Shown in pieces: positions 1 to 64,000 of a DNA stretch of 64,000 nt. The stretch is from contig JAQUNI010000001.1 in NCBI GenBank assembly GCA_028717685.1, positions 399,451 through 463,450 on the forward strand. Direction: 5' to 3'. The stretch comes from Patescibacteria group bacterium (GTDB lineage Bacteria; Patescibacteriota; JAQUNI01). The notes under the pieces are model-generated. The model saw only the letters and a list, made by a program, of their open reading frames with translations. It was not told the DNA's origin and ran no database searches. How positions within the stretch are numbered: the stretch's first letter is position 1; every line of letters begins with the position of its first letter. A program made the position numbers and the translations under genes.

Positions 1-1
1 C

Positions 2-397
2 CTAAATAAAATCGCGCGCGCCACCTATCAAAGCAAGTCTCTTTCCGCGCTCAAGGTGTGGGGCTTAGCTCTCGCCCGCATCAAACAGGATCGCAAAAAG
101 GGGGTAACCCTTTCCGCAATTACACGGAAAGACCTCAAAGAATTAGGCGCTAAACCAGAAGATCTAGAGGGCGTCGTAAATATAATCAATACGGCTCGGG
201 GAACCAAATACGCCATGCTCTTAATGGAACAGAAAGGGAATAAAATTCGCGCCAGTCTTCGTTCGGAATTAGGCAGGGGAGTGAACGTGGCGCGGATCGC
301 GGAACGTTACGGCGGCGGCGGGCACCCCTTGGCTTCAGGATTTACCATTAAAGGCAAGTTAATGAAAAGGAAGGGGAAGTGGGTTATCAAGAAATGA
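2..397 (+). CDS. C-terminal fragment of a DHH/DHHA1-family phosphoesterase (NrnA-like nanoRNase/pAp phosphatase); 5' end lies outside the window
   Basis: The frame is open from the window edge. A GGGGH motif typical of the DHHA1 domain is present (...RYGGGGHPLASGF...). Confidence 0.5.
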   Translation, partial: LNKIARATYQSKSLSALKVWGLALARIKQDRKKGVTLSAITRKDLKELGAKPEDLEGVVNIINTARGTKYAMLLMEQKGNKIRASLRSELGRGVNVARIAERYGGGGHPLASGFTIKGKLMKRKGKWVIKK

Positions 398-499
398 AAA
401 ATTGAAAATGAAAAGCGAAAAATGATAATTTAAAATTAAAAAATTTTAGATTTTTATTTGTGGTTTTTCATTTTTAATTTTTAGTTTTCAATTTGAAAC

Positions 500-1078
500 A
501 TGCAGCTTATTCCTACTGTAATTGAAAAAACGCATTACGGCGAGCGGGCTTTTGATATCTATTCGCGGCTTCTAAAGGAACGGATTATTTTTTTAGGAAG
601 CTCAATTAACGACGCGGTAGCGAATACTGTGATTGCCCAGCTCTTGTTTTTAAATTCTGAAGATCAAGATAAGGATATCCAGCTTTTTATTAATTCGCCC
701 GGAGGTTCAGTCACGGCTGGTCTCGCGATCTACGACACAATGCAGTATGTGAAGCCTGAAATCTCCACGATTTGCATCGGTATGGCGGCGTCAATGGCAG
801 CGACTCTGCTTGCCGCGGGCGAGAAGGGTAAACGTTTCACCCTGCCCAACAGCGAAATCTTGCTGCATCAAATTATGGGCGGGGCAGAGGGTCAAGCGAG
901 CGATGTCGCCATTCGCGCGGGGCAAATTTTGAAAGTGAAAGACCGCTTGAATAAAATATTAGCCAAACATACCAGCCAACCCTTATCTAAAATTGAAAAA
1001 GACACCGACCGCGACTTTTATATGACCAGCGAGGAAGCAGTCAAATACGGGATTGCGGACAAGGTAATCAAAAAATAG
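500..1078 (+). CDS. clpP: ATP-dependent Clp protease proteolytic subunit
   Basis: The 192-aa product carries the conserved ClpP blocks (ERIIFLGS..., [19 protein letters not shown]..., MAASMAA) and has the typical length. Confidence 0.95.
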
Positions 1079-1177
1079 AAGCAAGAAGCTAGAATTAAGA
1101 ATCAAGAGTAAAAATACATATAAGGCAATATGGTTAAAATCTTGAAAACCCGAACAAACAAGAGAAAGGAGGTTGTA

Positions 1178-1420
1178 ATGCACTGGATAATAAAACTTGA
1201 ATCTAGATTTATTGAAGCAAAAGCATTGAAAGAAGATTTGAAAAATTTAAATTTATCTAATGATGTTCATTTAGAGCAGAATACTGATACTGGAGGGAGA
1301 ATAACTGCCGTCAGGATGTATATTCGGGAAGATAGAAGCAGAAATTTGATCCATCGAAAAATCAGAGAAGCTATACCGCTCTTTAATGGTTATGGTTATA
1401 AAGTGGAAAGAATAGAATAA
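1178..1420 (+). CDS. hypothetical small protein
   Basis: ORF with a Shine-Dalgarno AAGGAGG 7 nt upstream of the ATG at 1178. The longer ATG at 1130 lacks an SD. An intrinsic terminator follows. Confidence 0.5.
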   Translation: MHWIIKLESRFIEAKALKEDLKNLNLSNDVHLEQNTDTGGRITAVRMYIREDRSRNLIHRKIREAIPLFNGYGYKVERIE

Positions 1421-1427
1421 AGGGCAG

Positions 1428-1457
1428 ACGGAGAAATTGATCTCCGTTTTTTATTTT
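1428..1457 (+). terminator. rho-independent terminator (ACGGAGA-loop-TCTCCGT + T-run)
   Basis: 7-bp GC stem with a 6-nt loop, followed by TTTTTTATTTT. Confidence 0.7.
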
Positions 1458-1567
1458 AATATTTAACTTATATGAATTATCTCTATTATCGTTAATCGGA
1501 CGCGATATTTTTGTTATTTGCAATAAAAAAGAACGTTATAATAAGCTTTGACGGTCTTGGTAAAAAA

Positions 1568-1960
1568 TTACAGCGAGAATTTTTGAATTACTTTAGCGAT
1601 ATTAAAAAGGAAACCGAAAAGAAAATAAGCTAATTCAAATGCTATGACCAGAAAAAATGATATGCCAAAAATTTCAATCACTTTATTCTCTAGTGACAGA
1701 ATGCGAAATTTTTTGATGAAATTATGCACCTTAATCCCATGATTGAGCCAGAGAAGATAAGTAACGTACAGGCATCCTGTGATAAAAGCTTGACAAACAA
1801 TTATAATCGCGATACTACCATAAGGAACGTAATTAGTAGAAAGGACCAGAACAATGGAAAAAGGTATACCAATAATTAAAGCTTTAAACAATAACTTCAC
1901 TTTATGATCTAGACTAGATAACCTAGAAAAAACATTCTTAAAGAATAATTTTGCTTCCAT
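1568..1960 (-). CDS. hypothetical integral membrane protein
   Basis: 130-aa ORF with 3-4 hydrophobic helices and no recognisable motif. Confidence 0.45.
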   Translation of the reverse strand: MEAKLFFKNVFSRLSSLDHKVKLLFKALIIGIPFSIVLVLSTNYVPYGSIAIIIVCQAFITGCLYVTYLLWLNHGIKVHNFIKKFRILSLENKVIEIFGISFFLVIAFELAYFLFGFLFNIAKVIQKFSL

Positions 1961-2177
1961 ATCGACCTCCCTGATAAAAATTGGGTAAAGAACGCCCGAA
2001 AAAAGACTGGTTATCGTGATTGGGAAACAGTAAAGTTATTTGGCGGCACCACCTCCCTCTTCCTGATAATTTAGATTGCAAAGAACCGATTTTCAAAAAG
2101 ATTAGTATAGTATTATTTCATAAAAGGCTTAAATGGGCAAGAAGGCGTAGAAAGTTCTACGCCTTTATAAAACTTAA

Positions 2178-2208
2178 AAAACAAGCCCTTACAATGGCTT
2201 GTTTTTTA
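2178..2208 (-). terminator. intrinsic terminator downstream of gyrA (bidirectional hairpin)
   Basis: AACAAGCC-CTTACAAT-GGCTTGTT hairpin flanked by A-run and T-run. Confidence 0.65.
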
Positions 2209-2235
2209 ATCCACACTTTTTACTTTTTACTTTTT

Positions 2236-4671
2236 TTACACCCAGGTTATGCTCGCGACTTTATCTTCGTTTTTGAAACGCATCAGGGTTACGCCTTGGG
2301 TAGAGCGAGATTGTTTGGAAATGGTGTTAATCAGCATCCGAATGACCTGACCGCGCGCGGATATCAGAATTAAGTCCTGTTCTTCTTTGCCTAAAATCTT
2401 CATCGCCACTAAATTTCCGTTTTTCGCCGTGATTTTTGCGGTTTTAATCCCTTTCCCGCCCCGCTTTTGGACTTTGTATAGATTCAAAGGCGTGCGTTTG
2501 CCATAACCTTTTTCCGTCACCACTAACACCTGAAAACCCGTAATCGCGTATTGGCGCGGGATAATTTCCATAGCAATTACAGCGTCCTCTTGTCCTAGAG
2601 TAATGCCTTTGACCCCTGCCGCGGTCCGACCCATCGGTCTAATATCCGCCTCGCGAAAACGAACAGATTGACCTCGCCGCGTCGCAAGCATCACTTCATC
2701 CGACCCGGTGGAGGCTTCCGCCCATTCCAGAACGTCGCCTTTGCGCAAACGAATCGCCACCAAGCCACTTCGGCGGACATTGGCATATTCAGAGAGTTTG
2801 GTCTTCTTCACCACTCCCTGCTCCGTCGCCATCACTAAATACTTAAATTTGTGTTCTTTGGGAATCGCGACCATCGCGGTGACTTTTTCCTCTGCCGCCA
2901 CTTGGATAAAATTCACAAGGAGCTGACCCTTAGCGGCGCGGCCTGATTCCGGAATCTCGTGAGCCTTAAGCTGAAAAACGCGGCCACGATCCGTGAAAAA
3001 GTATAAATCTGAATGAGTGGTAGTTACGAAACAACAGCGCATCACATCTTCTTCCTTAACCTTTTGGCCGGCGACGCCCTTGCCTCCTCGGCTCTGCGCC
3101 CGATAAACGTCAGGCTTCATCCGCTTAACATAGCCGCCGCGCGTCAGGCTAAGAATGGTTTCCTCATCGGCAATCAAATCTTCATCGGAAAATTCGCCCA
3201 CTTTTTTCTTAAAAACGCGCGTCCTGCGTTCATCGCCATATTTTTCTTTAAGCATTTTCAATTCTTCCTTGACCACGCCCCAAATCCTTTTCTCGGAAGC
3301 GAGAATGCCTTCCAATTCAGCGATGAGCGTCCGCTTTTCTTTTAATTCATCTAGAATTTTCTTCCGCTCTAAACCCGCCAAAGAAGACAAGCGCATTTCT
3401 AAAATCGCGGTCGTCTGCTCCTCTGTAAACTTAAATTTCTTCATTAAATTGCGATGCGCCAGTTCTTTGGTTTTACTCTCCCGAATGGTGGTGATCACGG
3501 CATCTAATTTATCCAAAGCCTTCTTTAAGCCTTCCAAAATATGCTCTCGCGCTTTCGCTTCCGCCAGATTAAAACGGGTGCGGCGGGTCACTACCTCCTT
3601 GCGATGGTCCAAATAACATTCTAAAATATTTTCCAAAGGTAAAACCCGCGGTTGAATACCATCCACGAGCGCGAGCATATTCACATGAAAAGTAGACTGC
3701 AGGGAGGTTAAAACAAAAAGACGATTCAAAACCTTCTGGGGGTAGGCTTCTTTTTTTAAAAAAATCACGAGCCGTATCCCTTCGCGGTCTGATTCGTCGC
3801 GGATATCGCGGATGCCTTGGATCTTTTTGTTCTTCACAAGCTCCGCGATTTTTTCAATAAGTAAGGTTTTATTTACTTGGTAGGGAAGTTCAGTAATAAT
3901 AATATCAAAACCGCCCTTCTTGGTTTCTATAATCTGTGTTTTCGCGCGCATCACAATTGATCCTCGCCCCAGAGCGTATGCTTGGCGAATAGCGCTATAA
4001 TCGTAAATCTGACCTCCGGTCGGAAAATCCGGCCCTTTAATATATTGCAGTAAATCCTCAACAGTGGCGCTTTCACGATGGTCAATTAAATAAGTAAGAG
4101 CGTCTACAACCTCGCCTAAATTATGCGGGGGGATATTCGTCGCCATTCCCACCGCGATCCCGATTGTTCCGTTTAAAATGAGTTCCGGAAAAAGGCCGGG
4201 CAAAACAGAGGGTTCTCTGCGCGTGCCGTCATAGTTATCCCGCCAGGGGACCGTCTCTTTATTTAAGTCGCGCATCATCTCCTCGGCAAAGGTCTGCATC
4301 CGCGCCTCGGTATAGCGCATCGCCGCCGGAGGATCGCCATCTATGGAGCCAAAATTTCCCTGGCTGTCGATTAAGGGATAGCGCATCTTGAATTGCTGCG
4401 CCAGATGCACCATAGAAGGATAAACAATCATCTCACCGTGGGGATGATAATTGCCCGAAACATCGCCGCAGATCTTGGCGCTCTTCCTAAAACGTCCGCG
4501 CGGGGAAAGCCCTAAGTCGTTCAAGGTTACCAAAATCCGCCGTTGGACCGGCTTTAAACCATCGCGCACATCAGGAAGCGCCCGATCAATAATGACGCTC
4601 ATTGCGTAATCCAAATAAGATTCCTCCATTTCTTCTGTAATTTGACGCGATTTTATGTAACCAAGTTCCAT
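2236..4671 (-). CDS. gyrA: DNA gyrase subunit A
   Basis: 811 aa. The N-terminus (RALPDVRDGLKPVQRRIL) and the beta-pinwheel C-terminal domain are conserved in GyrA. Confidence 0.97.
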   Translation of the reverse strand: MELGYIKSRQITEEMEESYLDYAMSVIIDRALPDVRDGLKPVQRRILVTLNDLGLSPRGRFRKSAKICGDVSGNYHPHGEMIVYPSMVHLAQQFKMRYPLIDSQGNFGSIDGDPPAAMRYTEARMQTFAEEMMRDLNKETVPWRDNYDGTRREPSVLPGLFPELILNGTIGIAVGMATNIPPHNLGEVVDALTYLIDHRESATVEDLLQYIKGPDFPTGGQIYDYSAIRQAYALGRGSIVMRAKTQIIETKKGGFDIIITELPYQVNKTLLIEKIAELVKNKKIQGIRDIRDESDREGIRLVIFLKKEAYPQKVLNRLFVLTSLQSTFHVNMLALVDGIQPRVLPLENILECYLDHRKEVVTRRTRFNLAEAKAREHILEGLKKALDKLDAVITTIRESKTKELAHRNLMKKFKFTEEQTTAILEMRLSSLAGLERKKILDELKEKRTLIAELEGILASEKRIWGVVKEELKMLKEKYGDERRTRVFKKKVGEFSDEDLIADEETILSLTRGGYVKRMKPDVYRAQSRGGKGVAGQKVKEEDVMRCCFVTTTHSDLYFFTDRGRVFQLKAHEIPESGRAAKGQLLVNFIQVAAEEKVTAMVAIPKEHKFKYLVMATEQGVVKKTKLSEYANVRRSGLVAIRLRKGDVLEWAEASTGSDEVMLATRRGQSVRFREADIRPMGRTAAGVKGITLGQEDAVIAMEIIPRQYAITGFQVLVVTEKGYGKRTPLNLYKVQKRGGKGIKTAKITAKNGNLVAMKILGKEEQDLILISARGQVIRMLINTISKQSRSTQGVTLMRFKNEDKVASITWV

Positions 4672-4675
4672 AAAT

Positions 4676-4768
4676 TTGGAATAAGGAATAAGGAATCATG
4701 AATTGAGAATAAAGAAATCTTTCCATTTTACTATTCCTGATTCATAATTCACAATTCCTAATTCCCTT
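4676..4768. repeat. AT-rich palindromic intergenic element, family D (word GGAATCATGAAT / ATTCATGATTCC)
   Basis: Inverted arms GGAATAAGGAATCATGAATTG ... CTGATTCATAATTCACAATTCC. Related copies lie at 19745-19832 and 51125-51160. Confidence 0.7.
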
Positions 4769-5381
4769 CTATTCTGAACACAAAATTAGACTGCTCTCTC
4801 GCTCCTTCGCTTTGGACGCCCATAATGGATAAAGTGAAAGGCTTGCCCGGATCTAGGGCGGAAAAATGCAAGGCGCCGCTTACTTCGCTTTTAGCCGCAA
4901 CCAAATCCGGCAGAGGGTAATCCACTACTTTTTCTCTTTCTAATTCTGAAAATTCTTTTCCCTCCTGAATAATCTTGATTTTACTCTCTCCGGAAGGGCG
5001 CAATAAAACCCGCTCCTCCCCTGTATTGCTAATAAATATATAGACCCAGGTTATCTTCTCCTTAAAAACTATATTCACAAGCGTAATTTCCACATTTCCC
5101 TTGTTCTGGGTTTCCCCTACCTCTTTGCGGAGCAAAACAGAGCCGCTGTCTTCGCTTTGAAATTGCTCCTTCGCACTACCCAGTCCTGAATCTAATCGCA
5201 TCCCTTCCTTGCCCTTCTCTAATATCTCTCCCAACCCTCCTAGGTTCTGGCTTACTTTCTGACTATTGATTCTGAAATTAAAAGTCTGCAACCAAAAAAT
5301 ACCAATACCGACCGCGCAAACAGCCACCAATAAAAAAACCACTTTTTGTTTAAAAGCAACTGATTTATTCTGCAAGCTCAC
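4758..5381 (-). CDS. hypothetical membrane-anchored protein
   Basis: 207 aa with an N-terminal TM helix. Its start overlaps the stop of the upstream MBL gene in an ATGA junction. Confidence 0.55.
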   Translation of the reverse strand: MSLQNKSVAFKQKVVFLLVAVCAVGIGIFWLQTFNFRINSQKVSQNLGGLGEILEKGKEGMRLDSGLGSAKEQFQSEDSGSVLLRKEVGETQNKGNVEITLVNIVFKEKITWVYIFISNTGEERVLLRPSGESKIKIIQEGKEFSELEREKVVDYPLPDLVAAKSEVSGALHFSALDPGKPFTLSIMGVQSEGAREQSNFVFRIEGN

Positions 5382-6022
5382 TGTTTTTTTAATATTTTAA
5401 TCTCGGTTTCCTCGCTAGTTAAGTCTTTTTTTCTGATCTTCAATTTATCCAGCTGCGACTCGGGCGATATCCCCATTTCTTCGCAGAATTTATTCAAAGG
5501 TTCAAGAGCTCTTTCTTTTTTCGCTCCGGGTAGATCATAATGCATAGGAATCACTAAACGCGGTTCAATTTGGCTTATGAGTTCGGGGATTTTGTCGCAA
5601 GATAAGGCATGTTTACTACCCGCAGAAACAAAAAGAATATCCACATCGCCCAAGGCGTCAACCATTTCCTCGGAGAGAAGATGCCCTAAATCGCCAAGGT
5701 GCACCAAAACCATACCTTCCACAACATAGCGGTAGATAATATTACCGCCGCGCTCTTTACCCTCTTTACCATCGTGAAAGGCGGGAAAACCTACAATGTA
5801 GACATCTTTCACCTCATACTCACCCGGGCTATCAATAATAAAAGGCTCGCCGATAATCCCTGAAACATAATTATGGTCATGATGGTTATGGCTCACAGTC
5901 ACAATATCAGCCTTGCTTTTTATACCCCTTAAACCCGTTTCAGGACCAAAAGGATCGGTAAGCAGAACCAGGTCTTTGATTTGAATTTTGAAACAAGAAA
6001 ATCCAAGCCAGGAGATAATCAT
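5378..6022 (-). CDS. MBL-fold metallo-hydrolase
   Basis: The HNHHDHNY (HxHxDH) metal-binding motif and later His/Asp residues are present. Confidence 0.8.
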   Translation of the reverse strand: MIISWLGFSCFKIQIKDLVLLTDPFGPETGLRGIKSKADIVTVSHNHHDHNYVSGIIGEPFIIDSPGEYEVKDVYIVGFPAFHDGKEGKERGGNIIYRYVVEGMVLVHLGDLGHLLSEEMVDALGDVDILFVSAGSKHALSCDKIPELISQIEPRLVIPMHYDLPGAKKERALEPLNKFCEEMGISPESQLDKLKIRKKDLTSEETEIKILKKQ

Positions 6023-6032
6023 ATTTCTTTCG

Positions 6033-6133
6033 GTAATTAGTAATTAGTAATCAGTAATTGGTAATCAGTAATCAGGGAATTATTGGCCCGAAGGGCCAAA
6101 AAAATTACCAATTACTAATTACGGATTACTAGT
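6033..6133. repeat. AT-rich palindromic intergenic element, family C (word GTAATTAGTAATCAG) with GGCCCGAAGGGCC core
   Basis: Near-perfect 100-nt palindrome. A related copy lies at 36066-36135. Confidence 0.75.
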
Positions 6134-6157
6134 TTATTTTAACATAAGGTATTTGGT

Positions 6158-6186
6158 TTGACAACAATCATCTTTACAGATATAAT
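6158..6186 (+). promoter_or_regulatory. sigma70-type promoter, consensus TTGACA-17-TATAAT, upstream of rpsA
   Basis: TTGACA at 6158-6163, a 17-nt spacer, and TATAAT at 6181-6186. The AAGAGG SD precedes the ATG at 6240. Confidence 0.7.
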
Positions 6187-6239
6187 GGGCAATAGAACAA
6201 GAACTTAAGAGGTAGTGTCCACTTTACCTATCATTTTTT

Positions 6240-7493
6240 ATGAAAAAAATCGAGGATAAAAAACCCGAAAAAACTGAATTAAAATCACCAAGGAAAAATT
6301 CTTTAGGCGCTTTTTTAGCGAAAAAAGAGAAGAATAAAGAAGACTCAACAATGCACAAATTACTCAAAGAGAAAACGAACCTCTTTAAGATACCTCAAGT
6401 GGGAGAAATCATTAAAGGTAAAGTGATGCGCCAAGCAAAGAATGAGATAGAAGTAGACGTGGAAGGTATTGGCGTGGGCGTTATTCGCGGTCCCGAACTT
6501 TATCAAAATCCTGATCAGGAAATGAAAATCGGGGACCAAATCGTCGCTACTATTCTGGAGGTGGAAAATGAGGACGGCAGAATGGAGCTCTCTTCAAAAA
6601 GAGCCTACCGCGACGCCGCTTGGGAGGAGATTAATAAAATTATTGAAAACCACGAAACCATTGAGGTCAGAATCACCCAGGCGAATAAAGGCGGACTCTT
6701 AACCCAAGTGAAGGGGATCGCGGCCTTCCTGCCAGTTTCCCAACTGCATCATGAACACTACCCGAGGGTGGAAGACGCGGATCGCAATAAAATACTCACT
6801 AAATTGAACAAACTCGTAAATCAAACCTTGAAGGTTAAAATTATTGATGCCAACGCGGAGGAAGATCGTCTGATCATCTCGGAAAAACAAGCTACCTCCG
6901 AGGAGCAGAGGGATATTTTGGACAAACTCAAAGCCGGCGATGTCGTAGAGGGGGAAATTACGGGCGTGGTTAATTTCGGCGCCTTTATGCGTTTTAATGA
7001 TCTAGAAGGATTGATCCATATTTCGGAATTAGCCTGGCAACGGATTGAGAATCCCGAAGACATTGTTAAAGTCGGAGACAAGGTCAAAGCTAAAATCATC
7101 AGCATTGACGCTAATCGCATCTCTCTTTCCTTAAAATCCCTGCAAAAAGATCCTTGGGAGAAAAAAATTAAAAAATATAAAGTCGGCAATACCGTAGAGG
7201 GAGAAATCACCAAATTGTCTCCTTTCGGCGCCTTTGTGCAACTGGATGAGGATATTCATGGTCTCGCGCACATCTCCGAAATTACAGACGATCCATCGCA
7301 GCTGGAGAATATGGTCAAGATAGGGGAAAAAAGAAAATTTAAAATTCTTTCCATTGAACCTCAAGAACACCGCTTGGGTTTATCCATGAAGGCTTTGACC
7401 GAAGAAAAATCCCCAAAGGAAACTAAAACTCCCAAAGCAGCAAAGAAAAAAATGGCTAAAAAAAAGAAGGCGCCCGCTAAAGCTAAAAAATAA
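6240..7493 (+). CDS. rpsA: 30S ribosomal protein S1 (four S1 domains) with Lys-rich C-terminal tail
   Basis: Repeated S1 RNA-binding domains (GxV.G.V.....G.FV). The C-terminal end is KAAKKKMAKKKKAPAKAKK. Confidence 0.85.
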   Translation: MKKIEDKKPEKTELKSPRKNSLGAFLAKKEKNKEDSTMHKLLKEKTNLFKIPQVGEIIKGKVMRQAKNEIEVDVEGIGVGVIRGPELYQNPDQEMKIGDQIVATILEVENEDGRMELSSKRAYRDAAWEEINKIIENHETIEVRITQANKGGLLTQVKGIAAFLPVSQLHHEHYPRVEDADRNKILTKLNKLVNQTLKVKIIDANAEEDRLIISEKQATSEEQRDILDKLKAGDVVEGEITGVVNFGAFMRFNDLEGLIHISELAWQRIENPEDIVKVGDKVKAKIISIDANRISLSLKSLQKDPWEKKIKKYKVGNTVEGEITKLSPFGAFVQLDEDIHGLAHISEITDDPSQLENMVKIGEKRKFKILSIEPQEHRLGLSMKALTEEKSPKETKTPKAAKKKMAKKKKAPAKAKK

Positions 7494-7515
7494 TTTTCGT
7501 AATATTTTTTTCTCT

Positions 7516-7546
7516 TTTCAGCTATTTCCGAGCAAGACAAAAAGCT
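7516..7546 (+). terminator. rho-independent terminator after rpsA
   Basis: TCCGAGC-AAGACAAAAA-GCTCGGA followed by TTTAT. Confidence 0.65.
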
Positions 7547-7567
7547 CGGATTTATAATATCAACATC

Positions 7568-7646
7568 TTGTAACTTATAACGTGTAACTTATAACTCAAG
7601 AAAATGCTAATACCTTGCGTTACAAGTTTCAAGTTACAAGTTATAA
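7568..7646. repeat. AT-rich palindromic element, family H (word GTAACTTATAAC / GTTACAAGTT)
   Basis: TAACTTATAACGTGTAACTTATAACT ... GTTACAAGTTTCAAGTTACAAGTTATAA. A partial relative lies at 18340-18370. Confidence 0.6.
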
Positions 7647-7650
7647 AATA

Positions 7651-8619
7651 ATGATTATACTCAATAAAGTTCAAGAAGCAATTGAAAACCACAGACTAAT
7701 CAAAGACGGTGGAACGATTATCGTCGCTTGCTCTGGCGGTCCGGATTCGGTTTGCCTGACTCACATCTTGTGGCAATTACAAAAAAAGTTGGGATTCAAA
7801 ATCATTCTGGCGCATTTAAACCACAACTTACGGGGGAAAGAAAGCGATAGCGATAGCTGTTTTGTCCAAAAATTAGCAAAAGAACTAAACCTGCCCTTGG
7901 AAAATAAAAAGTTGCGGAGAAAGCCAAAAAACGAAGCAACCGCAAGAGAAGCCCGCTATACTTTCCTCGAACAAGTAAGAAAAAAACACGAGGGGCAGAG
8001 CATCGCGGCAGCGCACACGGCTGACGACCAAGCAGAAACTATTCTTTTGAACCTCTTGCGCGGAGCGGGGCTCGCCGGACTCGCGGGCATGCGGCATAAA
8101 AACAACTTCCTGATCCGTCCGCTTTTAGAATGCGGACGCGGAGAAATCCTCGGCTATCTTAAAGAAAACCGCCTTGCTTATCGCAACGACTCGTCAAATT
8201 TTGATTTAAAATATACCCGCAATAAAATCCGACACAAGCTCTTGCCTCTTCTGAAAAAAGAATACAATCCGCAAATTAGGAAAAATCTCCTCAAACTCGG
8301 AGAAGTGAGCCGCGCCGCAGAAGAGTATATTAGCGAGGAGGCTAAAAATTTTATCTGCCGCAATTCCAATCCTCTTCCCCTCAAATCTTGGCAAACCCTG
8401 CCTCCTATTTTAAAAACAGAAACCTTGAGGCAGATGATCGGCTCTGTCTTGGGTGGAGCCAAAGACATTTACGCCGTCCATCTAGAAGAGATGGTAAAAA
8501 TGCTGGAAAGCCCCCGCGGCAATAAAAAAAAGAACCTGCCGCGTGGGTTGCAGATTCTCAAGAAAGATGGTAGAATCTTAGTGTTTAGGGGGGATAAATT
8601 TAATGATTGGCGAATTTAA
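7651..8619 (+). CDS. tilS: tRNA(Ile)-lysidine synthetase
   Basis: PP-loop SGGPDS motif (ACSGGPDSV). The long ORF begins at 7615 inside the palindromic repeat, so the ATG at 7651 is the more likely start. Confidence 0.85.
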   Translation: MIILNKVQEAIENHRLIKDGGTIIVACSGGPDSVCLTHILWQLQKKLGFKIILAHLNHNLRGKESDSDSCFVQKLAKELNLPLENKKLRRKPKNEATAREARYTFLEQVRKKHEGQSIAAAHTADDQAETILLNLLRGAGLAGLAGMRHKNNFLIRPLLECGRGEILGYLKENRLAYRNDSSNFDLKYTRNKIRHKLLPLLKKEYNPQIRKNLLKLGEVSRAAEEYISEEAKNFICRNSNPLPLKSWQTLPPILKTETLRQMIGSVLGGAKDIYAVHLEEMVKMLESPRGNKKKNLPRGLQILKKDGRILVFRGDKFNDWRI

Positions 8620-8877
8620 AATCCCTTGTAATAACTTGTAGGACTTAACAGCATTTTCCGTTAAAACCCACTCATCCGGAATATTATGCAGACTACCCAT
8701 AGGGTCGTGATCATGGCAGAGATCGGACTTTAGGTTTCCCACTCCTTCCCTCAAGTCGCATTCATTTCTTGCCGCTTTCGGATCATCTTGAATGTTCTCT
8801 AAACGGCTGATTTCTCTTTCCGCTTGAGCAATAAGCCCTCGCGCTTTTTTCATTGTAATCTTCACGGGTTGCCTCCT
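8578..8877 (-). CDS. hypothetical small protein (GTG start)
   Basis: AAAGGAGG SD lies 6 nt upstream of a GTG four codons before the first ATG. Overlaps the tilS 3' end by about 40 nt on the opposite strand. Confidence 0.45.
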   Translation of the reverse strand, partial: RRQPVKITMKKARGLIAQAEREISRLENIQDDPKAARNECDLREGVGNLKSDLCHDHDPMGSLHNIPDEWVLTENAVKSYKLLQGILNSPIIKFIPPKH

Positions 8878-8992
8878 TTGAAAATACGGTTAGTATATAA
8901 AGAAAAGAGCCAATCTACACAATTTTATAACTTTAAAACCTGTGATGCGAATTATTAAACATAATAAATAACCCTATTTTTGTCAATAAAAT

Positions 8993-10903
8993 ATGAAAAA
9001 AATGAAAAACATTGTTAAAAATTTATTAATCGCCTTTGTGGTTTTTCTGTTTATCGCGGGCTTTTTCTCGCTCTACAATGCCCCAGGCTTTGAGCAACGC
9101 AAACAGGTCTCTTTAACCGCTTTAGCCCAAGAGATTAAAGATGACAAGGTAAAAATCATTGAGATTCAAGAAGACCAATTAAATATTGAGCTTAGGGACA
9201 ATACCAAACAGGAAAGCCAAAAAGAAGTAGGGGTGTCTTTATTCGATTCTTTAAACGGCTTTGACGTGCCTAAAGACAAAATTGACCAAGTGGAAATTAA
9301 TGTCAAGGATCTATCCGGCACTAAATTCTGGCTTAATACGGTTTTACCTTTTTTACTGCCTATTCTTTTGATCGGCGGCTTTATCTGGTTTATGTTCCGA
9401 GGAGTGCAGCGCGGCAACCGCAACGCGCTCTCCTTTGGTGAAGCCCGCGTCCGCGAGCAAAAACCCGAAGACCCTAAAAAGCGAAAAACCACCTTCGATG
9501 ATGTGGCAGGCTGCCACGAAGCCAAGGAGGAATTAAAAGAAGTGGTGGATTTTTTGAAAAATCCACGCAAGTACCTCGCAATGGGAGCGCGCATTCCTAA
9601 AGGCGCAATGCTCATCGGTCCGCCAGGGACAGGTAAAACCCTTCTTGCCCGAGCCGTGGCAGGGGAGGCGAACGTGCCTTTTTTCCATATGTCTGGCTCG
9701 GAATTTGTGGAGATGTTCGTTGGCGTCGGCGCGAGCCGCGTCCGCGACCTTTTCGCAAAGGCAAAAAAGGCGGCGCCAGCGATTGTTTTCGTAGACGAAA
9801 TTGACGCCGTGGGACGCCAACGCGGCGCTGGCCTCGGAGGCTCACACGACGAGCGTGAACAGACTTTAAATCAAATCTTGGTGGAGATGGATGGTTTTGA
9901 GCAAGACACTAACGTGATTGTCGTTGCCGCCACCAATAGACCAGATGTTTTAGATCCAGCGCTGCTTAGACCCGGACGTTTCGACCGCCGTATTGTTTTA
10001 GATCTGCCGGATATAAACGACCGCATTGCGATTTTAAAAGTGCACATTAAAGGCAAACCTCTGACGGCTAATGTTGATTTGCGCGAAGTTGCCGAGCGCA
10101 CGCCGGGTTTTTCCGGCGCGGATTTGGCAAATATGGTAAACGAAGGGGCGATTGCCGCCGCCCGCCACAATCAAAAAGAGGTGAAGCAAAAGGACTTTTT
10201 GGAGGCGATTGAAAAAGTGCTTTTGGGCCCAGAGCGCAAAAGTCATGTCTTAAATAAAAGGGAAAAACGGATCACAGCCTATCACGAGGCAGGGCACGCG
10301 CTGGTTACCCATATCCTGCCCCATGCTGACCCGGTGCATAAAATTTCCATCATCTCCCGCGGTCTTGCCGCGGGCTACACCCTGAAGCTCCCTTCCGAGG
10401 ATCGCAAACTGCACTCCAAATCCGAGTTTTTAGACGAACTCTCTGTACTCCTCGCGGGTCAAATCGCGGAAAAAGAAATATTTAATGAATTAACCACGGG
10501 CGCGGCTAACGATCTGCGCGAGGCAACGCGGCTTGCTAGAAGCCTCGTTATGGAATACGGGATGAGCGACCTTGGACCGATGACCTTTGGCGAGCGCGAG
10601 GAACTTATTTTCCTTGGCCGCACTATTTCCGAAAACCGCGACTATGGCGAGGCTGTCGCCAGCCAAATTGACGCGGAAGTGAAAAAATTTATCCAAAACG
10701 CGTCCCAATCCGCCACAAAGGTTATTCAAAATCAGAAAGAAAAATTAGAACTTATCGCCCAAACCCTGATTAAAAAAGAAACAATTGAAAGAGCGGAGTT
10801 TGAAAAGTTAATGAAAGGAGAGCCAAAAACAGAGCCTAAAACGCAAAAGAAGGAAAGGAAAATGCAGGAAAACGAGAAGGTTGAAAAGATAGAAGCGCTA
10901 TAG
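8993..10903 (+). CDS. ftsH: ATP-dependent zinc metalloprotease FtsH
   Basis: N-terminal TM helices, AAA Walker A (GPPGTGKT), second region of homology, HEAGHA zinc motif, and a Lys/Glu-rich C-terminal tail. Confidence 0.95.
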
Positions 10904-10906
10904 AGA

Positions 10907-11044
10907 ATTTCTAATTTTCAATTTCTAATTTCTATTAAATTTTTAATAGGTTAATTTTCAAATACTTGTTTTAAAAGGAAGTTTAAAAATTAAAACATTA
11001 GAAATTTAATGAAAATTTGTGCTTGAAAATTGAAAATTAAAAAA
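10907..11044. repeat. AT-rich palindromic intergenic element, family A (arms AATTTCTAATTTCTATTAAATTT / AAATTTAATAGAAATTAGAAATT)
   Basis: About 140 nt with about 30-nt terminal inverted repeats. Further copies at 24498-24636, 27207-27347, 39521-39768 and 60899-61052. Confidence 0.8.
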
Positions 11045-11045
11045 A

Positions 11046-11117
11046 GGGTCCGTAGCTCAGTGGTAGAGCGCCCGGCTCATAACCGGTTGGTCATAGGTTC
11101 GATCCCTATCGGACCCA
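11046..11117 (+). tRNA. tRNA with anticodon CAU (elongator Met or Ile2/lysidine type)
   Basis: A manual cloverleaf fits: acceptor GGGTCCG/CGGACCC, D-arm GCTC/GAGC, anticodon loop CTCATAA, T-loop TTCGATC, discriminator A, no encoded CCA. It is not initiator-like (1:72 is a G-C pair and there is no 3-GC anticodon stem). Confidence 0.8.
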
Positions 11118-11217
11118 CAATAAAAAGTGAAAAGTTAAAAGTTACAATTAAAAATTAAAGGTTCAAAATTTAAAATTGTAATTTTTAATTTTTCATTTTA
11201 CATTTTTAATTTATTCC

Positions 11218-11290
11218 GGGCCCATGGCTCAGTTGGTAGAGCGCCTCCATGGCATGGAGGAGGTCACCGGTCCGAATCCGGTTGGGTCCA
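11218..11290 (+). tRNA. tRNA-Ala (anticodon GGC)
   Basis: Cloverleaf with a G3:U70 pair (the Ala identity element) and anticodon loop ATGGCAT. The T-loop reads TCCGAAT, which is C55 rather than U55. No CCA is encoded. Confidence 0.75.
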
Positions 11291-11330
11291 CTCGAATTTT
11301 GAAACTTATACAACATAAAACGCGGAACAT

Positions 11331-11360
11331 AAAAAATTTCCCAAGAAGGGAAATTTTTGG
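11331..11360 (+). terminator. rho-independent terminator after tRNA pair
   Basis: AAATTTCCC-AAGAA-GGGAAATTT followed by TTGG. Confidence 0.6.
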
Positions 11361-11388
11361 TATAGAATCAAAATCAAATCAAAATTGA

Positions 11389-11489
11389 CCCCGTTAGAAA
11401 CATACCCCGCAGCTTGGCTAGCGGTTAACGTAGAAATATAGATAACTCGTGCGGTTGGGTTTCATGCCCCGCGCGAGTTTCTAACGGGG
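11389..11489 (+). other. long-loop hairpin with conserved arms CCCCGTTAGAAAC ... GTTTCTAACGGGG abutting a promoter -35
   Basis: 13-nt perfect inverted arms enclose a 75-nt GC-containing insert. The same arm sequence forms short hairpins at 32377-32408 and 60965-60996. Confidence 0.5.
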
Positions 11490-11518
11490 TTGACAAAAAA
11501 TTTTTGTAATGTTATATA
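11490..11518 (+). promoter_or_regulatory. sigma70-type promoter TTGACA-17-TATATA
   Basis: TTGACA at 11490-11495 and TATATA at 11513-11518. It drives ORF 11572-11913, which has a GGAGG SD. Confidence 0.65.
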
Positions 11519-11571
11519 GATATGTCTTGCTAAACTCAAAACAATTGTTCATTCATTAAAGGAGGGAAAAG

Positions 11572-11913
11572 ATGCCTAACAAGATAGGAAGGAAAAATTC
11601 CAGACCGAGGCATATGGAGGTATTAGAGATTCCGATTGATCCTAGAACTGGAAAAAAGGCGGATTGGGTGGGAATTAACCGAGGCAAACAGGTGATAGGA
11701 TTTTTTATTACTGTTGAACAAGAAAGCATAACGCCCGGGGCAAGAACCAACAGGGGCTGGAAATATTACCCTATCCCAGAGGAGGCATATTATGTTCTCT
11801 TTAATGTGACACCTGACGACCATCCAAAGATGAGAGACAATATAATCAAAATCGCGGAATTCCGCGATCAAAATAAGCAAAAGATGGAAACTTCTCGCGT
11901 GGAATCAAAATAA
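11572..11913 (+). CDS. hypothetical protein
   Basis: 113 aa with a strong SD (AAAGGAGGG) and a consensus promoter upstream. A terminator hairpin overlaps the stop. Confidence 0.6.
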   Translation: MPNKIGRKNSRPRHMEVLEIPIDPRTGKKADWVGINRGKQVIGFFITVEQESITPGARTNRGWKYYPIPEEAYYVLFNVTPDDHPKMRDNIIKIAEFRDQNKQKMETSRVESK

Positions 11914-11927
11914 ACGCGAGTTTTTTT
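11894..11927 (+). terminator. rho-independent terminator (CTCGCG...CGCGAG + T7)
   Basis: The stem is followed by TTTTTTT. A second hairpin (11936-11968) serves the convergent minus-strand gene. Confidence 0.6.
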
Positions 11928-11951
11928 AAATAAAAAACCTGCAGTTTTTAG

Positions 11952-13433
11952 CTACAGGTTGTTTTTTTGTACCAAAGTAATTTTTGAAAAAAAATCCTTG
12001 TATGCTGGCGCCACTCCGATATGGAAGGTCATACTCCTTAATGATTCCATAGTGGCGTCTAAAGCGCCAGCCCACTCAAGGTCGTCTAAAATGAATTTGA
12101 GACATTCCCTTTCGTGAGAGGAAATATTTTTATAAGAAATATCAAACGCCATTCCAGAGCAGTGCGTGGGCAGTTCTATTCTGGCATTAACATTGGAGCG
12201 AGAAAGAATCTTCTGGTATGCCAGCGTGCGCACCAAGGAAGTGATTTCCAAGGGTGTAAATTTCCCTCCAGATGCTTCAACAAGGCGCCGCGTTTCATAA
12301 GCGATATATATAATCGCCCCTGCAGCTTCTTTTGAAATCTGCTCGTATAATTTCCGATTGTTCGGGTCTTTCTTGCCAACATCATTCCGGACAAGAAATC
12401 CAAAGTAATCAGGATTATTCGGTAATTGGACGAGCCCAGCATCTTGCAGGTCTTGGGGTATTTTATATTTTAGATCATCCTTTTTGACCCAAAGCCACAA
12501 CCTGCTTGGAACCCTATCCCTCCCTTTGATAGGACTTTGATAGTTTTTCCAGAGTTCCCTGAAAGCTCCCGGACTTTGACGATATAATGTGAGCAATTCT
12601 TCTGCCCTTTTGATACGAAACCAATAAGTAGGCGAAGAATCGCGAGCTAGATGCTTTTTGACCCCTAAATACAGTGGTCGGTTATACGCCGGACTGCACT
12701 TAAAGAATATCTCTGACATAGTAATAGGTCCAGAGATTCCGGAAGATCCTTTGGCAAGGTTTATAAGTTCATTAGTCCCGCCTTCGCCGCAATGATAAGC
12801 GGCTATGGCTAAATCACGACCACCGAACTTTCCTTCTAATCTTTGAAGATATTGAGCCGCTGCAGGAATGGCTAATTCAGGAACCATCCTATCATCCCTT
12901 ATAATTGTTTGATAAGGAATTCTTTGCCGTTTGGTTATATATCTTATTTTCTTCCCCTTTTTTGTCCTGACCTTGACGGCAATCCTTTTGGAAACAATTT
13001 TATATCTGGTACCTCTTTCTATCTTCAGACCCATTTGTTTTGCCGTGCCTTCAGCAATCTGCATCGGACCTTTAGGACCAGTGGGGCTTTGAACCGCAAG
13101 ACCCCAGCTTTCTAAGAAGCAAATAGCCTCTAGGGTCTTTTTGGGGAAACTGCTGACTCGTTCAGCTTTTCTAAAGGCGCTTTGAAGCTTTTTTGAGCTT
13201 ACCACACGCTTAGCCCCTTCTAGGGATTCAGGGTGGCGCAAAATGACAAAGGTTTGGCTTTCAATCATTTGCCTTGTCCTTTGACCTAAAATTTCATTAG
13301 TCATATTTGCCCTCGAAATTCCGATCCCGTCAATCTGTTCCGGCGGCACGAAATATCTTGGTTTTTTCTCCTCTTGGCAACTAATTAACAATGAACAAAG
13401 AAAAATCACAACAATAAAAGTAAATCTCTTCAT
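11952..13433 (-). CDS. lipoprotein with lytic transglycosylase (SLT) domain
   Basis: Lipobox-like LLISC after the signal peptide. SLT catalytic block (...FLESWGL...GPKGPMQIAEGTAKQMGL). Confidence 0.7.
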   Translation of the reverse strand: MKRFTFIVVIFLCSLLISCQEEKKPRYFVPPEQIDGIGISRANMTNEILGQRTRQMIESQTFVILRHPESLEGAKRVVSSKKLQSAFRKAERVSSFPKKTLEAICFLESWGLAVQSPTGPKGPMQIAEGTAKQMGLKIERGTRYKIVSKRIAVKVRTKKGKKIRYITKRQRIPYQTIIRDDRMVPELAIPAAAQYLQRLEGKFGGRDLAIAAYHCGEGGTNELINLAKGSSGISGPITMSEIFFKCSPAYNRPLYLGVKKHLARDSSPTYWFRIKRAEELLTLYRQSPGAFRELWKNYQSPIKGRDRVPSRLWLWVKKDDLKYKIPQDLQDAGLVQLPNNPDYFGFLVRNDVGKKDPNNRKLYEQISKEAAGAIIYIAYETRRLVEASGGKFTPLEITSLVRTLAYQKILSRSNVNARIELPTHCSGMAFDISYKNISSHERECLKFILDDLEWAGALDATMESLRSMTFHIGVAPAYKDFFSKITLVQKNNL

Positions 13434-13594
13434 AGCGTCCGTCCTCCCTTATCTATTACGATCTATATCTATAAAACATTCAAAACAATTTTTCAGTGAT
13501 TGAAAAATGATTATGGCACATTTATTGAAAAAATGCAAGGAAAAGTACATCGTCATTGCGAGGGATCCGCCCAGGGTGGATTTTATAATTCAAG

Positions 13595-13629
13595 ATATAT
13601 TAAAAAGCAGAGAAACAAGATTCTCTGCT
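13595..13629 (-). terminator. intrinsic terminator downstream of radical SAM gene (bidirectional)
   Basis: AGCAGAGAA-ACAAGA-TTCTCTGCT, with TTTTAATAT on the minus strand. Confidence 0.6.
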
Positions 13630-13641
13630 TGAAGTTTTGGA

Positions 13642-15195
13642 TTAAGTAAAGTGCTTCTGCACTCTGCTTAATACCTCTTGGTATAAACATTGCGGGATAG
13701 ACTTGCCATCCTTGGGCGGACAATGGCAGTTGAACATCCCGTGACGGGCATAATTTTCACTTCTGTGCCAGATATCCGCTAAAGATTCTTTGCGGACATC
13801 CTCACTGAATACAGTTACGTCATCGCCAGGGCAGCGCAGAACAATCCCACGCGAAGTGATATACATTCCGCAGGCAACCTGGTTGCAGGGGTGACCGCCA
13901 GCGTAAGCGGAAACCCCATTCTCTGAAAGTTCTTTAAGCGTATTTACACCCTTTTCAATATTATAAATATTGATCCGGGTATACAGTGCGATGAGCTCTT
14001 CTTCCCGCGGCGTAAGGTCTTTCCACGATTCCCGCGCTCTACCCGCGCACATAGAAACAGTAGTTACGGGGTAGATATTGCGCTCCCGAGCAAAGACATA
14101 AATGTCATAAATTTCGTGAATATTCTGCTTAGTGATTGGAACAATGGCAAGGCACAGCCTTGTTGGCTGACCCTGATTAAATCCGGCTTCTGCTAGAAGT
14201 TCTAGAGCGCGGTTGCGCTTTTCAGTATAACCTTGAACGCCGACCATTTCATCTTGCAAAGCTGGATCAAAGGAATTAAAGCCGACATTAAGACTCACAC
14301 CCAGATCCTTGATGACACTGACCAACTCCCGAGCAGAAAGATTGAAATATTTATTGGCTAGCGCGTCATCGCCTAAGACATGGGCTTTCGTAAAAATATT
14401 GACCTTAATGCCTAAACTTTTTAATTGTTCCAAAAAAATTAGAAAATACTTATCCTCAAAAGGCTCGCCGGCACCTAAAATCTTAATGCTTTCTAAACCA
14501 AGTTCTTGGGCCTGACTATTAATCAAATATAATATCTCTATAGGCAGTAAACAAGGATTTGAACTACGGTTTACAGCGCCATTGCGCCGGAAACAATGAG
14601 GACAATTTAAGGAACAATACTCGCCGAAATCAAGATCCAGAGTGAGTAATTTGCCGGTATTTTGCGCAAGATATTCTTTACTAAAACTCCAGCCATCCAC
14701 ATCATTAACAAAGTTATTTGGCACCTGCTCTTTGCCGGGGCAAATAGGATTGATTTGATGGGGAAAAATGGACCTGCGTTTAGAGAAATCATTTTGCGTA
14801 AGGGCTGAACTTATCGCAATAATTATTTGCTTGGTGTTATCCTTATTTTTGCGCGGAATATCGGGTAAATTAACGCCTTCTTGCTCACTCTCATAGCGAT
14901 CAGAAAGATTAGTAGCCCTGTTCCGATCAAGCCAAGTAAAACCGTCAGGAATCGCACCTTTGCAGGTCAAGATAAAATTCTTGTCATCCACTTTGGTCAG
15001 TTCAACTTCAATATTGGTTTCATAACCTTTTTCACTTAGGACGTGTAAAATCGTGGGTCCGGTTTGGAAACCATAACCATAAATCAAAAACTGAACAGCA
15101 GAAGTGTTATAGCCGGCAAAAAGCGGCATTACCAGATTGATTGTTAAACACACGATAGCCGCCAAAATAAACCAAAAATTTCTTTTCATTTTCAA
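13642..15195 (-). CDS. radical SAM protein with C-terminal Cys-rich (SPASM/twitch-like) region and N-terminal hydrophobic anchor; paralog 1
   Basis: CSLNCPHCF (CxxxCxxC) motif and G-rich SAM-binding GAGEPF. C-terminal region HPCNQVACG...CPG...CHC...C. The N-terminus MKMKRNFWFILAAIVCLTINLV looks like a signal anchor. SD AAGGAGGT. Confidence 0.85.
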   Translation of the reverse strand: MKMKRNFWFILAAIVCLTINLVMPLFAGYNTSAVQFLIYGYGFQTGPTILHVLSEKGYETNIEVELTKVDDKNFILTCKGAIPDGFTWLDRNRATNLSDRYESEQEGVNLPDIPRKNKDNTKQIIIAISSALTQNDFSKRRSIFPHQINPICPGKEQVPNNFVNDVDGWSFSKEYLAQNTGKLLTLDLDFGEYCSLNCPHCFRRNGAVNRSSNPCLLPIEILYLINSQAQELGLESIKILGAGEPFEDKYFLIFLEQLKSLGIKVNIFTKAHVLGDDALANKYFNLSARELVSVIKDLGVSLNVGFNSFDPALQDEMVGVQGYTEKRNRALELLAEAGFNQGQPTRLCLAIVPITKQNIHEIYDIYVFARERNIYPVTTVSMCAGRARESWKDLTPREEELIALYTRINIYNIEKGVNTLKELSENGVSAYAGGHPCNQVACGMYITSRGIVLRCPGDDVTVFSEDVRKESLADIWHRSENYARHGMFNCHCPPKDGKSIPQCLYQEVLSRVQKHFT

Positions 15196-15284
15196 TTACC
15201 TCCTTAAAAAACATGCAGAATTTCAACAAGAGAAGTTTTGAAGGGGAGAGGATAAAATGGCGGTCTTTTATCCTCTCCTTGAGA

Positions 15285-16853
15285 TTATGCTGTCTGTAGC
15301 ACCTTTGCCTCTATATTTTTATAGAAATTTTGAGGCAAAGAGAAACCATCACGGGCAACACAATGATAATTGTATCGCTTGCCGTACTTGGCTCGCTGAT
15401 AGTTGGAAGATTTCATCCAAACATCCCGTAAGGATGTTTCTTGACGAATATCACGAGTGAAGATAGTGCTCTGATCCACTCTACCGGGACAGAGATTGAC
15501 CTGTCCAGATAGATTCAGGAAGAATCCGGCGGCGGTTTGATTACAAACATGGCATCCAGGATATAAGGACACCCCATCTTCCACAAAAGTTTCCTTGGAG
15601 ATAAGATTTTTTTGGACTGCCCAGATGTAAATCTTGGCCCACAGATCTTCAAGTTCCGAAATATACTCTTTATGCTTTTTCTCGAGTTCCAACTCGTCTA
15701 GCCCTTTACCACTGATAGTTGTTGGACAGGTCAACATATAAATATTTCTCGGTCTTGCCCATGAATACAGATCGAAAATTTCATCTACATTCTCTGGTTT
15801 TACTGGCGCGGCGATCATCGCTAAACGAGTCGCTTCGCCTTCGTAGTATTCATTAAATCCAGCTTTAACTAGATTTAATAACGCCTGATCTCTAAAATCC
15901 ACATAATTTTTCAGCAATGCAGACGATTTATACTTATCTACACCTGTGAAACTTTCTTGCATCTCACGATTAAAAGAATTAAAGCCAAGTAAAATGCTAA
16001 CTTTCAATTCTTTAATTCGTTGCGTTAACTCCAATCCGGAATAAATTCCACGATGGCTATTATACTTTCTGGCTAACTCATCGCAACCTAATACATGTCC
16101 TTTGCTAAAAACTGCTACTCCAACATCTAATTTGGTCATTTCTTCCAGAAATTCAAGAAATCTTGAATTCTGGAATGGTTCGCCCCTGCCCAAGATCTTG
16201 ATTTGCTTTAAACCAAGCGTTTTCGCTTCTTGAACATAGCCCACTATTTCCTCGTGGGTGAGAGGGTTATTGGCGAGGTCAAAACGCTTGTCCCTGCGAA
16301 AACAATGCGGACAGGCAAGTCCGCAAGTATTGCCAATATCAAGGTCCATAGTTAATAATCGCGCTGTCCCGTCTGGAAGGGTAGAATGTAATTCCTCTTT
16401 ACTAATATTGCCCCACCATTTGACGTTATTCTTATAACCTTCAGGGAATTGGCCGGGGAACATTACAGGAATTTTGGCAGTGAGCAGATCCAAAGACGAA
16501 TCGCGTCTTTGAATTATGGCTAACACATAAAGCATTGTTGGCTCTGCCTTCATTGCTGCGACCTTTTTGACAGAGACCTGAACATGCGGCTTGGACTCAA
16601 CTGGGATTTCTAGCCAACCAGCGCCTTCGCCTTTAAACGAAAACTTGCCAGAATTCTTACCATCTATTGAAATAATTTCTCCGTAATTGACACTAACTTC
16701 ATTACTTGTTCCGTCCAGCGTTAAAAACGACAGACAACCCTCTCCGGTTGTATCAATGCCTTTTACTGCCAGCGAGTGGCTAATATCCAAAGACACATTC
16801 ATCGCCACGAGCATAACCGACACGAGAATAATTAATATTCTTTTCATTTTCAA
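15285..16853 (-). CDS. radical SAM protein, paralog 2 (same architecture as 13642-15195)
   Basis: CGLACPHCF motif, GRGEPF, C-terminal CHVCNQTAAG...CPG...HC, and the N-terminus MKMKRILIILVSVMLVAM. The SD context GGAGGTAATTGAAAATG is identical to that of paralog 1. Confidence 0.85.
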   Translation of the reverse strand: MKMKRILIILVSVMLVAMNVSLDISHSLAVKGIDTTGEGCLSFLTLDGTSNEVSVNYGEIISIDGKNSGKFSFKGEGAGWLEIPVESKPHVQVSVKKVAAMKAEPTMLYVLAIIQRRDSSLDLLTAKIPVMFPGQFPEGYKNNVKWWGNISKEELHSTLPDGTARLLTMDLDIGNTCGLACPHCFRRDKRFDLANNPLTHEEIVGYVQEAKTLGLKQIKILGRGEPFQNSRFLEFLEEMTKLDVGVAVFSKGHVLGCDELARKYNSHRGIYSGLELTQRIKELKVSILLGFNSFNREMQESFTGVDKYKSSALLKNYVDFRDQALLNLVKAGFNEYYEGEATRLAMIAAPVKPENVDEIFDLYSWARPRNIYMLTCPTTISGKGLDELELEKKHKEYISELEDLWAKIYIWAVQKNLISKETFVEDGVSLYPGCHVCNQTAAGFFLNLSGQVNLCPGRVDQSTIFTRDIRQETSLRDVWMKSSNYQRAKYGKRYNYHCVARDGFSLPQNFYKNIEAKVLQTA

Positions 16854-16861
16854 TTACCTCC

Positions 16862-17092
16862 TCATTTAAACTGGGTTACAACCTCATCTACATTGTCTTT
16901 GACTCGCTCGCAAATCTGCTTTTTGATTTCCGCAATGGTATCGGGATCCAAGCCCAGCTCTTTTGCTTTTTCCTTTAATTCATTAAGCAGGAAATATATT
17001 TCCATAAGGGCGTAGCCAAATCCCATGCTGTAATTATTCCGAGCCACGCCATCGCAGATAGTCTTCATATAATTTGGCACATTTTCTTCCAT
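16862..17092 (-). CDS. small helical protein (76 aa) immediately upstream of the radical SAM pair; candidate partner or precursor peptide
   Basis: AGGAGG SD 8 nt upstream. There is an 8-nt gap to the downstream radical SAM gene. Two Cys residues. Confidence 0.55.
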   Translation of the reverse strand: MEENVPNYMKTICDGVARNNYSMGFGYALMEIYFLLNELKEKAKELGLDPDTIAEIKKQICERVKDNVDEVVTQFK

Positions 17093-17281
17093 CCTTCTAT
17101 CCTCCTATTTCCTCTTTTAAGGGTGAGCGTTAAACATTTATTTGACAAAGTTCATTTTTTGTTTTGTTATGACATTATAGCATATCTAAATATAATTGTC
17201 AATAGTTTTGGTCAAATTGACTTAATTATTTGTCTTTAAAATGGAGATAAAAATGATAATTAAATATTTTGTTGAAAGGTC

Positions 17282-17310
17282 TTGACACAAAAATAGGGGG
17301 AGTATATAAT
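17282..17310 (+). promoter_or_regulatory. perfect-consensus sigma70 promoter TTGACA-17-TATAAT for the TrmB-family regulator
   Basis: TTGACA at 17282-17287 and TATAAT at 17305-17310. It is followed by a 120-nt leader containing two G/C hairpins (CCCCCTTATCAGGGGG; CCCTCCCTGATAATGGAGGG). Confidence 0.7.
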
Positions 17311-17432
17311 AAAAACAAGGGTAAACCCCCTTAATCCCCCTTATCAGGGGGAAAATTAATTTCCCTCCCTGATAATGGAGGGTTGGGTTAATTCTTCCCC
17401 AGAATAAAAAATACTCATAACAACAAACATCT

Positions 17433-18242
17433 ATGCCTAAAATTGACTCAAGTTTACAAGCCGCTCTATCTGACCTTGGTTTTAGCGACAAGGAAACCAA
17501 GGTGTATTTAGCTTTGCTTGAAATAGGAAGAGGAACCGTGAGCGCGATTGCCCGCACTGCGAGTATTAACCGCACCACGGGATATAATATCTTGGATGTT
17601 CTAGTGAGCAAGGGTTTAGCGCGCATTTCCGGCAAAGAGCCGAAAGAGGAATATGTGGCGGAAGCGCCGAATGTGATTACCAAACTTTTGAAAGAAAAAA
17701 TCGCCGCGTATGAAGCGCAACTAAAAAAAGCGGCAAAACTTGTGCCGCAACTAGCGACGATCCACAATATTGTTGACCGACCGAAGGTAAAATTTTATGA
17801 AGGGAAAGAAGGATTAATTGAAGTTTATGAAGATACTTTAACCTCCACCGAAGAAATCAGAGCTTATGCTACTTTGGATGATATGTATCAGGCCTTGCCT
17901 AATTATTTTCCCGACTATTTTAAGAGGCGAGCGAAAAAGAAGATTCCAATTAAAGCTATTATTCCTTTTACAAAAGTGGCTACCGAAAGAATGAAATACA
18001 ACAAAGAAGAGATGAGAACTGCAGCTTTAATTCCTGAGAGACAATTTCGCTTTTCACCCGAGATCAACATCTATGACAATAAAGTAATGATCGCCTCTTG
18101 GCGGGAAAAACTGGGGATTATTATTGAGAGCGCGGAAATAGCAGACGCGATGAAAAAAATTTATGAGCTGGCTTGGGCGGAAGCAAAAAGATTGGATCGG
18201 GAGACGCGAGAGTCTCCTCCCATTGGCTTGAGGAAGGATTAA
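17433..18242 (+). CDS. TrmB-family transcriptional regulator
   Basis: N-terminal winged HTH typical of TrmB (KVYLALLEIGRGTVSAIARTASINRTTGYNILDVLVSKGL) plus a C-terminal effector domain. Confidence 0.75.
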   Translation: MPKIDSSLQAALSDLGFSDKETKVYLALLEIGRGTVSAIARTASINRTTGYNILDVLVSKGLARISGKEPKEEYVAEAPNVITKLLKEKIAAYEAQLKKAAKLVPQLATIHNIVDRPKVKFYEGKEGLIEVYEDTLTSTEEIRAYATLDDMYQALPNYFPDYFKRRAKKKIPIKAIIPFTKVATERMKYNKEEMRTAALIPERQFRFSPEINIYDNKVMIASWREKLGIIIESAEIADAMKKIYELAWAEAKRLDRETRESPPIGLRKD

Positions 18243-18273
18243 AAAAAAGTCTATCTAAAGAATAGAAAGGTTA

Positions 18274-18312
18274 TCCTCCCACCCCCTCCATCTCCCCCTC
18301 GGGCAGGGGGAG
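18274..18312 (+). repeat. GC-rich dispersed repeat, family R (TCCCACCCCCTCCATCTCCCCCTCGGGCAGGGGGAG)
   Basis: Near-identical copies at 35191-35226, 45129-45165, 45271-45312, 45735-45774, and 62262-62318 (inverted). Contains the hairpin CTCCCCCTC-GGG-CAGGGGGAG. Confidence 0.8.
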
Positions 18313-18415
18313 TGCAATCTCCTCACGGAATGGCTCTTGCGTTACGCGTTATATGTTATAAGTTACACGAAGATGTGCTAAAATAAATTCACCCCTAATT
18401 CATGCTTCCTGATTT

Positions 18416-18970
18416 ATGCTTCCATTCAAAAACCAAGAAAAAAAACTCGTCAAAAAAGCCCAAAGGGATCCTGAAGCCTTTGTGGAGCTTTATAATTTTT
18501 ATTTTCCCAAAATCTTCCGCTTTGCCGCTTACCGCGTGAGCAGCCTTGAGGATACGGAAGATGTGGTGGCGGATATTTTTGAAAAAGCTTTGAAATACCT
18601 CTCCCGTTTCCGCTGGAGGGAAAACGCTAACTTTGGCTCCTGGCTTTTCCAAATCGCCCGCAATACCATTATTGACTATTACAAAAAAAACTCTCGCGGG
18701 CGGTTGGTAAACCTTGCGGATTTGCCCGAAATCGCCTCCCACGAAATCCTACCTTCCGACGCGGTAAAGCGCAAAGAAGGCTTCCAAGAACTGCAAAAAT
18801 TAGTAAATACACTGCCCGCTCGGCAAGCCGAGATCGTCGCTTTGCGTTTTTTTGCTGAAAGGCGGAATAAAGAAATAGCCCAAATCCTCAAGATCTCGGA
18901 AAAAACCGTCGCCTCTAACCTCTGCCGCGCCCTGCGCACTCTCCACCGCCGTTACCAAAATTTGCAGTAA
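18416..18970 (+). CDS. ECF-type RNA polymerase sigma factor (sigma-70 regions 2 and 4)
   Basis: Region 2 (FPKIFRFAAYRV...DVVADIF) and a region 4 HTH (EIVALRFFAERRNKEIAQILKISEKTVASNL). Confidence 0.8.
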   Translation: MLPFKNQEKKLVKKAQRDPEAFVELYNFYFPKIFRFAAYRVSSLEDTEDVVADIFEKALKYLSRFRWRENANFGSWLFQIARNTIIDYYKKNSRGRLVNLADLPEIASHEILPSDAVKRKEGFQELQKLVNTLPARQAEIVALRFFAERRNKEIAQILKISEKTVASNLCRALRTLHRRYQNLQ

Positions 18971-19006
18971 TTAAACTAGCAACCTTGTTATAATATATAT
19001 AAACTT

Positions 19007-19621
19007 ATGTCTAAAAAAAATAATCCTGTGAACCCCGTTGGATGTTCACTATCTAACGGAGCCGACAGAGTCAACAATCAAAGCCTTTTAAATGAGATTG
19101 AGAAGATGCTCTCCGCGCCGCAAGGTCGGAATCACCTTAAGAATAATGCCTTGCTCGGTTTTTGCGCCCGACTTATTGCCACGCGACCTGAAGCGCGCGA
19201 TAACTACCGCCAATATCTCAAACAAAGGCTCTCTGCGCTATACCCTCGGAAACGGAAGATAGACTGGAAACAAAAAATAGCGGCTTTGCGCCTCCTCCCA
19301 TTGCGCCAGCTATTTACATTAAGGACAGCGTCTCTCTGCCTCTCCCTGATTTTACTTATTGTCCTCGGAGTGATAAATGGACAGAACCCCTTACTCCAAA
19401 AAACTTCCGAGGTTTCTTTAAGCCCAAGAACCATAGATAATGCCGCGCTCTCGGAAACAGACCGTATCACCCCCGTGAAAAAAACTTTGTTTTTAACCTC
19501 GGAAAAAATAAACTCCGAAAAAAATTACCGCGTCCTCAAAGAATATCAAGAATTTAAACTCATAGAATACACCCTTTTTGACGGCTCTAAAATTATTGCC
19601 GTAAAAAACATCTTGCTTTAA
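19007..19621 (+). CDS. putative anti-sigma factor / membrane protein downstream of ECF sigma
   Basis: Single TM helix (LCLSLILLIVLGVI). The call rests on position after the sigma gene. A TGTTATAAT extended -10 lies immediately upstream. Confidence 0.4.
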   Translation: MSKKNNPVNPVGCSLSNGADRVNNQSLLNEIEKMLSAPQGRNHLKNNALLGFCARLIATRPEARDNYRQYLKQRLSALYPRKRKIDWKQKIAALRLLPLRQLFTLRTASLCLSLILLIVLGVINGQNPLLQKTSEVSLSPRTIDNAALSETDRITPVKKTLFLTSEKINSEKNYRVLKEYQEFKLIEYTLFDGSKIIAVKNILL

Positions 19622-19744
19622 GGGGAACATCCCGAGAAATAAACCTCACAGAAATAAAAACACCTTTATTTAAGGGTGTTTTTATGTTTTGTAATTTAAA
19701 ATTCCAATTCCAAAATCACAAATTCTAAATAAACTTGAGTTCGA

Positions 19745-19832
19745 ATCGGGAATCAGGAATCATGAATGAGGAATTGAATTTTATAATTTATTCTTCTTTA
19801 TTCCTGATTCATAATTCATAATTCATGATTCC
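19745..19832. repeat. AT-rich palindromic element, family D copy
   Basis: GGGAATCAGGAATCATGAATGAGGAATTG ... TTCCTGATTCATAATTCATAATTCATGATTCC. Confidence 0.7.
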
Positions 19833-19837
19833 AGAGA

Positions 19838-20122
19838 CTACTCCCCGCAAAATGGATTTCTTAAATCCCCAATCCCTGACACGGGTCTTTGCTCATTTTG
19901 CCGCATTCTGTCGCTCACTTCATAATAAAGCCGCGTATTGACCTTTAATTCTTTAACCTCCCCCCCTTTGTCCTTCATCGCGAGAACATTGTCGTTCAGA
20001 AAGAAAATAACCATTAAACCCACTACTAAAATAATCAACATCATTATACAAACCGAAATCAAATTGCGACGTTTTTGCACAAAAGAAATGAAGTTCTGGC
20101 TGTTTATGGAAGGAAAATTCAT
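19838..20122 (-). CDS. hypothetical small membrane protein at distal end of pilus cluster
   Basis: ORF with one TM helix. The start was chosen to avoid overlap with the upstream PilO-like gene. Weak call. Confidence 0.3.
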   Translation of the reverse strand: MNFPSINSQNFISFVQKRRNLISVCIMMLIILVVGLMVIFFLNDNVLAMKDKGGEVKELKVNTRLYYEVSDRMRQNEQRPVSGIGDLRNPFCGE

Positions 20123-20126
20123 AAAA

Positions 20127-20777
20127 TCAATTAGAAATGTTAGTGGTATAGACTTCCGCTTCAACTGATGCCTGGATAAGGTCTGCCTGCGGCTCAATCT
20201 CGAGGGGGGGACTAGATGTCTTTGTTTCTTTATTTTTGAGAGTAAAACTCGCAAGGCGAGGATTGGTATAATAGTTTAGATTCTCTAGAGACTGTAAATA
20301 TTTCACAAAATTGGGAAAACTGCCTTCTAAATTCAACCTGTAAACCAAAGGCTCCACAGCGCGGCTTGGAGCAGTTTCTTTAGATTTTACCTTGCTATCT
20401 TCTCCTTCTTCTCCAGAAGGGGCGCTTTTCTTTGGCATTTCTTTCTTCTCCAGGTCAATTTTTTGCACCATACCCGTTTCTTGGGCAATCTTTTCCAACT
20501 TCTGGATGAAAACAATAAAGCTTGTCTGATCTAAAAATGTTTCATTGATTAAGAAAACGTCTGGTGCCACTTTCTCGTAATCCGCAGAGAATTTATCAAA
20601 ATTGCTCGCATTATAATCAAGCTCATTAAGCTCCTGCCTCTTTTCTACAATCTCGTTGCTTAAATTTTTAATATCTTGCACCACAAAATAATAGATTAAA
20701 AGACCGCCGCCCGCCCAAACGCACAAAGTAGCAAGAATGAAAATAATTAATTTCTTTTTTGGAAAAAAGGTAGACAT
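20127..20777 (-). CDS. type IV pilus assembly protein, PilO-like
   Basis: N-terminal TM plus coiled coil. Lies directly downstream of pilN in the pilMNO order. Confidence 0.55.
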   Translation of the reverse strand: MSTFFPKKKLIIFILATLCVWAGGGLLIYYFVVQDIKNLSNEIVEKRQELNELDYNASNFDKFSADYEKVAPDVFLINETFLDQTSFIVFIQKLEKIAQETGMVQKIDLEKKEMPKKSAPSGEEGEDSKVKSKETAPSRAVEPLVYRLNLEGSFPNFVKYLQSLENLNYYTNPRLASFTLKNKETKTSSPPLEIEPQADLIQASVEAEVYTTNISN

Positions 20778-20785
20778 ATAAAAAT

Positions 20786-21337
20786 TTACTTTAAATATTC
20801 TTCCTTAACTTTAAATTTTAACTGAAAATCCACATCCTCACGGCTTTCCAAATTAGAAAGGGGAGACTCAATGTCTTTAAAAAACGCGCTTTCGGCAAGA
20901 TTCTTTTGGAAACGCAATAAACTATCCCGCGTCTCCGCCACGCCCTGTATTTCCACGCCACCTCCATCCTTCTGAACCTGAAGACGGATTATTCTAACTT
21001 CGGGGGGCGTCAAACGGGTCAGCTCAACTAAAAAGGGACTAAAACGGATGTGTTGGAATTGAAGAGCCGCAATCTTTTCAAGGTTGTTGTTGAATTGGTT
21101 GATCTTATCCTCTAAAGCGGAAAATCCAGAGGCGGCAGAAGCGCTCTTTTTTTGCTCCAGATCTCCCTCTAAAATTTTTAAATTATGGCGCAACAAAAAG
21201 TCAGCGCCAAGGAGCAGGGCTAAAACCAAAATCCCAAAAATGGAAAGCACCAAGACTCTCCTGAAAAGAAATGAATGCAGTCTTGTTAATTTTAAGTCTT
21301 TAATATTTTGAGGAGGGAGAAGATTGATGGTAATCAT
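20786..21337 (-). CDS. pilN: type IV pilus assembly protein PilN
   Basis: Begins MITINLLPP (the INLLP signature of PilN), followed by a TM helix. Confidence 0.75.
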   Translation of the reverse strand: MITINLLPPQNIKDLKLTRLHSFLFRRVLVLSIFGILVLALLLGADFLLRHNLKILEGDLEQKKSASAASGFSALEDKINQFNNNLEKIAALQFQHIRFSPFLVELTRLTPPEVRIIRLQVQKDGGGVEIQGVAETRDSLLRFQKNLAESAFFKDIESPLSNLESREDVDFQLKFKVKEEYLK

Positions 21338-21339
21338 AA

Positions 21340-21458
21340 AACAAGTTCAAAATTCAAAGTTCCCGCCTGCCATCACCTGCTGGCGAAGCCAATGGCGGGC
21401 AGGCAAAATTCAAAGTTACAATTTCATTTACAATCAACTTTAAACTTTGCACTTTGAA
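21340..21458. repeat. AT-rich palindromic element, family E (word CAAAGTTCAAAGTGCAAAG) with GC-rich core GCCTGCCAT...ATGGCGGGCAGGC
   Basis: Related copies at 25812-25980 and 63178-63268. Confidence 0.7.
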
Positions 21459-21465
21459 CTCTTAA

Positions 21466-22530
21466 CTAAACCCCTTCCATCCCCCTTAAAGCTAAGCCTA
21501 TAGCCGTGGCATAGCCCAAAGAATCCTTACGGCTAACTTCCGGCAAATACTTGCTCTTGGGGGCTAAGATATTCACCCAAGGATCCCCTAAAACAACTTC
21601 CTTTTTTAAAATTATCTTGAGCTCTGGAACGAGGCCTTTCAATTTCGCGCCACCGCCGCAAAGAACCACCTTGCTTAAAATTTGCCCTTGGGGAAAATGA
21701 TCTTGGTAGAATCTCAATGCCGTTTCAATTTCTCGAGCTAAAGCCTCTAACCCCCCTTTTAAACTTTGATAAATCTTTGCCTCAATCCCGCTCTCTTTCG
21801 CGTTCAAACCATAAATTTTTTTCATCCCTTCGGCTTCGGTTATGCTGATTTTTAAATCCCGCATCAAGTTATTGGTAAAAGTTTCGCCCGCCGGCTCCAC
21901 GGAGGCTGTAAATTGGAGAGTCGCGCGGTCATAAATAATCAAACTGGTCCGGCTAATGCCAATATCCACAAGAAGATAACAAGCATTATCTCCTTCGCGA
22001 ACGAGACTGCGCGCGGTAGCCGCTGATTCCACCTCGCAAGCAATAGGAATGAGATCTGCTCTCCGTAAAACATTGATATAGCTGTCCACCAGTTTCTTGG
22101 GCGAAGCGGCGACTAAGACCTCTAAATGATCAGGGGATTCGCCCACTTTCTGCCAATCTAAATAAACCTCGCTGCCGGAAAGCGGAATGTGCTGTTCTGA
22201 TTCCCATTTGACCGCCTCCGCCAATTCCTCTTCGGGCAAACGAGGTAATTTAATAATCCGCACAAAAGATTCATATTCTGGCACACAAGCAACCACAAAC
22301 CGAGTTTTTATCCTGCCTTTACGCGCCTTTACCCTGCTCTCATTTATTGCCGCAACCAAAAGATCTTCCTTCACCACCCTGCCCTTAATAACCGTCCCTT
22401 CCTGCAAAAGGAATTCACAAAAATTAGAAAGTTCAATATTTTTTCCTTCTCTTTTTAGTTCAATCAATTTTAAACTTTGATCCGAGAGATCTAAACCAAA
22501 AGCATGCATTGAATAAATCTTAAATCTCAA
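21466..22530 (-). CDS. pilM: type IV pilus assembly ATPase-like protein PilM
   Basis: Actin-like ATPase fold, with blocks FGLDLS...LKLIEL and GGG...KGL typical of PilM. Confidence 0.85.
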   Translation of the reverse strand: MRFKIYSMHAFGLDLSDQSLKLIELKREGKNIELSNFCEFLLQEGTVIKGRVVKEDLLVAAINESRVKARKGRIKTRFVVACVPEYESFVRIIKLPRLPEEELAEAVKWESEQHIPLSGSEVYLDWQKVGESPDHLEVLVAASPKKLVDSYINVLRRADLIPIACEVESAATARSLVREGDNACYLLVDIGISRTSLIIYDRATLQFTASVEPAGETFTNNLMRDLKISITEAEGMKKIYGLNAKESGIEAKIYQSLKGGLEALAREIETALRFYQDHFPQGQILSKVVLCGGGAKLKGLVPELKIILKKEVVLGDPWVNILAPKSKYLPEVSRKDSLGYATAIGLALRGMEGV

Positions 22531-22619
22531 AAGTCAAAAGGCAAAAGTATAGTAGAAATAGAAGACTTTTAACTTTTACCTTGCAGATTTACCTTTTGAG
22601 ATTTAACTTTTAACTTTTT
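22531..22619. repeat. AT-rich palindromic element, family F (word AAAAGTCAAAGG / CCTTTTGACTTT)
   Basis: A second copy lies at 29088-29174. Confidence 0.65.
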
Positions 22620-23879
22620 TCAATATTCTTCCTCCCAATGTTCAATCGTGACCACGGGGGAATCGGTAGGCGGACCGAAAAGGCTTTTATTCAGAATCTC
22701 ATCATTATAAGTAATATTCATATCGCTCCAAAAGTTTAAAAAGTCAACCTCCCGACCAATAATTGAACCCGTAATATTCACCTCGCCCGTAAAGCTTAAA
22801 TTTTGGATGCGCACCCCATCCATAGCGTAAAGCACGCCTTCAATATTGACATCCCCGCTGAAAGGACGACCCAGAATTTCCACAGAACCCTTAGCGATAA
22901 ATCCCGAACCTTTGCCTGGAGTATTATTCACTTCCAAATGAATGGGTTCAGAACGAGCCCCTCCTGTGTCGCCGTAAATAATATTGCCATCCGCCACTAG
23001 AATACCATTCAACACCAAGGAATCGCCCCGCTTCAAACGCACATCACCCTCTACATAATTCACATCGCTATTTAAAACCAATGGATTATTATTGTCTAAA
23101 AGCGTGCGGAATTCATCTTCGGTATAAACCGCGCCCGCGCGGCTTTTGTAAGAATTGGGGTCGTCCGAGTCAAAATCAAGCATTGGCATTGCCACATGGT
23201 CGGGCGGCGCGGCACATGGAGAACACCCAACCACAGGACAATTCACCGCGCCACAGCCTTCCGTGGCATTAAGATTTGACCAGGAGTAAAGATGAATCTC
23301 ATCGGCAGTTAAAGCCTGTCCATCAATATTAGCCCCACTCCAAGCGAATAAATCTAAATCATCATTTGCAAACATATCCCCGCCCGTGATATTCACCACG
23401 CTCATATTAATATTGGTGTCCACATCGCTATAGGTTGCCATTCCCGCCAGAGGGCTCGGATTTACAGCCCGCACGACCTTTGTTTTGACAATTCTTTGTG
23501 CGGTAGCGCCGGTTAAAGTTAATTTTCCTATAGAGATAATATCCGCCCTTCCCGGATCTGTAGCCTCAATTTGCACCTCGTAGGCACCTCCGCTCGCTAA
23601 CCCGCTGTCGCGCGTCAAAGTGCGGCTGATATTTCCATCTTCAAATTCCTGCCGCCAATCAGAATCATTGCGCAGTTTATAGACCGCCTCATTAATACCG
23701 GCTTCGGCTAAATAATAGGTTTCAAAAGCCGAACCCTGGCTTAAAGAAATCCTTCTCTCCAAGGTAACAAGCGTAAAAAAGGTTGCGCCAACCAATAAAA
23801 GGACGCCTAAAATTAAAATAATCGTAATCAAAGCAAAGCCTGATCTGTATTGATTTTTTCTATAAAATCCTATTTCCAT
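22620..23879 (-). CDS. large minor pilin-like protein (PilX N-terminal-like domain)
   Basis: N-terminal TM helix followed by ...LVTLERRISLSQGSAFETYYLAEAGINEAVYKL, as in PilX-family minor pilins. The C-terminus is beta-rich. Confidence 0.55.
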   Translation of the reverse strand: MEIGFYRKNQYRSGFALITIILILGVLLLVGATFFTLVTLERRISLSQGSAFETYYLAEAGINEAVYKLRNDSDWRQEFEDGNISRTLTRDSGLASGGAYEVQIEATDPGRADIISIGKLTLTGATAQRIVKTKVVRAVNPSPLAGMATYSDVDTNINMSVVNITGGDMFANDDLDLFAWSGANIDGQALTADEIHLYSWSNLNATEGCGAVNCPVVGCSPCAAPPDHVAMPMLDFDSDDPNSYKSRAGAVYTEDEFRTLLDNNNPLVLNSDVNYVEGDVRLKRGDSLVLNGILVADGNIIYGDTGGARSEPIHLEVNNTPGKGSGFIAKGSVEILGRPFSGDVNIEGVLYAMDGVRIQNLSFTGEVNITGSIIGREVDFLNFWSDMNITYNDEILNKSLFGPPTDSPVVTIEHWEEEY

Positions 23880-23913
23880 TATACAATTTTAAAACTTAAA
23901 TAAAAAGATATCT

Positions 23914-24507
23914 TCATCTTAAATTGCGTCCGCAAACACCCGTTAAAAAATCCACCTTCTCTTCCAAAGAGAGAGCGGTAAGCATAATATGCACCAGCCT
24001 GTCTTCCCCCCAAAATATTAAATGATCAATGTATTCCGCTATAACCTCATCGGCATCTACCGCTTTTTCCGCGCTATGGCCAAATTCATCTACCGCGCTC
24101 CAGACCACCCACGAGTCCGGGTCAGCGGAAAAATAATAATGACTGCGCTCACGATGCAAACTGCCGTCCAGCACATAGTAACGAATATATTGTATAGGCT
24201 CCAGGGTATGACCGTCTTGGAACATAATCTCCGCCGGCGGGGGACTATCCGGGTCATCGGAAACAGGAGGCAGATCGGTCACCAATTCTTGAGATTGCCG
24301 CAAATCACGGGTGATGCGATCCAGGGCGACGCGACCGTTTTGGGCTAATTCCACCTTTTTGTTTTCTTTCTCCGTAAAGCGCAAAGCTAAATCATAAGAA
24401 GCATAGGCAAGTAAAACAACAACTAAACCTACACTGATAGCCACTAAGATTTCGGCTAGCGTAAAACCTTTTTGGGAATTTAAATTAACCATTTTACGAA
24501 TTTTCAA
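23914..24507 (-). CDS. type IV pilin-like protein (prepilin N-terminal methylation motif)
   Basis: ...NSQKG|FTLAEILVAISVGLVVV, a class III signal with G-1/F+1/E+5. Confidence 0.7.
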   Translation of the reverse strand: MKIRKMVNLNSQKGFTLAEILVAISVGLVVVLLAYASYDLALRFTEKENKKVELAQNGRVALDRITRDLRQSQELVTDLPPVSDDPDSPPPAEIMFQDGHTLEPIQYIRYYVLDGSLHRERSHYYFSADPDSWVVWSAVDEFGHSAEKAVDADEVIAEYIDHLIFWGEDRLVHIMLTALSLEEKVDFLTGVCGRNLR

Positions 24508-24636
24508 TTTCTAATTTTCAATTTTTATTAAATTTCTAATGATTTAATTTTTAAACTTCCTTATTAAGAAATGAGTGTTTGAAAATTGATTCATTGAAAA
24601 TTTAATAGAAATTAGACATTGAAAATTAAAAATTAA
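24498..24636. repeat. AT-rich palindromic intergenic element, family A copy
   Basis: AATTTTCAATTTCTAATTTTCAATTTTTATTAAATTT ... AAATTTAATAGAAATTAGACATTGAAAATT. Confidence 0.8.
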
Positions 24637-24642
24637 TACCTG

Positions 24643-25047
24643 CTAATATCTACTAACCAAAGTTACCCAACTTTTTTGTTTATCCTGGATTCCTTCCCGC
24701 CAATAAACCGTTACTTCTATTTTTTTCATCCCCTCATCTTCGGAGACCTCGTTTAAATCTCCGTCCACATGATGAATTTCGGTTTGGATTTCAAAATAAT
24801 GAAGCTGGCTTGTGGTATCTTCAACAGCCGAAGCGCGGGCCTCCACAACACCGGTTTCAAGCGCATTGTAAGGTTTGGCTATGTATTCCTCCATTTTCCC
24901 CTGGGCGAGGAAGGCGACCTGCGTGTCGTGGCGCGCGATTGTTGCTAACTTGGAACCCAGAGGTAAAAATTGCAAAACCGCTAAAAAAGCAATCAAAAAA
25001 ATAGCGAGAGCAACCACGGCTTCAATTAAGGTAAAGCCCTGTGCCAT
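24643..25047 (-). CDS. type IV pilin (prepilin-type N-terminus MAQG|FTLIE)
   Basis: GFTLIEAVVALAIFLIAFLAV. The long ORF extends to 25110, but MAQG is the typical short leader. Confidence 0.65.
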   Translation of the reverse strand: MAQGFTLIEAVVALAIFLIAFLAVLQFLPLGSKLATIARHDTQVAFLAQGKMEEYIAKPYNALETGVVEARASAVEDTTSQLHYFEIQTEIHHVDGDLNEVSEDEGMKKIEVTVYWREGIQDKQKSWVTLVSRY

Positions 25048-25126
25048 TATGGATTTACATCCGTGGCGTTCCAACGCGGGGGTAAAGGCGTAATTATGTT
25101 TATTGGACATAAATTATGCTAATTGT

Positions 25127-25251
25127 TCTAATTGACCTAATTGTTCTAAATAATGACCAAACCCCAATGTCTAATGTCTAAAATTTTGGTCATTTCACCA
25201 TTGGTCATTGGGATTTAGTTAGAAATTAGAAATTAGAACAATTAGAATAAT
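25127..25251. repeat. AT-rich palindromic intergenic element, family B (word AATTGTTCTAATTGACCTAAT / ATTAGAACAATTAGAATAATT)
   Basis: Copies at 40733-40890 and 43470-43621 share the arms and a central CCCAATG...CATTGGG core. Confidence 0.8.
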
Positions 25252-25318
25252 TTTAATGGAATCTTGCCGCGCCCGCTCTGGAAGCTTCGCTTCAAGCGAG
25301 GCGGGTTGGCACTTTGGA

Positions 25319-25834
25319 TTAATAGTTGATAAAGCCCGCGGGACGCACATCAATGGTCTTCACTTCATCATAACGATTAGCAAGGTCAATCTGACCCGCG
25401 TCCACCACTCCGCCCGCCGTGGTGAACTGAATCTCTGGATTGCTTAAATCGCGCAATTCCCGAATCTCAATATCGGAATCCAGGGTTTCGGTTTGGATCG
25501 TCTCCGGCAAATAACCGCCAGGATTTTCAGGATCTGGATTTAAACGGATAATCTCATAATTCCTCTTGCCTACTAAATCAAACCACACTAAATAGGTTAT
25601 CTGCTCCGTAACTGTTTTCTGCTGCGCCAATCTTAAATTCTGGACAACTTTCTCGGTCTCGCGAGAGAGTTTGTAGGTCGGCGCGAATCTCCGAAAACTA
25701 AAAAGCGTAATCGCGGCTAGGATAGAAAAGATAGACAATACGATTAATAATTCTATTAAGGTAAATGCCTTATGGTTATAGTGACTGTAATATCTACCCA
25801 TTTTGAAATAAAGAGTTAAAAGTTCAAAGTGCAA
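25319..25834 (-). CDS. type IV pilin/pseudopilin (prepilin-type N-terminus ...HKA|FTLIELLIVL)
   Basis: Class III signal motif. The true start is probably the internal MGRYY. Confidence 0.65.
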   Translation of the reverse strand: MHFELLTLYFKMGRYYSHYNHKAFTLIELLIVLSIFSILAAITLFSFRRFAPTYKLSRETEKVVQNLRLAQQKTVTEQITYLVWFDLVGKRNYEIIRLNPDPENPGGYLPETIQTETLDSDIEIRELRDLSNPEIQFTTAGGVVDAGQIDLANRYDEVKTIDVRPAGFINY

Positions 25835-25980
25835 AGTGAAAAGTTGAATTCAAAGTTTAAAGTTTCTTTTGCAAAGCGATTGCTTCGCAATAATTTTGCA
25901 CTTTGAACCGCCCACCCGCAACGCTTTGCTTGCATGGCGGGCGCGGCAACTTTGAATTTTGAACCTTGAATTTTGCACTA
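25812..25980. repeat. AT-rich palindromic element, family E copy with GC core (CGCCCACCCGCAACGC...GCATGGCGGGCGCGG)
   Basis: Arms AAAGTTCAAAGTGCAAAGTG ... CACTTTGAACC / CAACTTTGAATTTTGAACC. Confidence 0.7.
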
Positions 25981-25981
25981 A

Positions 25982-27202
25982 TTATAAGACGCTCGTTAAC
26001 GAATAGATCGGCAAAATCACCGCTATAGCCATCGCGCCTACTGCCGCGCCTATAACAAGCATCAAAACCGGCTCAACAATCGTGGAAATATTCTTCATTG
26101 TTTGATCCACGTCTTCTTCATAAAACTCGGCTAATTTGACTAAAATTTCATCCAAGGCGCCCGTCTCCTCTCCCACTTCAATCACCTGGGTCACGATAGG
26201 CGGGAAGAGAAGCTTATTATGAGATAGAGCCTTGCTTAAAGCAGTCCCTTTCTGGACCTCCACAATGGAGGCCTTCACTGCTTTTTGATAATACACATTG
26301 CCTAGCGCATCTGACACTACATTTAAAGCCTCTAAAATCGGCAGCCCGGAAGCGAGCAGTGAAGCGAGGTTGCGAATAAAACGGGCAAGGTTAATCTTTT
26401 TAACGACTTTGCCGATAACCGGCAGAAAAAGATAAATTCGGTGAAAAATCAAACGCCCTGTACGGCTGCGTATCGCCTTGAAGGCGAGGAAGCCAAATAA
26501 TACAATGCCCCCTAAAATCCACCAGACATACGCGCCCATAAATTTGCTGGTCGCGATCAAGATCCGCGTCGGCAGGGGAAGACGGGCGTCAAATTCTTCA
26601 AAAATGGTAACTAATTTCGGTAAAACAAAGGTCATCATCAAAAAACCAATACCGCCCATCGCCACTAAGACTACGGCTGGATAAGTCATTGCGCCCGTTA
26701 CTTTCTTAACTAAATCACGATCTTTTTTTAGTTGCACGGCAAGCTGATTTAAAGCTTGGGTTAATGTGCCGGAAACCTCCCCGGTTTTAACCACATTCAC
26801 GTATAAATCAGGAAAAACCTTCGGATGCCTGGCGAGAGCATCACAAAAAGTTACGCCTGTTTCCACGCTTCTGTATAAATCTTGAATTACTCTTTTGAAC
26901 TTACGGTTGGCTGTCTGGCTCACTAAAATATGGAGCGCCTTGACAAGCGACAGTCCGGCTTTCAGCATCACTTCCAGATACTGCGTGAATAATACCTTAT
27001 CCATTAGGGAAATAAAACCGATTTGAGTTAAAATTTTCTGCAAAAAAAGAACTTTCCCTTTTTTTCCCTTCTCGTCAAAGTGGGTTAGCAAAAAACCTTG
27101 ACTATAAAGCCACTCCGCAAGTTTAGCTTCAGAATCCAAATCAATTTCGCCCTTTTTGACATTGCCCTCTTTATCGCGAGCCGAATAAATGTATAAAGGC
27201 AT
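25982..27202 (-). CDS. pilC: type IV pilus platform protein PilC (GspF family)
   Basis: 406 aa with two GspF repeats and three TM segments. Confidence 0.9.
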   Translation of the reverse strand: MPLYIYSARDKEGNVKKGEIDLDSEAKLAEWLYSQGFLLTHFDEKGKKGKVLFLQKILTQIGFISLMDKVLFTQYLEVMLKAGLSLVKALHILVSQTANRKFKRVIQDLYRSVETGVTFCDALARHPKVFPDLYVNVVKTGEVSGTLTQALNQLAVQLKKDRDLVKKVTGAMTYPAVVLVAMGGIGFLMMTFVLPKLVTIFEEFDARLPLPTRILIATSKFMGAYVWWILGGIVLFGFLAFKAIRSRTGRLIFHRIYLFLPVIGKVVKKINLARFIRNLASLLASGLPILEALNVVSDALGNVYYQKAVKASIVEVQKGTALSKALSHNKLLFPPIVTQVIEVGEETGALDEILVKLAEFYEEDVDQTMKNISTIVEPVLMLVIGAAVGAMAIAVILPIYSLTSVL

Positions 27203-27206
27203 AATG

Positions 27207-27347
27207 GAGAATTTTCAATTTCTAATTTTTAATTTTTATTAAATTTATAATTAACTAATTTTTAAACTTGTGTCAATCAGGAGGTAAGGGTTTGAAAATT
27301 AACTCATTAAAAATTTAATAGAAATTAGAAATTGAAAATTAGAAATT
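27207..27347. repeat. AT-rich palindromic intergenic element, family A copy
   Basis: Same arms as 10907-11044. Sits between pilB and pilC. Confidence 0.8.
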
Positions 27348-29100
27348 ACTCTTTGGTTACCCTCAACACCTCTTCCAGGGTTGTCACGCCCATCTTGGCT
27401 TTGTAAAACCCGTCTTCAATCATCCTCGTCATTCCCTCACTGATGGCTTGCTTTTCAATTTCTTCCGTGGGCGCCCGCTTTGTCGCTAAACTCTGAATAG
27501 CCTCGCTGACTTCCAAAACCTCAAAAATTCCTAAACGTCCTTTATAACCAGTGTTATTGCATTGGGCGCAGCCCCGTCCACGGTAGAATAATAAAGAATC
27601 CGGGGTGATCTTGCTGGACACGATAGCCCCTTCGCGGACCATAATCTCTAAGATTTTCTTCAGATTCACCTCACTCTCCAAATTCTGCCAAGCCGCGCGA
27701 TCAAGATGGAAACTTTCAATACAATTACTGCAAATCTTGCGCACCAATCTCTGGGCGATGATCACATTTAAGGTGGAAGCAAGAAGAAACGGCTCAATCT
27801 TCATGTCAATCAGGCGGGGAATCGCCCCAGCGGCGTTGTTCGTATGCAAAGTGGACAATACCAAATGACCAGTGAGAGAAGAATGAATCGCCATTTCCGC
27901 GGTCTCGCTGTCACGAATCTCTCCCACCATAATAATATCTGGATCTTGCCGGAGGAGCGACCTTAGGCCATTGGCAAAAGTATAACCGATTTTGGGCGCC
28001 ACCTGGCTCTGATTAATGCGGGGCATATGGTATTCAATGGGATCTTCAATGGTGCAAATATTCACCTCGGGAGTATTGAGAATGTTTAGAATACTGTAAA
28101 GCGTGGTAGTTTTACCCGATCCCGTGGGACCCGTAGAAAGAATCATGCCGTGAGGCCGATTGATATTTAATTTGACAATCTTTAAAGCATTGAGACGCAA
28201 ACCCATTTCTTCCATAGTGAACGGCTTGGCGGATTCAAAAAGGAGACGCATTACAATCTTCTCTCCATTAAAAACAGGAATTACGGAAACACGGAAAGAA
28301 ATTTTATATTCCTCATTTTCAATCTTAAACCGCCCATCTTGAGGCAGGCGATGTTCATCAATTTTGAGGTCAGAAAGCACTTTAATCCGCGCCACCACCC
28401 CTGCCAAGATCTTTTTGGGCAGACTCATCACATCCCTTAAAACCCCATCCACCCTATAGCGCACCACAATTTCTCCCTCTAAAGGTTCAATGTGAATATC
28501 AGAAGCGTTCTCGTAGATGGCATATTCCAAAAGCGTGTCCACGATTTTGACTACGGGCAGCTCTTTGGCCATTTTTCTTAAATCCTCGGCGTCTTCTGGC
28601 TCCCGAATGCCTTGTTTGTCAATAATTTCGGAGAATTCTGTTTTCAGGCTCTTGCGATACTGCTTTAAAACTTCACTGATACTGGTAGGTGTCGTCAGAA
28701 AAACCTCAATCTTCATTCCTGTCTTCTTCTCCATAAATTCAATGGTTTGCAAATCCGTGGGGTCTACCATCGCCAGTTTTAATTTCTCTTTGTCTTTCTC
28801 AAAAGCCACTACCTGATAGTTGCGCGCGATCGGCTCGGGAATGGAAAGAAGAACCTCCTTGGGAATTTTTTTCTTCTCAAGATTAACATAAGGAACCTTG
28901 GATGTTTCCGCATAATGTTCTGCTAATACCTCTTCGCTAACCATTCCTTGTTTAACCAGTTCGGCGGCTAAAGTCACCTTATCCTGCTTTGCTTGAAGGC
29001 TGGCCGCGCGAATTTTCTCCGCCGTCACTAAATTATTCTCGGTTAAAATTTTAATCAGTTCTTCGTCTTTGAAAAACATTGAAATAGAGTCAAAGCGCAA
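27346..29100 (-). CDS. pilB: type IV pilus assembly ATPase PilB (GspE family)
   Basis: GSPII_E N-domain, Walker A GPTGSGKTTT, Asp and His boxes, and a tetracysteine motif (CSNC...CAQC). Confidence 0.9.
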   Translation of the reverse strand: MRFDSISMFFKDEELIKILTENNLVTAEKIRAASLQAKQDKVTLAAELVKQGMVSEEVLAEHYAETSKVPYVNLEKKKIPKEVLLSIPEPIARNYQVVAFEKDKEKLKLAMVDPTDLQTIEFMEKKTGMKIEVFLTTPTSISEVLKQYRKSLKTEFSEIIDKQGIREPEDAEDLRKMAKELPVVKIVDTLLEYAIYENASDIHIEPLEGEIVVRYRVDGVLRDVMSLPKKILAGVVARIKVLSDLKIDEHRLPQDGRFKIENEEYKISFRVSVIPVFNGEKIVMRLLFESAKPFTMEEMGLRLNALKIVKLNINRPHGMILSTGPTGSGKTTTLYSILNILNTPEVNICTIEDPIEYHMPRINQSQVAPKIGYTFANGLRSLLRQDPDIIMVGEIRDSETAEMAIHSSLTGHLVLSTLHTNNAAGAIPRLIDMKIEPFLLASTLNVIIAQRLVRKICSNCIESFHLDRAAWQNLESEVNLKKILEIMVREGAIVSSKITPDSLLFYRGRGCAQCNNTGYKGRLGIFEVLEVSEAIQSLATKRAPTEEIEKQAISEGMTRMIEDGFYKAKMGVTTLEEVLRVTKE

Positions 29101-29174
29101 AAGTCAAAGGTTAAAAGTAATATAAAAGACTTTTAACTTTTGAGTCGCAGTTTTACCTTTTGCCTTTTAACTTT
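29088..29174. repeat. AT-rich palindromic element, family F copy
   Basis: AAAGCGCAAAAGTCAAAGGTTAAAAG ... CTTTTAACTTTTGAGTCGCAGTTTTACCTTTTGCC. Confidence 0.65.
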
Positions 29175-30755
29175 TTATTTTCGATGATTCCGAAAAATCA
29201 GGCTTTCTTCCGTCATCTCTTGAGGCTTTTTAAAACCCAAATAGTCCAAAATTGTCGGCGCAATGTTAGCTAGTTTCCCTCTCTTTTTAAGCCTCATCTT
29301 CTTGCCTCTGCCAAAATCAGCCAAAATCAAAGGCACGGGGTTGGAGGTGTGAGTTGTTAAAATACTGCCTGTTTTGAGATTAATCATTTCTTCCACATTG
29401 CCATGATCGGCGGTAATCAGCATTGTGCCTTTCATTTTTTTCACTATGCTTGCCAGCCTCAACAATTCCCGGTCCAGAAACTCCAAAGCGAAGATCGCCG
29501 CTTTCAGATTTCCTGTGTGCCCTAACATATCAGGGTTCGCATAGTTTAAGACCACGAAATTCGCGAGCATACCCTTTAAAGACGCGAGCACCTTATCCGT
29601 TACCTCTCGGGCTTTCATTTCCGGCTGCTCTACGTAACTTTTTACCCGCAAGGAGGGGATCCTCACTCGCTCTTCCCGATCCACGGGCTTGGAAAAGCCT
29701 CCATTCAAAAAATAAGTGACATGGGGAAACTTTTCAGATTCGGCAATATAAAGCTGATGATAGTCTGAATTCTGGCCCACCACATTCGGCAGAGTTTTAT
29801 AAAACAGTCTCCCGGGGTAGGCAATTAAAGCGTCGTCTAAACCCGGGCCGAATTCCGTCATCGTCACAAAACATAAGCCCTTCAAGACCTTTTTGCGCTT
29901 AAATCCTCTGAAACCTTCCTTAATAAACGCCTCGGTAATCTGTTTAGCGCGGTCTGTTCTTAAATTAAAAAATATGACACCGTCATCGTCCTCAATTAAA
30001 ACAGGCGGCGAGTCTGTAACCACAGTAGGGGGTATAAACTCATCCGTGATTCCTTGAGTGTAATAGTTTTGCACCATCTGCAAAACATTGCTTGTTTTTT
30101 CTCCAATACCCAGGGTTAAATTGTCATAAACCATCTCCACTCTTTCCCAATCGCGAATGCGATCCATCGCATAATAACGACCGGCAATACTGACAATTTT
30201 GCCTATTCCCATCCTTATCATCCGCGCCTCTAAATTCCTTAGGTATTCCAGAGCGGAGATAGGGGGCGCATCGCGTCCGTCCGTAAATAAATGAAGATAA
30301 ACCTGGCGCAAACCTTCTTTTTTTACCAAGTCCAGAAAAGCATAAAGATGGCGCTGGTCCGCGTGGGCGCTCTGCGCTCCCGTCAAAAGACCAAATAAAT
30401 GCAACCGGCTATTCTTGGCTTTAACATAACGAATGGCTTGGAGGAAAGCTGGGTTTTTAAAAAAAGTGCCGTTCGCGATAGAATCATTGACGACCACTGA
30501 ATCTTGCTTCACGATCCGCCCCGCACCTATATTCGTATGCCCCGCTTCAGAATTGCCAACCTGCCCCTTGGGAAGACCCACGGCGAGACCAGAGGCGCTA
30601 AGAATAGCGCGCGGATACACGGCCCACAAATGATTGAAGTAAGGAATCCGGGCTTGCCGCACAGCATTGCCTTTTTGGTTCCGAGATAAACCCCAACCAT
30701 CTAAAATCACTAAAACAAATGGCCGCAGAGCAGGAGACATTTTATCCTTACCCAT
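29175..30755 (-). CDS. gpmI: 2,3-bisphosphoglycerate-independent phosphoglycerate mutase
   Basis: The N-terminus (VLVILDGWG) and later blocks are conserved for iPGM. 526 aa. Confidence 0.9.
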   Translation of the reverse strand: MGKDKMSPALRPFVLVILDGWGLSRNQKGNAVRQARIPYFNHLWAVYPRAILSASGLAVGLPKGQVGNSEAGHTNIGAGRIVKQDSVVVNDSIANGTFFKNPAFLQAIRYVKAKNSRLHLFGLLTGAQSAHADQRHLYAFLDLVKKEGLRQVYLHLFTDGRDAPPISALEYLRNLEARMIRMGIGKIVSIAGRYYAMDRIRDWERVEMVYDNLTLGIGEKTSNVLQMVQNYYTQGITDEFIPPTVVTDSPPVLIEDDDGVIFFNLRTDRAKQITEAFIKEGFRGFKRKKVLKGLCFVTMTEFGPGLDDALIAYPGRLFYKTLPNVVGQNSDYHQLYIAESEKFPHVTYFLNGGFSKPVDREERVRIPSLRVKSYVEQPEMKAREVTDKVLASLKGMLANFVVLNYANPDMLGHTGNLKAAIFALEFLDRELLRLASIVKKMKGTMLITADHGNVEEMINLKTGSILTTHTSNPVPLILADFGRGKKMRLKKRGKLANIAPTILDYLGFKKPQEMTEESLIFRNHRK

Positions 30756-30877
30756 AAAATATTTTCCTTAGCATATTAGGTCATTTAAATTATATCACAA
30801 ATTTCCTTGTTTTCAAAAATTAAAATGTGTTATAATAAAAAAAGATTGCGGTTGTCCATTAAATTCTAAAAAAATAA

Positions 30878-32284
30878 ATGCACAAAAATCAAAAAGGGGA
30901 AACCTCTTTCGCAATTTATTTGATTAACGGAGCAGTCGCTTCCTTAATTGCCGTGGTCGCTTATTTTAACGGACCGGATCTGCCTGTAATCGTAGGCTAT
31001 TTTGTTCTTATCGCTCTGACTAGCCTTTTCTACAACTATAAAGTATGCCTTACGACTGCCGCCTGCAGCATGTTAAGTTACGGTTTGATTATCGGCTATT
31101 TTATTCAAAAACAAATCATTCCTTTTTCAATCTCTGAACTCTTGATCCAACTCACCTATTTTTTGTCGGTCACGGCGATTGTTTCCTGGTTAGTCTTTAA
31201 ACTGCAAAGAGCCATGCCCAGCAGCGCCCCTTCATTTGAGGCGCAGGACAAAACGCGCACTCTCCTTAATAGCCTCCCTGACGGCGCTATTCTCTTAAAT
31301 CACAAAAAGCAAATTATTTTAGTCAACCATCAGGCAGAAAAAATCTTAGGGATTAAAGAAAATAAGATATTAAGCACTAAAAACATTGGGAGCTTTACCC
31401 ATCCCTCTTACCAGAATCTTTATAAAATATTAACCCTAGGCAAGGAATCAGGTTCTTTTTCGCAGGAGGAAATAACCCTGGAGAAGCCGCGCAAAATGGT
31501 TTTACAAGTTATGACCGCGCCTATTGAGCAAGACAAAAAACAACTCGGGTTACTAAAAATGATTCGCGATATTACCCATGAGAAAGAGGTGGATACAATG
31601 AAATCAGAATTAATCTCCATTGTTTCTCACCAATTGCGCACCCCCCTCTCCGCCGTAAAATGGGGGATTAAAATGCTGCTGGACGGAGACGCGGGAGAGG
31701 TAAGCAAAGAGCAAAAAGATATTCTCGCCAAAGGATATCGCTCCAATGAACGGATGATTCATCTCGTGAACGACCTCTTAAATATATCCCGCATTGAAGA
31801 AGGGCGATTTCAATATAAATTCGCCGCGAGCTCTATTGAAAATCTGGTAGATACCACAATCAAAGAATTTTCGTATTTTTTAGAAGAGAAACAAATTTCC
31901 CTAAAATGCCAAAAGGGTGAAAAACCCGCGCCTCCTGTCTGGATGGATCTAACGAAGATCCATGTAGTTTTGCAGAATCTACTAAGCAACGCCATCAATT
32001 ATACTCCTAATGGAGGAGAAATCATAATTAATCTCAAGGTGCAAGATCCATTCATTGAGGTCAGTATCAAGGATAATGGCATGGGCATCCCAGAAGACCA
32101 AAAATCATCTCTTTTCCAAAGATTCTTTCGCGCCGACAACGCGATCCGGACGCAAACAGAAGGTTCCGGACTAGGGCTCTTTATTGCCCGAAACATCATT
32201 GAAAACCATAAAGGCCGCATCTGGGCGGAAAGTGAAGAAAATAAAGGTTCAACTTTTTATTTCACCCTTCCTATCACAAAATAA
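30878..32284 (+). CDS. sensor histidine kinase (TM region, PAS-like, HisKA, HATPase_c)
   Basis: H-box SHQLRTPLSAV, plus N, G1 (DNGMGI) and G2 (GSGLGL) boxes. Confidence 0.85.
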   Translation: MHKNQKGETSFAIYLINGAVASLIAVVAYFNGPDLPVIVGYFVLIALTSLFYNYKVCLTTAACSMLSYGLIIGYFIQKQIIPFSISELLIQLTYFLSVTAIVSWLVFKLQRAMPSSAPSFEAQDKTRTLLNSLPDGAILLNHKKQIILVNHQAEKILGIKENKILSTKNIGSFTHPSYQNLYKILTLGKESGSFSQEEITLEKPRKMVLQVMTAPIEQDKKQLGLLKMIRDITHEKEVDTMKSELISIVSHQLRTPLSAVKWGIKMLLDGDAGEVSKEQKDILAKGYRSNERMIHLVNDLLNISRIEEGRFQYKFAASSIENLVDTTIKEFSYFLEEKQISLKCQKGEKPAPPVWMDLTKIHVVLQNLLSNAINYTPNGGEIIINLKVQDPFIEVSIKDNGMGIPEDQKSSLFQRFFRADNAIRTQTEGSGLGLFIARNIIENHKGRIWAESEENKGSTFYFTLPITK

Positions 32285-32416
32285 TTCCATGATTTTTGCA
32301 GTAGGGATAGGTTTTGAACCTGCCTGACGGTAGGCAGGCCTGCCTCTACAATCAGATATATATTTATTATTTACCCCATTAGAAATAAATTTCTAACGGG
32401 GTCTAAAGAACAAAAT

Positions 32417-33244
32417 ATGCCATATGATGATCGCAGCGTAAAAACAAAAAAAATAATGATTATTGAGGACGAGAAAGCCCTTTTATCCCTGATGGAAAAA
32501 AAATTAAGCAAAGGAGGGTATATACCCATTACCGCTCCCACGGGCACAGAGGGTTTAAAAAAAATCAGGGAATATAAACCAGATTTAATTCTTCTGGATA
32601 TTGTTATTCCGGATAAAAATGGATACGAGGTTCTAGAAGAAATACATAATGACCCTTTCCTCAATCAAATCCCGGTGATTATTATTTCCAACTCGGAACC
32701 TGATGAGAAAAAAATATTCGCTCTCGGGGCGCGCGACTATTTAGTCAAAGCTGATCTCACTCCCGAAGACATTCTTAAAAAAATAGAAACTTATTTCAAT
32801 AAAGAGGAAAGCCCAAAACCCGTCTCCGCTGCGCAAAAAGGCGAAGGAGAAGCGTGTAAAATCGTCCTTATTGAAGATGACGCAATCTTAAGGGATTTAT
32901 GCCTGATTAAACTGCAAAAAGAAAATTTCACGGTCATTACGGCTATTGAGGGGCAGGAGGGTTTGCATAAAATTGAAGAGGAAAAACCCGATGTCGTCCT
33001 TCTGGATATTATCTTACCGGGTATGGATGGCTTTGAAGTCCTCAAAAGGATGCGCGCTTTACAAAATAAAGCGGTGGCGAAAACACCAGTAATCCTCTTA
33101 ACCAATTTAGGGCAGGAAAATGACATCAAAAAGGGGGAAGCCTTAGGCGCAGAGGATTATATTATTAAAGCAAACTCTACGACAGAAGAAATTATTGATA
33201 AAGTCAGAAAGGTGATTCAAAAGTCAGAAAAAGGAAAAAAATAG
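32417..33244 (+). CDS. response regulator with two tandem receiver (REC) domains and no output domain
   Basis: Two copies of the D-D...D...K receiver pattern (ILLDIVIPDKNGYEVL; VLLDIILPGMDGFEVL). Confidence 0.85.
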   Translation: MPYDDRSVKTKKIMIIEDEKALLSLMEKKLSKGGYIPITAPTGTEGLKKIREYKPDLILLDIVIPDKNGYEVLEEIHNDPFLNQIPVIIISNSEPDEKKIFALGARDYLVKADLTPEDILKKIETYFNKEESPKPVSAAQKGEGEACKIVLIEDDAILRDLCLIKLQKENFTVITAIEGQEGLHKIEEEKPDVVLLDIILPGMDGFEVLKRMRALQNKAVAKTPVILLTNLGQENDIKKGEALGAEDYIIKANSTTEEIIDKVRKVIQKSEKGKK

Positions 33245-33263
33245 ATATTCTGTGGGATTATAA

Positions 33264-33299
33264 CAAAAACCCCTCTGAAAAACAGAGGTGGTTTTTGTG
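33264..33299. terminator. bidirectional intrinsic terminator
   Basis: AAAAAC-CCCTCTG-AAAAA-CAGAGGTGG-TTTTTGTG. It serves the plus-strand response regulator and the minus-strand tRNA-Gly/element transcript. Confidence 0.7.
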
Positions 33300-33318
33300 A
33301 TATACAGTTTTTCGGATT

Positions 33319-33388
33319 GGAGCGGGTGAAGGGAGTCGTCCTGTCATACGACAGGACGCCCCGTCGAATGACGGGGCGAACCCATACC
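33319..33388 (-). ncRNA. unidentified tandem-hairpin RNA element (paralog 1) between tRNA-Gly and terminator
   Basis: Two abutting perfect 7-9-bp hairpins (CGCCCCGTC-ATTC-GACGGGGCG; TCCTGTC-GTAT-GACAGGA), flanked by GGGTTC ... CACCCGCTCC. A paralog sits downstream of tRNA-Pro (34348-34414). Its identity is unknown. Confidence 0.4.
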
Positions 33389-33413
33389 TAGCGGGTCCGC
33401 CGTACGAATTTTG

Positions 33414-33484
33414 AGCGGGATACCAGATTCGAACTGGCTTCTCCACCTTGGAAGGGTGGCATACTACCATTGTACTAATCCCGC
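33414..33484 (-). tRNA. tRNA-Gly (anticodon UCC)
   Basis: Minus-strand cloverleaf GCGGGAT-TA-GTAC-AATGGTA-GTAT-G-CCACC-CTTCCAA-GGTGG-AGAA-GCCAG-TTCGAAT-CTGGT-ATCCCGC-T. Confidence 0.85.
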
Positions 33485-33589
33485 ACTTCGCAAGCCCTGG
33501 GCTTGCTCAGTGTAAACTCTTTTGCAAAAAATTGAAAATGAAAAATGCAAAACTACAGTTAAGAAATTGTATTTTTTCGTGCTGTCTTT

Positions 33590-34315
33590 TTAAGTTCTAA
33601 ACATATTTTTAATAAATTCAACTTCGTCGCGTGAGAATTGAAGATTCTTTGGTCGGATATCTCCCTCAATAACAATCGGGCATTTTAAGGAAAATATGGG
33701 CTCTATAGAGGACAAAAAATTTTTAGTGACAATCCTAATGGACTGGTGGTCGCGCTTTCTGTAGGTGCCGCTAAAGTGAATTTGCGAGATTCTATTTTTG
33801 AAGGCATTAACCAGCTTGCCGGTTTCATCCTTGGACCAAAGATAAGCGTGGGCGACATCAAGGCAAAGATTAACTTTGGGATATTTTTTAAAAATTTTTC
33901 GGAAGTCAGCAATGGTGATATTTTTCTTTTTAGCTAAGTTTTCAGTGGACACTTTGAACGGAAACATATTTAAGATGCGGGGCGCGGGCAAATCTTGAGG
34001 ATGGATAATCACGTTTTTGGCGTTAATTCTAGTATATAGTGCGGAAATAATTTTTAATTGCCTAATTACTTCCTGTTCATTATCCGCATCGCGGCTCAAA
34101 TGAAAAGGGGCGTGAATAGTCACATAATTCAACTTTGTGAGCCACTTCTCGTTGGCGGCAGAGAACTTTGAGGCATACAACTCTTCTTTAGAGGAAAAAG
34201 TAATCTCAATACCATCAACTTTAAGATTCTTCATATATGACAATAAGCCATTGCGATCTTTAGAATCCTTCCAGCTCCAAAAATTGCCTGACGCGAAACT
34301 AATTATTCTGGACAT
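33590..34315 (-). CDS. sugar phosphate isomerase/epimerase-like TIM-barrel protein (xylose isomerase-like fold)
   Basis: Pattern GIEI...IHAP...E......IIHP...DVAHAYLW typical of the AP-endonuclease-2/xylose-isomerase-like TIM family. No obvious SD, so the start is uncertain. Confidence 0.55.
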   Translation of the reverse strand: MSRIISFASGNFWSWKDSKDRNGLLSYMKNLKVDGIEITFSSKEELYASKFSAANEKWLTKLNYVTIHAPFHLSRDADNEQEVIRQLKIISALYTRINAKNVIIHPQDLPAPRILNMFPFKVSTENLAKKKNITIADFRKIFKKYPKVNLCLDVAHAYLWSKDETGKLVNAFKNRISQIHFSGTYRKRDHQSIRIVTKNFLSSIEPIFSLKCPIVIEGDIRPKNLQFSRDEVEFIKNMFRT

Positions 34316-34347
34316 AATTTTGAAAAAATGGTTTATCTAATCTTGCC

Positions 34348-34414
34348 GGAGCGGTGGGATTTGCCCTATCATTCGATGGGGCACCCTGTTGAATAACAGG
34401 GTGAACCCAAATAC
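34348..34414 (-). ncRNA. unidentified tandem-hairpin RNA element (paralog 2) downstream of tRNA-Pro
   Basis: CACCCTGTT-ATTC-AACAGGGTG and CCCCATC-GAAT-GATAGGG hairpins, with the same GGGTTC ... CCACCGCTCC flanks as 33319-33388. Confidence 0.4.
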
Positions 34415-34453
34415 AATTATTCCTTTCTTCAATAATAATGAGAACATCTTTTG

Positions 34454-34526
34454 TCGGGGATGTGAGATTTGAACTCACGACCTCCTGCTCCCAAAGCAGG
34501 CGCGCTAGCCACTACGCTAATCCCCG
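34454..34526 (-). tRNA. tRNA-Pro (anticodon UGG)
   Basis: Minus-strand cloverleaf CGGGGAT-TA-GCGT-AGTGGCTA-GCGC-G-CCTGC-TTTGGGA-GCAGG-AGGTC-GTGAG-TTCAAAT-CTCAC-ATCCCCG-A. Position 37 is G. Confidence 0.85.
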
Positions 34527-34627
34527 AACACTGTTAATTTACCAAATTTTACCCCTTCCCGTCAAACTATAATAAAACCTCATCAGTAAAATACCAGGAT
34601 GAGGTTTTATTATAGATAAGATAATCT

Positions 34628-34909
34628 CTACTGCTTCTTCACAGCATCCTTCAGGCTCTTACCCGCCTTGAATTTCGGAACGGTCACAGCCGGAATGGAA
34701 ATTTTCTCTGTTGGTCTCTGGGGATTCACGCCCGTTCTCGCTTTGCGATGAGACACTTTGAAAGTGCCGAAACCGGTCATAGTAACTTCTCCGCCGTCCG
34801 CCAAAGTCTTCGTTACAATCTCCTCAAAAGCCTCCATCATTTCTTGCACTCGCGCTTTCGGAATTTCGGTTTTGGCCGCCATTTTTTCCACGAGTTCTTG
34901 TTTTTTCAT
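34628..34909 (-). CDS. hup: DNA-binding protein HU
   Basis: 93 aa with the characteristic GFGTF/GFGNF arm (MTGFGTFKVSHRKARTGVNPQ). Confidence 0.9.
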   Translation of the reverse strand: MKKQELVEKMAAKTEIPKARVQEMMEAFEEIVTKTLADGGEVTMTGFGTFKVSHRKARTGVNPQRPTEKISIPAVTVPKFKAGKSLKDAVKKQ

Positions 34910-34987
34910 TTTTTTTAATGCCCCAAAGTTTAACTTCGGGGTGGTTAATATTCTTCAATGAGCCTCTTATGGCTTATTATAGCATAA

Positions 34988-35015
34988 ACTATACACAAGG
35001 CAAATATTCTGTCAA
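34988..35015 (-). promoter_or_regulatory. sigma70-type promoter for hup (TTGACA-16-TGnTATAGT)
   Basis: The minus strand reads ...GGCTTGACAGAATATTTGCCTTGTGTATAGTTT. Confidence 0.6.
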
Positions 35016-35190
35016 GCCTTAATAGGGAAGAAACGAAATATGGGGGGTAAAATCATACGATTTCAGAATCAAACAGAGTATTTTTTATTTTTTGTTTCTT
35101 ATTCATATATTTATGAAACTTCCATAAATATTCCTCCCCTTTGGAAAGCGGGAGGCTTAGGAGGGGTTCTGAAAGTTTATCAAGTTTATC

Positions 35191-35226
35191 TCCCACCCCC
35201 TCCACCTCCCCCTCAGGCAGGGGGAG
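35191..35226 (+). repeat. GC-rich dispersed repeat, family R copy
   Basis: TCCCACCCCCTCCACCTCCCCCTCAGGCAGGGGGAG. Confidence 0.8.
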
Positions 35227-35278
35227 TGAGTTTCGAATTCAAGGTATATTCTTAAAATAAGAAATAATTAAAAGCATC

Positions 35279-36070
35279 TCACATCTTCACTACTCTTTGA
35301 ATCCGCTCAATTCTGCCTGACCGTCCGGTTTTACTGTCAATTTCGCAAATAATCGCATTCACCGATACATCTCCCTCCGCGACCTCAAAACAAACAGGCA
35401 TTTGAGTGAGGAAATTAGCAATTACTAAATCCTTATCCACACCGATCACGGAATCGCGCGCGCCCACCATGCCAATATCGGTAATGTAGGCTGTGCCCTT
35501 GGGAAGAATGCGCTCATCCGCCGTCTGAATGTGGGTATGCGTACCCGCGACAAGAGACACCCTACCGTCCAGATACCAACCCAAAGCCATTGCTTCGCTT
35601 GTCGCTTCCGCGTGAAAATCCACTAGAATGATTTTGATTTTTTTTTCTTTCAATTCCTCTAAAATTTCATCCGCGCAACGGAAGGGGCAATCAAAATCTT
35701 CATTAAAAAAAACACGTCCCACCAGATTCACGACGGCAATCTTTTTGGTTCCAATTTCCATTATCTTGAAACCTCGCCCCGGCGCGCCCGGGGGATAATT
35801 GGCGGGCCTTAAAAGATCACTGTCTTTTTCGATTAAAATCTCGTGAGCCTGCTTTTGACTAAAAACGTGGTTTCCGGAAGTAAAAATCTCTATCCCAGAT
35901 TCGCGCAAAACACTTAAAGTTGCCCGCGTAACCCCTTTGCCGTGGGCTAAATTTTCACAATTAGCTAAAATTAAATCAGGCTCATAAGCCTTCTTTAGTT
36001 CAGGTAAAATTTTTTTGACTGCCAGGCGACCCGGACGACCGACAATATCGCCAAAAAAAAGAATGGTCAT
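35279..36070 (-). CDS. ymdB: YmdB-family metallophosphoesterase (TIGR00282)
   Basis: MTILFFGDIVGRPGR...ANCENLAHGKG...GNHVF. Positioned directly after rny. Confidence 0.85.
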   Translation of the reverse strand: MTILFFGDIVGRPGRLAVKKILPELKKAYEPDLILANCENLAHGKGVTRATLSVLRESGIEIFTSGNHVFSQKQAHEILIEKDSDLLRPANYPPGAPGRGFKIMEIGTKKIAVVNLVGRVFFNEDFDCPFRCADEILEELKEKKIKIILVDFHAEATSEAMALGWYLDGRVSLVAGTHTHIQTADERILPKGTAYITDIGMVGARDSVIGVDKDLVIANFLTQMPVCFEVAEGDVSVNAIICEIDSKTGRSGRIERIQRVVKM

Positions 36071-36135
36071 GAATAATAGTAATCAGTAATTAGTAATCGG
36101 TAATTGGTAATTAGTAATTGGTAACTTATAACTAA
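36066..36135. repeat. AT-rich palindromic element, family C copy
   Basis: AGTAATCAGTAATTAGTAATCGGTAATTGGTAATTAGTAATTGGTAAC. Confidence 0.65.
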
Positions 36136-36177
36136 TTAATCTAAATCACCATTTCCAATTATGAGCCGCGAGTTACC

Positions 36178-37698
36178 CTACCTTGCGTACTCCACCGACC
36201 TTGTCTCACGGATCACCGAGACCTTAATTTCTCCCGGATACTTTAACTCTTCTTCAATTTTAGCCGCAATCTCGTGAGACAATTTGACCGCTGCCAGGTC
36301 ATCAATCTTCTCCGGCGTCACGAAGACACGGATTTCGCGTCCGGCTTGGATGGCATAGCTCTTCTCCACTCCTTCAAAACTATTCGCTACCGCCTCCAAG
36401 TCTTCCAAACGATTTAAATAGTCTTCATAAGTATCCTTCCGCGCGCCCACCCGCGCTCCTGAAATGGCGTCCGCGGTCGTGACGATTAAAGCCTCGGAAG
36501 AACTATGGGGCACATCTTCATGATGCGACTCCATAGCCTGAATAATCTTCTCATCAATACTAAACTTTTTTAAAATACTCTTACCAATTTCAATATGCGT
36601 GCCTTTAATTTCGTGATCCACTGCCTTGCCAATATCATGTAAAAGTCCGGCTTTCTTCGCGAGAGCTGAATCCATTCCCAATTCTTCCGCTAAAAGACGA
36701 GCAAGGTGCGAAACCTCTAGAGAATGCTGCAACACATTTTGACCATAGCTAGTCCTGTATTTTAAACGACCTAAAAGCTGAACTAATTGCGGGGGCAAAC
36801 CCGCCACCCCCGCGTCATAACAGGCTGTTTCGCCCGCTTCCTTCATATCTTGGGCAATCTCTTTCTTGGCTTCCACGATTGTTTCCTCAATCCGAGCCGG
36901 GTGGATGCGACCATCAGCAATTAACTTTTCCAGAGTGCGCTTGGCGACCTGACGGCGAATCGGCGAAAAGCCGGAAATTACAATCGTTTCGGGCGTATCG
37001 TCAACAATAATCTCCACACCAATCAATTTCTCAATAGTATTAATATTGCGACCTTCGCGTCCAATAATCCGCCCTTTCATGTCGTCAGAGGGCAAGGAAA
37101 GAGTGGTAGATGTGGATTCTGCCGCGTGCGAAGAAGCGCACCTCTGAATCGCCAAAGACAAGATTTCTTTTGCCTTGCGACTGACCTCTTCCTGCTCTGT
37201 TTGTTCCAATTTTTTGATTCTTTGAAGCAATCGCTCTTTCATTCCTTCCTCTGTCATCTCCAAGAGCACATTTTTAGCTTCTTCCAGCGACAAATTCGCC
37301 ACTTTCTCTAATGTAGCCAGCTGTTTTCGCTTGAGCTGAATGATTTCCCGTTTCGCCTCCCGAATTTGATTTCTTTCTTTTTCTAAATATCTTTGATTTT
37401 TATCTAAATTGCCCAGCCTTTGGTCTAAAAGCTCCTCCCTTTGCACAAGCCTCCGCTCCAAGACCAAAATACTCTGCCTGCGTTCTTTATCTTCGCGTTT
37501 GGTCTCTTCCGTGTATTTGAAGGCTTGATCTTTAGCGGCTAAAAGGATCTCCTTAGCCTTTGTTTTAGCTTCTTCTAGCGCCTTTTGAGAACGCGCTTCG
37601 CTGGAATCCTGACGTCTTTGCGCTAAAACTTTGCGCAAAAAGTAACCCCCCGCTAAGCCCAAAATAGCGGCGAGAGGGAAAATGATAATATTGAACAT
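36178..37698 (-). CDS. rny: ribonuclease Y
   Basis: N-terminal TM helix, coiled coil, KH domain (GRIIGREGRNINTIEKLIG) and HD domain (HSLEVSHLARLLA...LLHDIGK). The start was chosen at MFNIIIFPL. Confidence 0.9.
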   Translation of the reverse strand: MFNIIIFPLAAILGLAGGYFLRKVLAQRRQDSSEARSQKALEEAKTKAKEILLAAKDQAFKYTEETKREDKERRQSILVLERRLVQREELLDQRLGNLDKNQRYLEKERNQIREAKREIIQLKRKQLATLEKVANLSLEEAKNVLLEMTEEGMKERLLQRIKKLEQTEQEEVSRKAKEILSLAIQRCASSHAAESTSTTLSLPSDDMKGRIIGREGRNINTIEKLIGVEIIVDDTPETIVISGFSPIRRQVAKRTLEKLIADGRIHPARIEETIVEAKKEIAQDMKEAGETACYDAGVAGLPPQLVQLLGRLKYRTSYGQNVLQHSLEVSHLARLLAEELGMDSALAKKAGLLHDIGKAVDHEIKGTHIEIGKSILKKFSIDEKIIQAMESHHEDVPHSSSEALIVTTADAISGARVGARKDTYEDYLNRLEDLEAVANSFEGVEKSYAIQAGREIRVFVTPEKIDDLAAVKLSHEIAAKIEEELKYPGEIKVSVIRETRSVEYAR

Positions 37699-37838
37699 TG
37701 TTTTTAGACATTGATAATCGGGAAACAGCTTGAAATAAATTTGGTATTCACTTTTAAATTGATGCAAAGGGGATTAATTTCAACGCTATTTTCATTATCA
37801 TATTATTATCTTAGATAAGTTTAAGTTTAACACGGATT

Positions 37839-37874
37839 TTGCCTCAAGGCAAATTTCGTTTTGCCTCAAGGCAA
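37839..37874 (+). promoter_or_regulatory. two tandem 14-bp palindromes TTGCCTCAAGGCAA (operator-like) just upstream of the rpmF promoter -35
   Basis: Identical palindromes at 37839-37852 and 37861-37874, centre-to-centre 22 bp. TTGACA follows at 37878-37883 and TAAGAT at 37901-37906. Confidence 0.45.
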
Positions 37875-37992
37875 ATTTTGACAAAGCGGAATAATTCAGG
37901 TAAGATAAAGGCATAAAAATCCTAAAATTTGAAACATGAAAGATGAAACATAATTAAAATGCTTCAAATTTCATGATTTATGTCACACGATT

Positions 37993-38238
37993 ATGGCTTT
38001 ACCCAAGAAAAAAATGAGCAGAGCGCGGAGACACAAACGCCGCGGCCAGCAAAAAATTAACCCCACCCTTCTCATTCTATGCGGTAAATGCCGCAAAATG
38101 ATCCTACCCCATAGGGTTTGCCAATATTGCGGCACCTATAAAGGAAGGCTTATTATAGATTTAGAAGCAAAAGCCAAAAAGAAAAAAAAAGAAGCAAAAA
38201 GAAAAAAACAAAACTTAAGAATAGAACTTTATGGCTAA
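37993..38238 (+). CDS. rpmF: 50S ribosomal protein L32 with Lys-rich C-terminal extension
   Basis: [17 protein letters not shown]...CGKC...[13 protein letters not shown], the L32 zinc-ribbon pattern, plus a [12 protein letters not shown] tail. Confidence 0.8.
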
Positions 38239-38671
38239 TCGACATCTCCTGCGCACAATTGCGATGCAATGCCTTTATGAATGGGATTTTTCGGGTCAGA
38301 ACCAGAAAAAAATCCAATTGATCATTCAACATAATACTAAAGAGTTCGCACCGGGCATCAGTGATTTTGATTTTGTCAAAAAGCTCGTGGCCGGGGTCAT
38401 TAAAAATCAAGAAAAGATTGACGCGCTTATTGAAAAACACGCGCCCGAATGGCCCCTGAATCAAATTACCACTGTAGACCGGAATATCCTGCGCCTCGGC
38501 ATTTTCGAGCTCAAATTTGACAACGATGTCCCGCCTAAGGTAGCAATTAATGAAGCGATTGAGCTCGGCAAGGCTTACGGCGGACCCTCTTCGGGCAAGT
38601 TTATTAACGGAGTTTTAGGCACAATCTACCGCAAAATGATTGAAAAAGGGGACGTGAAAGAGGAAAAATAG
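38231..38671 (+). CDS. nusB: transcription antitermination factor NusB
   Basis: NusB fold motifs ([17 protein letters not shown]...[12 protein letters not shown]...[13 protein letters not shown]). Confidence 0.85.
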
Positions 38672-38699
38672 AATTTCTTCGTTGTTTTATCAAAATAAT

Positions 38700-38820
38700 A
38701 AATCCAAAATCCAAACATCAAATTTCAAATCAAATCCAAAATCCTAATCCCAAAATTTTGAGTTTCGGATTTTGAGCTTTGAGCTTGATTTGGCATTTGG
38801 GCTTTGAAATTTGGATTTAA
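38700..38820. repeat. AT-rich palindromic element, family G (word AATCCAAAATCC / GGATTTTGAG)
   Basis: AATCCAAAATCCAAACATCAAATTTCAAATCAAATCCAAAATCC ... GGATTTTGAGCTTTGAGCTTGATTTGGCATTTGGGCTTTGAAATTTGGATTT. Confidence 0.65.
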
Positions 38821-39512
38821 GCCCTATGAAAAAATTTTCTGCCCTGGAAAAAAATTTAGATGTGAAATTTAAAAATCAAGACTTATTGAAACAGGCTCTT
38901 GTCCATCGCTCCTATATTAACGAAAATCCCGGATTTCGCCTCCCCCACAATGAAAGATTGGAATTCTTGGGCGACGCGGTCTTGGAACTTATAGTAACGG
39001 AAAATCTTTTTAATCATTACAATAACCCTGAAGGAGAAATGACCAATTGGCGCTCCAGCCTGGTCAACAGCAAAATATTGGCCATTGTCTCCCGCGACCT
39101 CGGCGTGGAAGATTTTCTCTATTTGTCTAAAGGCGAGACGCGCGACACAGGCAAGGCGCGGGAATATATTTTAGGCAATGCCTTTGAAGCCATCACCGGC
39201 GCGATTTATTTAGATCAAGGCTATGCTGTCACGAGGAGATTTATAAAAAACAAGCTGCTGACGCATCTGCCTAAAATTCTGGCTGAAAAATTATACATTG
39301 ATCCCAAGTCGCATTTTCAAGAACTTACGCAAGAAAAAGAAGGCGTTACTCCTGAATACAAAGTTTTAGAAGAGAGAGGTCCGGATCACGCGAAACACTT
39401 TGAGGTGGGGGTTTACGTGGGAAAAATGATGATGGGCAAGGGCAAAGGCACTTCTAAACAATTGGCGCAGGTGGAAGCGGCGAAAGACGCGCTGGAAAGA
39501 TATAAAAAATAA
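38811..39512 (+). CDS. rnc: ribonuclease III
   Basis: RNase III signature ERLEFLGDAVLE plus a C-terminal dsRBD. Confidence 0.9.
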   Translation: MDLSPMKKFSALEKNLDVKFKNQDLLKQALVHRSYINENPGFRLPHNERLEFLGDAVLELIVTENLFNHYNNPEGEMTNWRSSLVNSKILAIVSRDLGVEDFLYLSKGETRDTGKAREYILGNAFEAITGAIYLDQGYAVTRRFIKNKLLTHLPKILAEKLYIDPKSHFQELTQEKEGVTPEYKVLEERGPDHAKHFEVGVYVGKMMMGKGKGTSKQLAQVEAAKDALERYKK

Positions 39513-39520
39513 AATGTCAT

Positions 39521-39768
39521 AGGTTAAAATTTCTAATTTCTAATTTTTCTGGCTTCGCCAGATCTCGCATAGCGAGACAATTTTTATTAAATTTTTAATA
39601 AAATAATTTCTAAACTTTAAGAATGAATTGCCTAGCCGCCAGTTAGGCTAGCGGGAATAGCTTTTCCATTATAAATGGTAAATGAGTTACGAGAATTTGA
39701 TCTTTATTTGTTTAAAAATTAAGTAAATAGAAATTTAATAAAAATTAGAAATTGAAAATTAAAAATTA
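39521..39768. repeat. composite intergenic element: family A arms enclosing a CTGGCTTCGCCAGATCTCGCATAGCGAGAC module and other hairpins
   Basis: Family A arms at both ends. The inner module is shared with 62925-62990. Contains GCCTAGCCGCCAGTTAGGCTAGCGG hairpins. Confidence 0.65.
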
Positions 39769-40732
39769 CTTAAAAACACTCCAAGATTTGTTTGAGAGTC
39801 TAAGAGTTAATCAAGCCGTTGGCAAAATAGCAATTTTAGGGGTATTATTTGCCGCTATTTTTTTGTCTTTTTCCGTCTCTCGCGCCCAAAACACCGCTCC
39901 CGAACGGACAATCACAATCATTGACAACGGCCTTTATTTCCAGGTTAAAACAGAGAAAAATTTAGTTTCGGAAATCCTGGTTGATTTGGACCTATCCTTA
40001 AATCCTGAAGATAGAATTTATCCCAGCCTAAACGAAGAAGCCCTCTGGCGCATTATCATTGAAAGGGCAACCCCAATCACAATCCTTGCTGATGGAAAGG
40101 CAAAATCTCTTGTTACCTTTGCTAAAACCGCGGGGGCGGCATTAGAAGAAGCCCAAATCACATTGAATCCTGATGATGAAGTGAATTATGCTGCGGACAC
40201 GTCCCTTTTTTCCAATATGGAGATTGTAGTGACCAGAATCAAACTTGGCACTGTCACCAAAGATGTGTCCATACCATTCCAAACTGTGAATAAAAAAGAC
40301 GACACGCTGCTCTGGGGAAAATTCAAAATCGCCCAGGAAGGAAAAACAGGGCTCAAAGAACAGGTATATAAAGTAATCTATAAAAACGGCGAAGAAGCAA
40401 AACGGATTTTGGAAAAAGAAACCATTTTGCAAAAACCTCAAGATAAGATTATCCTGGAGGGAACAAAAATAGTGCTAGGGGAGGCGAATTACGGCATCGC
40501 CAGCTTCTACCGCTATGGCGATAAATTGACTTGCGCGTCCACGCGTTTTCCCATGGGAACACCCTTGCGGGTCACGAACACGGCAAACGGACAAGCGGTA
40601 ATTGTAACCGTGAATGATTATGGCCCTTTTGTGCTGGGACGGATTGTGGATTTAAACATACCGGCATTTGAAAAAATCGCGCCCCTCGGAACAGGATTGG
40701 CAAGAGTGAAGGTGGAGGAAATAATAGATTGA
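39752..40732 (+). CDS. RlpA-like (double-psi beta-barrel) domain protein with N-terminal DUF348/G5-like region
   Basis: C-terminal ...IASFYRYGDKLTCASTRFPMGTPLRVTNTANGQAVIVTVNDYGPF, the RlpA/3D DPBB. TTG start in the ORF track, and the start is uncertain. Confidence 0.7.
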   Translation: MKIKNYLKTLQDLFESLRVNQAVGKIAILGVLFAAIFLSFSVSRAQNTAPERTITIIDNGLYFQVKTEKNLVSEILVDLDLSLNPEDRIYPSLNEEALWRIIIERATPITILADGKAKSLVTFAKTAGAALEEAQITLNPDDEVNYAADTSLFSNMEIVVTRIKLGTVTKDVSIPFQTVNKKDDTLLWGKFKIAQEGKTGLKEQVYKVIYKNGEEAKRILEKETILQKPQDKIILEGTKIVLGEANYGIASFYRYGDKLTCASTRFPMGTPLRVTNTANGQAVIVTVNDYGPFVLGRIVDLNIPAFEKIAPLGTGLARVKVEEIID

Positions 40733-40890
40733 AATTATTCTAATTAACCTAATTGTTCTAATTATTCTAAAGAATGACCAAATCTTGAATTACCCAATGA
40801 TTTACCTTGATGATTGTTTTTGTTAATTGGGATTTAGACATTGGGATTTATTTAGGTTAATTAGGTCAATTAGAACAATTAGAATAATTT
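40733..40890. repeat. AT-rich palindromic intergenic element, family B copy
   Basis: GAAATTATTCTAATTAACCTAATTGTTCTAATTATTCTAAAGAATGACC ... GGTCAATTAGAACAATTAGAATAATTTT. Confidence 0.8.
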
Positions 40891-40985
40891 TGGAGGTGAA
40901 GGGATAAAGTATATCACGGTGAATACCGTGGCTTGAATTCCCAAAATAATTTTCACATTTTGATTTGTTATTTTACATTTTTCAC

Positions 40986-43469
40986 ATGTTTCTTCATAAA
41001 CTCATTATCAGCGGTTTCAAATCTTTCGCTCATCGCACCAGCCTTTCTTTTGACCGCGGAATTACTGCCATTGTCGGACCAAACGGGTCGGGGAAATCCA
41101 ACATTGTGGACGCTATCCGCTGGGCTTTAGGAGAACAGTCTAAAAAATCATTGCGCGGGAAAAAGGGCGATGATATTATTTTCGCCGGCTCAAGGACTAA
41201 AACTCCTTTGGGATTAGCCCAAGTAGCTTTAACCTTGGAAAACACGACCCAAAAAATTCCCGTCAACTCTGGAAAAGAGGAGGGGGTAAACTTTTCCGAA
41301 ATCACAATTAAGAGAAAATTCTACCGTAATGGCGAGGGAGAATATTTATTGAATAACAGCTCTGTGCGCCTAAAAGATATTGAAGAACTATTAGCGCAAA
41401 ACAACATCAGCCAAAAAGGATATATTATCAGCCAAGGAATGATTGATCGCGTAGTGGTCTTGAGTCCCCAAGAAAAAAGAGAGCTTTTGGAGGAAGTTTC
41501 AGGGATTAAACCCTTGGAACTCAAAAGAATTGAGACCCAGAAAAAACTTGAGACAACGCGGGATAATCTTGTCCGCGTGCGCGCCCTTGTGGCGGAAATC
41601 GAGCCGCACTTGAAAAGGCTTGCCAAACAAGCGCGAGAGGCGAGGAATAAAGAAAAGATTACCCAAAAACTCCAGAAATTACAAAAAATCTGGTATACTA
41701 AAATCCGACAAAATCAAGAAAAGGCGCGCCAAAAAATAGGCAAAGAGAGGGCAGAAATAGAGGGAATAATCAAAAATCTTGAAACCCAAATCCAAAATTT
41801 ACAAAAAATGGTGTCTATAATGGAGGTAAAACAAAAAAAAGACCAAGAAAACTGGCACCTCTGTTATCAAAATCAGGTAAAACTAGGGAGGCAAAAAAGC
41901 GCCCTAGCCGAAGAGCTTGCCACTCTCCGCGGCACTCTAGTTGCCGAAAAACTCCGCCCGCGCGAGCAGCAGCAGGAAATTAACCGCGCGCGTTTGGAGA
42001 TCCAAAGGATTGACGCTGAAATTATCTCCTCCCAGAAACAAAACGCGCTACTCCAGAATAATCTAGAAAAAACCCAAAAAGAAATTGAAAAACTAGAAAA
42101 AGAGGGAAAAAAAATAGAAGCCGAAGGAGTGGCGCGGCCGAACCCAACCACATTGCAAACTGCCTTGGAAAATTTACAAAACAAACAAAATAGCTTTCTG
42201 GACAACTTTAAACACGGCACTGATATTGCCTCTCTGAAATCCCAAGCGCAAGAAATTTTAAGGCTCATTCAACGCTTAGCAAACTGGCTGAAAACCGCGG
42301 CAACGCTGCCCGAAGAACAAAGCGGAAAGCGGAAACTAGAAATGTTAATGGAAGACAAAGGCAGAAAAGAAGAGCAAGCTCATTCCCTCTTTTTAAAATC
42401 GCGCACGGAAGAAGAAAAAATTCTTTTTTTGAATTTCCAAAAAAAGAGCTGGGAGGGCAAAATCAATCTTGGACATAAACAGAAAGGGGGAGAATCCCCC
42501 GCGGACGCCCAAAATATTGCCAAACTCCAGCAAAAAATCACTCTACTTAGCAAAGAAATGCAAAAAAAAGAAGGAGAGGAGCGAATTTTGGAAGAAAAAA
42601 TCGCCCAACTTCTCAAATTAGATACAGCGCGCAAAAACAAACTCTTCGCGCTGGAGCGCGAATCGCGCGAGAAACAAGACGCGATGGTGAAACTTGGTCA
42701 GGAAAAAGCCCGCGTGGAATTGGAAGAAGCGAAACTCAACCTGGAAAAACAGGAACTCACCCGCGAAATTGAAAAAGAATTAGGGGACAAATGGGGTCGT
42801 ATTGATATTACATCTAAAAAAGAATCTCCGCCTAATCTGGATTATGAACTCCAGATTAATAAACTAAAGAAAAAAATGCTCTCGGCAGGCAGTATTGACC
42901 CTGAAATTATTACTGAATACGAACAAACACGCAGCCGGTATGATTTCTTAAACCAGCAAGCGGAGGACTTGGAAAAAGCCTCTTCAGGCTTAGATAAGCT
43001 TATTCATCGCCTAAGCCGCATCATTCAAAAGAGATTCAGCATTGCTTTTAAAACCATCAACCTTGCTTTCAAAAAATATTTCCGGATGATTTTTGGCCGC
43101 GGCGGAAAAGCAAGCCTGAAAGCGGATCCCGAAGGGGGAATTATAATTGAGGCTTGTCCGCCGGGGAAAAAATTAAAAAGCCTATCCGTCCTTTCGGGCG
43201 GAGAAAAGGCTTTGGCTGGCCTCTCTTTAATTTTCGGGATCATTGAACTCGCGAGACCCCCTTTCTGCATTTTAGATGAAGTGGACGCGGCGCTAGACGA
43301 AACAAATTCCCACCGCTTTGCCCGCATTTTAAAGATATTAGCCCGAGGAACTCAATTTATCTGCGTCACCCATAACCGCGCAACAATGAAAGCGGCAAAA
43401 ATGCTGTATGGAGTGACGATGAATGAAGAGGGAGTGTCAAGATTGCTGTCTATGAAGCTGGAGAAATAG
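40986..43469 (+). CDS. smc: SMC-family chromosome segregation ATPase (short form, about 830 aa)
   Basis: N-terminal FKSFA...GPNGSGKSNIVDAIRWALGEQS, C-terminal LSGGEKALAGLSLIF...LDEVDAALD, and long coiled coils in between. The start was taken at MFLHKLIISGFKSF. Confidence 0.8.
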   Translation: MFLHKLIISGFKSFAHRTSLSFDRGITAIVGPNGSGKSNIVDAIRWALGEQSKKSLRGKKGDDIIFAGSRTKTPLGLAQVALTLENTTQKIPVNSGKEEGVNFSEITIKRKFYRNGEGEYLLNNSSVRLKDIEELLAQNNISQKGYIISQGMIDRVVVLSPQEKRELLEEVSGIKPLELKRIETQKKLETTRDNLVRVRALVAEIEPHLKRLAKQAREARNKEKITQKLQKLQKIWYTKIRQNQEKARQKIGKERAEIEGIIKNLETQIQNLQKMVSIMEVKQKKDQENWHLCYQNQVKLGRQKSALAEELATLRGTLVAEKLRPREQQQEINRARLEIQRIDAEIISSQKQNALLQNNLEKTQKEIEKLEKEGKKIEAEGVARPNPTTLQTALENLQNKQNSFLDNFKHGTDIASLKSQAQEILRLIQRLANWLKTAATLPEEQSGKRKLEMLMEDKGRKEEQAHSLFLKSRTEEEKILFLNFQKKSWEGKINLGHKQKGGESPADAQNIAKLQQKITLLSKEMQKKEGEERILEEKIAQLLKLDTARKNKLFALERESREKQDAMVKLGQEKARVELEEAKLNLEKQELTREIEKELGDKWGRIDITSKKESPPNLDYELQINKLKKKMLSAGSIDPEIITEYEQTRSRYDFLNQQAEDLEKASSGLDKLIHRLSRIIQKRFSIAFKTINLAFKKYFRMIFGRGGKASLKADPEGGIIIEACPPGKKLKSLSVLSGGEKALAGLSLIFGIIELARPPFCILDEVDAALDETNSHRFARILKILARGTQFICVTHNRATMKAAKMLYGVTMNEEGVSRLLSMKLEK

Positions 43470-43621
43470 CAATAAAATTTCTAATTGCTTTAATTGTTCT
43501 AATTATTCTAAATAATGACCAAATCCCAATGACCAATACCCAAAAGATTATTTGGGATTTAGACATTGGGAATTGGGATTTAGTTAGGTCAATTAGGTTA
43601 ATTAGAATAATTAGAATAATT
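43470..43621. repeat. AT-rich palindromic intergenic element, family B copy
   Basis: Arms AATTGTTCTAATTATTCTAAATAATGACC ... GGTCAATTAGGTTAATTAGAATAATTAGAATAATT. Confidence 0.8.
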
Positions 43622-43625
43622 CCAC

Positions 43626-43654
43626 TTGCTTTTTATATTATCTTGGGCTAAAAT
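43626..43654 (+). promoter_or_regulatory. sigma70-type promoter TTGCTT-17-TAAAAT upstream of rpsP
   Basis: TTGCTT at 43626-43631 and TAAAAT at 43649-43654. Confidence 0.5.
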
Positions 43655-43687
43655 AGCACCATATCCATTATTAACCATTAAATTCTT

Positions 43688-44197
43688 ATGTTAAGAATTC
43701 GTCTAACCCGCCGGGGGAAAAGGAACCGTCCCTTTTTCAGGATTGTCGTTTCCGAAGCGCGAGCGCCAATCAAGGGGCGCTTTATTGAGGTGCTGGGGGG
43801 ATTGGATCCCCTTGGAAAAAAAGTAAGCCTCAAGGAAGAAAGAATAAAATATTGGCTCTCCTGCGGCGCCAAACCTTCGGATACTGTGCATAATCTTTTA
43901 GTGGACCATAAAATTATTACCGGCGCGAAAATTAAAAAGTTCGCCCACAGGAAGAAAAAAGGCGAGGAAGCAAGGAAGGAAGAAGGAACACAGCAGAACG
44001 TAGAAAAAGAAGAAAAACCAGCCGAAGCTGAAAAAGAAAAGCAGGAAGATGCAGCAACGCAAAAAGAAACCGCCGATAAAGAGGAAAAAACCGAGCCCGC
44101 GCAAAAGGCGCCCAAAGAAGAGCCTAAACCCGAAGAAACGGAAGGCGCGACAAATTCCAAGGTTGAACCGCTGCCCACGATAGAAACAAAGCCCTAA
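43688..44197 (+). CDS. rpsP: 30S ribosomal protein S16 with about 85-aa Lys/Glu-rich C-terminal extension
   Basis: MLRIRLTRRGKRNRPFFRIVV...GKKVSLKEERIKYWLSCGAKPSDTV core, followed by a KKKGEEARKEEG...EKEKQED tail. Confidence 0.9.
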   Translation: MLRIRLTRRGKRNRPFFRIVVSEARAPIKGRFIEVLGGLDPLGKKVSLKEERIKYWLSCGAKPSDTVHNLLVDHKIITGAKIKKFAHRKKKGEEARKEEGTQQNVEKEEKPAEAEKEKQEDAATQKETADKEEKTEPAQKAPKEEPKPEETEGATNSKVEPLPTIETKP

Positions 44198-44219
44198 ATC
44201 CCGCGGAAGTGATACAGCT

Positions 44220-44250
44220 AAATAGAGACCAAGCCGTCTCTATTTTTGGT
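44220..44250 (+). terminator. rho-independent terminator after rpsP
   Basis: AAATAGAGAC-CAAGCC-GTCTCTATTT followed by TTGG. Confidence 0.65.
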
Positions 44251-44344
44251 TTGTTATATTTTCAATTTTTAATTTATCCGCTATAATGATAAAGGAATCC
44301 TTCGGCAATTTAGAATTTAACTAAACTTAATAAAAACAAAAATT

Positions 44345-44668
44345 ATGAACCCTCAAATTTTGGAAAAGGATATTATTGAGCTTTTAGGTCTGGAGAATTT
44401 ACCCGAAGACAAAAAAGCCGCGCTTCTCGCGAAAATGGCGGAAACTGTCCTGAACCGCATTAGCCTGCGCATTCTGGATCAGCTCTCTGACGCCGACCAA
44501 AAAAAGTTCAGCACATTACTGAAACAAAAAACTTCTGACGAAAAAATAGACCAATTTCTGAAAAACAAAATTAAGAATCTGGACGAAATTCGGACGGCGG
44601 AAATTTTACGCTTCAAGCAGGAGTTAAACGAAGACGCAGAATATATCCAACAGAAATTAACCTCATAA
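44345..44668 (+). CDS. hypothetical small helical protein
   Basis: 107-aa ORF, charged, with no SD. It lies directly upstream of the giant repeat protein. Confidence 0.45.
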   Translation: MNPQILEKDIIELLGLENLPEDKKAALLAKMAETVLNRISLRILDQLSDADQKKFSTLLKQKTSDEKIDQFLKNKIKNLDEIRTAEILRFKQELNEDAEYIQQKLTS

Positions 44669-44681
44669 AAAACAAAAATAT

Positions 44682-47600
44682 ATGGTAAAAAATACGGAAG
44701 GCGAGGGGGAAGAAGCGCCTTTAGAAAAAGATAAGGGGCGAAAAAAAAGAAGAGAGGTAAAAAATAAACACAAAAACAAATCAGAGCCCTTGGACCCTGA
44801 CGAGGAAAAAGATATTCCAGAGGAAACGGAGAAAAAGAAAGGAATTACCCCCGATAAAGTGCGGGCGATTTTAGATAATTTAGGGCGAGAATTGCCTCCG
44901 GAAAAATTGGAAATCATGACAAAGGGAGGAAAGGAAATTACGGTGCGCTTTCATCCTGATCTCGCGGAAAATAATTTTCCGGGTTTAATTTCCAAATTAG
45001 AAACCGAGAAGGGCGTTAAAATCATTCCTAAATGGGATGATGGAGTGGACATGGAAAAGGGGTTTGTGATTGTGTCCGAAACAGTCCCTGAAAAGCCAGA
45101 AACGGCTTTAGAACCAGCGGAGCAAGAGCTCCCACCCCCTCCATCTCCCCCTCTGGCAGGGGGAGAGCCACTCCCACCCCCTCCAAATACAGAAAAAGAG
45201 CAAAAGACCCCAGACGGGAACACCCCCGAAAAAAGCGCTAGCGAACCAGAGGAAAAAGGCAATGGAGAGCCACTCCCACCCCCTCTTGCCTCCCCGCTCG
45301 AGGCAGGGGGAGAAGAATCTCTTTTAGAAGAGATCAAATCTAAACAAGAAGAAACCGAGCCTAAACAGAAAGAGGTAAAGATTGAGGAGGTTATTTTGGA
45401 AAAAACGGCGGCAAAGACCGAGACAGAAAAAAAAACAGAAAAAAAAGAAATCCCGCCGCGGGTTCAAGAAGTTTTAGACCGCTTAAACGCGGAGTTGGAA
45501 AAGCATAACGATGTAGAGGAAGTTAATGTTGTTTTTAATTATAAACTGGCAAATAGCCCCCTGGGTGCAGATATTAAAAAGCTCCGACCCCAAAGCTACA
45601 AAAAAATTCAAATAATCAACTATTGGAAAGAAAAAGGGGGCGTTTTTCCTCTTGGTTTTATAATTGAAGAAATAAAAAAGGGGAAATCCGAAGAAAAAGA
45701 AGCAACCCCCGAAAAAAAACCCGAGGAAAAGCCGCTCCCACCCCCTCTTGCCTCCCCGCTCGAGGCAGGGGGAGAAGAATCTCTTTTAAAAGAAATCAAA
45801 TCTAAACAAGAAAAGACCAAGCCCCCACAAAAAACAGAAGAAAAGAATGTCCCTCCGAAAGAAGAAAAAAAAGAAACAGAAATTCCTCAAAATGTGGAAG
45901 TATTACTTTCACTCTTAGATTCAAAAATAGCCGAATTTCAAACAGCCCATCCAGAAGTAAAAGACATTGACATTCTTTTTAGCGAGGAACTTATAAAAAA
46001 ACTGGGGGTAGAATATGGCGATGAAAAACAACAAGCAATCTGGCAAAAGATTGACTCCATCAAAGAAAAAGGATTCAATGTGCTAAATCGTATTTTTGAA
46101 GACAAGAAGATACCCGAAGAAGAGGCGGTAAGGATTGAGAAGGTTGTTTTGAAAAAAGCAGGGGCAGAGACCAAAACAAAAAGAAAAATAACCCCCACGG
46201 AAAAAGGCGAGATAAAGGAAGAGCCTTCCCGGGAAAAAACCACTCCCACCCCCTTTAACTCCCCCTCCCTCCTTCGTCCGCCAGAGGCGGACTTCGGCGG
46301 GCAAGCAGGCAGGGGGAGCGCCACAGAAAAACCGCGAGAACCAATATTCGCGGCGCGGAAAACAGAGGATAAAACGAAAGGACCCAGAGCAGATGAGGAG
46401 AAGCAGAAACCGGGCAAAGTGGCGCGAGAGGCAGAGACCCTAATGGAAATACAACCCTCTCCATCCCGCGTGTCAGAAGAACGGCTTACTGAAAAGCGCA
46501 AAGAATATTTAGAAGCCAAAAGACTGCGCGGCAAATTTATTGGCCGCGGCGAATTTAAAGGCAAAGAGGGAGAAGCGAAACTTGCTCAAATCGGTGAAGA
46601 ATATAGCAAAATGCGCGCTGAATACATTCGCGGCAAAGCGTCAGAAGTATTGAAAGAACAGAAGCTGCCCGCGACGGAATTGAAAACAAAGGTCGTGGAA
46701 AAGCTTCTGGAAGAATACAACAAAGAGGACGGGGAACGGGAAAAATTGATTGTGGGCAGGGAAAAAGGCTTAGGGCAGAGGTTTAAAGAATGGTGGCGCC
46801 GCCATCCTAAAGCGCGAATGCTCGTTGGTTATGGCTTAACCGGCGCTTCGGTAGGGAGTATGCTTTCAGGGCAGCTCTGGCTGACTCCTTGGCTTATCGG
46901 CGCCCGAGCCGCTTTTGCAGGGACGGGCGCGGCTCTAGGCACCGAAGGGATGTTATCCCGCTATTCTAAAACCTTAGGCGAAAAAGGGCTTGTGAATGAG
47001 TTAGTTAAATTTAACAAAGAAGAAAAGGCTAAGCTCAAAAAAATCAAAGACAAAGGAGAACAGGAAAAAGCGCGCCAAAAAATGATTAACGATAACATTG
47101 CTAAAATCTCGCCCGAGAATTTAGCGCGCGAAATGGGGCGCGTCAAAGCCCTGCAAGAGAAAAAGGGGGTAAAACTAGAGAAGATAGGACCATACGGCGC
47201 AGTGCTTTCGGCTCTCCGGGCGCGGGAGCAAGAGCTTTTAAAGAAACGGATAACAGAAGCAATGGAAAAAGGAGAAAAGACTAAAGAAGATTTGCTTTTT
47301 GAAGCTATAAACTCCGGTTTGGAAAGAGAAGCAAGGGAAATGGACGAAAATGTAGAAAAGGCGGGAGAGGCGGAAAGAAAAAAGGCAATCAAAAGGTGGG
47401 TCTTCAGCAGTAGCGCCGGAGCAATCACAGCCGGACTCACCGCTTGGTGGGGATTTCACAGGCTTGGAGAAATTTCAGGCAAGGGAAAAATAGCAGGGAG
47501 CGCGGCTCACGCAAAAACGGCTCTGGGTCCGCCAGCGCCAGAGGGGTTGGCAAAAAATTTTGAGGTTGTTGCCGCCAAGGGCGACTCGGTCTGGAAAATG

Positions 47601-48449
47601 GCAAAGCGCGCTTTGGCGGAAAAATATGGCAGCCGCTTTACCAATCTTGACGAAGCGCGCCGCACTTATGTCATTGACGCCGTAAAAGATAAAATCGCGA
47701 AAAACCCCGCGCGTTTTGGTCTAATTGATATAGACAGGGTAAAAATTGGCCAAAAAATAGATTTTGGCGGATTAATAAATAATAAGAGTTTAATGGAAGA
47801 AACCTTTGGCAAAGCGGGACGTCTAACGGGAGAACAAGCAAAGAATATTTTAATCAATAATGAGACAGTGCAAGAATTTCACCATCTCCATCCGGAAATT
47901 CGGTTGGACAGCGAAAATATAGATTCAATTTTGGCAGGCAGAGGGAGAGAAATCCTGGGAACGGAACCCGCGGCGGCGCAGACAGATATCAGCGCGCCAG
48001 AAATTGCTCCCGAAGAAACCCCGAGCTTGGAAGAAAGCGCGATTCCTACTGAAACTGAAGCTGCAAAAACAGAAACGCCGCAGATAGAAGAGACGCAAAG
48101 TCCAAAGACGGAAACCCCTTCTCCGGAAGTTGCTCCAGAGCAAGATATATCCGAAGCAATGATTCAAGAAATTCCCGACTGGACTCCGGAAAAGATTGCC
48201 AAGACCACTCTGCCCTTGATTCAAAAAAATCCAAAACTGAATACGGTCAAGGGAATTTTAGAACATTATCTAGCTAATCTAAAAAACGGCGAGATTTTTT
48301 TACCCGAGCAAGAACAAGCCAATACTGCTATCAAAGAAATAACTAAAAGAACCGAGGGACTCGGAGAGAGCGTGGCGGAAAGATACGAAAAAATCCTGTT
48401 GGAAAACACCAAAGTTTTCATAGGCATTGCCACGATGGGGAGAGAATAG
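44682..48449 (+). CDS. giant Lys/Glu-rich repeat protein with central TM segment and C-terminal LysM-like motif
   Basis: 1255 aa. The repeat PPPLASPLEAGGEESLL(E/K)EIKSKQE occurs at least three times, each copy encoded by a GC-rich family R element. A hydrophobic region lies at 46795-46960. LysM-like GDSVWKMAKRA...IGQKIDF near the C-terminus. Confidence 0.7.
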   Translation: MVKNTEGEGEEAPLEKDKGRKKRREVKNKHKNKSEPLDPDEEKDIPEETEKKKGITPDKVRAILDNLGRELPPEKLEIMTKGGKEITVRFHPDLAENNFPGLISKLETEKGVKIIPKWDDGVDMEKGFVIVSETVPEKPETALEPAEQELPPPPSPPLAGGEPLPPPPNTEKEQKTPDGNTPEKSASEPEEKGNGEPLPPPLASPLEAGGEESLLEEIKSKQEETEPKQKEVKIEEVILEKTAAKTETEKKTEKKEIPPRVQEVLDRLNAELEKHNDVEEVNVVFNYKLANSPLGADIKKLRPQSYKKIQIINYWKEKGGVFPLGFIIEEIKKGKSEEKEATPEKKPEEKPLPPPLASPLEAGGEESLLKEIKSKQEKTKPPQKTEEKNVPPKEEKKETEIPQNVEVLLSLLDSKIAEFQTAHPEVKDIDILFSEELIKKLGVEYGDEKQQAIWQKIDSIKEKGFNVLNRIFEDKKIPEEEAVRIEKVVLKKAGAETKTKRKITPTEKGEIKEEPSREKTTPTPFNSPSLLRPPEADFGGQAGRGSATEKPREPIFAARKTEDKTKGPRADEEKQKPGKVAREAETLMEIQPSPSRVSEERLTEKRKEYLEAKRLRGKFIGRGEFKGKEGEAKLAQIGEEYSKMRAEYIRGKASEVLKEQKLPATELKTKVVEKLLEEYNKEDGEREKLIVGREKGLGQRFKEWWRRHPKARMLVGYGLTGASVGSMLSGQLWLTPWLIGARAAFAGTGAALGTEGMLSRYSKTLGEKGLVNELVKFNKEEKAKLKKIKDKGEQEKARQKMINDNIAKISPENLAREMGRVKALQEKKGVKLEKIGPYGAVLSALRAREQELLKKRITEAMEKGEKTKEDLLFEAINSGLEREAREMDENVEKAGEAERKKAIKRWVFSSSAGAITAGLTAWWGFHRLGEISGKGKIAGSAAHAKTALGPPAPEGLAKNFEVVAAKGDSVWKMAKRALAEKYGSRFTNLDEARRTYVIDAVKDKIAKNPARFGLIDIDRVKIGQKIDFGGLINNKSLMEETFGKAGRLTGEQAKNILINNETVQEFHHLHPEIRLDSENIDSILAGRGREILGTEPAAAQTDISAPEIAPEETPSLEESAIPTETEAAKTETPQIEETQSPKTETPSPEVAPEQDISEAMIQEIPDWTPEKIAKTTLPLIQKNPKLNTVKGILEHYLANLKNGEIFLPEQEQANTAIKEITKRTEGLGESVAERYEKILLENTKVFIGIATMGRE
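45129..45165 (+). repeat. family R GC-rich repeat copy inserted in-frame in CDS 44682-48449
   Basis: CTCCCACCCCCTCCATCTCCCCCTCTGGCAGGGGGAG. Further in-frame copies at 45271-45312 and 45735-45774, and a degenerate one at 46243-46320. Confidence 0.8.
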
Positions 48450-48454
48450 ACCCC

Positions 48455-48660
48455 CCTCTTTTCTCTGTTGGCTCCATAGTCCCGAGCGGAAGCGAGGGCT
48501 GTGGAGCCATAATGCTTCATAAAGACCCCCTCCAGAACCTCCCCTCACCCCTCCTTGGAAAGGAGGGGATAATCAGAACCCCCTCTTCGCTCCCCCTTTA
48601 AAAGGGGGAGATAGTATGTCCTCCCCTTTCCAAGGGGAGGGTGGGAGGGGTCTAAAAATA
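48455..48660. repeat. composite GC-rich repeat island (modules GTTGGCTCCATAGT, CCCCTCCTTGGAAAGGAGGGGATAAT, CCCCCTTTAAAAGGGGGAG)
   Basis: It shares modules with the islands at 51165-51360 and 58330-58640. Multiple GC hairpins sit in an otherwise AT-rich context. Confidence 0.7.
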
Positions 48661-48677
48661 CCACATAAAAAAAATAA

Positions 48678-48718
48678 GCCCAGAGTCAACGTATGATGTT
48701 GAACTCTGGGCTTTTTGG
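48678..48718. terminator. bidirectional intrinsic terminator between convergent genes
   Basis: GCCCAGAGTCAAC-GTATGAT-GTTGAACTCTGGGC flanked by A-run and T-run. Confidence 0.7.
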
Positions 48719-48725
48719 TTTCAAA

Positions 48726-49862
48726 TTATTTTGCAGCCGGTGCAGGCGGGTCAGATGGTGGAACTATTCTATTTACATCCACCAATTTTGCGCCATTACC
48801 TTCCGCTGCTTTCTGGATTAGTTCCTCTTTCCAATAGCACGATCTCAAGTAGACTTGGGCTATGCCATGGGCAGATTCGCCTTTGTAGCCGCGCTTTTGG
48901 TACCGCTCTAGCAGAGAGGCATACAGCTCCGCTCGTGCTTCATCCTTATTGTTCGTATTAAAGGCACGGGTCAGAGCCTGGCTTGTGGCTTCAGCATCTG
49001 CTTTGGCGACGTCAATTTTGACCTCCAAACACTTTGTTGCTGCATCCAAGTCAACCTTGGTGACAAATCCTTTTGTGTCTGGAATCAATGCCGTGGCTGT
49101 TGCCTCGGCAGTTGCCTTAGCTTCAGCTCTGACTACTGACATATCAATAGCGGGAATTTGAATTCCAGTGGCAGTTGTCAAAGCCTTGATAGCAGTCTCT
49201 GAAGCTAAACTAGCCGTATCAGACGCGGTTTGGGCTAACCCTTTCGCCTCACCAGCAGTTTTCTGCGCTCCTTCCGCAATCTTGCGAACCTCGGCGAGCT
49301 CGGTTTCCAACTTACTTACTTTTTCTGTGAGCTCTTTTAAGGTCTTAGCAATTGCTTCATCACAGATTTTCTTGATCTGATCTGGGCAAAGTGGAGTAGC
49401 TGGATCAATAATTCTCCAACCGCGCTTTTTTAGAGCAGCAGCGAGGGCGTTCTCAAAAGGTTTAGGCTCCATATTGCCCGCGACAATAGGGGACAACATC
49501 TTTTCAATGTCCTCTATGTCTGGCTTTTTCCCATTCGCATCTACGACCTGGCTATAGAGAGCCCAGGCTAAAGCACGATTTCCGATCCTGCGGGCTTGGT
49601 TGTCCTGATCGTTAATAATAGTCGTGCCGCCGCCAGGACTGCCTTGCCCTTGCTTAGGAAGATTCTGCACCTGGGTTTTTAAGCCAGAGATCGCAGTATC
49701 CATACCTTTAAGGATGTTAGTGATTCGCGTGATATCCTGATCCTGCTCCTTGACAACCTTGACCAATTTCCCAAAGTCCCCTGGATCAACCTTATCCGCA
49801 GCCTGCGCCGCAAGGAGGGGGAGAAACAGCGAAATCAATACGAGAACAATAAACTTTTTCAT
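48726..49862 (-). CDS. secreted coiled-coil protein (signal peptide MKKFIVLVLISLFLPLLAAQA)
   Basis: AAGGAAAGGAG SD lies 9 nt upstream of the internal ATG at 49862. Ala/Thr/Lys-rich coiled coil. Confidence 0.6.
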   Translation of the reverse strand: MKKFIVLVLISLFLPLLAAQAADKVDPGDFGKLVKVVKEQDQDITRITNILKGMDTAISGLKTQVQNLPKQGQGSPGGGTTIINDQDNQARRIGNRALAWALYSQVVDANGKKPDIEDIEKMLSPIVAGNMEPKPFENALAAALKKRGWRIIDPATPLCPDQIKKICDEAIAKTLKELTEKVSKLETELAEVRKIAEGAQKTAGEAKGLAQTASDTASLASETAIKALTTATGIQIPAIDMSVVRAEAKATAEATATALIPDTKGFVTKVDLDAATKCLEVKIDVAKADAEATSQALTRAFNTNNKDEARAELYASLLERYQKRGYKGESAHGIAQVYLRSCYWKEELIQKAAEGNGAKLVDVNRIVPPSDPPAPAAK

Positions 49863-49884
49863 TATAGATTTCTCCTTTCCTTGC

Positions 49885-50442
49885 TTACTGAACTGGATAC
49901 TTTTGTTCCAGATCATCTAGTACCTTACTACGCTCTGACTTTTGACCCTGTTGCGGAGCTGGTGGCGGTGGCGGTGGAGGATTAATTTTCTCCTCTTTTT
50001 TCGGTATTGAGAAATAGAAAGCCCCATCCTGGACTCCCTTACCGCTAACGGACACAGCGTAAAAACCGGGTTCCGTTATGGTCTCTTTCGGGGTCCATAC
50101 TGCTTCACCCTCACTGCCAAATGACTCCGTGGAGCCTTTTACCTCTTCTGCCGGACTATTCACTTTGACTTTCAAATGTTTAGCCTTGTCGGGATCGGAA
50201 ACTTTAAATTTGATGCTCTCAAGTATTCCAGTGTTTACTGTAGAATCCGATGGCCAGGTCATTGTGACCGTCGCCAATGTTTCTGGCACCTTTTCGCCGC
50301 CGCAACCGCGGACAGAGAAAAAGATTATAAGACCAATAACCGCTAAAACACCGATTACGACATAACCCCAACGAGGGAATTTGAATCCGCCGCCTTGTGC
50401 GCCTTGTGCCGCGTTTCTCTGTGCCATTCTGTCTCTTAACAT
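49885..50442 (-). CDS. membrane-anchored protein with beta-rich ectodomain and PPPPPPPAP tract
   Basis: 185 aa with an N-terminal TM helix. Its start overlaps the stop of the upstream gene in an ATGA junction. Confidence 0.55.
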   Translation of the reverse strand: MLRDRMAQRNAAQGAQGGGFKFPRWGYVVIGVLAVIGLIIFFSVRGCGGEKVPETLATVTMTWPSDSTVNTGILESIKFKVSDPDKAKHLKVKVNSPAEEVKGSTESFGSEGEAVWTPKETITEPGFYAVSVSGKGVQDGAFYFSIPKKEEKINPPPPPPPAPQQGQKSERSKVLDDLEQKYPVQ

Positions 50443-50804
50443 TATTTGACCTCCTTTTCTGGATTTGTAATCCTAACTGCTGTCTCATATATCGTTTTAG
50501 CTCTCGGAACACTGTCGAGACCACAATTCGCGATAAACGTAGCTTGGTCCGTATTCACTATATTTTGGGCGCTATTAAAGCCTTTTCCGCTCATTGATTT
50601 CGCTGTTTCCTCATCAATATTGAGCTCAATAATCAAAGTTTCCCAAGGCTCAATTAGATTGAGTTTTTTTCTGATGGGCAAAAGTTCCTCATCTAACGAG
50701 GGTATTAAACGATCCTGCCAATCCTCCAACCCAGAGACCCTTTTTTGTAGGACGCCGACCCAAATAATTAAAGCCACTATTAGTATCCCAACTATCCATT
50801 CCAT
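50442..50804 (-). CDS. small membrane protein (first gene of minus-strand secreted operon)
   Basis: GGAG SD 7 nt upstream of the second ATG. TM helix WIVGILIVALIIWVGVL. Confidence 0.5.
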   Translation of the reverse strand: MEWIVGILIVALIIWVGVLQKRVSGLEDWQDRLIPSLDEELLPIRKKLNLIEPWETLIIELNIDEETAKSMSGKGFNSAQNIVNTDQATFIANCGLDSVPRAKTIYETAVRITNPEKEVK

Positions 50805-51049
50805 TTTCATTCTCCTTTTATAATTTCACGCAACTAAAATTAACCTAGAAACACAAACACTCAAACTTTCTTTTAAAAACACGCCTCCTTCCTTTAAATT
50901 GCCATAAAATTTTGAAACCAATTTACAAAGAACAAATTCCCGTTTTTCAGGAATTCACGCTTCAAGCGCTCTAAAACCAAAGATTACCGATAAAGCCGAG
51001 GTTTTTAAAAGGCTGAAGCCTAAATTCCCAAGCTGAATTTTAACACTTA

Positions 51050-51078
51050 TTTATAGCATATCTGAAAAACTTTGTCAA
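51050..51078 (-). promoter_or_regulatory. sigma70-type promoter (minus strand) TTGACA-17-TATAAA driving 50804-48726 operon via about 240-nt leader
   Basis: The minus strand reads CCTTGACAAAGTTTTTCAGATATGCTATAAATAAG. The TTGACA-n-TTTTCAGATAT segment recurs at 51426-51450 on the plus strand. Confidence 0.55.
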
Positions 51079-51164
51079 GGATTTTTACCTGAAAATCCAA
51101 AGTAATCCAGATTTTGGCTAAAATAAGGCACAAATGGAATAGGGAATTAGGAATCATGAATCAG

Positions 51165-51360
51165 GGATAGACCCCCTCCCCGCCCGCCATCGCTTCGCTC
51201 AGGCGAGGCGGGCGGGCACCTCCCCCTTCCGCCCAAGGCGGACAGGCAGGGCAGGGGGGAGTGAGAATCTTCCCCTCCTTGGAAGAAAGGAGGGGATAAT
51301 AAATCCTCCCCTCAACCCGTGGGAGGTTTTTTAAAAAGGGGTCTCTAATAATTCTGCGGA
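51165..51360. repeat. composite GC-rich repeat island (modules GCCCGCCATCGCTTCGCTCAGGCGAGGCGGGCGGGC; CCCCTCCTTGGAAGAAAGGAGGGGATAAT)
   Basis: Shares modules with 48455-48660 and 58330-58640. Confidence 0.7.
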
Positions 51361-51368
51361 ACGATCCT

Positions 51369-51396
51369 ATACAGGGGCTTGACAGATTTTTTAAAC
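51369..51396 (+). promoter_or_regulatory. sigma70-type promoter TTGACA-16-TAAAAT upstream of long leader/non-coding region preceding secreted operon
   Basis: CTTGACAGATTTTTTAAACCTGCTAAAATC. A second TTGACAGATTTTCAGATAT copy lies at 51426. Confidence 0.5.
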
Positions 51397-52033
51397 CTGC
51401 TAAAATCATTTTTTAGATAAAAAGCCTAAAAAATCTTGACAGATTTTCAGATATAGTGCTAAGCTTAAAATCGGGATAAATAAAACAGCAAGAAATATCA
51501 AGAAGTAAGGAGGGCTCTTGTAGCTCTTTTTAAAATTCAGAAGTAACGCCCGCCCAAGTTTTGCAAAGCAAAATTTAAGCGGGAATGCATAGACAATGGA
51601 TTATTTGAAATAAGAGTAGTCCACTGTCTGTTCATTAACAAAAATATTTTTTCGCGCTATGGCAGATGCCTTTGTCGTATCCCTCCGCGTGGCTACTATG
51701 GAGGCAAGAAGCAAAGAGCATCTGCCATAGCCTTTATCGTCTCACAAGTGTAGTTTCTTAAAGTCTAGGTCGTGCCTGACATTGAGGAGTGAGCCCTAGC
51801 AACAACCAAAGATGGTTTTGTAGGTGCAGATCACAAATCAACGAAGGCGCGAGTATAGCCGCTTTCAATTCCTAGCCATTATAGAAAGCGGCTATACCCC
51901 TTAATCTTCAGAAAGGAGGGAGAAAAAAGGGGCTTAGTGTTCCGTTCGGTTAGTAAATAATGTATCTAAATGATCTAAAGGTTCGAAAAAAGTTGGCATC
52001 TAATTAAGAGAGCCAAAAAGAGGAGAAATTGAA

Positions 52034-52750
52034 ATGAGAAAGATACTGATTTCTATGTTCGTTCTGGTTTGTATGATGGCATTCACTGGTATAGCTCTGG
52101 CTAGTAATACTGCTTCGTGGACGTTCGATATTAAAGTACAGGTGCAACCTTGGATCCAGAAAAACTCCGGTAATCCTAGCTTAATGAAGATGGCGGATCT
52201 GGAGCAGGATAAGGATAAAACGGAAACCACTTTCGGGTGGTATGAAAGTTTTTATAGCAACGTTCCGTTCACGAAGACATTCACAGGAACTAATCCAGCC
52301 GGTGATGCTTATCCAATTTTTGCACGTGAAGAAAGAGCGGTAGGTGGAGCTGGACTAGGAACTTATGATAGACTTTCCACACGTATAACATTTGAAACAG
52401 TGGTCAACGGAATACTGGGAGGAGAAGTAGGACGAGACGATCAAAGTGCGGTGTTTAATGCAGGAACCCAGAATAGTGCAGGCGTACCCGCGGGTACAGG
52501 TTGGACGCAAGGCGGCTTTGATCCTAATGTTTATTCAAACCCCAATGCTTCTATAACTTTCGGCACTCCGCACGATGGCGAAGTTTGGGAGAAGTTCTTT
52601 GTTAAGGCGGATAGAAAAATGCCAGATTATGCCACTGATAATGCATGGTATCAATCAGCGGATGCTGGTATTTATGCATTAACAATCACCGAAACCTTAG
52701 TTGGTCAAAATACAGTGCAGTCATCGGATGCTTACGAGGTCTTCCCATAA
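52034..52750 (+). CDS. secreted protein A (signal peptide; Gly/Thr/Asn-rich; C-terminal DAGIY..T.T motif)
   Basis: AAGAGGAG SD. Signal peptide MRKILISMFVLVCMMAFTGIALA. Shares the motif W..SADAGIYALTITETLVGQ with the next gene. Confidence 0.65.
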   Translation: MRKILISMFVLVCMMAFTGIALASNTASWTFDIKVQVQPWIQKNSGNPSLMKMADLEQDKDKTETTFGWYESFYSNVPFTKTFTGTNPAGDAYPIFAREERAVGGAGLGTYDRLSTRITFETVVNGILGGEVGRDDQSAVFNAGTQNSAGVPAGTGWTQGGFDPNVYSNPNASITFGTPHDGEVWEKFFVKADRKMPDYATDNAWYQSADAGIYALTITETLVGQNTVQSSDAYEVFP

Positions 52751-52991
52751 TCTAATGACATCCGGAAGATCATTTAATGCTAAATGAGCACAGAGCAGTT
52801 TAGGAAAAAAAAGTTTTTCCTACTCTGCTCTATTTTTTTATTCAAAAACTTGACGTAATTTATTGTATGTGCTAATATTTCAGGTCCTATATCAGGTTAG
52901 AACTTTGACAATTAGCTACAGAATTAGAAAACGCAAGGGGAAAATTGTATCGTATTGTACTAAATTCTAGGGAGAAGGGAGGTTTTGAAAA

Positions 52992-53867
52992 ATGCAAAGG
53001 CAAAAAATCTGGACAAGCGCTATGGTTTTTACTGTTCTACTAGCAGTAGCAGCTTCTTTGGTCTTCGCTTTTGTGGAGATTAAAGAGCAAACTAATCTAA
53101 ACGGCGTTATCAGCGAGCCGGGAAACACCGCCTCAATGCGGAAAGGCAAGACACTCTTGGTAGAAAGCAATCAGGATGTCAAAATCGCTTTTTCCACTAC
53201 AGGAGACATTAAAAGGGAGGAACGAGGTTCAGATGGCAAGGGTTTGAACCGTTTTGATGAAATCAAAAAAACAACGGTCAAGCTGGGGATTTCCGGAGAA
53301 AACGACTATGAGTGGCAAGGCAATCTGGAAGATCTGAATGGCTTAACAACCGACACTATTACCCCAGACCAAGATGATAGAATCTGGTGGAATTTGAAAG
53401 TTAAGGCGAAAACAAGTTTGTTGAGCTTTGATAAGGATAAGGAGTGGGACGCATCCTTGGATGCGGGAATTTATCAAACAAGTATCACTATCACCGTAAT
53501 CACAGTGGGGCAACCGCCGCGTCCATCTTTGGAATTTATTCCTGATGTCGCGGAAGGCGGATCGTCATTATTCTGCGTGGAAATCCACAATAGTGGAACC
53601 GAAAAGAAAGACAGCGCGGAAAATGTCCGAGTCAGAATGAGAGTTTTAAACGGCGCGAAGTATGTTAAGGCACTGGATTATAACCCCAAGATTGGTAATA
53701 TTGAAAGCGAAGAGAGTAAAGGTTTCTTGTTTACTATCATCACTAATACCAAGTGGGACAGTGCGCCTCTGGACACAGAAATTAAGGTGGAAATAGAAAT
53801 TGTCCGAGAGGACAACTGGCCCGAACACAATGAAGGCAAGATCGCCTATTATAGCTTGGTGAAATAA
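52992..53867 (+). CDS. secreted protein B, partial paralog of A
   Basis: GGGAGAAGGGAGG SD. Signal anchor. Motif WDASLDAGIYQTSITITVITVGQ. Confidence 0.65.
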   Translation: MQRQKIWTSAMVFTVLLAVAASLVFAFVEIKEQTNLNGVISEPGNTASMRKGKTLLVESNQDVKIAFSTTGDIKREERGSDGKGLNRFDEIKKTTVKLGISGENDYEWQGNLEDLNGLTTDTITPDQDDRIWWNLKVKAKTSLLSFDKDKEWDASLDAGIYQTSITITVITVGQPPRPSLEFIPDVAEGGSSLFCVEIHNSGTEKKDSAENVRVRMRVLNGAKYVKALDYNPKIGNIESEESKGFLFTIITNTKWDSAPLDTEIKVEIEIVREDNWPEHNEGKIAYYSLVK

Positions 53868-53879
53868 GGAGGTGGAATA

Positions 53880-55235
53880 ATGAAAAGGTTTGTGACGTTT
53901 AGTATTGGATTCTTTTTAGTGTTGGTCTTCAGTGGTAATATTCTCGCGGAAAAGGTGGGACCGCCGCGAATTTACATCACCGTCCATAAAGGCAAAGCCG
54001 AGACTGCTATTCTCTCTTTGCAGGGAGTGGTACTGAATGAAAAGGTCTTCCTTTACCTCTGCGACATCACTGTTGACCGCAAAGGCAACTACAGCTTTGA
54101 AAATCTAAAGGGGTGGAAATATTCCGCCTTGGACTGGGTAAAACTTTATAAGCTCTCTGTCGCGGAGGAAAAAGTTATAGAAGACCCAAATCATCCCATA
54201 ATTATTACTTCTCCAGCCCAAGAAGAAGCAAGATTACCTAAGAAACGAGTGGTAGCTTACTTTCCTTATGAAGAAAAAGACGTTCTCTCTTTAAGAAAGG
54301 AAGCGATCACCTATATGGGGATCAAAGTGCAGGTTCCATTTGATGTGAAACCCGGGCAATATTACGCGGGAATAATGTCGGAACCGGTTGATTTCCAAAC
54401 GCTTAGGGGGATCGTGGACGGCAAAGCTATTCAAGTTCAAAAGAAGACTCGGATCGCTATCCCTGTAATTATTACTGTCCCGGGCGGGGTAGTGAAAAAA
54501 ACAGGCAAGATTGCGACAGATCCAGAAACTTCTTTACCTGTGCTTCACGCAGATGTACAGCAGAAAGAGATTAGAATTTCCGCCACTTTTGAAAACACAG
54601 GGAACATAATAGAATACGCCAAAGGGGAAGCGCGGATTGTCGGTAAAATAGACGGCAGAACCTATGCGGTTGTGCCGATGAAAGCATTAAACCCTTCATC
54701 GGTTGATGGCGCGGGAGAAATTTTTCCGGAAACATTAAGAGACTTTGAAGGCATTGTTTCACGACCTCTGCCTGCGGGAGATTATAAGGTAAAATTGGCA
54801 ATCAACTATGGCGTCAAATTTCGGGAAGCGAGGGCTGAAGCCGAAATCACTGTTTCCGAAGCTGTCGCCCAAAGCCAAAAAGATCTCTTGATGCTGGCGG
54901 TGGAGCCTGCTTTTTTAAATTTACGGATAAAACCAGGACAAACCACGATGGAAAGCATAGAGTTAACGAATTTGGATTATCAGCCCCTTTCAATAAAAGC
55001 GGCGATTGTGCCTGAAGGATTGTCTTGGCTACAGATTAACCGGAGCGACAAAATAGAAGTTGATCTGCTTGCCAACCAGATGAAAAAGATTGTTTGCAGA
55101 ATAAGCGTGCCCCGGGACGAAAAAACGGGAGAAGCGCAAGTAAAAAGAGCAAAAATTATACTTGTGCCTGAAAGAGGTAAAACAGTGTCCATAGATGTAG
55201 AAATCGTTCCTGGTTCAGGAACAAAAGGTGATTGA
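53880..55235 (+). CDS. secreted beta-rich protein C
   Basis: TAAGGAGGTGG SD. Signal peptide MKRFVTFSIGFFLVLVFSGNILA. Beta-strand-rich repeats. Confidence 0.65.
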   Translation: MKRFVTFSIGFFLVLVFSGNILAEKVGPPRIYITVHKGKAETAILSLQGVVLNEKVFLYLCDITVDRKGNYSFENLKGWKYSALDWVKLYKLSVAEEKVIEDPNHPIIITSPAQEEARLPKKRVVAYFPYEEKDVLSLRKEAITYMGIKVQVPFDVKPGQYYAGIMSEPVDFQTLRGIVDGKAIQVQKKTRIAIPVIITVPGGVVKKTGKIATDPETSLPVLHADVQQKEIRISATFENTGNIIEYAKGEARIVGKIDGRTYAVVPMKALNPSSVDGAGEIFPETLRDFEGIVSRPLPAGDYKVKLAINYGVKFREARAEAEITVSEAVAQSQKDLLMLAVEPAFLNLRIKPGQTTMESIELTNLDYQPLSIKAAIVPEGLSWLQINRSDKIEVDLLANQMKKIVCRISVPRDEKTGEAQVKRAKIILVPERGKTVSIDVEIVPGSGTKGD

Positions 55236-55254
55236 AACCAAGGAGATGGGTAAG

Positions 55255-57126
55255 ATGATGGTCAAGAAGAGTTTATTGATAGCAATGTTTATTAGTTTAT
55301 GTATTCTAATAATGGCTGCTGCGGAAGAACAAGTCGTAATTGACCCTGGTCCGACAGTTGCAACCGGGATTACATTGGGAAATACACCAATCGTCCCGAA
55401 ACTAGATTATGTGGAAACAGAAATCCGAACCATAAGTCAAGAATTGAGTGCGGCTACTGGTATCCAAATCCTTGTGGATCAAAATGTAGAAGGGACAGTC
55501 ACGATTGGCCCTCTGGAACAAGTTCCCTTGGAAACAGCGTTAGATCTAATCTGCGCTTCGGGGGGTTTGGAATGGGTAAAAGCAAAAAATTATTATTTAA
55601 TTCTTATGCCGGACCCAGATAATATGGCTTTCAAATCGCATGTAGTAACTGAAGGGGTAAAAATCAACAACCTGGATGCCAGAAGCATACCCGACCTACT
55701 CAAACAGTACGACTTTTACTTAAAAGTAGACCCGCTTAATAACCAGATCTTTATTACGGCTCTGCCTGGTTCAATGATGAACAGGATAAAAGGGGCGATT
55801 GAGAGAGTGGACACAGCCGTGCTTAAAGAAGTGGAAATCCGTCTGGTTACTTTGGAGTATTCTCGGCGCGATAAGGAAGAGATTGGCTTGGATAGTCTTA
55901 ACGCACTCCTCACCGAAGATGCGGCAAAAAGAGATATCTACGGCATTCAAATCGGCGAGAATACATTCGGCGCCACAAATGCCGAGATAGCACCATTACT
56001 CCGACTAAAAATCTTAGCAAGCCGAGAGGAAATCAAAATCACGGGCGATCAGAAAGCGACCGTTCGTGAAGGTAAAATTGCCAAAATCAACTTTAGTAAA
56101 AAAGGCGATATCTTCCTGACAACTGGGATCGGGGGGGTTGCTAATAATAACTTTTACAATTTGGAAAAGGCAACCGTGCAGGCAGAGCAAGGCGTAGAGA
56201 CAGAAATCCTGCGGGTTACTTCTGATAATCACATCCTTATAAATGTAAAAGGCATTTTGGAATACATTCAAGAGACACCTGATGCGATAAAGACCGGTCA
56301 AGCCATCTGGACTGAAAGCGGCAAGGTGGATACTCAAGTAAATATGCAAAACTACAGGACAATCTGGATTGGCACTTTACGTCGCGAAGTAAACAAGCAA
56401 ACACGGGAAATAACTGGGAGAGGTAAGGATAACCGAGAGATTGAAATCGCTTTCCTTTTGACTGCAAATGTCGTTGGCACAAAACCACCTGCCCCTCTAG
56501 AGATAGAGGCGAAGATTGAAAAATTCTTTGCTGCAAAAGAAAAAGGCACAATACACCCTCAATTCTCGTTTGGTGTTGGCGGTTGGGTGCAAAGAGCTGA
56601 AGATGCTTGGATTCCTTCCAGAGATTCTGTTGATCCTATTCCAATAGGAGAGATAAAAGTGAAACTCTGGGAAAACCTCAATATATTTGGCGGTGGTGGC
56701 GCAAAAGGGAAAAAGAACCTCGGATATTTCGGTGTTCAGTATGGCGACTTTCTAACCATCGGTGCTGGGGGAATTAAAACCAATCAGTTATCAAGCGTTA
56801 AGCCGTTTCTAACTACTGGTGTGTCTTTAGGCACTGATCGTGTAAGGTTAAATATAGAAGCTGTCTATCTTCCTGACGCCCCCAAACAAAGCGGCATTAA
56901 AGCTGGAATCAACTTCCGTTTCGGGGGATTTGCTACTAAACAAGTTTCTCAAGCCACAGAAAACGCAGAGGTGGAGCCAGTTGCAGAAGCTCCGATTGCC
57001 AAAGGGGCGACCCAGATCATTGAAAAGGAAAAAATAATAGAGAAAGAAATTCTTGTGCCCTTGGCTGATCCCGAAGAATGGAATAAAGCCATTGAACGGG
57101 GCAAACAAGAACAAGAAGTAAAGTGA
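55255..57126 (+). CDS. STN/secretin-like N-domain protein with degenerate secretin-like core and C-terminal Gly-rich beta domain
   Basis: IRTISQELSAATGIQILVDQNVEGTVTIGPLEQVPLETALDLICASGGLEWVKAKNYYLI matches the STN (secretin/TonB N-terminal) pattern. A later stretch ...NYRTIWIGTLRREV...REIEIAFLLTANVV resembles the secretin C-domain. N-terminal TM/signal. The start is ambiguous (55228, 55246 or 55255). Confidence 0.55.
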   Translation: MMVKKSLLIAMFISLCILIMAAAEEQVVIDPGPTVATGITLGNTPIVPKLDYVETEIRTISQELSAATGIQILVDQNVEGTVTIGPLEQVPLETALDLICASGGLEWVKAKNYYLILMPDPDNMAFKSHVVTEGVKINNLDARSIPDLLKQYDFYLKVDPLNNQIFITALPGSMMNRIKGAIERVDTAVLKEVEIRLVTLEYSRRDKEEIGLDSLNALLTEDAAKRDIYGIQIGENTFGATNAEIAPLLRLKILASREEIKITGDQKATVREGKIAKINFSKKGDIFLTTGIGGVANNNFYNLEKATVQAEQGVETEILRVTSDNHILINVKGILEYIQETPDAIKTGQAIWTESGKVDTQVNMQNYRTIWIGTLRREVNKQTREITGRGKDNREIEIAFLLTANVVGTKPPAPLEIEAKIEKFFAAKEKGTIHPQFSFGVGGWVQRAEDAWIPSRDSVDPIPIGEIKVKLWENLNIFGGGGAKGKKNLGYFGVQYGDFLTIGAGGIKTNQLSSVKPFLTTGVSLGTDRVRLNIEAVYLPDAPKQSGIKAGINFRFGGFATKQVSQATENAEVEPVAEAPIAKGATQIIEKEKIIEKEILVPLADPEEWNKAIERGKQEQEVK

Positions 57127-57199
57127 TAAAAGAGGCGGAAGGGAGACTCTAAAAAAATTCTTTTCGCCTCATCTAAATAAAAGAAAGGATGGAAAGAAA

Positions 57200-58228
57200 A
57201 TGAGAACAGTCAGGGTGATTGTCGTTATTGTAATAATACTTTTACTAGCCGGCGGAGGAGTATATCTCTTCTGGCCTAAGACCTCTGAAACGAATACTTT
57301 GGATCAGGAGCTAGCAGATTTAAAGGCTGCAAACGCCACTCTGGTCACGGAAAAGACTGAAACCGCAAATAAAATTTCCGAACTGGAGAAGGCAAAAAAA
57401 AGCCTGACCGAGGCTAATACCACATTAACCAGTCAGGTTGCAAATCTAGCTGGCGATCGTGATGCAATAAAGCAAAGCGAACTTTACTTTGCCAAGGTCT
57501 ACCGCGAAGGACTAGCTGTAAACGAAAAAGCCAATAAAGATAATGGAGTATTACGCAAAGAAATTGAACGGCTTAAAGCGGAAAATAAACAGCTAGTGGA
57601 GGACAATAAACTCCTGCAAACTCAATATAATGAACTCCTCACAGAAAAGAAAGCAGCCGAGGCAGCGAGAAAAGTTGCGGAAGATAAAGTGGCTGGTCTA
57701 AACAGAGATATTGACGCCGCAAAGCAAGGACAAGATGCCGCGGAAATGAAAGCAGTAAAAGCCGAACAGAATCTTACGAGGCTAGAAGCGGAAAAGGCAA
57801 AAGCGCAAAGCGAAATGGTGACCTTGAACGCTAAAATCGCTAACGATTTGGTGGATAAAAAGGCGCTTCAAGATCAGCTTGACACTGCCAAAAAGGCGCT
57901 GGAGGCGATGGAAGGACGGCTGGGAGAGTCTGACAAATTAGTCGCTAAATCACCGACGATGGATACGGTAAAGGAAAACTTGGCTCTAAAAGCCGAAATT
58001 AGATTCCTTTATGCGACAATCCTCGTGGCTACCTCATCCGAGAAGAATCTCTCGGACGAAAGCAGAAGAAAGGCGACTAACCTGATGGTTAGGTTGACCT
58101 ACCAATCAGACGCGGATCTGCGCTTTAAAGCGGCTGCCAAAGTTATGGAAGAAATGCCACTAGATGGCGCCGAAAGCGTTGACCAGCTCCACACACGTTG
58201 GGGAGCCTGGAGAAAAACGCAAGAATAA
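57200..58228 (+). CDS. membrane-anchored long coiled-coil protein
   Basis: GAAAGGATGG SD. N-terminal TM helix VIVVIVIILLLAGGGVYLF. About 280 aa of Ala/Lys/Glu coiled coil. Confidence 0.6.
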   Translation: MRTVRVIVVIVIILLLAGGGVYLFWPKTSETNTLDQELADLKAANATLVTEKTETANKISELEKAKKSLTEANTTLTSQVANLAGDRDAIKQSELYFAKVYREGLAVNEKANKDNGVLRKEIERLKAENKQLVEDNKLLQTQYNELLTEKKAAEAARKVAEDKVAGLNRDIDAAKQGQDAAEMKAVKAEQNLTRLEAEKAKAQSEMVTLNAKIANDLVDKKALQDQLDTAKKALEAMEGRLGESDKLVAKSPTMDTVKENLALKAEIRFLYATILVATSSEKNLSDESRRKATNLMVRLTYQSDADLRFKAAAKVMEEMPLDGAESVDQLHTRWGAWRKTQE

Positions 58229-58247
58229 ATAGTACCTTGAATCATTA

Positions 58248-58304
58248 CCCATAAGCTTTAGCCTATTAAATATTAGACTTCAAGCTTATGGGATTTTTTT
58301 ATTT
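58248..58304 (+). terminator. rho-independent terminator after secreted operon
   Basis: CCCATAAGCTT-(23-nt loop)-AAGCTTATGGG followed by ATTTTTTTATTTT. Confidence 0.65.
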
Positions 58305-58329
58305 TAATATTACTTTACCTCCCTCGCGA

Positions 58330-58640
58330 GGAGAAATGAAAAGTGAAACCCCCTAAATCCCCTTTATCAGGGGGATTTTAATTTCTTCCTTCTGTGACCC
58401 ACGCGCTCTAGGAGAGAGTTGTTGGCTCCATAGTGGCGTTAGCCCTATGGAGTCAGGATGCAAGCCGTAAAGAAAAAATATGATCAGACTTTAATGCTGT
58501 TTCGCATTGCGGCTCCACAGCCTGCCCGCCATCGCTTGCGCTTCAGGCGTTAGCGGGCGGGCCCCTCGCTTCGCTCGGGGACTATGGAGCCAACAGACCC
58601 CCTCCAACTCCCCCTTGGTAAGGGGGAGTGAAATCAAGCC
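58330..58640. repeat. composite GC-rich repeat island with 14-nt outer inverted arms GTTGGCTCCATAGT / ACTATGGAGCCAAC enclosing about 146 nt
   Basis: Arms at 58421-58434 and 58581-58594. Inner modules CCTGCCCGCCATCGCTTGCGCTTCAGGCGTTAGCGGGCGGGC. Flanked by hairpins CCCCTTTATCAGGGGG and CTCCCCCTTGGTAAGGGGGAG. Confidence 0.7.
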
Positions 58641-58693
58641 TCTCGCAATGACAATAATTCATTGATTCAAAGTGATAAAAAAAAGCGCCTATT

Positions 58694-59029
58694 TTATGAA
58701 AATAAGGCGCGGATTGAAGGAAAATTGACTCTTATAGTCGCTGCGATGTAATAGACTGAATAGGCAATGGCAACAACTACATAGCAGGTACTAATAACCT
58801 TGGGTCTTGCCCAAGATCTTTTAAGAGCCAATTCTGCAATAAAAACGGGAATGAACAAGAAAATAAACATTTTCACGGCTGCAAAAAGGGTAACCCCTCC
58901 TTGAGCCAAAGACCATTTCAGGATAGGGTTTGTCTCCTCGCAAACCCCCGTGGTGATGCCGATTACGGTGGTAAGAAGATCCACCAGACCGATTAAAAGA
59001 ACGATTTTGCCATATTTACTGATTTTCAT
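58694..59029 (-). CDS. hypothetical small membrane protein
   Basis: 111 aa with 3 TM helices. A TTGACA-17-TATTAT promoter lies on the minus strand at 59107-59135. Confidence 0.5.
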   Translation of the reverse strand: MKISKYGKIVLLIGLVDLLTTVIGITTGVCEETNPILKWSLAQGGVTLFAAVKMFIFLFIPVFIAELALKRSWARPKVISTCYVVVAIAYSVYYIAATIRVNFPSIRALFS

Positions 59030-59368
59030 CTTTCCACTTCCTCTAAAGAATGCCCTATATAAAGAATTAAAAACTCATAATGTCAAACCATATTAGATAT
59101 GAGACTATAATACCATTTTCTTACCTATTTGTCAAGAAAAACTAGAGTAGCCCCTTCGCCTCACAATCTCCAAGTAAAAAAAGGAGCCCCAGTTTCTTGC
59201 TGCCAGTCTAGGGGGAGGCTTACTATGACAAAACAAGATATGGGGCACAGGGAACCTTAGATAGAAAAATACCGCTTCCACCACCCAAGGATAAAGCGGC
59301 TCCATCCAGATTTCTGTTATATTCACTATATTACCCTTAAAAAATTATGTCAACCCCAAATAATGATT

Positions 59369-60898
59369 TTAGTTTTCATGCTGGCGATATTGCAGAGCTT
59401 CGGCAATATGTTCGCTTTTAATATGTTCCGCGTCTTCTAAATCCGCGATAGTCCGCGCCAACCGCAAAATGCGGTAATAGGAACGGGCAGAGAGATGGAA
59501 ACTCTCCACCGCGTTCTTTAAAAGCGCGCGGGAAGTGGAATCTAAAACGCAAAACCCGCGAATCTCGGGGTTGCCCATCTCGCCATTGGCTATAATTCTC
59601 TGCTTCTGCTGACTATTTTTAAACCGCTCTTCTTGAATGGCGCGCGCTTTTTGCACCCGCTCCCGCACGAGGGCGGAGCTTTCGGCTAACTCTTCACTCG
59701 CCAATTTTTCATATTTTACCCGCGGCACTTCTAAGTGCAGGTCAATACGGTCAAGAAGGGGACCCGAAATTCTTTTTTGGTAGCGGATGATTTCACTCGG
59801 CGAACAAACGCAGGGTCGCTCTGGATCGGATAAATAGCCGCAGGGACAAGGATTCATCGCGGCGACGAGCGTAAATTTGGCTGGAAAAGACATGGAACCT
59901 TGAGCGCGGGAAATCGTGATTACGCCGTCTTCCAGGGGCTGCCTTAAATTTTCCAAAACATTGCGGGAAAACTCCGGAAATTCGTCCAGAAAAAGGACGC
60001 CTCGGTGGGCTAAACTAATTTCTCCGGGTTTGGGATAAGCGCCGCCTCCCACCAGAGAAACCCCCGAAGCGGTATGGTGCGGAGCGCGGAAAGGACGCTC
60101 CAAAATTAATGGTTTATCCTTGGGGAGCAGACCCGAGACAGAATAAATCCGCGTTACTTCTAAAGCTTCAATCAAGGTCATTTTCGGTAAAATAGATGGA
60201 AAAGAACGAGCAAGCAGGGTTTTACCGCTCCCGGGCGGTCCGTTCATCAAGATATTATGCCCGCCCGCGGCGGCAATTTCCAGAGCCCTTTTGACATGCT
60301 CCTGACCGTGGACACAGGCAAAATCAACCTCATAAAGAGCATTGGTTTCTAAATTCTTTAAATTCAAAGGCGCCACAGGCGTGATAGAATTTATTCCCTC
60401 CAAATGGTCTTTCAACCCTAGAAGATTAGCCACCGGATAAACATTTAAACCGCGCACGAGCGCCGCTTCTTTAGCGTTTTCCTCGGGCACGAATAATTCC
60501 ATAAAACCCTCGCGCTTCGCCTCAATCGCGATGGATAAAACGCCGTTCACGGGACGCACCTCTCCTTTTAAGGAAAGTTCGCCCACAAAAAGCTTTTCTT
60601 TGGTATCAAAACCCAGCTGTCCCGTGGTGGAAAGAAGGCTTAAAGCAATCGGCAGGTCATAGGCAGGACCTTCTTTTTTTAAATCCGCGGGAGCCAGATT
60701 CACGGTTATCCTTTGCCTGGGGAAGGCAAGACCCGAATTCTTAATCGCGGAGAAGACTCGGTCCCGCGATTCAGAGACCGCCGCGTCCGGCAAGCCCACT
60801 ACTGAAAAACGGAACATTCCTCGACTCACATCGGATTCCACCTCCACAAGCTCCGAGGATAAACCGATAACGGAACAAGAGTGAATTTTAGTGAGCAT
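59369..60898 (-). CDS. comM: YifB/ComM-family Mg-chelatase-like AAA+ ATPase
   Basis: N-terminal ...SCSVIGL..., Walker A GPPGSGKT, and C-terminal Mg_chelatase_C (SARSYYRILRLARTIADLE). Confidence 0.9.
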   Translation of the reverse strand: MLTKIHSCSVIGLSSELVEVESDVSRGMFRFSVVGLPDAAVSESRDRVFSAIKNSGLAFPRQRITVNLAPADLKKEGPAYDLPIALSLLSTTGQLGFDTKEKLFVGELSLKGEVRPVNGVLSIAIEAKREGFMELFVPEENAKEAALVRGLNVYPVANLLGLKDHLEGINSITPVAPLNLKNLETNALYEVDFACVHGQEHVKRALEIAAAGGHNILMNGPPGSGKTLLARSFPSILPKMTLIEALEVTRIYSVSGLLPKDKPLILERPFRAPHHTASGVSLVGGGAYPKPGEISLAHRGVLFLDEFPEFSRNVLENLRQPLEDGVITISRAQGSMSFPAKFTLVAAMNPCPCGYLSDPERPCVCSPSEIIRYQKRISGPLLDRIDLHLEVPRVKYEKLASEELAESSALVRERVQKARAIQEERFKNSQQKQRIIANGEMGNPEIRGFCVLDSTSRALLKNAVESFHLSARSYYRILRLARTIADLEDAEHIKSEHIAEALQYRQHEN

Positions 60899-61052
60899 AA
60901 AATAGAAATTTCTAATTTTAAATTTTCAATTTCTATTAAATTTCTAATGACTAAATTTTCAAACCCCGTTAGAAATGAAAAATTTCTAAACGGGGCAAAC
61001 AGTTTAAAAATTAATTCATTGAAAATTTAATGAAAATTGAAAATTGAAAATT
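60899..61052. repeat. AT-rich palindromic intergenic element, family A copy carrying an internal CCCCGTTAGAAAT...ATTTCTAAACGGGG hairpin
   Basis: Arms AATTTCTAATTTTAAATTTTCAATTTCTATTAAATTT ... AAATTTAATGAAAATTGAAAATTGAAAATT. Confidence 0.8.
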
Positions 61053-61059
61053 TTTCAAA

Positions 61060-61530
61060 TTACGCCCTGCGAATTGCCTTTACTAATAAAATCACTACTC
61101 CTGCAACAATCATTATATCCGCGACATTAAACACCGGCCAAAATGCCAAGTTCAAATAATCTATCACATAACCAAAGCGGAGGCGGTCAAGCACGTTAGA
61201 GAACGCGCCTGCTCCCAACAGCACTAAACCGCAAAGAGAGGAAAAATCTTTTTTTTGCCAAAATTTCCGCCCCCAGTAATATAAAAACACGCAAAGCAAT
61301 GCCGTAATTAAATAAAAAAACACGACAGACCACGCGCCATCGCTGGACGGGGCGGGCAGGGGAATCCCGAAAGCAATGCCGTAATTACGGTAAAATTCCA
61401 AAGAAAAAAAATGACCTAAAATAAAAAAATTGGGTCTGCCCGCGAGAACATAGCCAGCCCAATTTTTTAAAATTTGGTCTAAGATGAATAACCCTCCCGC
61501 CAGTGCAAAACACCACTTAAGTTTGCGCAT
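61060..61530 (-). CDS. lspA: lipoprotein signal peptidase (signal peptidase II)
   Basis: 4 TM segments, with conserved Asn/Asp blocks (...FNVADI...). Confidence 0.85.
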   Translation of the reverse strand: MRKLKWCFALAGGLFILDQILKNWAGYVLAGRPNFFILGHFFSLEFYRNYGIAFGIPLPAPSSDGAWSVVFFYLITALLCVFLYYWGRKFWQKKDFSSLCGLVLLGAGAFSNVLDRLRFGYVIDYLNLAFWPVFNVADIMIVAGVVILLVKAIRRA

Positions 61531-61631
61531 AAAAATATAGGAATGAGTAAAACGTAATGGATAATGTGTAATTTATCAGCCTGCAACCCACTATTCTCTT
61601 ATTGCGCATTACGGGTATTACGCATTGCACA

Positions 61632-62093
61632 TCATTTCTTCTGCGCGCATTCTAAACAAATCGGCGCCCTCGGAAAAACCTCCAACCTTTTTGGATTGAT
61701 CGGCTGCGCGCATTTTTCGCAGATGCCATAAGTGCCTGCCTTCATTTTGGCTAGGGCATTGTTAATCTTAAGCAGGTCCACCTCCAGAGTGCCATGCAGC
61801 GCCAACCGATCATAGTATTCAGTCACCTCCATCGCGTTTTCATCAGGCTTAGTGCCGAAAGAGGGGAATTTAGCGTCATAATCACCCTTTACCTTTTTAT
61901 CTTTAACCGCGATTTTCTTTAATTCCTTCTCAAGCTCTTTTTTGTCTTGCTCTAATTTCTTCCTTAATTCCTTGAGCACCTTTCCTTTTAATCCCGCATT
62001 TTTAGGCTTCTTATCCTTATTGCCTAAGATATCGGGAAATTTTGGTTTAGGAATTTTAGTAAAATCTAGTTTGGGGATCTTGGGGAATTTCAT
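61632..62093 (-). CDS. DksA/TraR-family C4 zinc-finger protein
   Basis: C-terminal CEKCAQPI...CLECAQ four-Cys zinc finger, plus an N-terminal coiled coil. Confidence 0.7.
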   Translation of the reverse strand: MKFPKIPKLDFTKIPKPKFPDILGNKDKKPKNAGLKGKVLKELRKKLEQDKKELEKELKKIAVKDKKVKGDYDAKFPSFGTKPDENAMEVTEYYDRLALHGTLEVDLLKINNALAKMKAGTYGICEKCAQPINPKRLEVFPRAPICLECAQKK

Positions 62094-62261
62094 AAAATTA
62101 GTTTTTTATTTTTAGTCCTGCAACCTTAATCTAAGTTTATAATACCCGACAAGAAAAGGCAAGGATTAAATTTTTAATTTTTAATTTTCATTAAATTTTC
62201 AAGAAATTAATTTTTAAACCTCTTTTATTTCCTAATTAGTATAGGTTTCTTTAAATTGCGA

Positions 62262-62318
62262 AACCCACCCCCCCCCCCTGCCTTGAGCGGGGAGGCAAGA
62301 GGGGGTGGGAGCTCCAAT
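62262..62318 (-). repeat. family R GC-rich repeat copy (inverted orientation)
   Basis: Reverse complement reads GGAGCTCCCACCCCCTCTTGCCTCCCCGCTCAAGGCAGGGGGGGGG. The 78-aa ORF 62225-62461 translates through it and is probably spurious. Confidence 0.75.
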
Positions 62319-63177
62319 GCCCCACCTACAGTCTCTAGAGGGAGGAATATTTTATGATTTTGGAAGTTTTCATAATGCACACTAGGCTTTTTAAAAAAAA
62401 TAAACAAAAAAACAGCCTTATCCAAATTAAGCCTGTCTTCTTTTAAGAGAAACAGGGGCAAGATAGCCCGCGATATATATTGTTTAAGGGGGCATCTGCC
62501 CCTGTGTTAGATTGGAATACTCCAACCTCGACCCCAAAATACCAAAAGGTAAATGAGGTCGATTGGAATTCCAGTCTTTTTTTTGGCTGTAGTGGTCAAC
62601 TACTGGCCGTCTTCTACTACTGACCTCCCTTGCGGGAGATTCTTTTCCGCTTTTAAGTACAAAGAGCTATTTTTTGGACTGCACCCTGAAATTCAATAAC
62701 TTCCAGCTGAATTTAAGGCGTTATCAAACTTTAGGGCGCAGTCCATTTTGTAGTTTTTGTTTTTGTTTTTGCTATTGACCTAGAATAGCGAATTTTTAGA
62801 GTAGCAGAAGAAAAACCCAATCACAAATAGGGGGAACTTGTGATTGGAGTTCTCTCCACTACTCTATAAACAAAACAGAAAATTGATTGTCTGTGTTTAT
62901 AAATGTACCCTCTTTTTATTCAATTTTTCTGGCTTCGTCTAGCTTTGCCAGATCTTTATGACCAGATCTCGCAGAGCGAGACTATATCCAGTATAGCATA
63001 GAAAAAATCCCATGTCAATCCGTGTGGATAACTAAAAAACCCAATTAAAGCCTATTCTTCAATAATAAGTTGTTTCAGCCTAAAATAAACAAAACAATCA
63101 ATATTTTTCCCTTTTCCCTTCCTTATTTTTCCTTTTAAACAGTGGATAAACTGTGCACAACTGGATAAGCGAAAAAC

Positions 63178-63268
63178 TAAAAGTAAAAAGTTAAAAGTGG
63201 AGATTCAAATTTGTCAATTTGCAATTTAAAATCACAACTTTGCACTTTGAATTTTGAACTTTTAACTT
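63178..63268. repeat. AT-rich palindromic element, family E copy
   Basis: AAAAGTTAAAAGTGGAGATTCAAATTTG ... CAACTTTGCACTTTGAATTTTGAACTTTTAACTT. Confidence 0.7.
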
Positions 63269-63269
63269 G

Positions 63270-64000
63270 CTACATTTCCCCCCAAACCTTTATCAAAATC
63301 CCATCTCGCGCGTTGCGGCTTGAGCCTTGCAATTTTTTGAAGCCCGAAAGGACATTCGCCTGACCTGCTTCGGTTAACTTTTCCAAATCAAGATAAAACC
63401 ATTCATCAGCGTTGGAGAATGATTTCTGTAAAGGATCCTCTTGGGGCTCGCGAAAAGAAGAAATTACTTTCTGAAAAATCTCCTCGGAGTCGCTGACAAT
63501 GAGCCTGTCGGCTAAATAACCATAAAACAAATTGCGCTTGAGGTTTAAAGCAATTATATCGGTTTGAATGCCCGCCACTTCTTTTTGTTCGGGAAGCGCT
63601 TCATCCGGAAGAACGTATTCCGTAATTGCGCTGCCATCCGGCAATATCACTTCTTCTTCTTGAGGTTGGTTGGCAACAGCGAGGCTTTTTAAAATTGCCG
63701 CCAATCTTGGAAGCGCTGTTTCATCTTCCGCGCTTTTAGACACAATTAAGGCAGTGGTTAGGGTCTTGTCTATTTTACGATCAACGATAAGCTCAAGGTC
63801 TCCCAAGGCGAGAGACTTCAGCTCCGCCATCTTGTTGGTTGCCTCGAGATTTTTCCGAATTAACCCATCGGGATCCAGAAAAGACCAGAAAAAACTCTGA
63901 AAGGGAGTATCCCCCAAGACAAACCGGGCATCACCCGCGGGAAAACGCGCTACCAGCAAAGGATCGGAAGGAATAAATCTCGACCAGGAAGCTTCGGATT
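63270..64000 (-). CDS. hypothetical protein (5' end may extend beyond window)
   Basis: Acidic ORF of at least 229 aa. The frame is still open at the window edge. Confidence 0.45.
   Translation of the reverse strand, partial: SEASWSRFIPSDPLLVARFPAGDARFVLGDTPFQSFFWSFLDPDGLIRKNLEATNKMAELKSLALGDLELIVDRKIDKTLTTALIVSKSAEDETALPRLAAILKSLAVANQPQEEEVILPDGSAITEYVLPDEALPEQKEVAGIQTDIIALNLKRNLFYGYLADRLIVSDSEEIFQKVISSFREPQEDPLQKSFSNADEWFYLDLEKLTEAGQANVLSGFKKLQGSSRNARDGILIKVWGEM

Follow-up and report, generated by a model that had tools for sequence, protein, structure and literature searches.

Two short elements found downstream of tRNA genes in a Patescibacteria (CPR) bacterium are likely to be selfish DNA rather than RNA genes. 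Both lie in the 64,000-nucleotide stretch of genome that we analyzed, referred to here as the window, and they are best understood as ORF-less ("solo") copies of tRNA-gene cassettes that are widespread among CPR bacteria. Across this family, the mixed orientation of a hairpin module, the rarity of G.U pairs, the loss of the closing stem, the absence of the module from the closest syntenic relative, the junctions with tRNA remnants, and the linkage to a GIY-YIG gene are hallmarks of mobile or selfish DNA. By analogy with relatives that retain the gene, we take the window copies to be probable leftovers of tRNA-gene replacement driven by a nuclease. They probably have no dedicated cellular job and would at most be transcribed within tRNA 3' trailers.

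Anatomy of the two window elements

All parts of the two elements are given as they run on the minus strand; modules were delimited with our covariance model R1 and DNA folds, hairpins with the sequence and DNA folds, and spacers and tRNA pieces with the sequence. Element A (~34408..34348) lies 38 to 45 nt past the 3' end of a complete, functional tRNA-Pro(UGG) gene (34453..34526; ARAGORN, and the Rfam tRNA model at 69.9 bits), behind an AT-rich spacer (34410..34452). It begins with a short 5' tRNA piece, TGGGTTC (34403..34409), which is the 3' part of the T-stem 5' strand followed by T54-T55-C56. Next comes a 40-bp double-hairpin module (34363..34402), made up of hairpin 1, ACCCTGTT-ATTC-AACAGGGT (34402..34383), and hairpin 2, GCCCCATC-GAAT-GATAGGGC (34382..34363). 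The element closes with a tRNA 3' remnant (34346..34362) that reads AAAT (T loop 57-60), CCCAC (T-stem 3' strand), CGCTCCG (acceptor 3' strand), and G. Beyond it lies a neighboring TIM-barrel CDS (33590..34315; PF01261, AP_endonuc_2 or xylose-isomerase-like).

Element B (~33383..33319) has the same plan and lies ~24 to 30 nt past the 3' end of a complete, functional tRNA-Gly(UCC) gene (33413..33484; ARAGORN, Rfam 66.3 bits), with a spacer between them (33386..33412). Its short 5' tRNA piece, ATGGGTTC (33378..33385), consists of the T-stem 5' strand plus TTC. The 40-bp module (33338..33377) contains hairpin 1, GCCCCGTC-ATTC-GACGGGGC (33377..33358), and hairpin 2, GTCCTGTC-GTAT-GACAGGAC (33357..33338). 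A tRNA-Gly 3' remnant (33318..33337) follows, with GACT (T loop 57-60), CCCTT (T-stem 3' strand), CACCCGC (acceptor 3' strand), T (discriminator), and CCA. The tRNA-Gly unit is closed by a bidirectional intrinsic terminator that serves both strands (33272..33288). In each module, the two 20-nt units follow the pattern G-N5-TC-loop4-GA-N5-C.

An earlier note on this DNA had placed the elements on the minus strand after tRNA-Pro and tRNA-Gly, with a TIM-barrel CDS between the loci and a bidirectional terminator at the end, and this order was borne out. Its view that the elements are paralogous also held up: the common frame GGGTTC-N(35-65)-CCGCTCC has exactly two occurrences in the 64 kb, where chance would give 0.01. 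The abutting perfect hairpins that it described are present as two 8-bp hairpins in element B (loops ATTC and GTAT) and as one in element A (loop ATTC), whereas the second 8-bp hairpin of A (loop GAAT) has a single C.A mismatch.

The window holds no copy of the module beyond elements A and B, and its tRNA-Met and tRNA-Ala genes are without one. Genes in the neighborhood of the two loci encode HU, YmdB, RNase Y, the TIM-barrel protein, and a response regulator. In many other CPR genomes, tRNA-Pro(UGG) and tRNA-Gly(UCC) are directly adjacent; in the window, the TIM-barrel CDS lies between them. Promoter scans around the elements yielded only matches at 9 of 12 consensus positions, and the terminator at 33272-33288 was the sole call of an intrinsic-terminator scan, the modules running into T-loop and acceptor sequence without T runs. 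Co-transcription of the elements with the tRNAs is likely.

Flanks of the modules are tRNA 3' ends

The earlier note could not fit either element to a tRNA, a conclusion that we reverse. The flank GGGTTC is T-stem plus the TTC of the T loop, while the 3' flank provides the remaining T loop, the T-stem, the acceptor 3' strand, the discriminator, and CC(A), with the 40-bp module inserted exactly between C56 and R57 of the T loop. Stripped of its module, element B reads ATGGGTTCGACTCCCTTCACCCGCTCCA, which is identical at 26 of 28 positions to the 3' end of tRNA-Gly(UCC) in a CPR relative (L113). The joined flanks match the corresponding tRNA-Gly(UCC) 3' end of L127 at 25 of 28 positions but the window's own tRNA-Gly at just 17 of 26. 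These values (17/26 own versus 26/28 foreign) led us to reject the idea that element B is a copy of the adjacent tRNA's own 3' end. When the flanks of element A are joined, they yield a canonical T loop, TTCAAAT, and a Pro-type acceptor strand (C1-G72 type, CGGAGCG); the best matches are tRNA-Pro 3' ends at only 18 of 25 positions, so the assignment of this element to tRNA-Pro is tentative. From sequence identity, we have good reason to think that both elements are displaced 3' ends (approximately positions 50 to 76) of a former tRNA-Pro allele (A) or tRNA-Gly allele (B), each split in its T loop by a palindrome. Neither element forms a complete cloverleaf, as only a T arm and an acceptor 3' strand are present, and ARAGORN and Rfam call only the two upstream tRNAs.

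There is no target-site duplication at the C56|R57 insertion. A 2-bp CG duplication was considered and fails where R57 is A, as it is in window element A and in L148, and the combination of terminal inverted repeats with a duplication that marks MITEs or IS-derived elements was not found. We also rejected the C-rich 3' tail as an antisense seed: GGAGCGG has 10 sites in the window versus 6.1 expected, which is no enrichment, and the tail is the acceptor strand.

Comparison with syntenic relatives indicates that these loci are not stable. The closest one (L001-L004), in which the TIM barrel is 80% identical, is without the module and instead has another set of tRNA halves along with a GIY-YIG gene. 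No module was found at the syntenic loci of relatives L001 to L007. The 5' part of the window's tRNA-Pro is orthologous to the displaced 5' half of a tRNA-Pro in L003.

Modules throughout CPR bacteria

Searches of CPR genomes and metagenomes yielded over 140 module copies in all. A genome scan returned 15 true copies from Saccharibacteria, Parcubacteria, Paceibacterales, Niyogibacteria, and some MAGs labeled Proteobacteria, and a metagenome scan that used only the pattern of hairpin bases returned at least 127 copies on at least 120 stretches. In line with the earlier note, paired hairpins are present near tRNA genes in related genomes. Specifically, a complete tRNA or tmRNA lies within 320 nt of 90 of the 115 copies listed; 50 of these are arranged as in the window (tRNA, then element), 14 are mirrored, and 25 have an ORF-sized gap. 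The T loop is interrupted as TTC|module|RANT in 95 of 126 unique contexts among the matches listed. Other contexts are anticodon loops or stems, where the join fell between C and G in the cases inspected. Nearly all modules mark the border of a tRNA remnant, with a complete tRNA of matching kind next to it, and the tRNA stretch on one side of the module is just 3 to 7 nt in most copies. Remnants are usually of the same isoacceptor type as the neighboring tRNA, yet they represent a different allele. Some copies encode CCA.

Orientation of the module relative to the tRNA and to transcription is mixed. Among the copies listed, 53 are forward and 42 are reverse, a ratio that becomes approximately 38:42 after the removal of copies that had been found with an orientation-fixing pattern. 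Covariance model R1 recovers element B at 64.1 bits (E 3e-14) and element A on both strands (54.6 bits for minus, 51.4 bits for plus), leaving the module orientation of A ambiguous. Two copies share a contig in the window, and up to four do so elsewhere. In the open-access literature, we found no published account of an arrangement that combines a GIY-YIG gene, a module, and a tRNA remnant.

GIY-YIG cassettes

Approximately one-third of the module copies abut a gene for a GIY-YIG protein of ~85 aa. These cassette ORFs, which match PF01541 at an E value of 2e-14 and the UPF0213 structures 1YWL and 1ZG2 at ~5e-6 each, encode 82 to 106 aa with a catalytic domain only, lacking a DNA-binding domain of the I-TevI or Seg type. 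A phage origin was rejected given that no viral contig matched the module and no PHROG family was found for the cassette ORF. Cassettes come in two mirrored layouts. In the 3' type (L113, L086, L098, L108, L114, and L089), a complete tRNA is followed by the ~85-aa GIY-YIG gene in the same direction, 3 to 7 nt of tRNA, the module, and the 3' end of the old tRNA. In the 5' type, seen in 16 cassettes that we inspected, the 5' part of the old tRNA is followed by the module, 5 to 7 nt of tRNA, the GIY-YIG gene, and a complete tRNA. Without exception, the gene directly adjoins the tRNA and is read in the same direction, an arrangement suggestive of read-through expression. Furthermore, when we sampled by protein first, independently of the module, six of six GIY-YIG genes abutted a tRNA and a hairpin-bearing tRNA remnant.

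Two relatives connect these cassettes with the solo copies. The locus in L113 runs tRNA-Pro, tRNA-Gly(UCC), 11 nt, GIY-YIG gene, TAG-GGTTC, module, and GACTCCCCTCACCCG; to judge by its letters, it is element B with the gene still in place. In L025, the spacer is the 3' end of a GIY-YIG ORF (86% over 49 nt), an observed case of ORF loss by deletion in a relative. The window copies have a displaced fragment beside a restored complete gene and no ORF, the latter being present in relatives. Neither tblastn nor HMM searches found a GIY-YIG gene of the cassette family in the 64-kb window, and the spacers of A and B, which occupy the site of the GIY-YIG gene in ORF-containing relatives, have no significant similarity to the GIY-YIG ORF set and hold no detectable ORF remnant. 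Consequently, for both window copies, the description as relics of an ORF-containing cassette is drawn by analogy.

We suggest that a cassette may spread into tRNA genes by nuclease-stimulated gene conversion or recombination, with tRNA sequence providing the homology. It would supply its own replacement tRNA sequence, and because this sequence is carried along, tRNA function would survive. The displaced piece would be left behind as a remnant, marked and interrupted by the hairpin module. The module could be a structure that is recognized by the putative domain-only nuclease, which would cut a few nucleotides to the side. Alternatively, its role could be to disrupt both the target and the homology within the remnant. 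Later deletion of the nuclease gene would give rise to solos like the two window copies. The loops of the module, TCATTCGA and TCGGATGA, are strongly conserved, far more so than a passive scar needs, which implies that something reads them. A simple homing model has an immunity problem: the T loop of the complete tRNA next to the cassette is uninterrupted, and a generic T-loop nuclease would therefore cut its own locus along with all other tRNA genes. We tried Campbell-type insertion of a small circle, SDSA, and retargeting by T-loop microhomology, none of which explains the constant 3- to 7-nt piece and self-immunity together. A more speculative version, which we offer tentatively, is that CPR bacteria host an unrecognized selfish class that overwrites tRNA and tmRNA genes. 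Here, read-through from the tRNA promoter might supply a domain-only GIY-YIG nuclease that is guided by a 20-bp hairpin with conserved loops (usually paired and cruciform capable), not by a DNA-binding domain, and cuts a few nucleotides beside it; gene conversion would then install the foreign allele, and the old one would persist as a hairpin-tagged remnant.

Alternative explanations

An argument can be made that the 20-nt unit or the 40-bp pair is itself a miniature mobile element (MITE, REP, or DHE-like), moved in trans, possibly by the GIY-YIG protein. Such an element would enter the loops of DNA able to form hairpins (such as T and anticodon arms), at TTC|R or C|G, and survive only in redundant tRNA copies, making cassettes and hairpins separate parasites that co-occur. 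The two orientations of the module agree with this idea, as does its precise, scar-free insertion without target duplication. In addition, single hairpin units stand alone at the D, anticodon, and T loops of remnants (L161 and L152), an observation that counts against the cassette explanation to the extent that an independently inserting mini-element fits it at least equally well. Single units can occur in tandem (L076), as can entire composites (L090); these arrays, an identical module variant in Paceibacterales and Saccharibacteria, and remnants and GIY-YIG cassettes without any module (L003, L107, and L122) point the same way. Nevertheless, independent insertion into existing remnants would not be expected to put the module almost always at the remnant boundary with 3 to 7 nt of tRNA on one side, across tRNA positions and types. 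No transposase-like gene is associated with the module, and hairpin units were found in the remnants of all six independently sampled GIY-YIG genes. On balance, we consider a self-standing mini-element unlikely.

The earlier note had favored a dedicated RNA element, such as a processing signal, a tRNA-linked small RNA, or a riboregulator of the downstream gene. In its most explicit form, this would be a structured RNA co-transcribed with the tRNA, in which a T-stem-like helix and two hairpins form a three-way junction with a C-rich, single-stranded 3' tail. Its position is suggestive, as the elements lie 24 to 45 nt past tRNA 3' ends and ahead of a terminator (B) or a CDS (A). RNAfold gives a GGG/CCC closing stem for A, and the encoded CCA of some copies could be counted in its favor. 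The stems also covary strongly: among 82 distinct modules, compensatory change maintains the hairpins, as the covariation check proposed in the earlier note asked, with 97.1% of cells paired, 12 of 16 pairs changed on both sides, and 0 of 500 shuffles reaching the observed values. However, the covariation is nearly all Watson-Crick, and G.U pairs make up ~1% of stem cells, as rare as other mismatches, which is expected of a DNA palindrome. When folded as DNA, each 40-nt core gives a pair of hairpins whichever strand is used (for B, -19.1 kcal/mol on both strands; for A, -12.0 and -13.9 kcal/mol), with z values of -5.6 to -7.3 and 0 of 200 shuffles as good. With flanks and as RNA, B clearly beats its shuffles (z -4.4) and A does not (z -1.6). 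Moreover, the module is inverted relative to transcription in about half of the copies (53:42), the closing T-stem of the supposed junction is intact in 11 of 95, the nearest relative has no module at its orthologous loci, and the flanks are accounted for as tRNA remnants. The earlier note was right that no known RNA family fits: Rfam searches at gathering thresholds and at E of ≤10 recovered the two tRNAs alone, with no match over either element, the best scores nearby (18 to 24 bits versus gathering thresholds of 47 to 80) being at chance level. The elements may have an incidental effect at the RNA level, while a dedicated RNA is, in our estimation, quite improbable.

Where integrase-type genomic islands or prophages have used a tRNA gene as their target, the classical trace is a directly repeated tRNA 3' end, and the T loop and anticodon loop are classical crossover sites for integrases. 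Attachment-site scars of this kind would account for a tRNA 3'-end repeat beside a complete tRNA of the same kind, and integrase or resolvase fragments do lie near L154/L155 and L160. We nonetheless regard this explanation as very improbable. The repeat is 0 to 60 nt from the tRNA, or ~300 nt with only the GIY-YIG gene between, and never kilobases away; no integrase was found near the window loci, tyrosine type or otherwise, and no kilobase-scale island is present there. Attachment repeats are not split by a conserved 40-bp palindrome, and the mirrored 5' type and the different-allele remnants fit replacement rather than integration and excision. Finally, an orientation-independent signal of benefit to the host, such as an exonuclease barrier for the tRNA trailer or mRNA 5' end or a processing site at which tRNA and mRNA are parted, could draw on stable GC-rich hairpins on either strand, a location between tRNA and CDS (A) or tRNA and terminator (B), and probable read-through into the co-directional, abutting GIY-YIG gene, but it is scarcely credible when the loop sequences are conserved beyond what structure alone needs and sites are not kept between close relatives. 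The module also keeps closely to tRNA remnants and does not accompany tRNA genes at large, as the bare tRNA-Met and tRNA-Ala of the window illustrate.

Significance and relation to known systems

If the elements are solo cassettes, as we think, tRNA genes, which are usually deemed the most static of genes, seem to have given way to foreign alleles time after time in the streamlined genomes of CPR bacteria, and the layered remnants would amount to a fossil record of tRNA-gene replacement. For annotation, the signature of T-loop TTC, 40-bp palindrome, and RANT plus acceptor strand prevents such loci from being mislabeled as small RNAs or tRNA pseudogenes. The combination of a domain-only GIY-YIG protein of the UPF0213 type with a hairpin module is a testable hypothesis for how minimal nucleases find their targets and, if confirmed, a possible source of a compact, structure-guided nuclease tool. 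Should the structure-guided reading be true, few known mobile DNA units would be as small as the 20-nt unit, and these reduced genomes would have seen recurrent horizontal replacement of their tRNA genes.

The module can be viewed as a bacterial counterpart to the unexplained double-hairpin elements (DHEs) of mitochondria. DHEs are known from fungal mitochondrial genomes, including those of Allomyces and Schizosaccharomyces octosporus/osmophilus, where presence or absence and near-identical copies across species suggest mobility by a mechanism that is unexplained (PMC10085805). Like DHEs, the CPR units are short and GC rich, have two adjacent hairpins, differ in presence between relatives, and are dispersed both in intergenic DNA and inside structural RNA genes. 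The likeness is one of description and not of sequence, and the host is a CPR/Patescibacteria bacterium instead of a mitochondrion. Unlike DHEs, the module has a strict palindromic build of 2 x 20 nt and conserved loops, targets C56|R57 of tRNA T loops or other loop positions, and is found where tRNA remnants end, in linkage with a GIY-YIG gene.

Free-standing homing endonuclease genes (HEGs) offer a second parallel. In fungal mitochondria, partial gene duplications adjoin free-standing HEGs; a replacement piece is carried along, and the displaced piece becomes a pseudogene. The phage T4 protein SegB is a GIY-YIG enzyme located in a tRNA gene cluster (PMC2330249). CPR cassettes resemble such systems in the placement of a GIY-YIG gene with a conserved gene's complete copy on one side and a displaced fragment of it on the other, in their presence or absence among relatives, in their tRNA-gene neighborhood, and in keeping the host gene functional. 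They differ in that the protein, a putative nuclease, is ~85 aa, UPF0213-like, and without a DNA-binding domain; in that the apparent target is the tRNA gene itself in a cellular genome; and in the palindromic module at the junction.

Other comparisons are more limited. REPINs consist of two inverted REPs in one long hairpin with a conserved GTAG, are not targeted to tRNA genes, and depend on a Y1 (HUH) transposase (RAYT; PMC3116915). The module shares with REPs and REPINs the character of a short extragenic palindrome with compensatory change that occurs in doublets, is non-autonomous, and is presumably mobilized in trans by a protein encoded in single copy. It is distinguished by two separate hairpins in place of one long inverted doublet, no GTAG, a tRNA-loop target, and a GIY-YIG partner. 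With the attachment repeats of tyrosine integrases, the elements have in common a duplicated tRNA 3' end beside an intact tRNA and the T-loop and anticodon-loop positions, and they depart from them in lacking an integrase or island, in lying tens to a few hundred nucleotides from the tRNA, and in having a palindrome-split remnant and a mirrored 5' version. Last, the cassette ORFs are single-domain, stand-alone GIY-YIG proteins like those of the UPF0213 or YhbQ-like group (1YWL and 1ZG2), structures to which no function is attached, whereas an association with tRNA remnants and hairpins is peculiar to the CPR family described here.

Probable displaced tRNA ends in the window

The window belongs to a 722-kb contig of a Patescibacteria (CPR) MAG. 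On its minus strand, tRNA-Pro(UGG) (34526..34453) is followed by element A (34408..34348), a TIM-barrel CDS (34315..33590), tRNA-Gly(UCC) (33484..33413), element B (33383..33319), and finally a bidirectional terminator (33288..33272), which bears out the gene order and positions of the earlier note. A and B, the paralogous composites behind the two tRNA genes, share the frame GGGTTC-N(35-65)-CCGCTCC, which occurs twice in 64 kb against an expectation of 0.01. In each, two 8-bp hairpins with 4-nt loops abut, as had been noticed, and compensatory changes separate the copies. The Rfam search that had been proposed returned the tRNAs alone, with nothing over the elements, even at E<=10.

The flanks were recognized as tRNA because of an uninterrupted tRNA 3' half, ...ACGGGTTCAATTCCCGTTACCCGCTCA, beside a 106-aa GIY-YIG ORF in a syntenic relative (loci L001 to L004), whose TIM barrel is 80% identical to that of the window and whose tRNA-Pro and tRNA-Gly loci are strewn with tRNA halves. 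Read against this half, GGGTTC in the window corresponds to the end of the T stem plus T54-T55-C56, and the 3' flank is the remaining T loop, the 3' strands of T stem and acceptor, the discriminator, and CC(A/G). Without its 40 nt, element B reads ATGGGTTCGACTCCCTTCACCCGCTCCA and matches genuine tRNA-Gly(UCC) 3' ends at 26/28 (L113) or 25/28 (L127) positions, but the window's own tRNA-Gly at only 17/26. Stripped likewise, element A shows TTCAAAT, a canonical loop, and its acceptor strand (CGCTCCG) agrees with the C1-G72 acceptor found in tRNA-Pro, but real tRNA-Pro ends match at only 18/25. The flank C(C)ACCGCTCC reported as common to both elements is present, but its sharing is partly coincidental, since two acceptor strands are involved. 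Neither a GIY-YIG ORF nor a detectable remnant of one occurs in the window.

At 21348-21418 (plus strand) lies a second small palindromic element, CCCGCCTGCCAT-(18 nt)-ATGGCGGGCAGG, flanked by a 14-nt direct repeat, CAAAATTCAAAGTT, that looks like a target-site duplication; its CCTGCCCGCCAT motif recurs in the window at 58521-58532 and 61351-61360. Downstream of tRNA-Ala, at 11386-11496 (plus strand), is an inverted repeat of ~17 bp, TTGACCCCGTTAGAAAC ... GTTTCTAACGGGGTTGAC, with ~75 nt between its arms.

A family of double-hairpin modules

The module is exactly 40 nt long, being two 20-nt hairpins of the form G-N5-TC-loop-GA-N5-C, the first usually GCCCnnTC-ATTC-GAnnGGGC and the second GnnnnnTC-GGAT/GAAT-GAnnnnnC. 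With the T-stem piece and hairpin 1 both required, a scan of the genome collection returned 24 matches. In 15 of these a complementary hairpin 1 precedes hairpin 2, and the 15 belong to Saccharibacteria, Parcubacteria, Paceibacterales, Niyogibacteria, and a few MAGs labelled Proteobacteria. When the hairpin bases alone were specified, with no flank, metagenomes yielded at least 120 stretches and at least 127 copies; viral contigs scanned for the module yielded none. A covariance model trained on 82 distinct copies found exactly two in the window, A (54.6 bits on the minus strand, 51.4 on the plus) and B (64.1 and 49.7), and no module in the syntenic relatives. Three module-bearing contigs (L008, L017, and L023; GC 0.42-0.59) lie in MAGs labelled Gamma- or Proteobacteria, which may reflect either a genuine host range or misbinning. 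Alignment A2 of the module shows ATTCGA and TCGAAT within the hairpin cores TCATTCGA and TCGAATGA, which thus carry the T loop's palindromic core (TTCGAA) in opposite orientations; we speculate that the hairpin units may derive from T arms.

GIY-YIG partner genes

Roughly one-third of copies abut an ORF of 82-106 aa starting M-(H/Y/F)-Y-V-Y-I-L, which consists of a GIY-YIG catalytic domain (PF01541, E 2e-14) and no other; among solved structures, the UPF0213 proteins 1YWL and 1ZG2 are closest to it. Two mirror architectures recur. The 5' type runs tRNA 1..x, module, 5-7 nt, ORF, complete tRNA; the 3' type runs complete tRNA, ORF, 3-7 nt, module, tRNA x+1..76. The ORF always has the direction of the tRNA and abuts the complete one; in 3'-type cassettes its end often falls within the module. 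ORFs reading into the module at L013, L073, L092, L098, L119, and L135 stop at the TGA of TCGAATGA/TCGGATGA or the TAG of ATTCGATAG. Locus L113 has the order tRNA-Pro(UGG), tRNA-Gly(UCC), 11 nt, ORF, TAG-GGTTC, module, GACTCCCCTCACCCG; it is element B that has kept its GIY-YIG gene.

The protein family has at least 443 clusters, most of them CPR. In a second sampling, started from the protein to avoid circularity, each of the six genes (6/6) abutted a tRNA together with a remnant of that tRNA bearing hairpin units; some loops there read ATGC, and at two loci (L161 and L152) single units are spread over the D, anticodon, and T loops. In one ORF-less copy (L025), the last ~50 nt of the ORF persist in the spacer, so solo copies can arise by ORF deletion. 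At 835-1351 of L082, an extra complete tRNA-Ser(CGA) sits between module and GIY-YIG gene, so tRNA genes can travel as cargo.

Insertion sites

Among the matches listed, a complete tRNA or tmRNA lies no more than 320 nt from 90 of the 115 unique metagenomic copies. The window layout (complete tRNA, 0-120 nt, element) accounts for 50 of the 90 and its mirror image for 14; in 25 the gap is about 230-320 nt, the size of the ORF, and the remaining one overlaps a predicted tmRNA. In most cases the long tRNA-like flank has the neighboring tRNA's isoacceptor type but stems from a different allele, and the other flank keeps only 3-7 nt of tRNA sequence. Modules outside T loops occupy the anticodon loop or stem (CTTC|GAA, CTTC|GGA, CTCC|GAA, CTC|GG, GCC|GTT), and the few nucleotides beyond them again continue the local tRNA.

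A composite behind a tmRNA gene (L063, 6050-6150) duplicates the tmRNA's T arm and acceptor end, and around 381-420 of L064 a module overlaps a predicted tmRNA. Beside a tRNA-Ala in L090 (8128-8406), four composites are repeated in tandem every 80 nt, each made up of T-stem piece, module, acceptor strand, and CCA. At L003 (2596-2730 and 3752-3935) and L124 (~200 nt upstream of its tRNA-Gly), the anticodon loop of a resident tRNA holds a second, complete tRNA of matching identity, Pro or Gly, and the resident's 5' and 3' halves persist on either side. The nested tRNAs are bracketed by the inverted-repeat motif CCTGCCCGCC / GGGCAGG, which is a junction element other than the double hairpin.

Origin of the elements

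A and B are probably ORF-less 3'-type composites, each a displaced tRNA 3' end tagged in the T loop by the module. In L003 of the syntenic relative, the ortholog of the window's tRNA-Pro is the displaced 5' half; overwriting has therefore struck these loci at least twice, in different lineages. Cassettes bringing their own tRNA sequence could act through nuclease-stimulated gene conversion or tRNA-gene replacement, tentatively the likeliest process. The domain-only nuclease might recognize a structure and cut at a fixed offset from it, which would account for the 3-7 nt beyond the module and for the conserved loops.

At the 3' end of locus L076, downstream of the module at ~14467-14506 (plus strand), single hairpin units with a 25-nt period abut the full module. 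This array and the lone units of L161 and L152 suggest that the 20-nt hairpin is the basic unit, and the main rival explanation is that this unit is an independent mini-element colonizing redundant tRNA copies.

DNA or RNA

Among the matches listed, 95 of 126 unique contexts place the module between TTC and RANT of the T loop, 53 forward and 42 reverse, or ~38:42 once copies from the orientation-fixing pattern are removed. Covariation in relatives, which the earlier note had proposed checking, is evident: stems are paired in 97.1% of cells, and both partners vary in 12 of 16 pairs, a level attained by 0 of 500 shuffles. G.U pairs occupy ~1% of cells and are no commoner than other mismatches, as would be expected of a DNA palindrome obliged to pair on either strand. 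In the window copies, the same pair of hairpins forms whichever strand is folded. The T stem that would close a putative RNA three-way junction is complete in 11 of 95 copies, 1-3 pairs usually being left. These four results point to DNA, and the riboregulator role suggested earlier is not supported.

Comparison with known systems

In a limited literature, no published description of a tRNA remnant with module and GIY-YIG gene was found, and no defining test places the element among mitochondrial double-hairpin elements, homing-endonuclease cassettes, or REP/REPIN sequences. The cassettes share their logic with those free-standing homing-endonuclease genes whose target is left behind in partial duplicate. 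One such case is T4 SegB, a GIY-YIG enzyme encoded within a tRNA cluster (PMC2330249). In form, the module is like the double-hairpin elements of fungal mitochondria (PMC10085805). Finally, REP/REPIN sequences (PMC3116915) and the modules are both short, non-autonomous palindromes kept by compensatory change.

Follow-up and report, generated by a model that had tools for sequence, protein, structure and literature searches.

Does the GC-rich repeat scattered along this Patescibacteria contig enter a protein-coding gene as an inserted element, or do its in-gene copies belong to the protein itself? The question is raised by CDS 44682-48449 of the window, that is, the whole 64,000-nt stretch of DNA that was analysed, in which an initial annotation had noticed the repeat. 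The CDS is a real gene, as had been supposed, since a syntenic ortholog of 1169 aa (P0002) with 77% amino-acid identity is encoded at locus L001 of a sister genome, the DNA of which is 90-95% identical to the window. The host protein is rich in K/E, is predicted to contain two hydrophobic segments and gave no domain match in Pfam. Its family is lineage-restricted: P0002 is the sole close ortholog, the other relatives are limited to P0123 and P0124, and a search for more orthologs returned nothing beyond these three. As a blastp comparison of the protein against itself revealed no internal repeats at E <= 1, its three N-terminal "modules" are a by-eye impression only. All in-gene copies of the repeat are confined to the N-terminal half, where they lie in indel-rich linkers rich in K/E/P.

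The repeat unit is GC-rich, 39 nt long (13 codons) and built as CTCCCACCCCCTC-YNN-CTCCCCCT-loop-AGGGGGAG-RR, with the consensus CTCCCACCCCCTCYNNCTCCCCCTCGGGCAGGGGGAGRR. It consists of a C-rich 5' tail (CTCCCACCCCCTC), a variable 3-nt spacer, an 8-bp hairpin (CTCCCCCT/AGGGGGAG), a 5-nt loop and two terminal purines. The initial annotation had rightly described a dispersed repeat but gave it 40 nt; the ends are sharp, with an information content of ~0 beyond positions 1-39. RNA folding, which had been proposed as a check, gave the 8-bp hairpin at -8.8 kcal/mol. No target-site duplication or target motif was found at k = 2-6 with any offset, the information content of the flanks being ~0, and terminal inverted repeats are absent from the element. 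Two subtypes were distinguished: type A (39 nt; 45129, 18276 and 35190) and type B (42 nt; 45273, 45735 and, on the minus strand, 62270-62311). For the 13-mer CTCCCACCCCCTC with at most one mismatch, 0.05 occurrences would be expected in the window and eight were found (18276, 35190, 45129, 45171, 45273, 45735 and 46243 on the plus strand; 62299-62311 on the minus strand), and the type-B hairpin half occurs three times against 0 expected.

Position 14, the base 5' of the hairpin foot, covaries in a Watson-Crick manner with the 3'-terminal position 39 (CG in 23 cases, UA in 18, other pairs in 2), although this covariation could alternatively reflect two old subfamilies. Variants with a 4-nt spacer carry T..G at 14:39. 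The number of open frames among 43 variants was six in 22, five in 12, four in 8 and three in 1. The broader idea that six frames are open without stops at the junctions is only partly true, since a stop can arise in a few of the junction contexts. In an Rfam 15 search of the window, only tRNAs passed the gathering threshold. The best sub-threshold scores were 18-27 bits against thresholds of 37-100, and the matches to BLV_package, whalefall-1 and miRNA hairpins, all below the gathering score, were rejected as noise. The copies are dispersed or irregularly clustered rather than set in a regular array with unique spacers, and thus do not meet the definition of CRISPR.

Table 1. Repeat copies and associated features in the window
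Feature	Position	Strand	Remarks
Type A, intergenic	18276..18314	+	between TrmB-like gene and ECF sigma factor gene; 65.4 bits
Companion hairpin, type C-like	35130-35168		inverted relative to the 35190 copy
Type A, intergenic	35190..35228	+	between HU and YmdB genes; 64.8 bits
Host CDS	44682..48449	+	1255 aa ORF
Type A, copy 1	45129..45167	+	perfect consensus; covariance model 66.3 bits
Truncated 5' tail CTCCCACCCCCTCC of a second copy	45171..45184	+	head-to-tail, 3 nt past copy 1
Type B, 42 nt	45273..45314	+	encodes LPPPLASPLEAGGE; not in ortholog
81-nt block	45721..45801	+	missing from ortholog; contains second type B element 45735-45776
Type A, copy 4, split	46243..46320	+	5' part 46243-46266, 3' part 46306-46320
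Nested 39-nt hairpin, family S (CCCTCCTTCGTCCGCCAGAGGCGGACTTCGGCGGGCAAG)	46267..46305	+	in loop of copy 4
BIME-like cluster, diverged copies	48539..48651	mixed	directly 3' of CDS stop codon
Composite, intergenic	51171..51263	+	type A broken by nested hairpins 51180-51216 and 51228-51250
5'-truncated type A, intergenic	58597..58630	+	40.7 bits
Type B, intergenic	62270..62311	-	97% complementary to CDS copies; 29.8 bits

The features are listed in Table 1. Three or four in-gene copies encoding one peptide had been annotated; we count four copies and one stub, and the single peptide does not hold. LPPPLASPLEAGGE is encoded by just the two type-B copies, copy 1 is read in the phase of these two (phase 0) but encodes LPPPPSPPLAGGE, and copy 4, unlike copy 1, is read in phase 1 (PTPFNSPS...GRGS). 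The family S element nested in copy 4 encodes LLRPPEADFGGQA. The intergenic copies placed at 18274, 35191 and 62262 were confirmed with their positions refined to 18276, 35190 and 62270-62311, and more copies were found at 58597-58630, 48539-48651 and 51171-51263. The cluster that follows the CDS consists of 48539-48570 (+), 48578-48613 (+) and a type C member of opposite polarity at 48620-48651; its counterpart in L001 contains an additional 90-nt block, composed of a type C and a type A element. The fold of the 51171-51263 composite has a z of -4.7. A GC-rich hairpin composite at 58511-58591 adjoins the 58597-58630 copy. The copies stand singly, head-to-tail, in inverted clusters or with other hairpins nested in the loop, and such loop-nested insertions recur. 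An inverted type A/type C dimer as the obligatory unit was ruled out, as a strict type C partner lies no more than 120 nt away for only ~10% of copies.

The alignment with the ortholog was informative. Copies 1 and 4 and the stub are common to the window and L001, whereas both LPPPLASPLEAGGE copies and the nested hairpin are found only in the window, and the L001 flanks of these missing segments align at ~90%. The L001 counterpart of copy 4 is unsplit (11394-11432, 59.4 bits), and the nested 39-nt hairpin is a clean presence/absence difference. The element-associated indels in the gene measure 36 (net, at the first type B site), 81 and 39 nt, each a multiple of 3. The ends of coding indels do not match the element ends exactly: the type B site gives 36 nt, not 39 or 42, and the net difference in a GatA gene described below, 33 nt, is likewise off the element length. 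At least 10 further GC-rich hairpin indels separate the two genomes in 16 kb, one of them a clean 40-nt intergenic indel. Copies of the repeat thus differ in presence between genomes that are 90-95% identical. Judged from the alignment, copies 1 and 4 are older than the split from the sister genome, whereas one of the type B copies, like the nested element, could be either a gain or a loss, there being no outgroup to decide.

The distribution of the repeat was then examined in a scan of 185,579 species genomes in which 19 exact bases were required. Because of this demand, and because only the matches listed are considered, its conservation and breadth are partly ascertained. Among the matches listed, the same 39-mer is present in many Patescibacteria lineages, with MAGs of Doudna-, Andersen-, Uhr-, Buchanan-, Magasanik-, Kaiser- and Moranibacteria. 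Long ORFs hold 42 of the 83 copies listed, with six frames used; at the same loci, among the matches listed, 48% of elements and 54% of random 39-mers fall in long ORFs. "In CDS" is here a proxy by ORF length on MAGs. Its frequency in coding DNA is close to that of random positions, and it is tolerated there about as well as elsewhere. Confirmed hosts are LeuRS, PheT, a P-type ATPase, a MurD-like protein, the CCA-adding enzyme, MnmA, GatA and TruB, and the insertion sites in LeuRS are independent of one another. The predicted element peptides are LPPPLTPPRAGGE in LeuRS and SPPARGGV(R/G)GGGS in GatA (translation not shown). The GatA segment is missing from the closest GatA relatives and forms a gap against the solved GatA structures. 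The AlphaFold model of this host has a pLDDT <50 over residues 317-384, a confidence too low for placing the insert. Phage carriage received no support, as the single match in viral_contigs is Pro-rich coding sequence that lacks the hairpin.

In our view, Patescibacteria probably carry the repeat as selfish DNA in the form of a miniature non-autonomous element, its inferred mobilisation and frame-keeping being part of this account. A trans-acting, as yet unidentified enzyme would produce new copies by recognising the hairpin, perhaps in single-stranded DNA. This inference rests on the 14:39 covariation, which resembles the way in which HUH Y1 transposases (IS200/IS605, RAYT) pair a guide with the cleavage site. 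In-gene insertions may persist because the unit is 3n long and makes no duplication, so that the frame would be kept at every insertion. Persistence could be aided by most variants being open in five or six frames, and the Pro/Gly/Ser/Glu-rich peptides would be placed in loops or linkers.

No linked transposase or other mobilising gene was found near the copies. For this search, phmmer was used with IS200 and IS608 TnpA queries and a 3-sequence profile. It revealed one Y1 transposase in the ~0.9 Mb around the elements, whole genomes being outside its scope: a canonical IS200/IS605 TnpA in the sister genome (L053 8-451), where this IS is multi-copy. The ends of the resident IS are CCACCGAC-NNN-GTCGGTGG hairpins unrelated to type A, and an origin of the element as an IS200/IS605-derived miniature (PATE-like) was rejected, since the LE/RE hairpins do not match. 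The 10-mer CTTCGTCCGC, common to the IS and the nested family S, is too weak to count.

The repeat might instead be a functional cis-element, such as a protein-binding site, DNA uptake signal, RNA stabiliser or terminator, kept by selection and spread by recombination. CPR bacteria are believed to rely on DNA uptake. Conservation of the core is extreme over class-level lineages, copy 1 is still a perfect consensus while its L001 counterpart (10418-10459) has decayed by 8-9 substitutions, and clusters are placed at gene 3' ends. The element copies are also nearly all in one orientation in the window (6/7) and in L001 (4/4), but over all loci 15 copies in the same and seven in the opposite orientation give no significant strand bias. 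A terminator does not fit either: no T-run follows the hairpin, and the cluster behind the CDS has a separate ordinary terminator hairpin after it (~48677-48716). Moreover, the discrete 39-40-nt presence/absence indels point to insertion and not to gradual mutation toward a motif, the copy density is merely ~1 per 5-8 kb, and sites within conserved enzyme domains in any frame are hard to square with regulation. We regard this explanation as unlikely.

A purely local origin, in which a low-complexity gene produced its copies through replication slippage or duplication within itself, has even less to recommend it. The duplicated block of ~90 nt with two copies, reported in the initial annotation, is real but longer, as 45246-45371 and 45708-45833 share 126 nt at 85% identity. 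Within it, the 81-nt block 45721-45801 reproduces the element together with its flanks from 45246-45371. For the second LPPPLASPLEAGGE copy, an 81-nt intragenic duplication or conversion of the first and its flanks is the best account, rather than an independent insertion. The stub at 45171, lying head-to-tail, would also suit such a process. However, this covers one copy only. Intergenic copies that are 93-95% identical to each other lie 10-27 kb off, and other genomes carry copies in housekeeping genes. As a complete account, local origin is refuted by the dispersed copies.

It is highly improbable that the repeat began as an ancestral Pro-rich linker motif (LPPPL..AGGE) of this protein, with the intergenic copies as pseudogene fragments. 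The N-terminal half does look modular, both LPPPLASPLEAGGE copies lie within the internal duplication, and the ortholog also has copies 1 and 4. Yet the ortholog is devoid of both LPPPLASPLEAGGE copies, the phase of copy 4 differs, and the intergenic copies stop at 39 nt with flanks unlike the gene. The initial annotation had reasoned that peptide segments conserved in distant orthologs without nucleotide similarity to the intergenic copies would argue for an ancestral motif. This condition did not refute the insertion reading: unrelated proteins use identical nucleotides in six different frames. As conservation is at the nucleotide and not the peptide level, the coding copies are no ancestral peptide motif and the intergenic ones no pseudogene debris; this alternative is already largely refuted. 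Barely credible is an assembly or binning artefact in which a common contaminant was spliced into MAG contigs, because, although every sequence is metagenome-assembled and the 39-mer is suspiciously uniform, it comes from many independent studies and assemblers with varied flanks (GC 0.39-0.63), the locus was recovered from both JGI and ENA assemblies (L001 and L002), decayed, nested and subfamily variants exist, and frames are preserved in every case.

The selfish-element reading can be extended, but only tentatively, and we think the extension somewhat doubtful. The repeat may represent a Patescibacteria-wide, 13-codon "gene-compatible" selfish family (3n length, mostly stop-free, loop-forming peptides) shaped by scarce non-coding space and mobilised through an unidentified enzyme that recognises hairpins and reads the 14:39 guide/end pair; together with sister 39-40-nt hairpins, it would be an ongoing major source of insertions in CPR. 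If so, such families would feed lineage-specific insertions into housekeeping proteins of CPR, among them aaRS, GatA and TruB. If the behaviour is general, it would account for many lineage-specific insertions in CPR marker proteins and affect alignments, phylogenomics, structure prediction and gene calling. It would also provide a natural test of where essential enzymes have loops that tolerate 13 additional residues, a 39-mer whose testable 14:39 pairing makes it a clean substrate toward a new mobilisation activity, and presence/absence differences between near-identical genomes usable as strain markers.

A search of the searchable literature on the repeat sequence, or on CPR/Patescibacteria with REP, MITE or RPE, found no relevant description. 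Among known systems, the GC clusters of yeast mitochondria are short GC-rich hairpins in an AT-rich compact genome, with an in-frame copy in VAR1. They resemble the element in spread, nesting and clustering, but the likeness is only an analogy with an unrelated organellar eukaryotic sequence. MITEs can fuse in frame with host ORFs, as do Coxiella QMITE1, ERIC and Nezha (PMC5896051, PMC10969869). They too are small non-autonomous repeats able to extend or modify host proteins; however, MITEs are 70-300 bp long with terminal inverted repeats and target-site duplications, of which the element has none.

REP/BIME sequences carry a GTAG or CGTC tag at one end, and occasional in-gene copies have been reported (PMC3733652). 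Like REP, BIME and REPIN sequences, the element is an imperfect palindrome in the 20-40-nt range whose conserved tail is asymmetric, and it lacks terminal inverted repeats and target-site duplication. It likewise occurs as single copies, inverted pairs and mosaic clusters 3' of genes, with clusters of alternating orientation at 48539-48651, 35130-35228 and L001 13526-13740. In contrast to REPs, its consensus carries neither tag, its core is kept across distant lineages where REPs are species-specific, and about half of the copies (48% in long ORFs) are intragenic against a small minority of REPs, so that the predominantly extragenic nature of REPs is not met. No RAYT gene was seen beside copies in the window or the sampled loci.

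To our knowledge, in-frame "protein-coding palindromes" have so far been treated as essentially a peculiarity of Rickettsia. The families RPE-1 to RPE-10 (Ogata et al. 2000/2002, via PMC10969869 and PMC3733652) are ~100-150 bp long and limited to one genus, and each encodes a conserved peptide (PMC10969869). The element described here is a 39-nt repeat of Patescibacteria that uses six frames, spans many lineages and shows no detectable depletion from coding DNA. It meets neither the length (~100-150 bp) nor the Rickettsia host required for membership of an RPE family, and a sequence relationship was not compared. The likeness to RPEs suggested by the initial annotation is nevertheless supported as one of behaviour, not of family membership: both are dispersed hairpin repeats of reduced genomes, found in frame in unrelated functional genes, to which many copies add a stretch of peptide, as well as between genes, TruB is struck in both systems, and the mobilising mechanism is unknown in both. 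RPE-like behaviour is now seen in another radiation, a very large one composed of ultra-small bacteria, with a much smaller element.

The repeat reported in the initial annotation was recovered at the positions given there, and its occurrence is not due to chance. The 13-mer CTCCCACCCCCTC, with at most one mismatch, is present at eight sites in the 64-kb window (~42% GC) versus 0.05 expected from shuffles, and the second half of the proposed motif occurs three times versus zero expected. The repeat finder assigned the 13-mer sites to a single family (D5). It also detected an internal duplication of 126 nt with 85% identity (D14, 45246-45371 and 45708-45833) and 97% complementarity between the copies in the coding sequence and positions 62274-62312 (I24, I25). 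Using 43 variants, we built a covariance model and ran it on the window without filters; the copies found are listed in the table together with the other repeats.

Repeat features of the window
Feature	Position	Strand	Basis or remark
CTCCCACCCCCTC sites	18276, 35190, 45129, 45171, 45273, 45735, 46243	plus	≤1 mismatch
CTCCCACCCCCTC site	62299-62311	minus	≤1 mismatch
Type A, full	45129-45167, 18276-18314, 35190-35228		covariance model, 64-66 bits
Type A, 5'-truncated	58597-58630		covariance model
Type B	45273-45314, 45735-45776		covariance model
Type B	62270-62311	minus	covariance model
Stub	45171		covariance model
Split copy (copy 4)	46243-46320		covariance model
Composite with two nested hairpins	51171-51263		covariance model
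Cluster of diverged copies, alternating polarity	48539-48651		covariance model; directly 3' of the host stop codon, 5' of an ordinary terminator hairpin
Nested FGGQA-type element (family S)	46267-46305		
Hairpin family CCGCCCGCC..GGCGGGCGG	51180-51216, 58524-58563		
Hairpin family GGCTCCATAG..CTGTGGAGCC	48470-48508, 58511-58591		
AT-rich palindromes	10905-11039, 24498-24635, 27209-27348, 39557-39768, 60906-61060, 62161-62221		
Heptamer tracts	6012-6130, 36065-36143, 4672-4720, 19743-19777, 51137-51171		

The boundaries of the element were examined in an alignment of 69 non-redundant copies from the window and from other genomes (among the matches listed). The information content, about 0 bits through position 0, is high at positions 1-39 and drops back to about 0 from position 42; the unit is thus 39 nt, or 13 codons, long. 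The collection scan had dictated positions 1-13 and 17-22, and the regular expression that selected the 69 copies dictated 23-24 and 30-37; no constraint applied to the spacer (14-16), the loop (25-29), positions 38-39, or the flanks. A looser set of copies, in which positions from 23 onwards were free, likewise shows a near-invariant 3' arm. The unit consists of the tail CTCCCACCCCCTC, a spacer Y-A-R, the stem CTCCCCCT, a loop that is mostly CGGGC, the stem AGGGGGAG, and two terminal bases, mostly A/T/G followed by A/G. Folding, which the initial annotation had proposed as a check, gave an 8-bp hairpin as the minimum-free-energy structure of this canonical form (type A; -8.8 kcal/mol as DNA). 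The 42-nt variant (type B, CTCCCACCCCCTCTTGCCTCCCCGCTCRAGGCAGGGGGAGAA), so far known only from the lineage of the window, folds differently. Positions 14 and 39 covary in a Watson-Crick manner (C-G 38, T-A 29, and C-A 2 in the 69 copies; CG 23, UA 18, and other 2 among 43 distinct sequences), and both states were found within the same genomes. No target-site duplication of k = 2-6 was detected at any offset in the 69 copies, and no flanking motif was conserved around them.

Copies 1-4 and the stub lie in a real gene, an ORF of 1255 codons (44682-48449, plus strand), whose product is PHW01_02270, from a 722-kb contig of a MAG named "Patescibacteria group bacterium". A search of 5.8 billion protein clusters yielded a sole full-length relative, a 1169-aa protein with 77% identity from a Candidatus Doudnabacteria MAG. 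Its neighbourhood matches that of the window (YmdB, RNase Y, L32, NusB, RNase III, SMC, S16, and DUF5663, followed by the gene), and conserved genes of the two genomes share 90-95% DNA identity. The C-terminal half used as a query added only a 682-aa relative and one protein with 30% identity. As the Pfam search found no domain in the host protein and relatives are so few, it is restricted to its lineage and has no known function. Its N-terminal half, K/E/P-rich and with many indels, contains the element copies. The start of copies 1-3 falls in codon phase 0, that of copy 4 in phase 1. The initial statement that the element always encodes LPPPLASPLEAGGE therefore holds for the two type B copies only and fails for the rest.

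The ortholog alignment suggested in the annotation was made at the DNA level between the window and the sister locus (L001). Copy 1 and the stub are common to both. Against the first type B copy, L001 shows a 36-nt gap, where the protein has one Gln codon versus 13 codons, and against the second an 81-nt gap, so the segments of both are absent from the ortholog. Since the flanks of the first copy are also matched by sequence in the 81-nt block, the second is presumably a product of intragenic duplication or conversion. Copy 4 is unsplit in L001 (CTCCCTCCCCCTCCACCTCCCCCTCGGGCAGGGGGAGTG), and its loop in the window carries an additional 39 nt with a hairpin of its own (family S). All indels of at least 9 nt within the host gene are multiples of three except for one 20-nt gap, which lies in an ambiguously aligned stretch where another alignment gives gaps totalling 27 nt. 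Over 16 kb of synteny, there are at least 10 further indels of GC-rich hairpin elements of several families, including a clean 40-nt intergenic insertion with identical flanks and a 90-nt block specific to L001 that contains one type A element and one element of opposite polarity (type C). These presence/absence differences show that elements are gained or lost over 5-10% sequence divergence; without an outgroup, gains and losses cannot be polarised.

Copy 1, common to both genomes, agrees perfectly with the consensus in the window (45129-45167) and has 8-9 substitutions in L001 (10418-10459), all falling on one lineage. This points to homogenisation or re-insertion or, alternatively, to faster decay. 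The further indels also include in-frame insertions that L001 has and the window lacks: in SMC, a palindromic element of 108 nt with a 10-nt GGGGGTAAAC-like direct repeat on its flanks (6090-6197) and a 27-nt hairpin (7240-7266), and, in ribosomal protein S16, 144 nt within the C-terminal tail (8916-9059). A 23S_rRNA_IVP-family gene of L001 (5228-5593) is missing at the same place in the window (40849-40983).

At least three more GC-rich hairpin families nest in or abut type A elements. At 3152, L001 has a clean insertion of a 40-nt copy of the CCGCCCGCC..GGCGGGCGG family, and a window-specific 74-nt block at 48452 is flanked by the direct repeat ACCCCC(C)TC. A second, AT-rich family comprises intergenic palindromes of ~140 nt with 7-nt periodic units (AATTTTC/AATTTCT) that fold as long hairpins (z -4.7 for 24490-24640). 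Short heptamer tandem tracts (GTAATTA/GTAATCA, GAATCAG-like) occur in several intergenic regions, some as inverted pairs. The minimum of the cumulative GC skew lies at ~36000-40000, and gene orientation changes from mostly minus to plus at ~37.9 kb (RNase Y/L32); this could be a replication origin or merely a strand switch.

A scan of 185,579 species, each represented by one genome, with the pattern CTCCCACCCCCTC-N3-4-CTCCCC gave at least 120 loci. The hairpin is missing from matches in high-GC genomes (Streptomyces and others), which were discarded as chance. The full element is present in ~85 of the matches listed; apart from the spacer and loop, these copies are near-identical. Among these matches, the element-bearing MAGs are named Doudnabacteria, Andersenbacteria, Uhrbacteria, Buchananbacteria, Magasanikbacteria, Kaiserbacteria, Moraniibacteriota, and "Patescibacteria group", and there are TPA MAGs labelled as Saccharibacteria, Gammaproteobacteria, or Verrucomicrobiota. 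One of several similar TPA MAGs labelled "uncultured Gammaproteobacteria" is CAYHHR010000005.1. The named top relatives of its GatA are Patescibacteria, Magasanikbacteria, or Parcubacteria-group, with one only "bacterium", and for this reason the labels of these TPA MAGs are doubtful and look wrong. All genomes are MAGs, and the scan is ascertained by its pattern and limited to the matches listed. Elements of similar design with other loops (a C-rich tail and a CTCCCCC...GGGGGAG hairpin) were seen in non-Patescibacteria MAGs of Longilinea (L037, region 4459-4480) and Methylomirabilota (L041, 7851-7900), which hints at a wider superfamily.

As a proxy for coding status, an ORF had to reach 60 or more codons beyond the element in each direction. 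Among the matches listed, 42 of the 83 non-redundant copies lie within such ORFs, distributed over the frames as 11, 6, and 7 on the same strand and 8, 9, and 1 on the opposite strand. In loci with GC ≤ 0.5, long ORFs contain 48% of 60 elements versus 54% of random 39-mers from the same loci (37% versus 35% with a 100-codon criterion), and no depletion from coding DNA is detectable by this proxy. The housekeeping hosts are LeuRS (three genomes), PheT (two), P-type ATPase, a MurD-like ligase, CCA-adding enzyme, MnmA, GatA, and TruB; CysRS, KsgA, and phosphoglucomutase were added by eye from translations without a Pfam check. The element is often within a conserved domain. Its sites differ among the three LeuRS genes, and at two LeuRS sites one loop holds different elements or frames in different genomes. 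The four closest relatives of GatA (81-86% identity) have 474 aa versus 488 aa and lack the segment, with a net DNA difference of 33 nt from the closest one; the solved P. aeruginosa GatA has a 10-residue gap there. In several more distant relatives, the loop after DGxRYGVR contains peptides of other GC-rich elements.

Tolerance in genes can be attributed to three properties: a unit of 3n length inserted without duplication keeps the frame every time, most variants are stop-free in most frames (six in 22 of 43 variants, five in 12, four in 8, and three in 1), and the encoded peptides are rich in Pro/Gly/Ser/Glu, translation of the inserts being inferred. The six frames give LPPPLTPPRAGGE, SHPLQLPLGQGE, PTPSNSPSGRGR, LPLPEGELEGVG, SPPARGGVGGGGS, and, rarely, LSPSRRGRWRGWE. 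The rarity of the Trp/Arg-rich frame (1/42) fits purifying selection on the peptide.

The element is a discrete unit without target-site duplication, terminal inverted repeats, or a target motif, and it turns over between close genomes; nested (in a hairpin loop), head-to-tail, and inverted arrangements were seen. In a broad sense, we regard it with considerable confidence as a selfish miniature mobile element. How it is mobilised is unknown. We favour, only tentatively and by analogy, a trans-acting enzyme that would recognise the hairpin on single-stranded DNA and generate new copies. This rests on the absence of duplications and inverted repeats, the asymmetric tail, and the covariation of the 3'-terminal base with the base lying 5' of the hairpin foot, in all of which the element resembles IS200/IS605 and REP/RAYT systems. 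The tests of a Y1/HUH-type mechanism gave no positive support: the window has no Y1 gene, only one canonical IS200/IS605 transposase was found in ~0.9 Mb around the elements, the element has no GTAG or CGTC tag, and the overall orientation bias of copies is not significant. The one transposase belongs to an IS200/IS605 element (L053, 8-720, TnpA of 147 aa, NF033573, E 7e-43; also L126, L182, and L191) that is multi-copy in the sister Doudnabacteria genome, with copies at several contig ends. Its ends are CCACCGAC-NNN-GTCGGTGG hairpins unrelated to the Patescibacteria repeat, and it lends no support to the mechanism.

No Rfam family was matched by the element, and a full-text literature search for the sequence or for REPs, MITEs, or RPEs in CPR/Patescibacteria returned nothing relevant; subscription journals were mostly outside its scope, and a prior description is not excluded. 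Judged from MAG sequences and the ORF proxy, this is a widespread Patescibacteria hairpin repeat of 13 codons that resides in genes as readily as between them. Lacking terminal inverted repeats and target-site duplications, it is not a MITE. It shares an intragenic location with a minority of REPs (PMC3733652), but without a tag and not being extragenic, it does not belong to the GTAG/CGTC REPs. The RPE-like interpretation of the initial annotation gained support: RPEs, according to two reports (PMC10969869; PMC3733652) that both cite Ogata et al., occur as in-frame insertions in numerous unrelated genes, and the Patescibacteria element shares this behaviour, although its size and host distinguish it from an RPE.

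Follow-up and report, generated by a model that had tools for sequence, protein, structure and literature searches.

Five consecutive genes on the plus strand of a Patescibacteria group bacterium chromosome (A to E, Table 1) raise the question of what system they encode. They lie in the 64,000-nucleotide stretch of DNA analysed here, which we call the window, and the NCBI annotation lists all five as hypothetical, under proteins MDD5626819-23 and locus tags PHW01_02290-02310. The contig measures 722 kb, and the locus sits between a ComM-like and an SMC gene. A first-pass annotation, made from the sequence without database searches, had read them as one operon of secreted or membrane proteins without nameable family, apart from a secretin-like domain in the fourth. 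It had suggested a surface-appendage or secretion system separate from the window's type IV pilus cluster. The five open reading frames lie at the coordinates it gave.

Gene starts and transcription signals

N-terminal secretion or membrane signals, already described for all five genes, are visible in the translations: A, C and D begin with signal-peptide-like sequences, B with a signal peptide or signal anchor and E with a transmembrane segment. A strong Shine-Dalgarno sequence had been claimed for every gene. This holds for A (GAGGAG), B (GGGAGG) and C (AAGGAGGTG), but the site before E is weaker (AAAGGA). Gene D most likely starts at ATG 55255 and not at GTG 55228, since AAGGAG lies 9 nt upstream of the ATG and homologues align from that methionine; one gene call agrees (623 aa). 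With this start D would not overlap C.

The structured non-coding DNA of about 1.2 kb reported upstream of gene A is present (50811-52033, 1,223 nt), with long hairpins and no credible open reading frame. An Rfam search of this region returned no family, only sub-threshold noise. Tandem sigma-70-like promoter matches, the second weaker, lie about 560 nt upstream of gene A and ahead of the hairpin-rich leader; they come from a consensus scan in which promoter-like sites in the region were no more numerous than in shuffled sequence.

The proposed single operon of five genes has to be modified. An intrinsic terminator directly follows A (-21 kcal/mol, z -4.6, none of 200 shuffles as stable) and a promoter-like site precedes B-C-D-E, so the locus is not one plain operon. 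The spacer between D and E holds a hairpin (-18.7 kcal/mol) that lacks a U run, and E is probably co-transcribed. The terminator said to close the locus is found after E (-19.3 kcal/mol, z -5.3, followed by a U run). The GC-rich islands described as bracketing the locus are not specific to it. They are composites of ordinary repeats dispersed through the window, recurring at 4.7, 18.3, 19.7, 35.2, 45.1, 46.2 and 48.5 kb, which rules them out as element boundaries.

Table 1. Genes, nucleic acid signals and protein domains of the locus (nucleotide positions in the window; aa, residues; D domains in 632-aa numbering)
Feature	Position	Strand	Remark
GC-rich island, upstream	about 51141-51330		flanks locus
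Promoter match, sigma-70-like	51379-51406	+	TTGACA-16-TAAAAT; consensus scan only
Second promoter match, sigma-70-like	51444-51471	+	weaker, tandem; consensus scan only
Leader hairpin	51657-51732
Leader hairpin	51853-51897
Gene A	52034-52750	+	238 aa ORF
Intrinsic terminator after A	52792-52842	+	hairpin 52792-52831, then UAUUUUUUUAUU (U run)
Promoter-like site before B	52850-52878	+	TTGACG-17-TAATAT, upstream TG; consensus scan
Gene B	52992-53867	+	291 aa ORF
Gene C	53880-55235	+	451 aa ORF
Gene D	55255-57126	+	623 aa ORF (632 aa with GTG 55228)
Gene E	57200-58228	+	342 aa ORF
Intrinsic terminator after E	58248-58305	+	hairpin 58248-58292, then AUUUUUUUAUUUU (U run)
Second hairpin beyond E terminator	58355-58378
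GC-rich island, downstream	about 58400-58640		flanks locus
C, DUF916-like domain	about aa 28-200		disordered insert at 95-125
C, DUF3324-like domain	about aa 220-325
C, extra Ig domain	about aa 339-445
D, N0	~aa 59-125		follows signal peptide
D, N1	~aa 133-198
D, derived secretin domain	~aa 240-436
D, Gly-rich beta C-terminal domain	~aa 445-565		ends ...INFRF
D, charged tail			67 aa, end of D

A WxLIP homologue and a derived secretin

Direct Pfam and NCBIfam scans of A-E gave only N0 in D, a faint WxLIP_PGBD match in C and coiled-coil noise in E. On such scans the earlier description of the proteins as family-less stands, but profile searches place both C and D. By profile comparison C is clearly homologous to WxLIP, the protein with DUF916 and DUF3324 that is found in Gram-positive WxL surface clusters: behind its signal peptide lie three Ig-like beta-sandwich domains, of which profile searches matched the first two to DUF916 (PGBD) and DUF3324 (HBD), the WxLIP order. 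C has no C-terminal transmembrane helix or hydrophobic C-terminus and ends with the third Ig-like domain; a C-terminal helix occurs in 3 of 126 C-family members. The family comprises about 800 representative clusters without annotated function. The likeness of C to PapD chaperones is one of fold only, and there is no PapD-family Pfam match. We propose that C is a periplasmic or surface partner of A and B.

Secretins form 12-15-mer gated rings in the outer membrane. The fourth gene, first read as STN/secretin-like, encodes a true secretin homologue with N0, N1 and secretin domains. Its N0 matches PF21305 (E 9.3e-6, 25.8 bits against a cutoff of 27), its N-terminus matches TIGR02517 and TIGR02515, and PDB profiles recover PilQ N0 (E 2e-5) and GspD N1. 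The window's D has no direct Pfam match to PF00263 at E <= 1; relatives at 44-47% identity match PF00263 (E about 4e-6) and PF03958. A secretin from a high-GC locus (L014), itself matching PF00263 at E 2e-44, aligns with D end to end through N0, N1 and the secretin domain (BLASTP E 6e-26). Sequence comparison thus establishes the secretin-domain homology of D, in what appears to be a derived domain. The canonical VPxLGDxPxxGxxF segment is missing, and Pfam secretin matches in D relatives end at about position 130 of 169. The missing segment and the lack of a direct PF00263 match could mean an altered channel function. In the low-GC clade of D the canonical C-terminal secretin motif is gone, and a separate Gly-rich beta domain that ends in an aromatic residue has been added; in the window's D this C-terminal domain has no Pfam or PDB match.

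The product of gene A has a Sec signal peptide (...GIALA/SN) and behind it an all-beta sandwich of jelly-roll or Ig-like type. Its predicted structure places an N-terminal strand (residues 26-37) on a disordered linker, an arrangement characteristic of strand-exchange subunits. B starts with a signal peptide or anchor, continues with a beta domain like that of A (to about residue 175) and closes with a C-terminal domain of ~115 aa, which looks Ig/CARDB-like from its sequence pattern and has no Pfam match. The B orthologue in locus L001 is 48% identical. That A and B are partial paralogues, as had been noted, is upheld by BLASTP (E 7e-7 over 53 residues) and by an A-family HMM that matches B (E 1.7e-7) and B orthologues of other loci. 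Their shared DAGxY motif loses its diagnostic value: we take it to be a generic Ig-type tyrosine corner, and the nearest PDB matches of the A profile at this stretch are Ig domains at non-significant E values (0.06-0.3). PDB profile searches with the A family otherwise gave nothing meaningful, matches to designed proteins being low-complexity artefacts, and no convincing relative of the A/B fold was found. Neither protein has a Pfam match at E <= 1, including WxL (PF13731). W-x-L is absent from A, and the single W-N-L of B is unmatched at the aligned position of A. To call A and B WxL-like cargo is therefore an analogy only.

We propose A as a major secreted or surface subunit. A also has many invariant polar residues (N76, D91, R98, E100, D112, R113, H180, D210), which could point away from a fibre subunit and to a site for ligand or metal binding or for catalysis. 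A and B might then be soluble effectors (for instance lectins, binding proteins, or enzymes whose polar site is conserved) released through D, with C as periplasmic escort or plug. We consider exoprotein secretion of this kind conceivable though unlikely. Pfam, NCBIfam and PDB profiles assign neither protein to an enzyme or lectin family; a small and large paralogue pair with a WxLIP homologue is the architecture of a surface complex (PMC10599100); and the terminator behind A suggests that its product is made in stoichiometric excess, which would fit a structural subunit.

Conservation of the module and its host

Co-occurrence of the five genes in related genomes had been suggested as a check. 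A-D do recur together, but E is not part of the conserved unit. The order of one or two small secreted proteins, then C, then D is found in at least seven divergent lineages (the window, L001, L002-5, L007, L089, L090, L091 and the high-GC group L011-L021), with identities of 22-48% for C and 24-47% for D and with different flanking genes each time. BLAST of the other genes on the relatives' contigs found none shared with the window beyond the module. E, an N-terminal transmembrane anchor followed by ~300 aa of coiled coil, gave generic coiled-coil profile matches only; of the loci compared, none but the identical contig L006 has a homologue, which puts E outside the conserved core.

The module is rare and patchy. 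D-specific patterns were not found in 185,579 species representatives, including the relative with 96% GyrA identity. The window belongs to a CPR/Patescibacteria chromosome, its GyrA being 96% identical to that of a Doudnabacteria MAG, JBAZQX01, and it carries genes of monoderm type (RNase Y, YmdB and a G5-DPBB protein).

The window's type IV pilus cluster (20.1-29.1 kb) encodes PilB, PilC, pilins, PilM and PilN and contains no secretin. D might be the missing PilQ-like secretin of this pilus or competence machinery, 23 kb away, with A-C as unrelated neighbours; that its N0 is closest to PilQ N0 in the PDB would fit. We hold this highly improbable, because D-like genes adjoin C-like genes in every related locus, without pilus genes. 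The cluster is not co-conserved with D, which is also absent from the closest species representatives and has neither an AMIN domain nor a pilMNOPQ arrangement, and CPR pili are generally reported to be secretin-less (PMC6744442). More broadly, GspE/PilB, GspF/PilC and (pseudo)pilins occur neither in the window's module nor in related loci, and no secretion ATPase, platform protein or pilin lies in or next to any copy of the module (for the high-GC loci, in a partial gene scan).

A filamentous phage or other mobile element with a pIV-type secretin could also have left the locus as remnant or cargo. Several observations are in keeping with such an origin: in its N-terminal half, D matches the M13 pIV PHROG (E 6e-7); the distribution is patchy; repeats flank the locus, and the short-read contig L006, identical to window positions 51229-58448, breaks in both repeat islands; and in L089 the C-D pair is followed by a run of small genes that include Peptidase_M15_3 and an HTH protein. 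We nevertheless rank this as the least probable of the explanations considered. D resembles pIV in its N-terminal half only, and the neighbouring genes give no phage matches; the Zot/pI ATPase, replication and coat genes of an Inoviridae module are absent from the locus and its immediate surroundings, as is an integrase gene. A search of 2.9 million viral contigs found no relative of C or D. The GC content is in line with that of the chromosome, the flanking repeats are chromosomal and dispersed (also at 18-48 kb), and D is conserved together with a WxLIP homologue instead of a phage protein.

Some secretins, PulD and pIV among them, are able to enter lipid bilayers unaided. This general property leaves room for a further placement, in which D would not act in the cell's own envelope but be exported and inserted into the outer membrane of a host bacterium or into an S-layer-like sheath. 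There it would serve the contact between episymbiont and host as a conduit or anchor, and A, B and C would make up the contact complex. The CPR chromosome with its monoderm-type genes and the exchange of the canonical C-terminal motif for a Gly-rich beta domain in the low-GC D clade would suit it, as would reports that CPR lack PilQ and an outer membrane (PMC6744442, PMC9166423). It is a placement that we infer throughout, and we judge it distinctly improbable. N0 and N1 normally face the periplasm of the producing cell, and the high-GC relatives have an ordinary secretin that is most simply part of the cell's own outer-membrane system.

Proposed mechanism and relation to known systems

The idea of a secretion or surface-appendage system thus survives in reduced form: it stands apart from the type IV pilus cluster, includes a secretin and is co-conserved as A-D without pilus genes, but the five-gene unit, the repeat brackets and a family-less C fall away. 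We propose, with a probability of roughly 0.5, that A-D constitute a module complete in itself, Sec-dependent and gated by a secretin, for the export or assembly of surface proteins. The four proteins would cross the cytoplasmic membrane by their signal peptides, and copies of D would assemble in an outer envelope layer as a gated channel of secretin type. C, as a soluble WxLIP homologue of PapD-like Ig domains, would bind A and B on the outer side of the cytoplasmic membrane, beta-strand complementation being the probable mode, and would pass them to the D channel or travel through it with them. A would be the abundant subunit, since its gene is ended by its own terminator, and B (A-like with an extra Ig-like domain) a minor or adaptor subunit. 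The module includes no ATPase; folding or assembly would power transport, on the pattern of chaperone-usher systems and curli. E may be an accessory of this lineage, a coiled coil anchored in the membrane. A CPR episymbiont would probably use the module for adhesion or surface decoration. The only tie of A and B to C and D is adjacency, and the reported lack of an outer membrane and of PilQ in CPR counts against a secretin channel there.

The best reading of its ancestry is that the module is evolutionarily tied to WxL/WxLIP clusters. These combine one WxLIP with a pair of paralogous secreted beta proteins, a small and a large one, and a beta-hairpin of the WxLIP is predicted to insert into WxL (PMC10599100, PMC9772566). 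Likenesses to these Csc clusters of Firmicutes are (i) homology of C to WxLIP across both WxLIP domains; (ii) two paralogous secreted beta proteins, a short one and one with an extra domain, beside the WxLIP, all with signal peptides; and (iii) in the model of A, a predicted N-terminal strand on a disordered tether, as in WxL domains (PMC9772566). There are also clear differences. A and B have neither Trp-x-Leu motifs nor a WxL Pfam match, and B carries its extra domain on the C-terminal side of the common domain instead of the N-terminal side. With its third Ig domain, C lacks a transmembrane anchor, and no LPxTG protein is found in the module. A secretin is always adjacent, and in place of gut Firmicutes the module is found in a CPR bacterium and in environmental bacteria of low and high GC content.

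D shares with GspD, PilQ and pIV the order N0 - N1 - secretin and a Sec signal peptide, and its short architecture with a single N1 is closest to pIV among the three. Unlike them, it has a secretin domain that is divergent in the C-terminal third and an added Gly-rich beta domain (~120 aa), to which the charged tail is joined in this genome. Unlike the secretins of T2SS, type IV pili and phage, it is linked to no ATPase, platform protein, pseudopilins or pilotin, and it occurs in a phylum reported as secretin-less. Chaperone-usher systems (Pap, Fim, Csu, CFA/I) use an usher (PF00577) in place of a secretin channel and a chaperone of two domains where C has three; the module has no usher, and no sequence homology of it to chaperones or pilins was detected. 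Curli export (CsgG/CsgE/CsgF) would offer a parallel in its ATP-independent outer channel, small periplasmic accessory and Sec-delivered subunits, but the channel and subunit families are unrelated and the analogy is one of principle only.

Literature searches for DUF916 with a secretin, or a PapD-like protein with a secretin, returned no description of such a system, and the gene set looks like an undescribed route for the surface display of proteins. Known secretins serve as outer gates in ATP-driven machines (T2SS, T3SS, type IV pili and filamentous phage). A secretin that has no partners but an Ig-fold WxLIP homologue and small beta-sandwich proteins would represent a new use of this channel. 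The module would also connect the poorly understood Gram-positive WxL/WxLIP complexes to a counterpart with an outer channel. In its boldest form, which we put forward as speculation and think rather unlikely, A-D would be the founding example of an unrecognised ATPase-independent WxLIP-secretin pathway, with an Ig-fold escort, strand-complemented beta-sandwich subunits and a secretin-built surface fibre or adhesin. Some CPR would then have an outer-membrane-like layer that hosts the secretin, or the derived secretin would go into the host-cell envelope at the episymbiotic contact. A module of this kind on a CPR/Patescibacteria chromosome bears on the CPR envelope and on episymbiont-host contact, and its four genes are a compact set that is testable by heterologous expression.

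Gene order and transcription signals

The five consecutive plus-strand genes A to E are present as the first-pass annotation described, and all are annotated 'hypothetical protein' in the NCBI MAG record (PHW01_02290-02310; 722,217-bp contig). Their translations bear out the N-terminal signal peptide or TM anchor proposed for each: A, C and D have typical signal peptides, E has one N-terminal TM segment, and B starts with either a signal peptide or an anchor. The strong SD proposed for every gene is clear for A, B and C; for D it is found at ATG 55255 but not at GTG 55228. AAGGAG lies nine nt upstream of this ATG, homologue alignments begin at that Met, and no SD motif of the AAGGAG kind precedes the GTG, all of which suggests that D probably starts at 55255 and would not overlap C.

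Genes and transcription signals of the locus (window positions)
Feature	Position	Strand	Basis
Gene A	52034-52750	+	ORF read
Intrinsic terminator 3' of A	52792-52831	+	-21 kcal/mol, z -4.6, then U run
Promoter-like site with extended -10, 5' of B	52850-52878	+	consensus match
Gene B	52992-53867	+	ORF read
Gene C	53880-55235	+	ORF read
Gene D	55228-57126 as first called; probable start 55255	+	ORF read
Gene E	57200-58228	+	ORF read
Second intrinsic terminator, 3' of E	58248-58292	+	-19.3 kcal/mol, z -5.3

The hairpin downstream of E matches the intrinsic terminator already claimed. The terminator after A, the promoter-like site before B and the lack of a U run in the D-E spacer hairpin point to the arrangement A / B-C-D-(E). 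The supposed five-gene operon would thus survive as the unit B-C-D-(E), but with A split off by its own terminator. A major-subunit gene followed by a terminator is the layout of many pilus operons, which the position of A resembles.

Components of the module

A and B were rightly considered partial paralogues: BLASTP aligns them at E 7e-7, and the A-family HMM detects B at E 1.7e-7. Many residues are invariant in the A family (YxNxPF, GD..P..AR.E, DRL.T, PH.G.V, DA...Y), which comprises seven non-identical close homologues and orthologues from three further lineages. AF2 models A (pLDDT 71) as an all-beta sandwich, jelly-roll or Ig-like, with an N-terminal strand (26-37) on a low-confidence linker; neither structure nor sequence searches gave a convincing relative. 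B consists of an A-like domain and a further beta domain of ~115 aa. The motif with DAGIY is indeed shared by both, but we take its DAGxY to be the generic Ig 'tyrosine corner', which alone is not diagnostic. Unlike WxL domains, which are defined by paired Trp-x-Leu motifs, neither A nor B contains these.

C had been thought to match no nameable family; profile searches place it with WxLIP, the DUF916-DUF3324 protein of Gram-positive WxL surface clusters. Its AF2 model (pLDDT 77.6) has three Ig-like sandwiches. An exhaustive HMM search collected 808 representative clusters, of which 209 score E <= 1e-10; most are full-length proteins of 380-570 aa. Of 100 members checked, 60 matched WxLIP_PGBD (DUF916; best E 6e-12) and five WxLIP_HBD (DUF3324), whilst the joint family profile matched both domains of the solved WxLIP structure (E 2.4e-14). 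Firmicute WxLIP has a TM helix at its C-terminal end (PMC10599100), where C instead has its third Ig domain; a C-terminal TM is absent from C and from 123 of 126 family members. Of these 126, only P0035, P0036 and P0037 finish with a TM helix and then a basic tail, as in Firmicute WxLIP, and they may be intermediates between anchored and secretin-linked forms.

The STN/secretin-like N-domain proposed for D is confirmed as N0, the only domain detected in direct scans (PF21305, E 9e-6; TIGR02517 and TIGR02515). Further matches were to PilQ N0 and GspD N1 in the PDB and to M13 pIV in PHROG. Only five close relatives were found among 5.8 billion protein clusters. Relatives at 44-47% identity give weak Secretin and Secretin_N matches; more distant ones, on high-GC metagenome contigs, are ordinary secretins (PF00263 E 2e-44 on contig L014), and D aligns with the L014 protein across N0-N1-secretin (E 6e-26). 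The relatives' matches and this alignment identify D, at the level of sequence, as a derived secretin. The canonical segment VPxLGDxPxxGxxF is missing from D, and Pfam secretin matches in its clade end at about position 130 of 169. A Gly-rich region of ~120 aa follows, ending ...RF, the same point at which the relatives terminate. It has about eight alternating-hydrophobic stretches (by eye) and no match in Pfam or the PDB; we infer that it may form a small membrane-associated beta domain.

Host, distribution and proposed function

The window GyrA shows 96% identity to its counterpart in a Candidatus Doudnabacteria MAG and 52-60% to those in dozens of further CPR genomes. Other genes of the window encode RNase Y, YmdB and a G5-DPBB protein. 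A type IV pilus cluster (20127-29100, minus strand) encodes PilB, PilC, three pilins, PilX-like, PilM, PilN and a PilO-sized ORF. No secretin was found in it, as in published CPR pili (PMC6744442). CPR surveys report PilQ and GspD absent, taken as consistent with no outer membrane (PMC6744442, PMC9166423), so a secretin gene on this chromosome is unexpected. Where a secretin would sit in a CPR cell is the main difficulty for the interpretation; its deployment beyond the cell's own envelope is distinctly unlikely.

Co-conservation of all five genes had been anticipated. The order of one or two small signal-peptide proteins, a C-like protein and a D-like secretin recurs in related contigs L001, L002-L005 (including NCBI assembly GCA_964624135.1), L007, L089, L090 (preceded by a histidine kinase and sigma-54 activator), L091 and eleven high-GC contigs (L011-L021), but E occurs in none of the loci compared apart from the identical contig L006. 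Identity across these loci is 22-48% for C and 24-47% for D, with unrelated flanks in each. No copy is accompanied by a secretion ATPase, platform protein or pilin gene (high-GC contigs by partial gene scan); that D, with its PilQ-like N0, is an orphan pilus secretin is very unlikely. No C or D relatives were found on viral contigs, and a phage remnant, which the M13 pIV match might recall, is extremely unlikely. A search of 185,579 species-representative genomes, the one with 96% GyrA identity among them, gave no D relative, which suggests a rare and patchy distribution, MAG incompleteness being a caveat.

The best-supported reading (probability about 0.5) is that A-D would form a compact Sec-dependent, secretin-gated module exporting or assembling surface proteins, evolutionarily tied to WxL/WxLIP clusters. 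A surface-appendage or secretion system apart from the pilus cluster had been proposed; the secretin and the pilin-less module copies favour it, but the single five-gene operon and the bracketing repeats cited for it do not hold. In the module, A would be the abundant subunit, C an escort or partner for A and B, and D the outer channel, with folding or assembly supplying energy. For the Firmicute clusters, the published prediction is that WxLIP inserts a hairpin into WxL (PMC10599100). The logic is analogous to chaperone-usher, although D and C lie outside those families. Secretion of a soluble exoprotein by the same components is a doubtful alternative. The superfamilies of the components are known; within the reach of these searches the novelty lies in their combination, the derived secretin and the CPR host, and a literature search found no description joining DUF916/WxLIP proteins with secretins.

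In L090 (526-15585) a HAMP histidine kinase and sigma-54-dependent response regulator precede the module and a 1,620-aa S8 peptidase with PKD domains follows, which hints at regulated expression and possible additional cargo. In L089 (3427-11689) ~18 small same-strand genes lie downstream of the C-D pair, among them Peptidase_M15_3, an HTH/sigma-70 region 4 protein, DUF6745, isochorismatase and a QRPTase_N protein; the stretch is possibly phage-like or mobile.

Upstream region and GC-rich repeats

The ~1.2 kb upstream of A, described as structured non-coding DNA, indeed has no credible ORF and contains long hairpins; it carries tandem promoter-like sites and matched no Rfam family. Between these sites and A (51379-52033) lies a leader of ~560 nt with two long hairpins whose arms pair perfectly or almost so (51657-51732 and 51853-51897; no Rfam match), which may be a regulatory 5' UTR. 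Three minus-strand genes (48726-50810; 396, 185 and 122 aa) diverge from the same intergenic region. Their products are secreted or membrane proteins without family, one with a weak alanine-zipper match, and they are not kept beside the module in other loci.

GC-rich islands at ~51.14-51.33 and 58.40-58.64 kb, which have short segments in common, had been thought to bracket the operon. Parts of them recur at 4.7, 18.3, 19.7, 35.2, 45.1, 46.2 and 48.5 kb, and they are ruled out as locus boundaries, being dispersed genomic repeats at at least seven other window sites. L006, a contig assembled independently from short reads, matches 51229-58448 exactly and has one end in each island, as expected from assembler breakage at repeats. 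The same repeat families on both sides and elsewhere, together with uniform GC content, argue that the locus is truly part of this genome.

Short GC-rich palindromic repeats lie at those seven positions and at 51.2, 58.5 and 62.3 kb, scattered in a CPR chromosome of otherwise 42% GC, and the short-read contig breaks at them; one, ACCCCCTCCAWCTCCCCCT, has five copies against none expected by chance. A plus-strand ORF of 1,255 aa (44682-48449), K/E/P-rich and with no Pfam or PHROG match, contains the dispersed repeat in frame at ~45.1 and 46.2 kb, encoding PPPPSPPLAGGEPLPPPP and, twice, PLPPPLASPLEAGGEES. It would be unusual for dispersed repeats to be inserted in a gene, or for a protein to be built of repeats.
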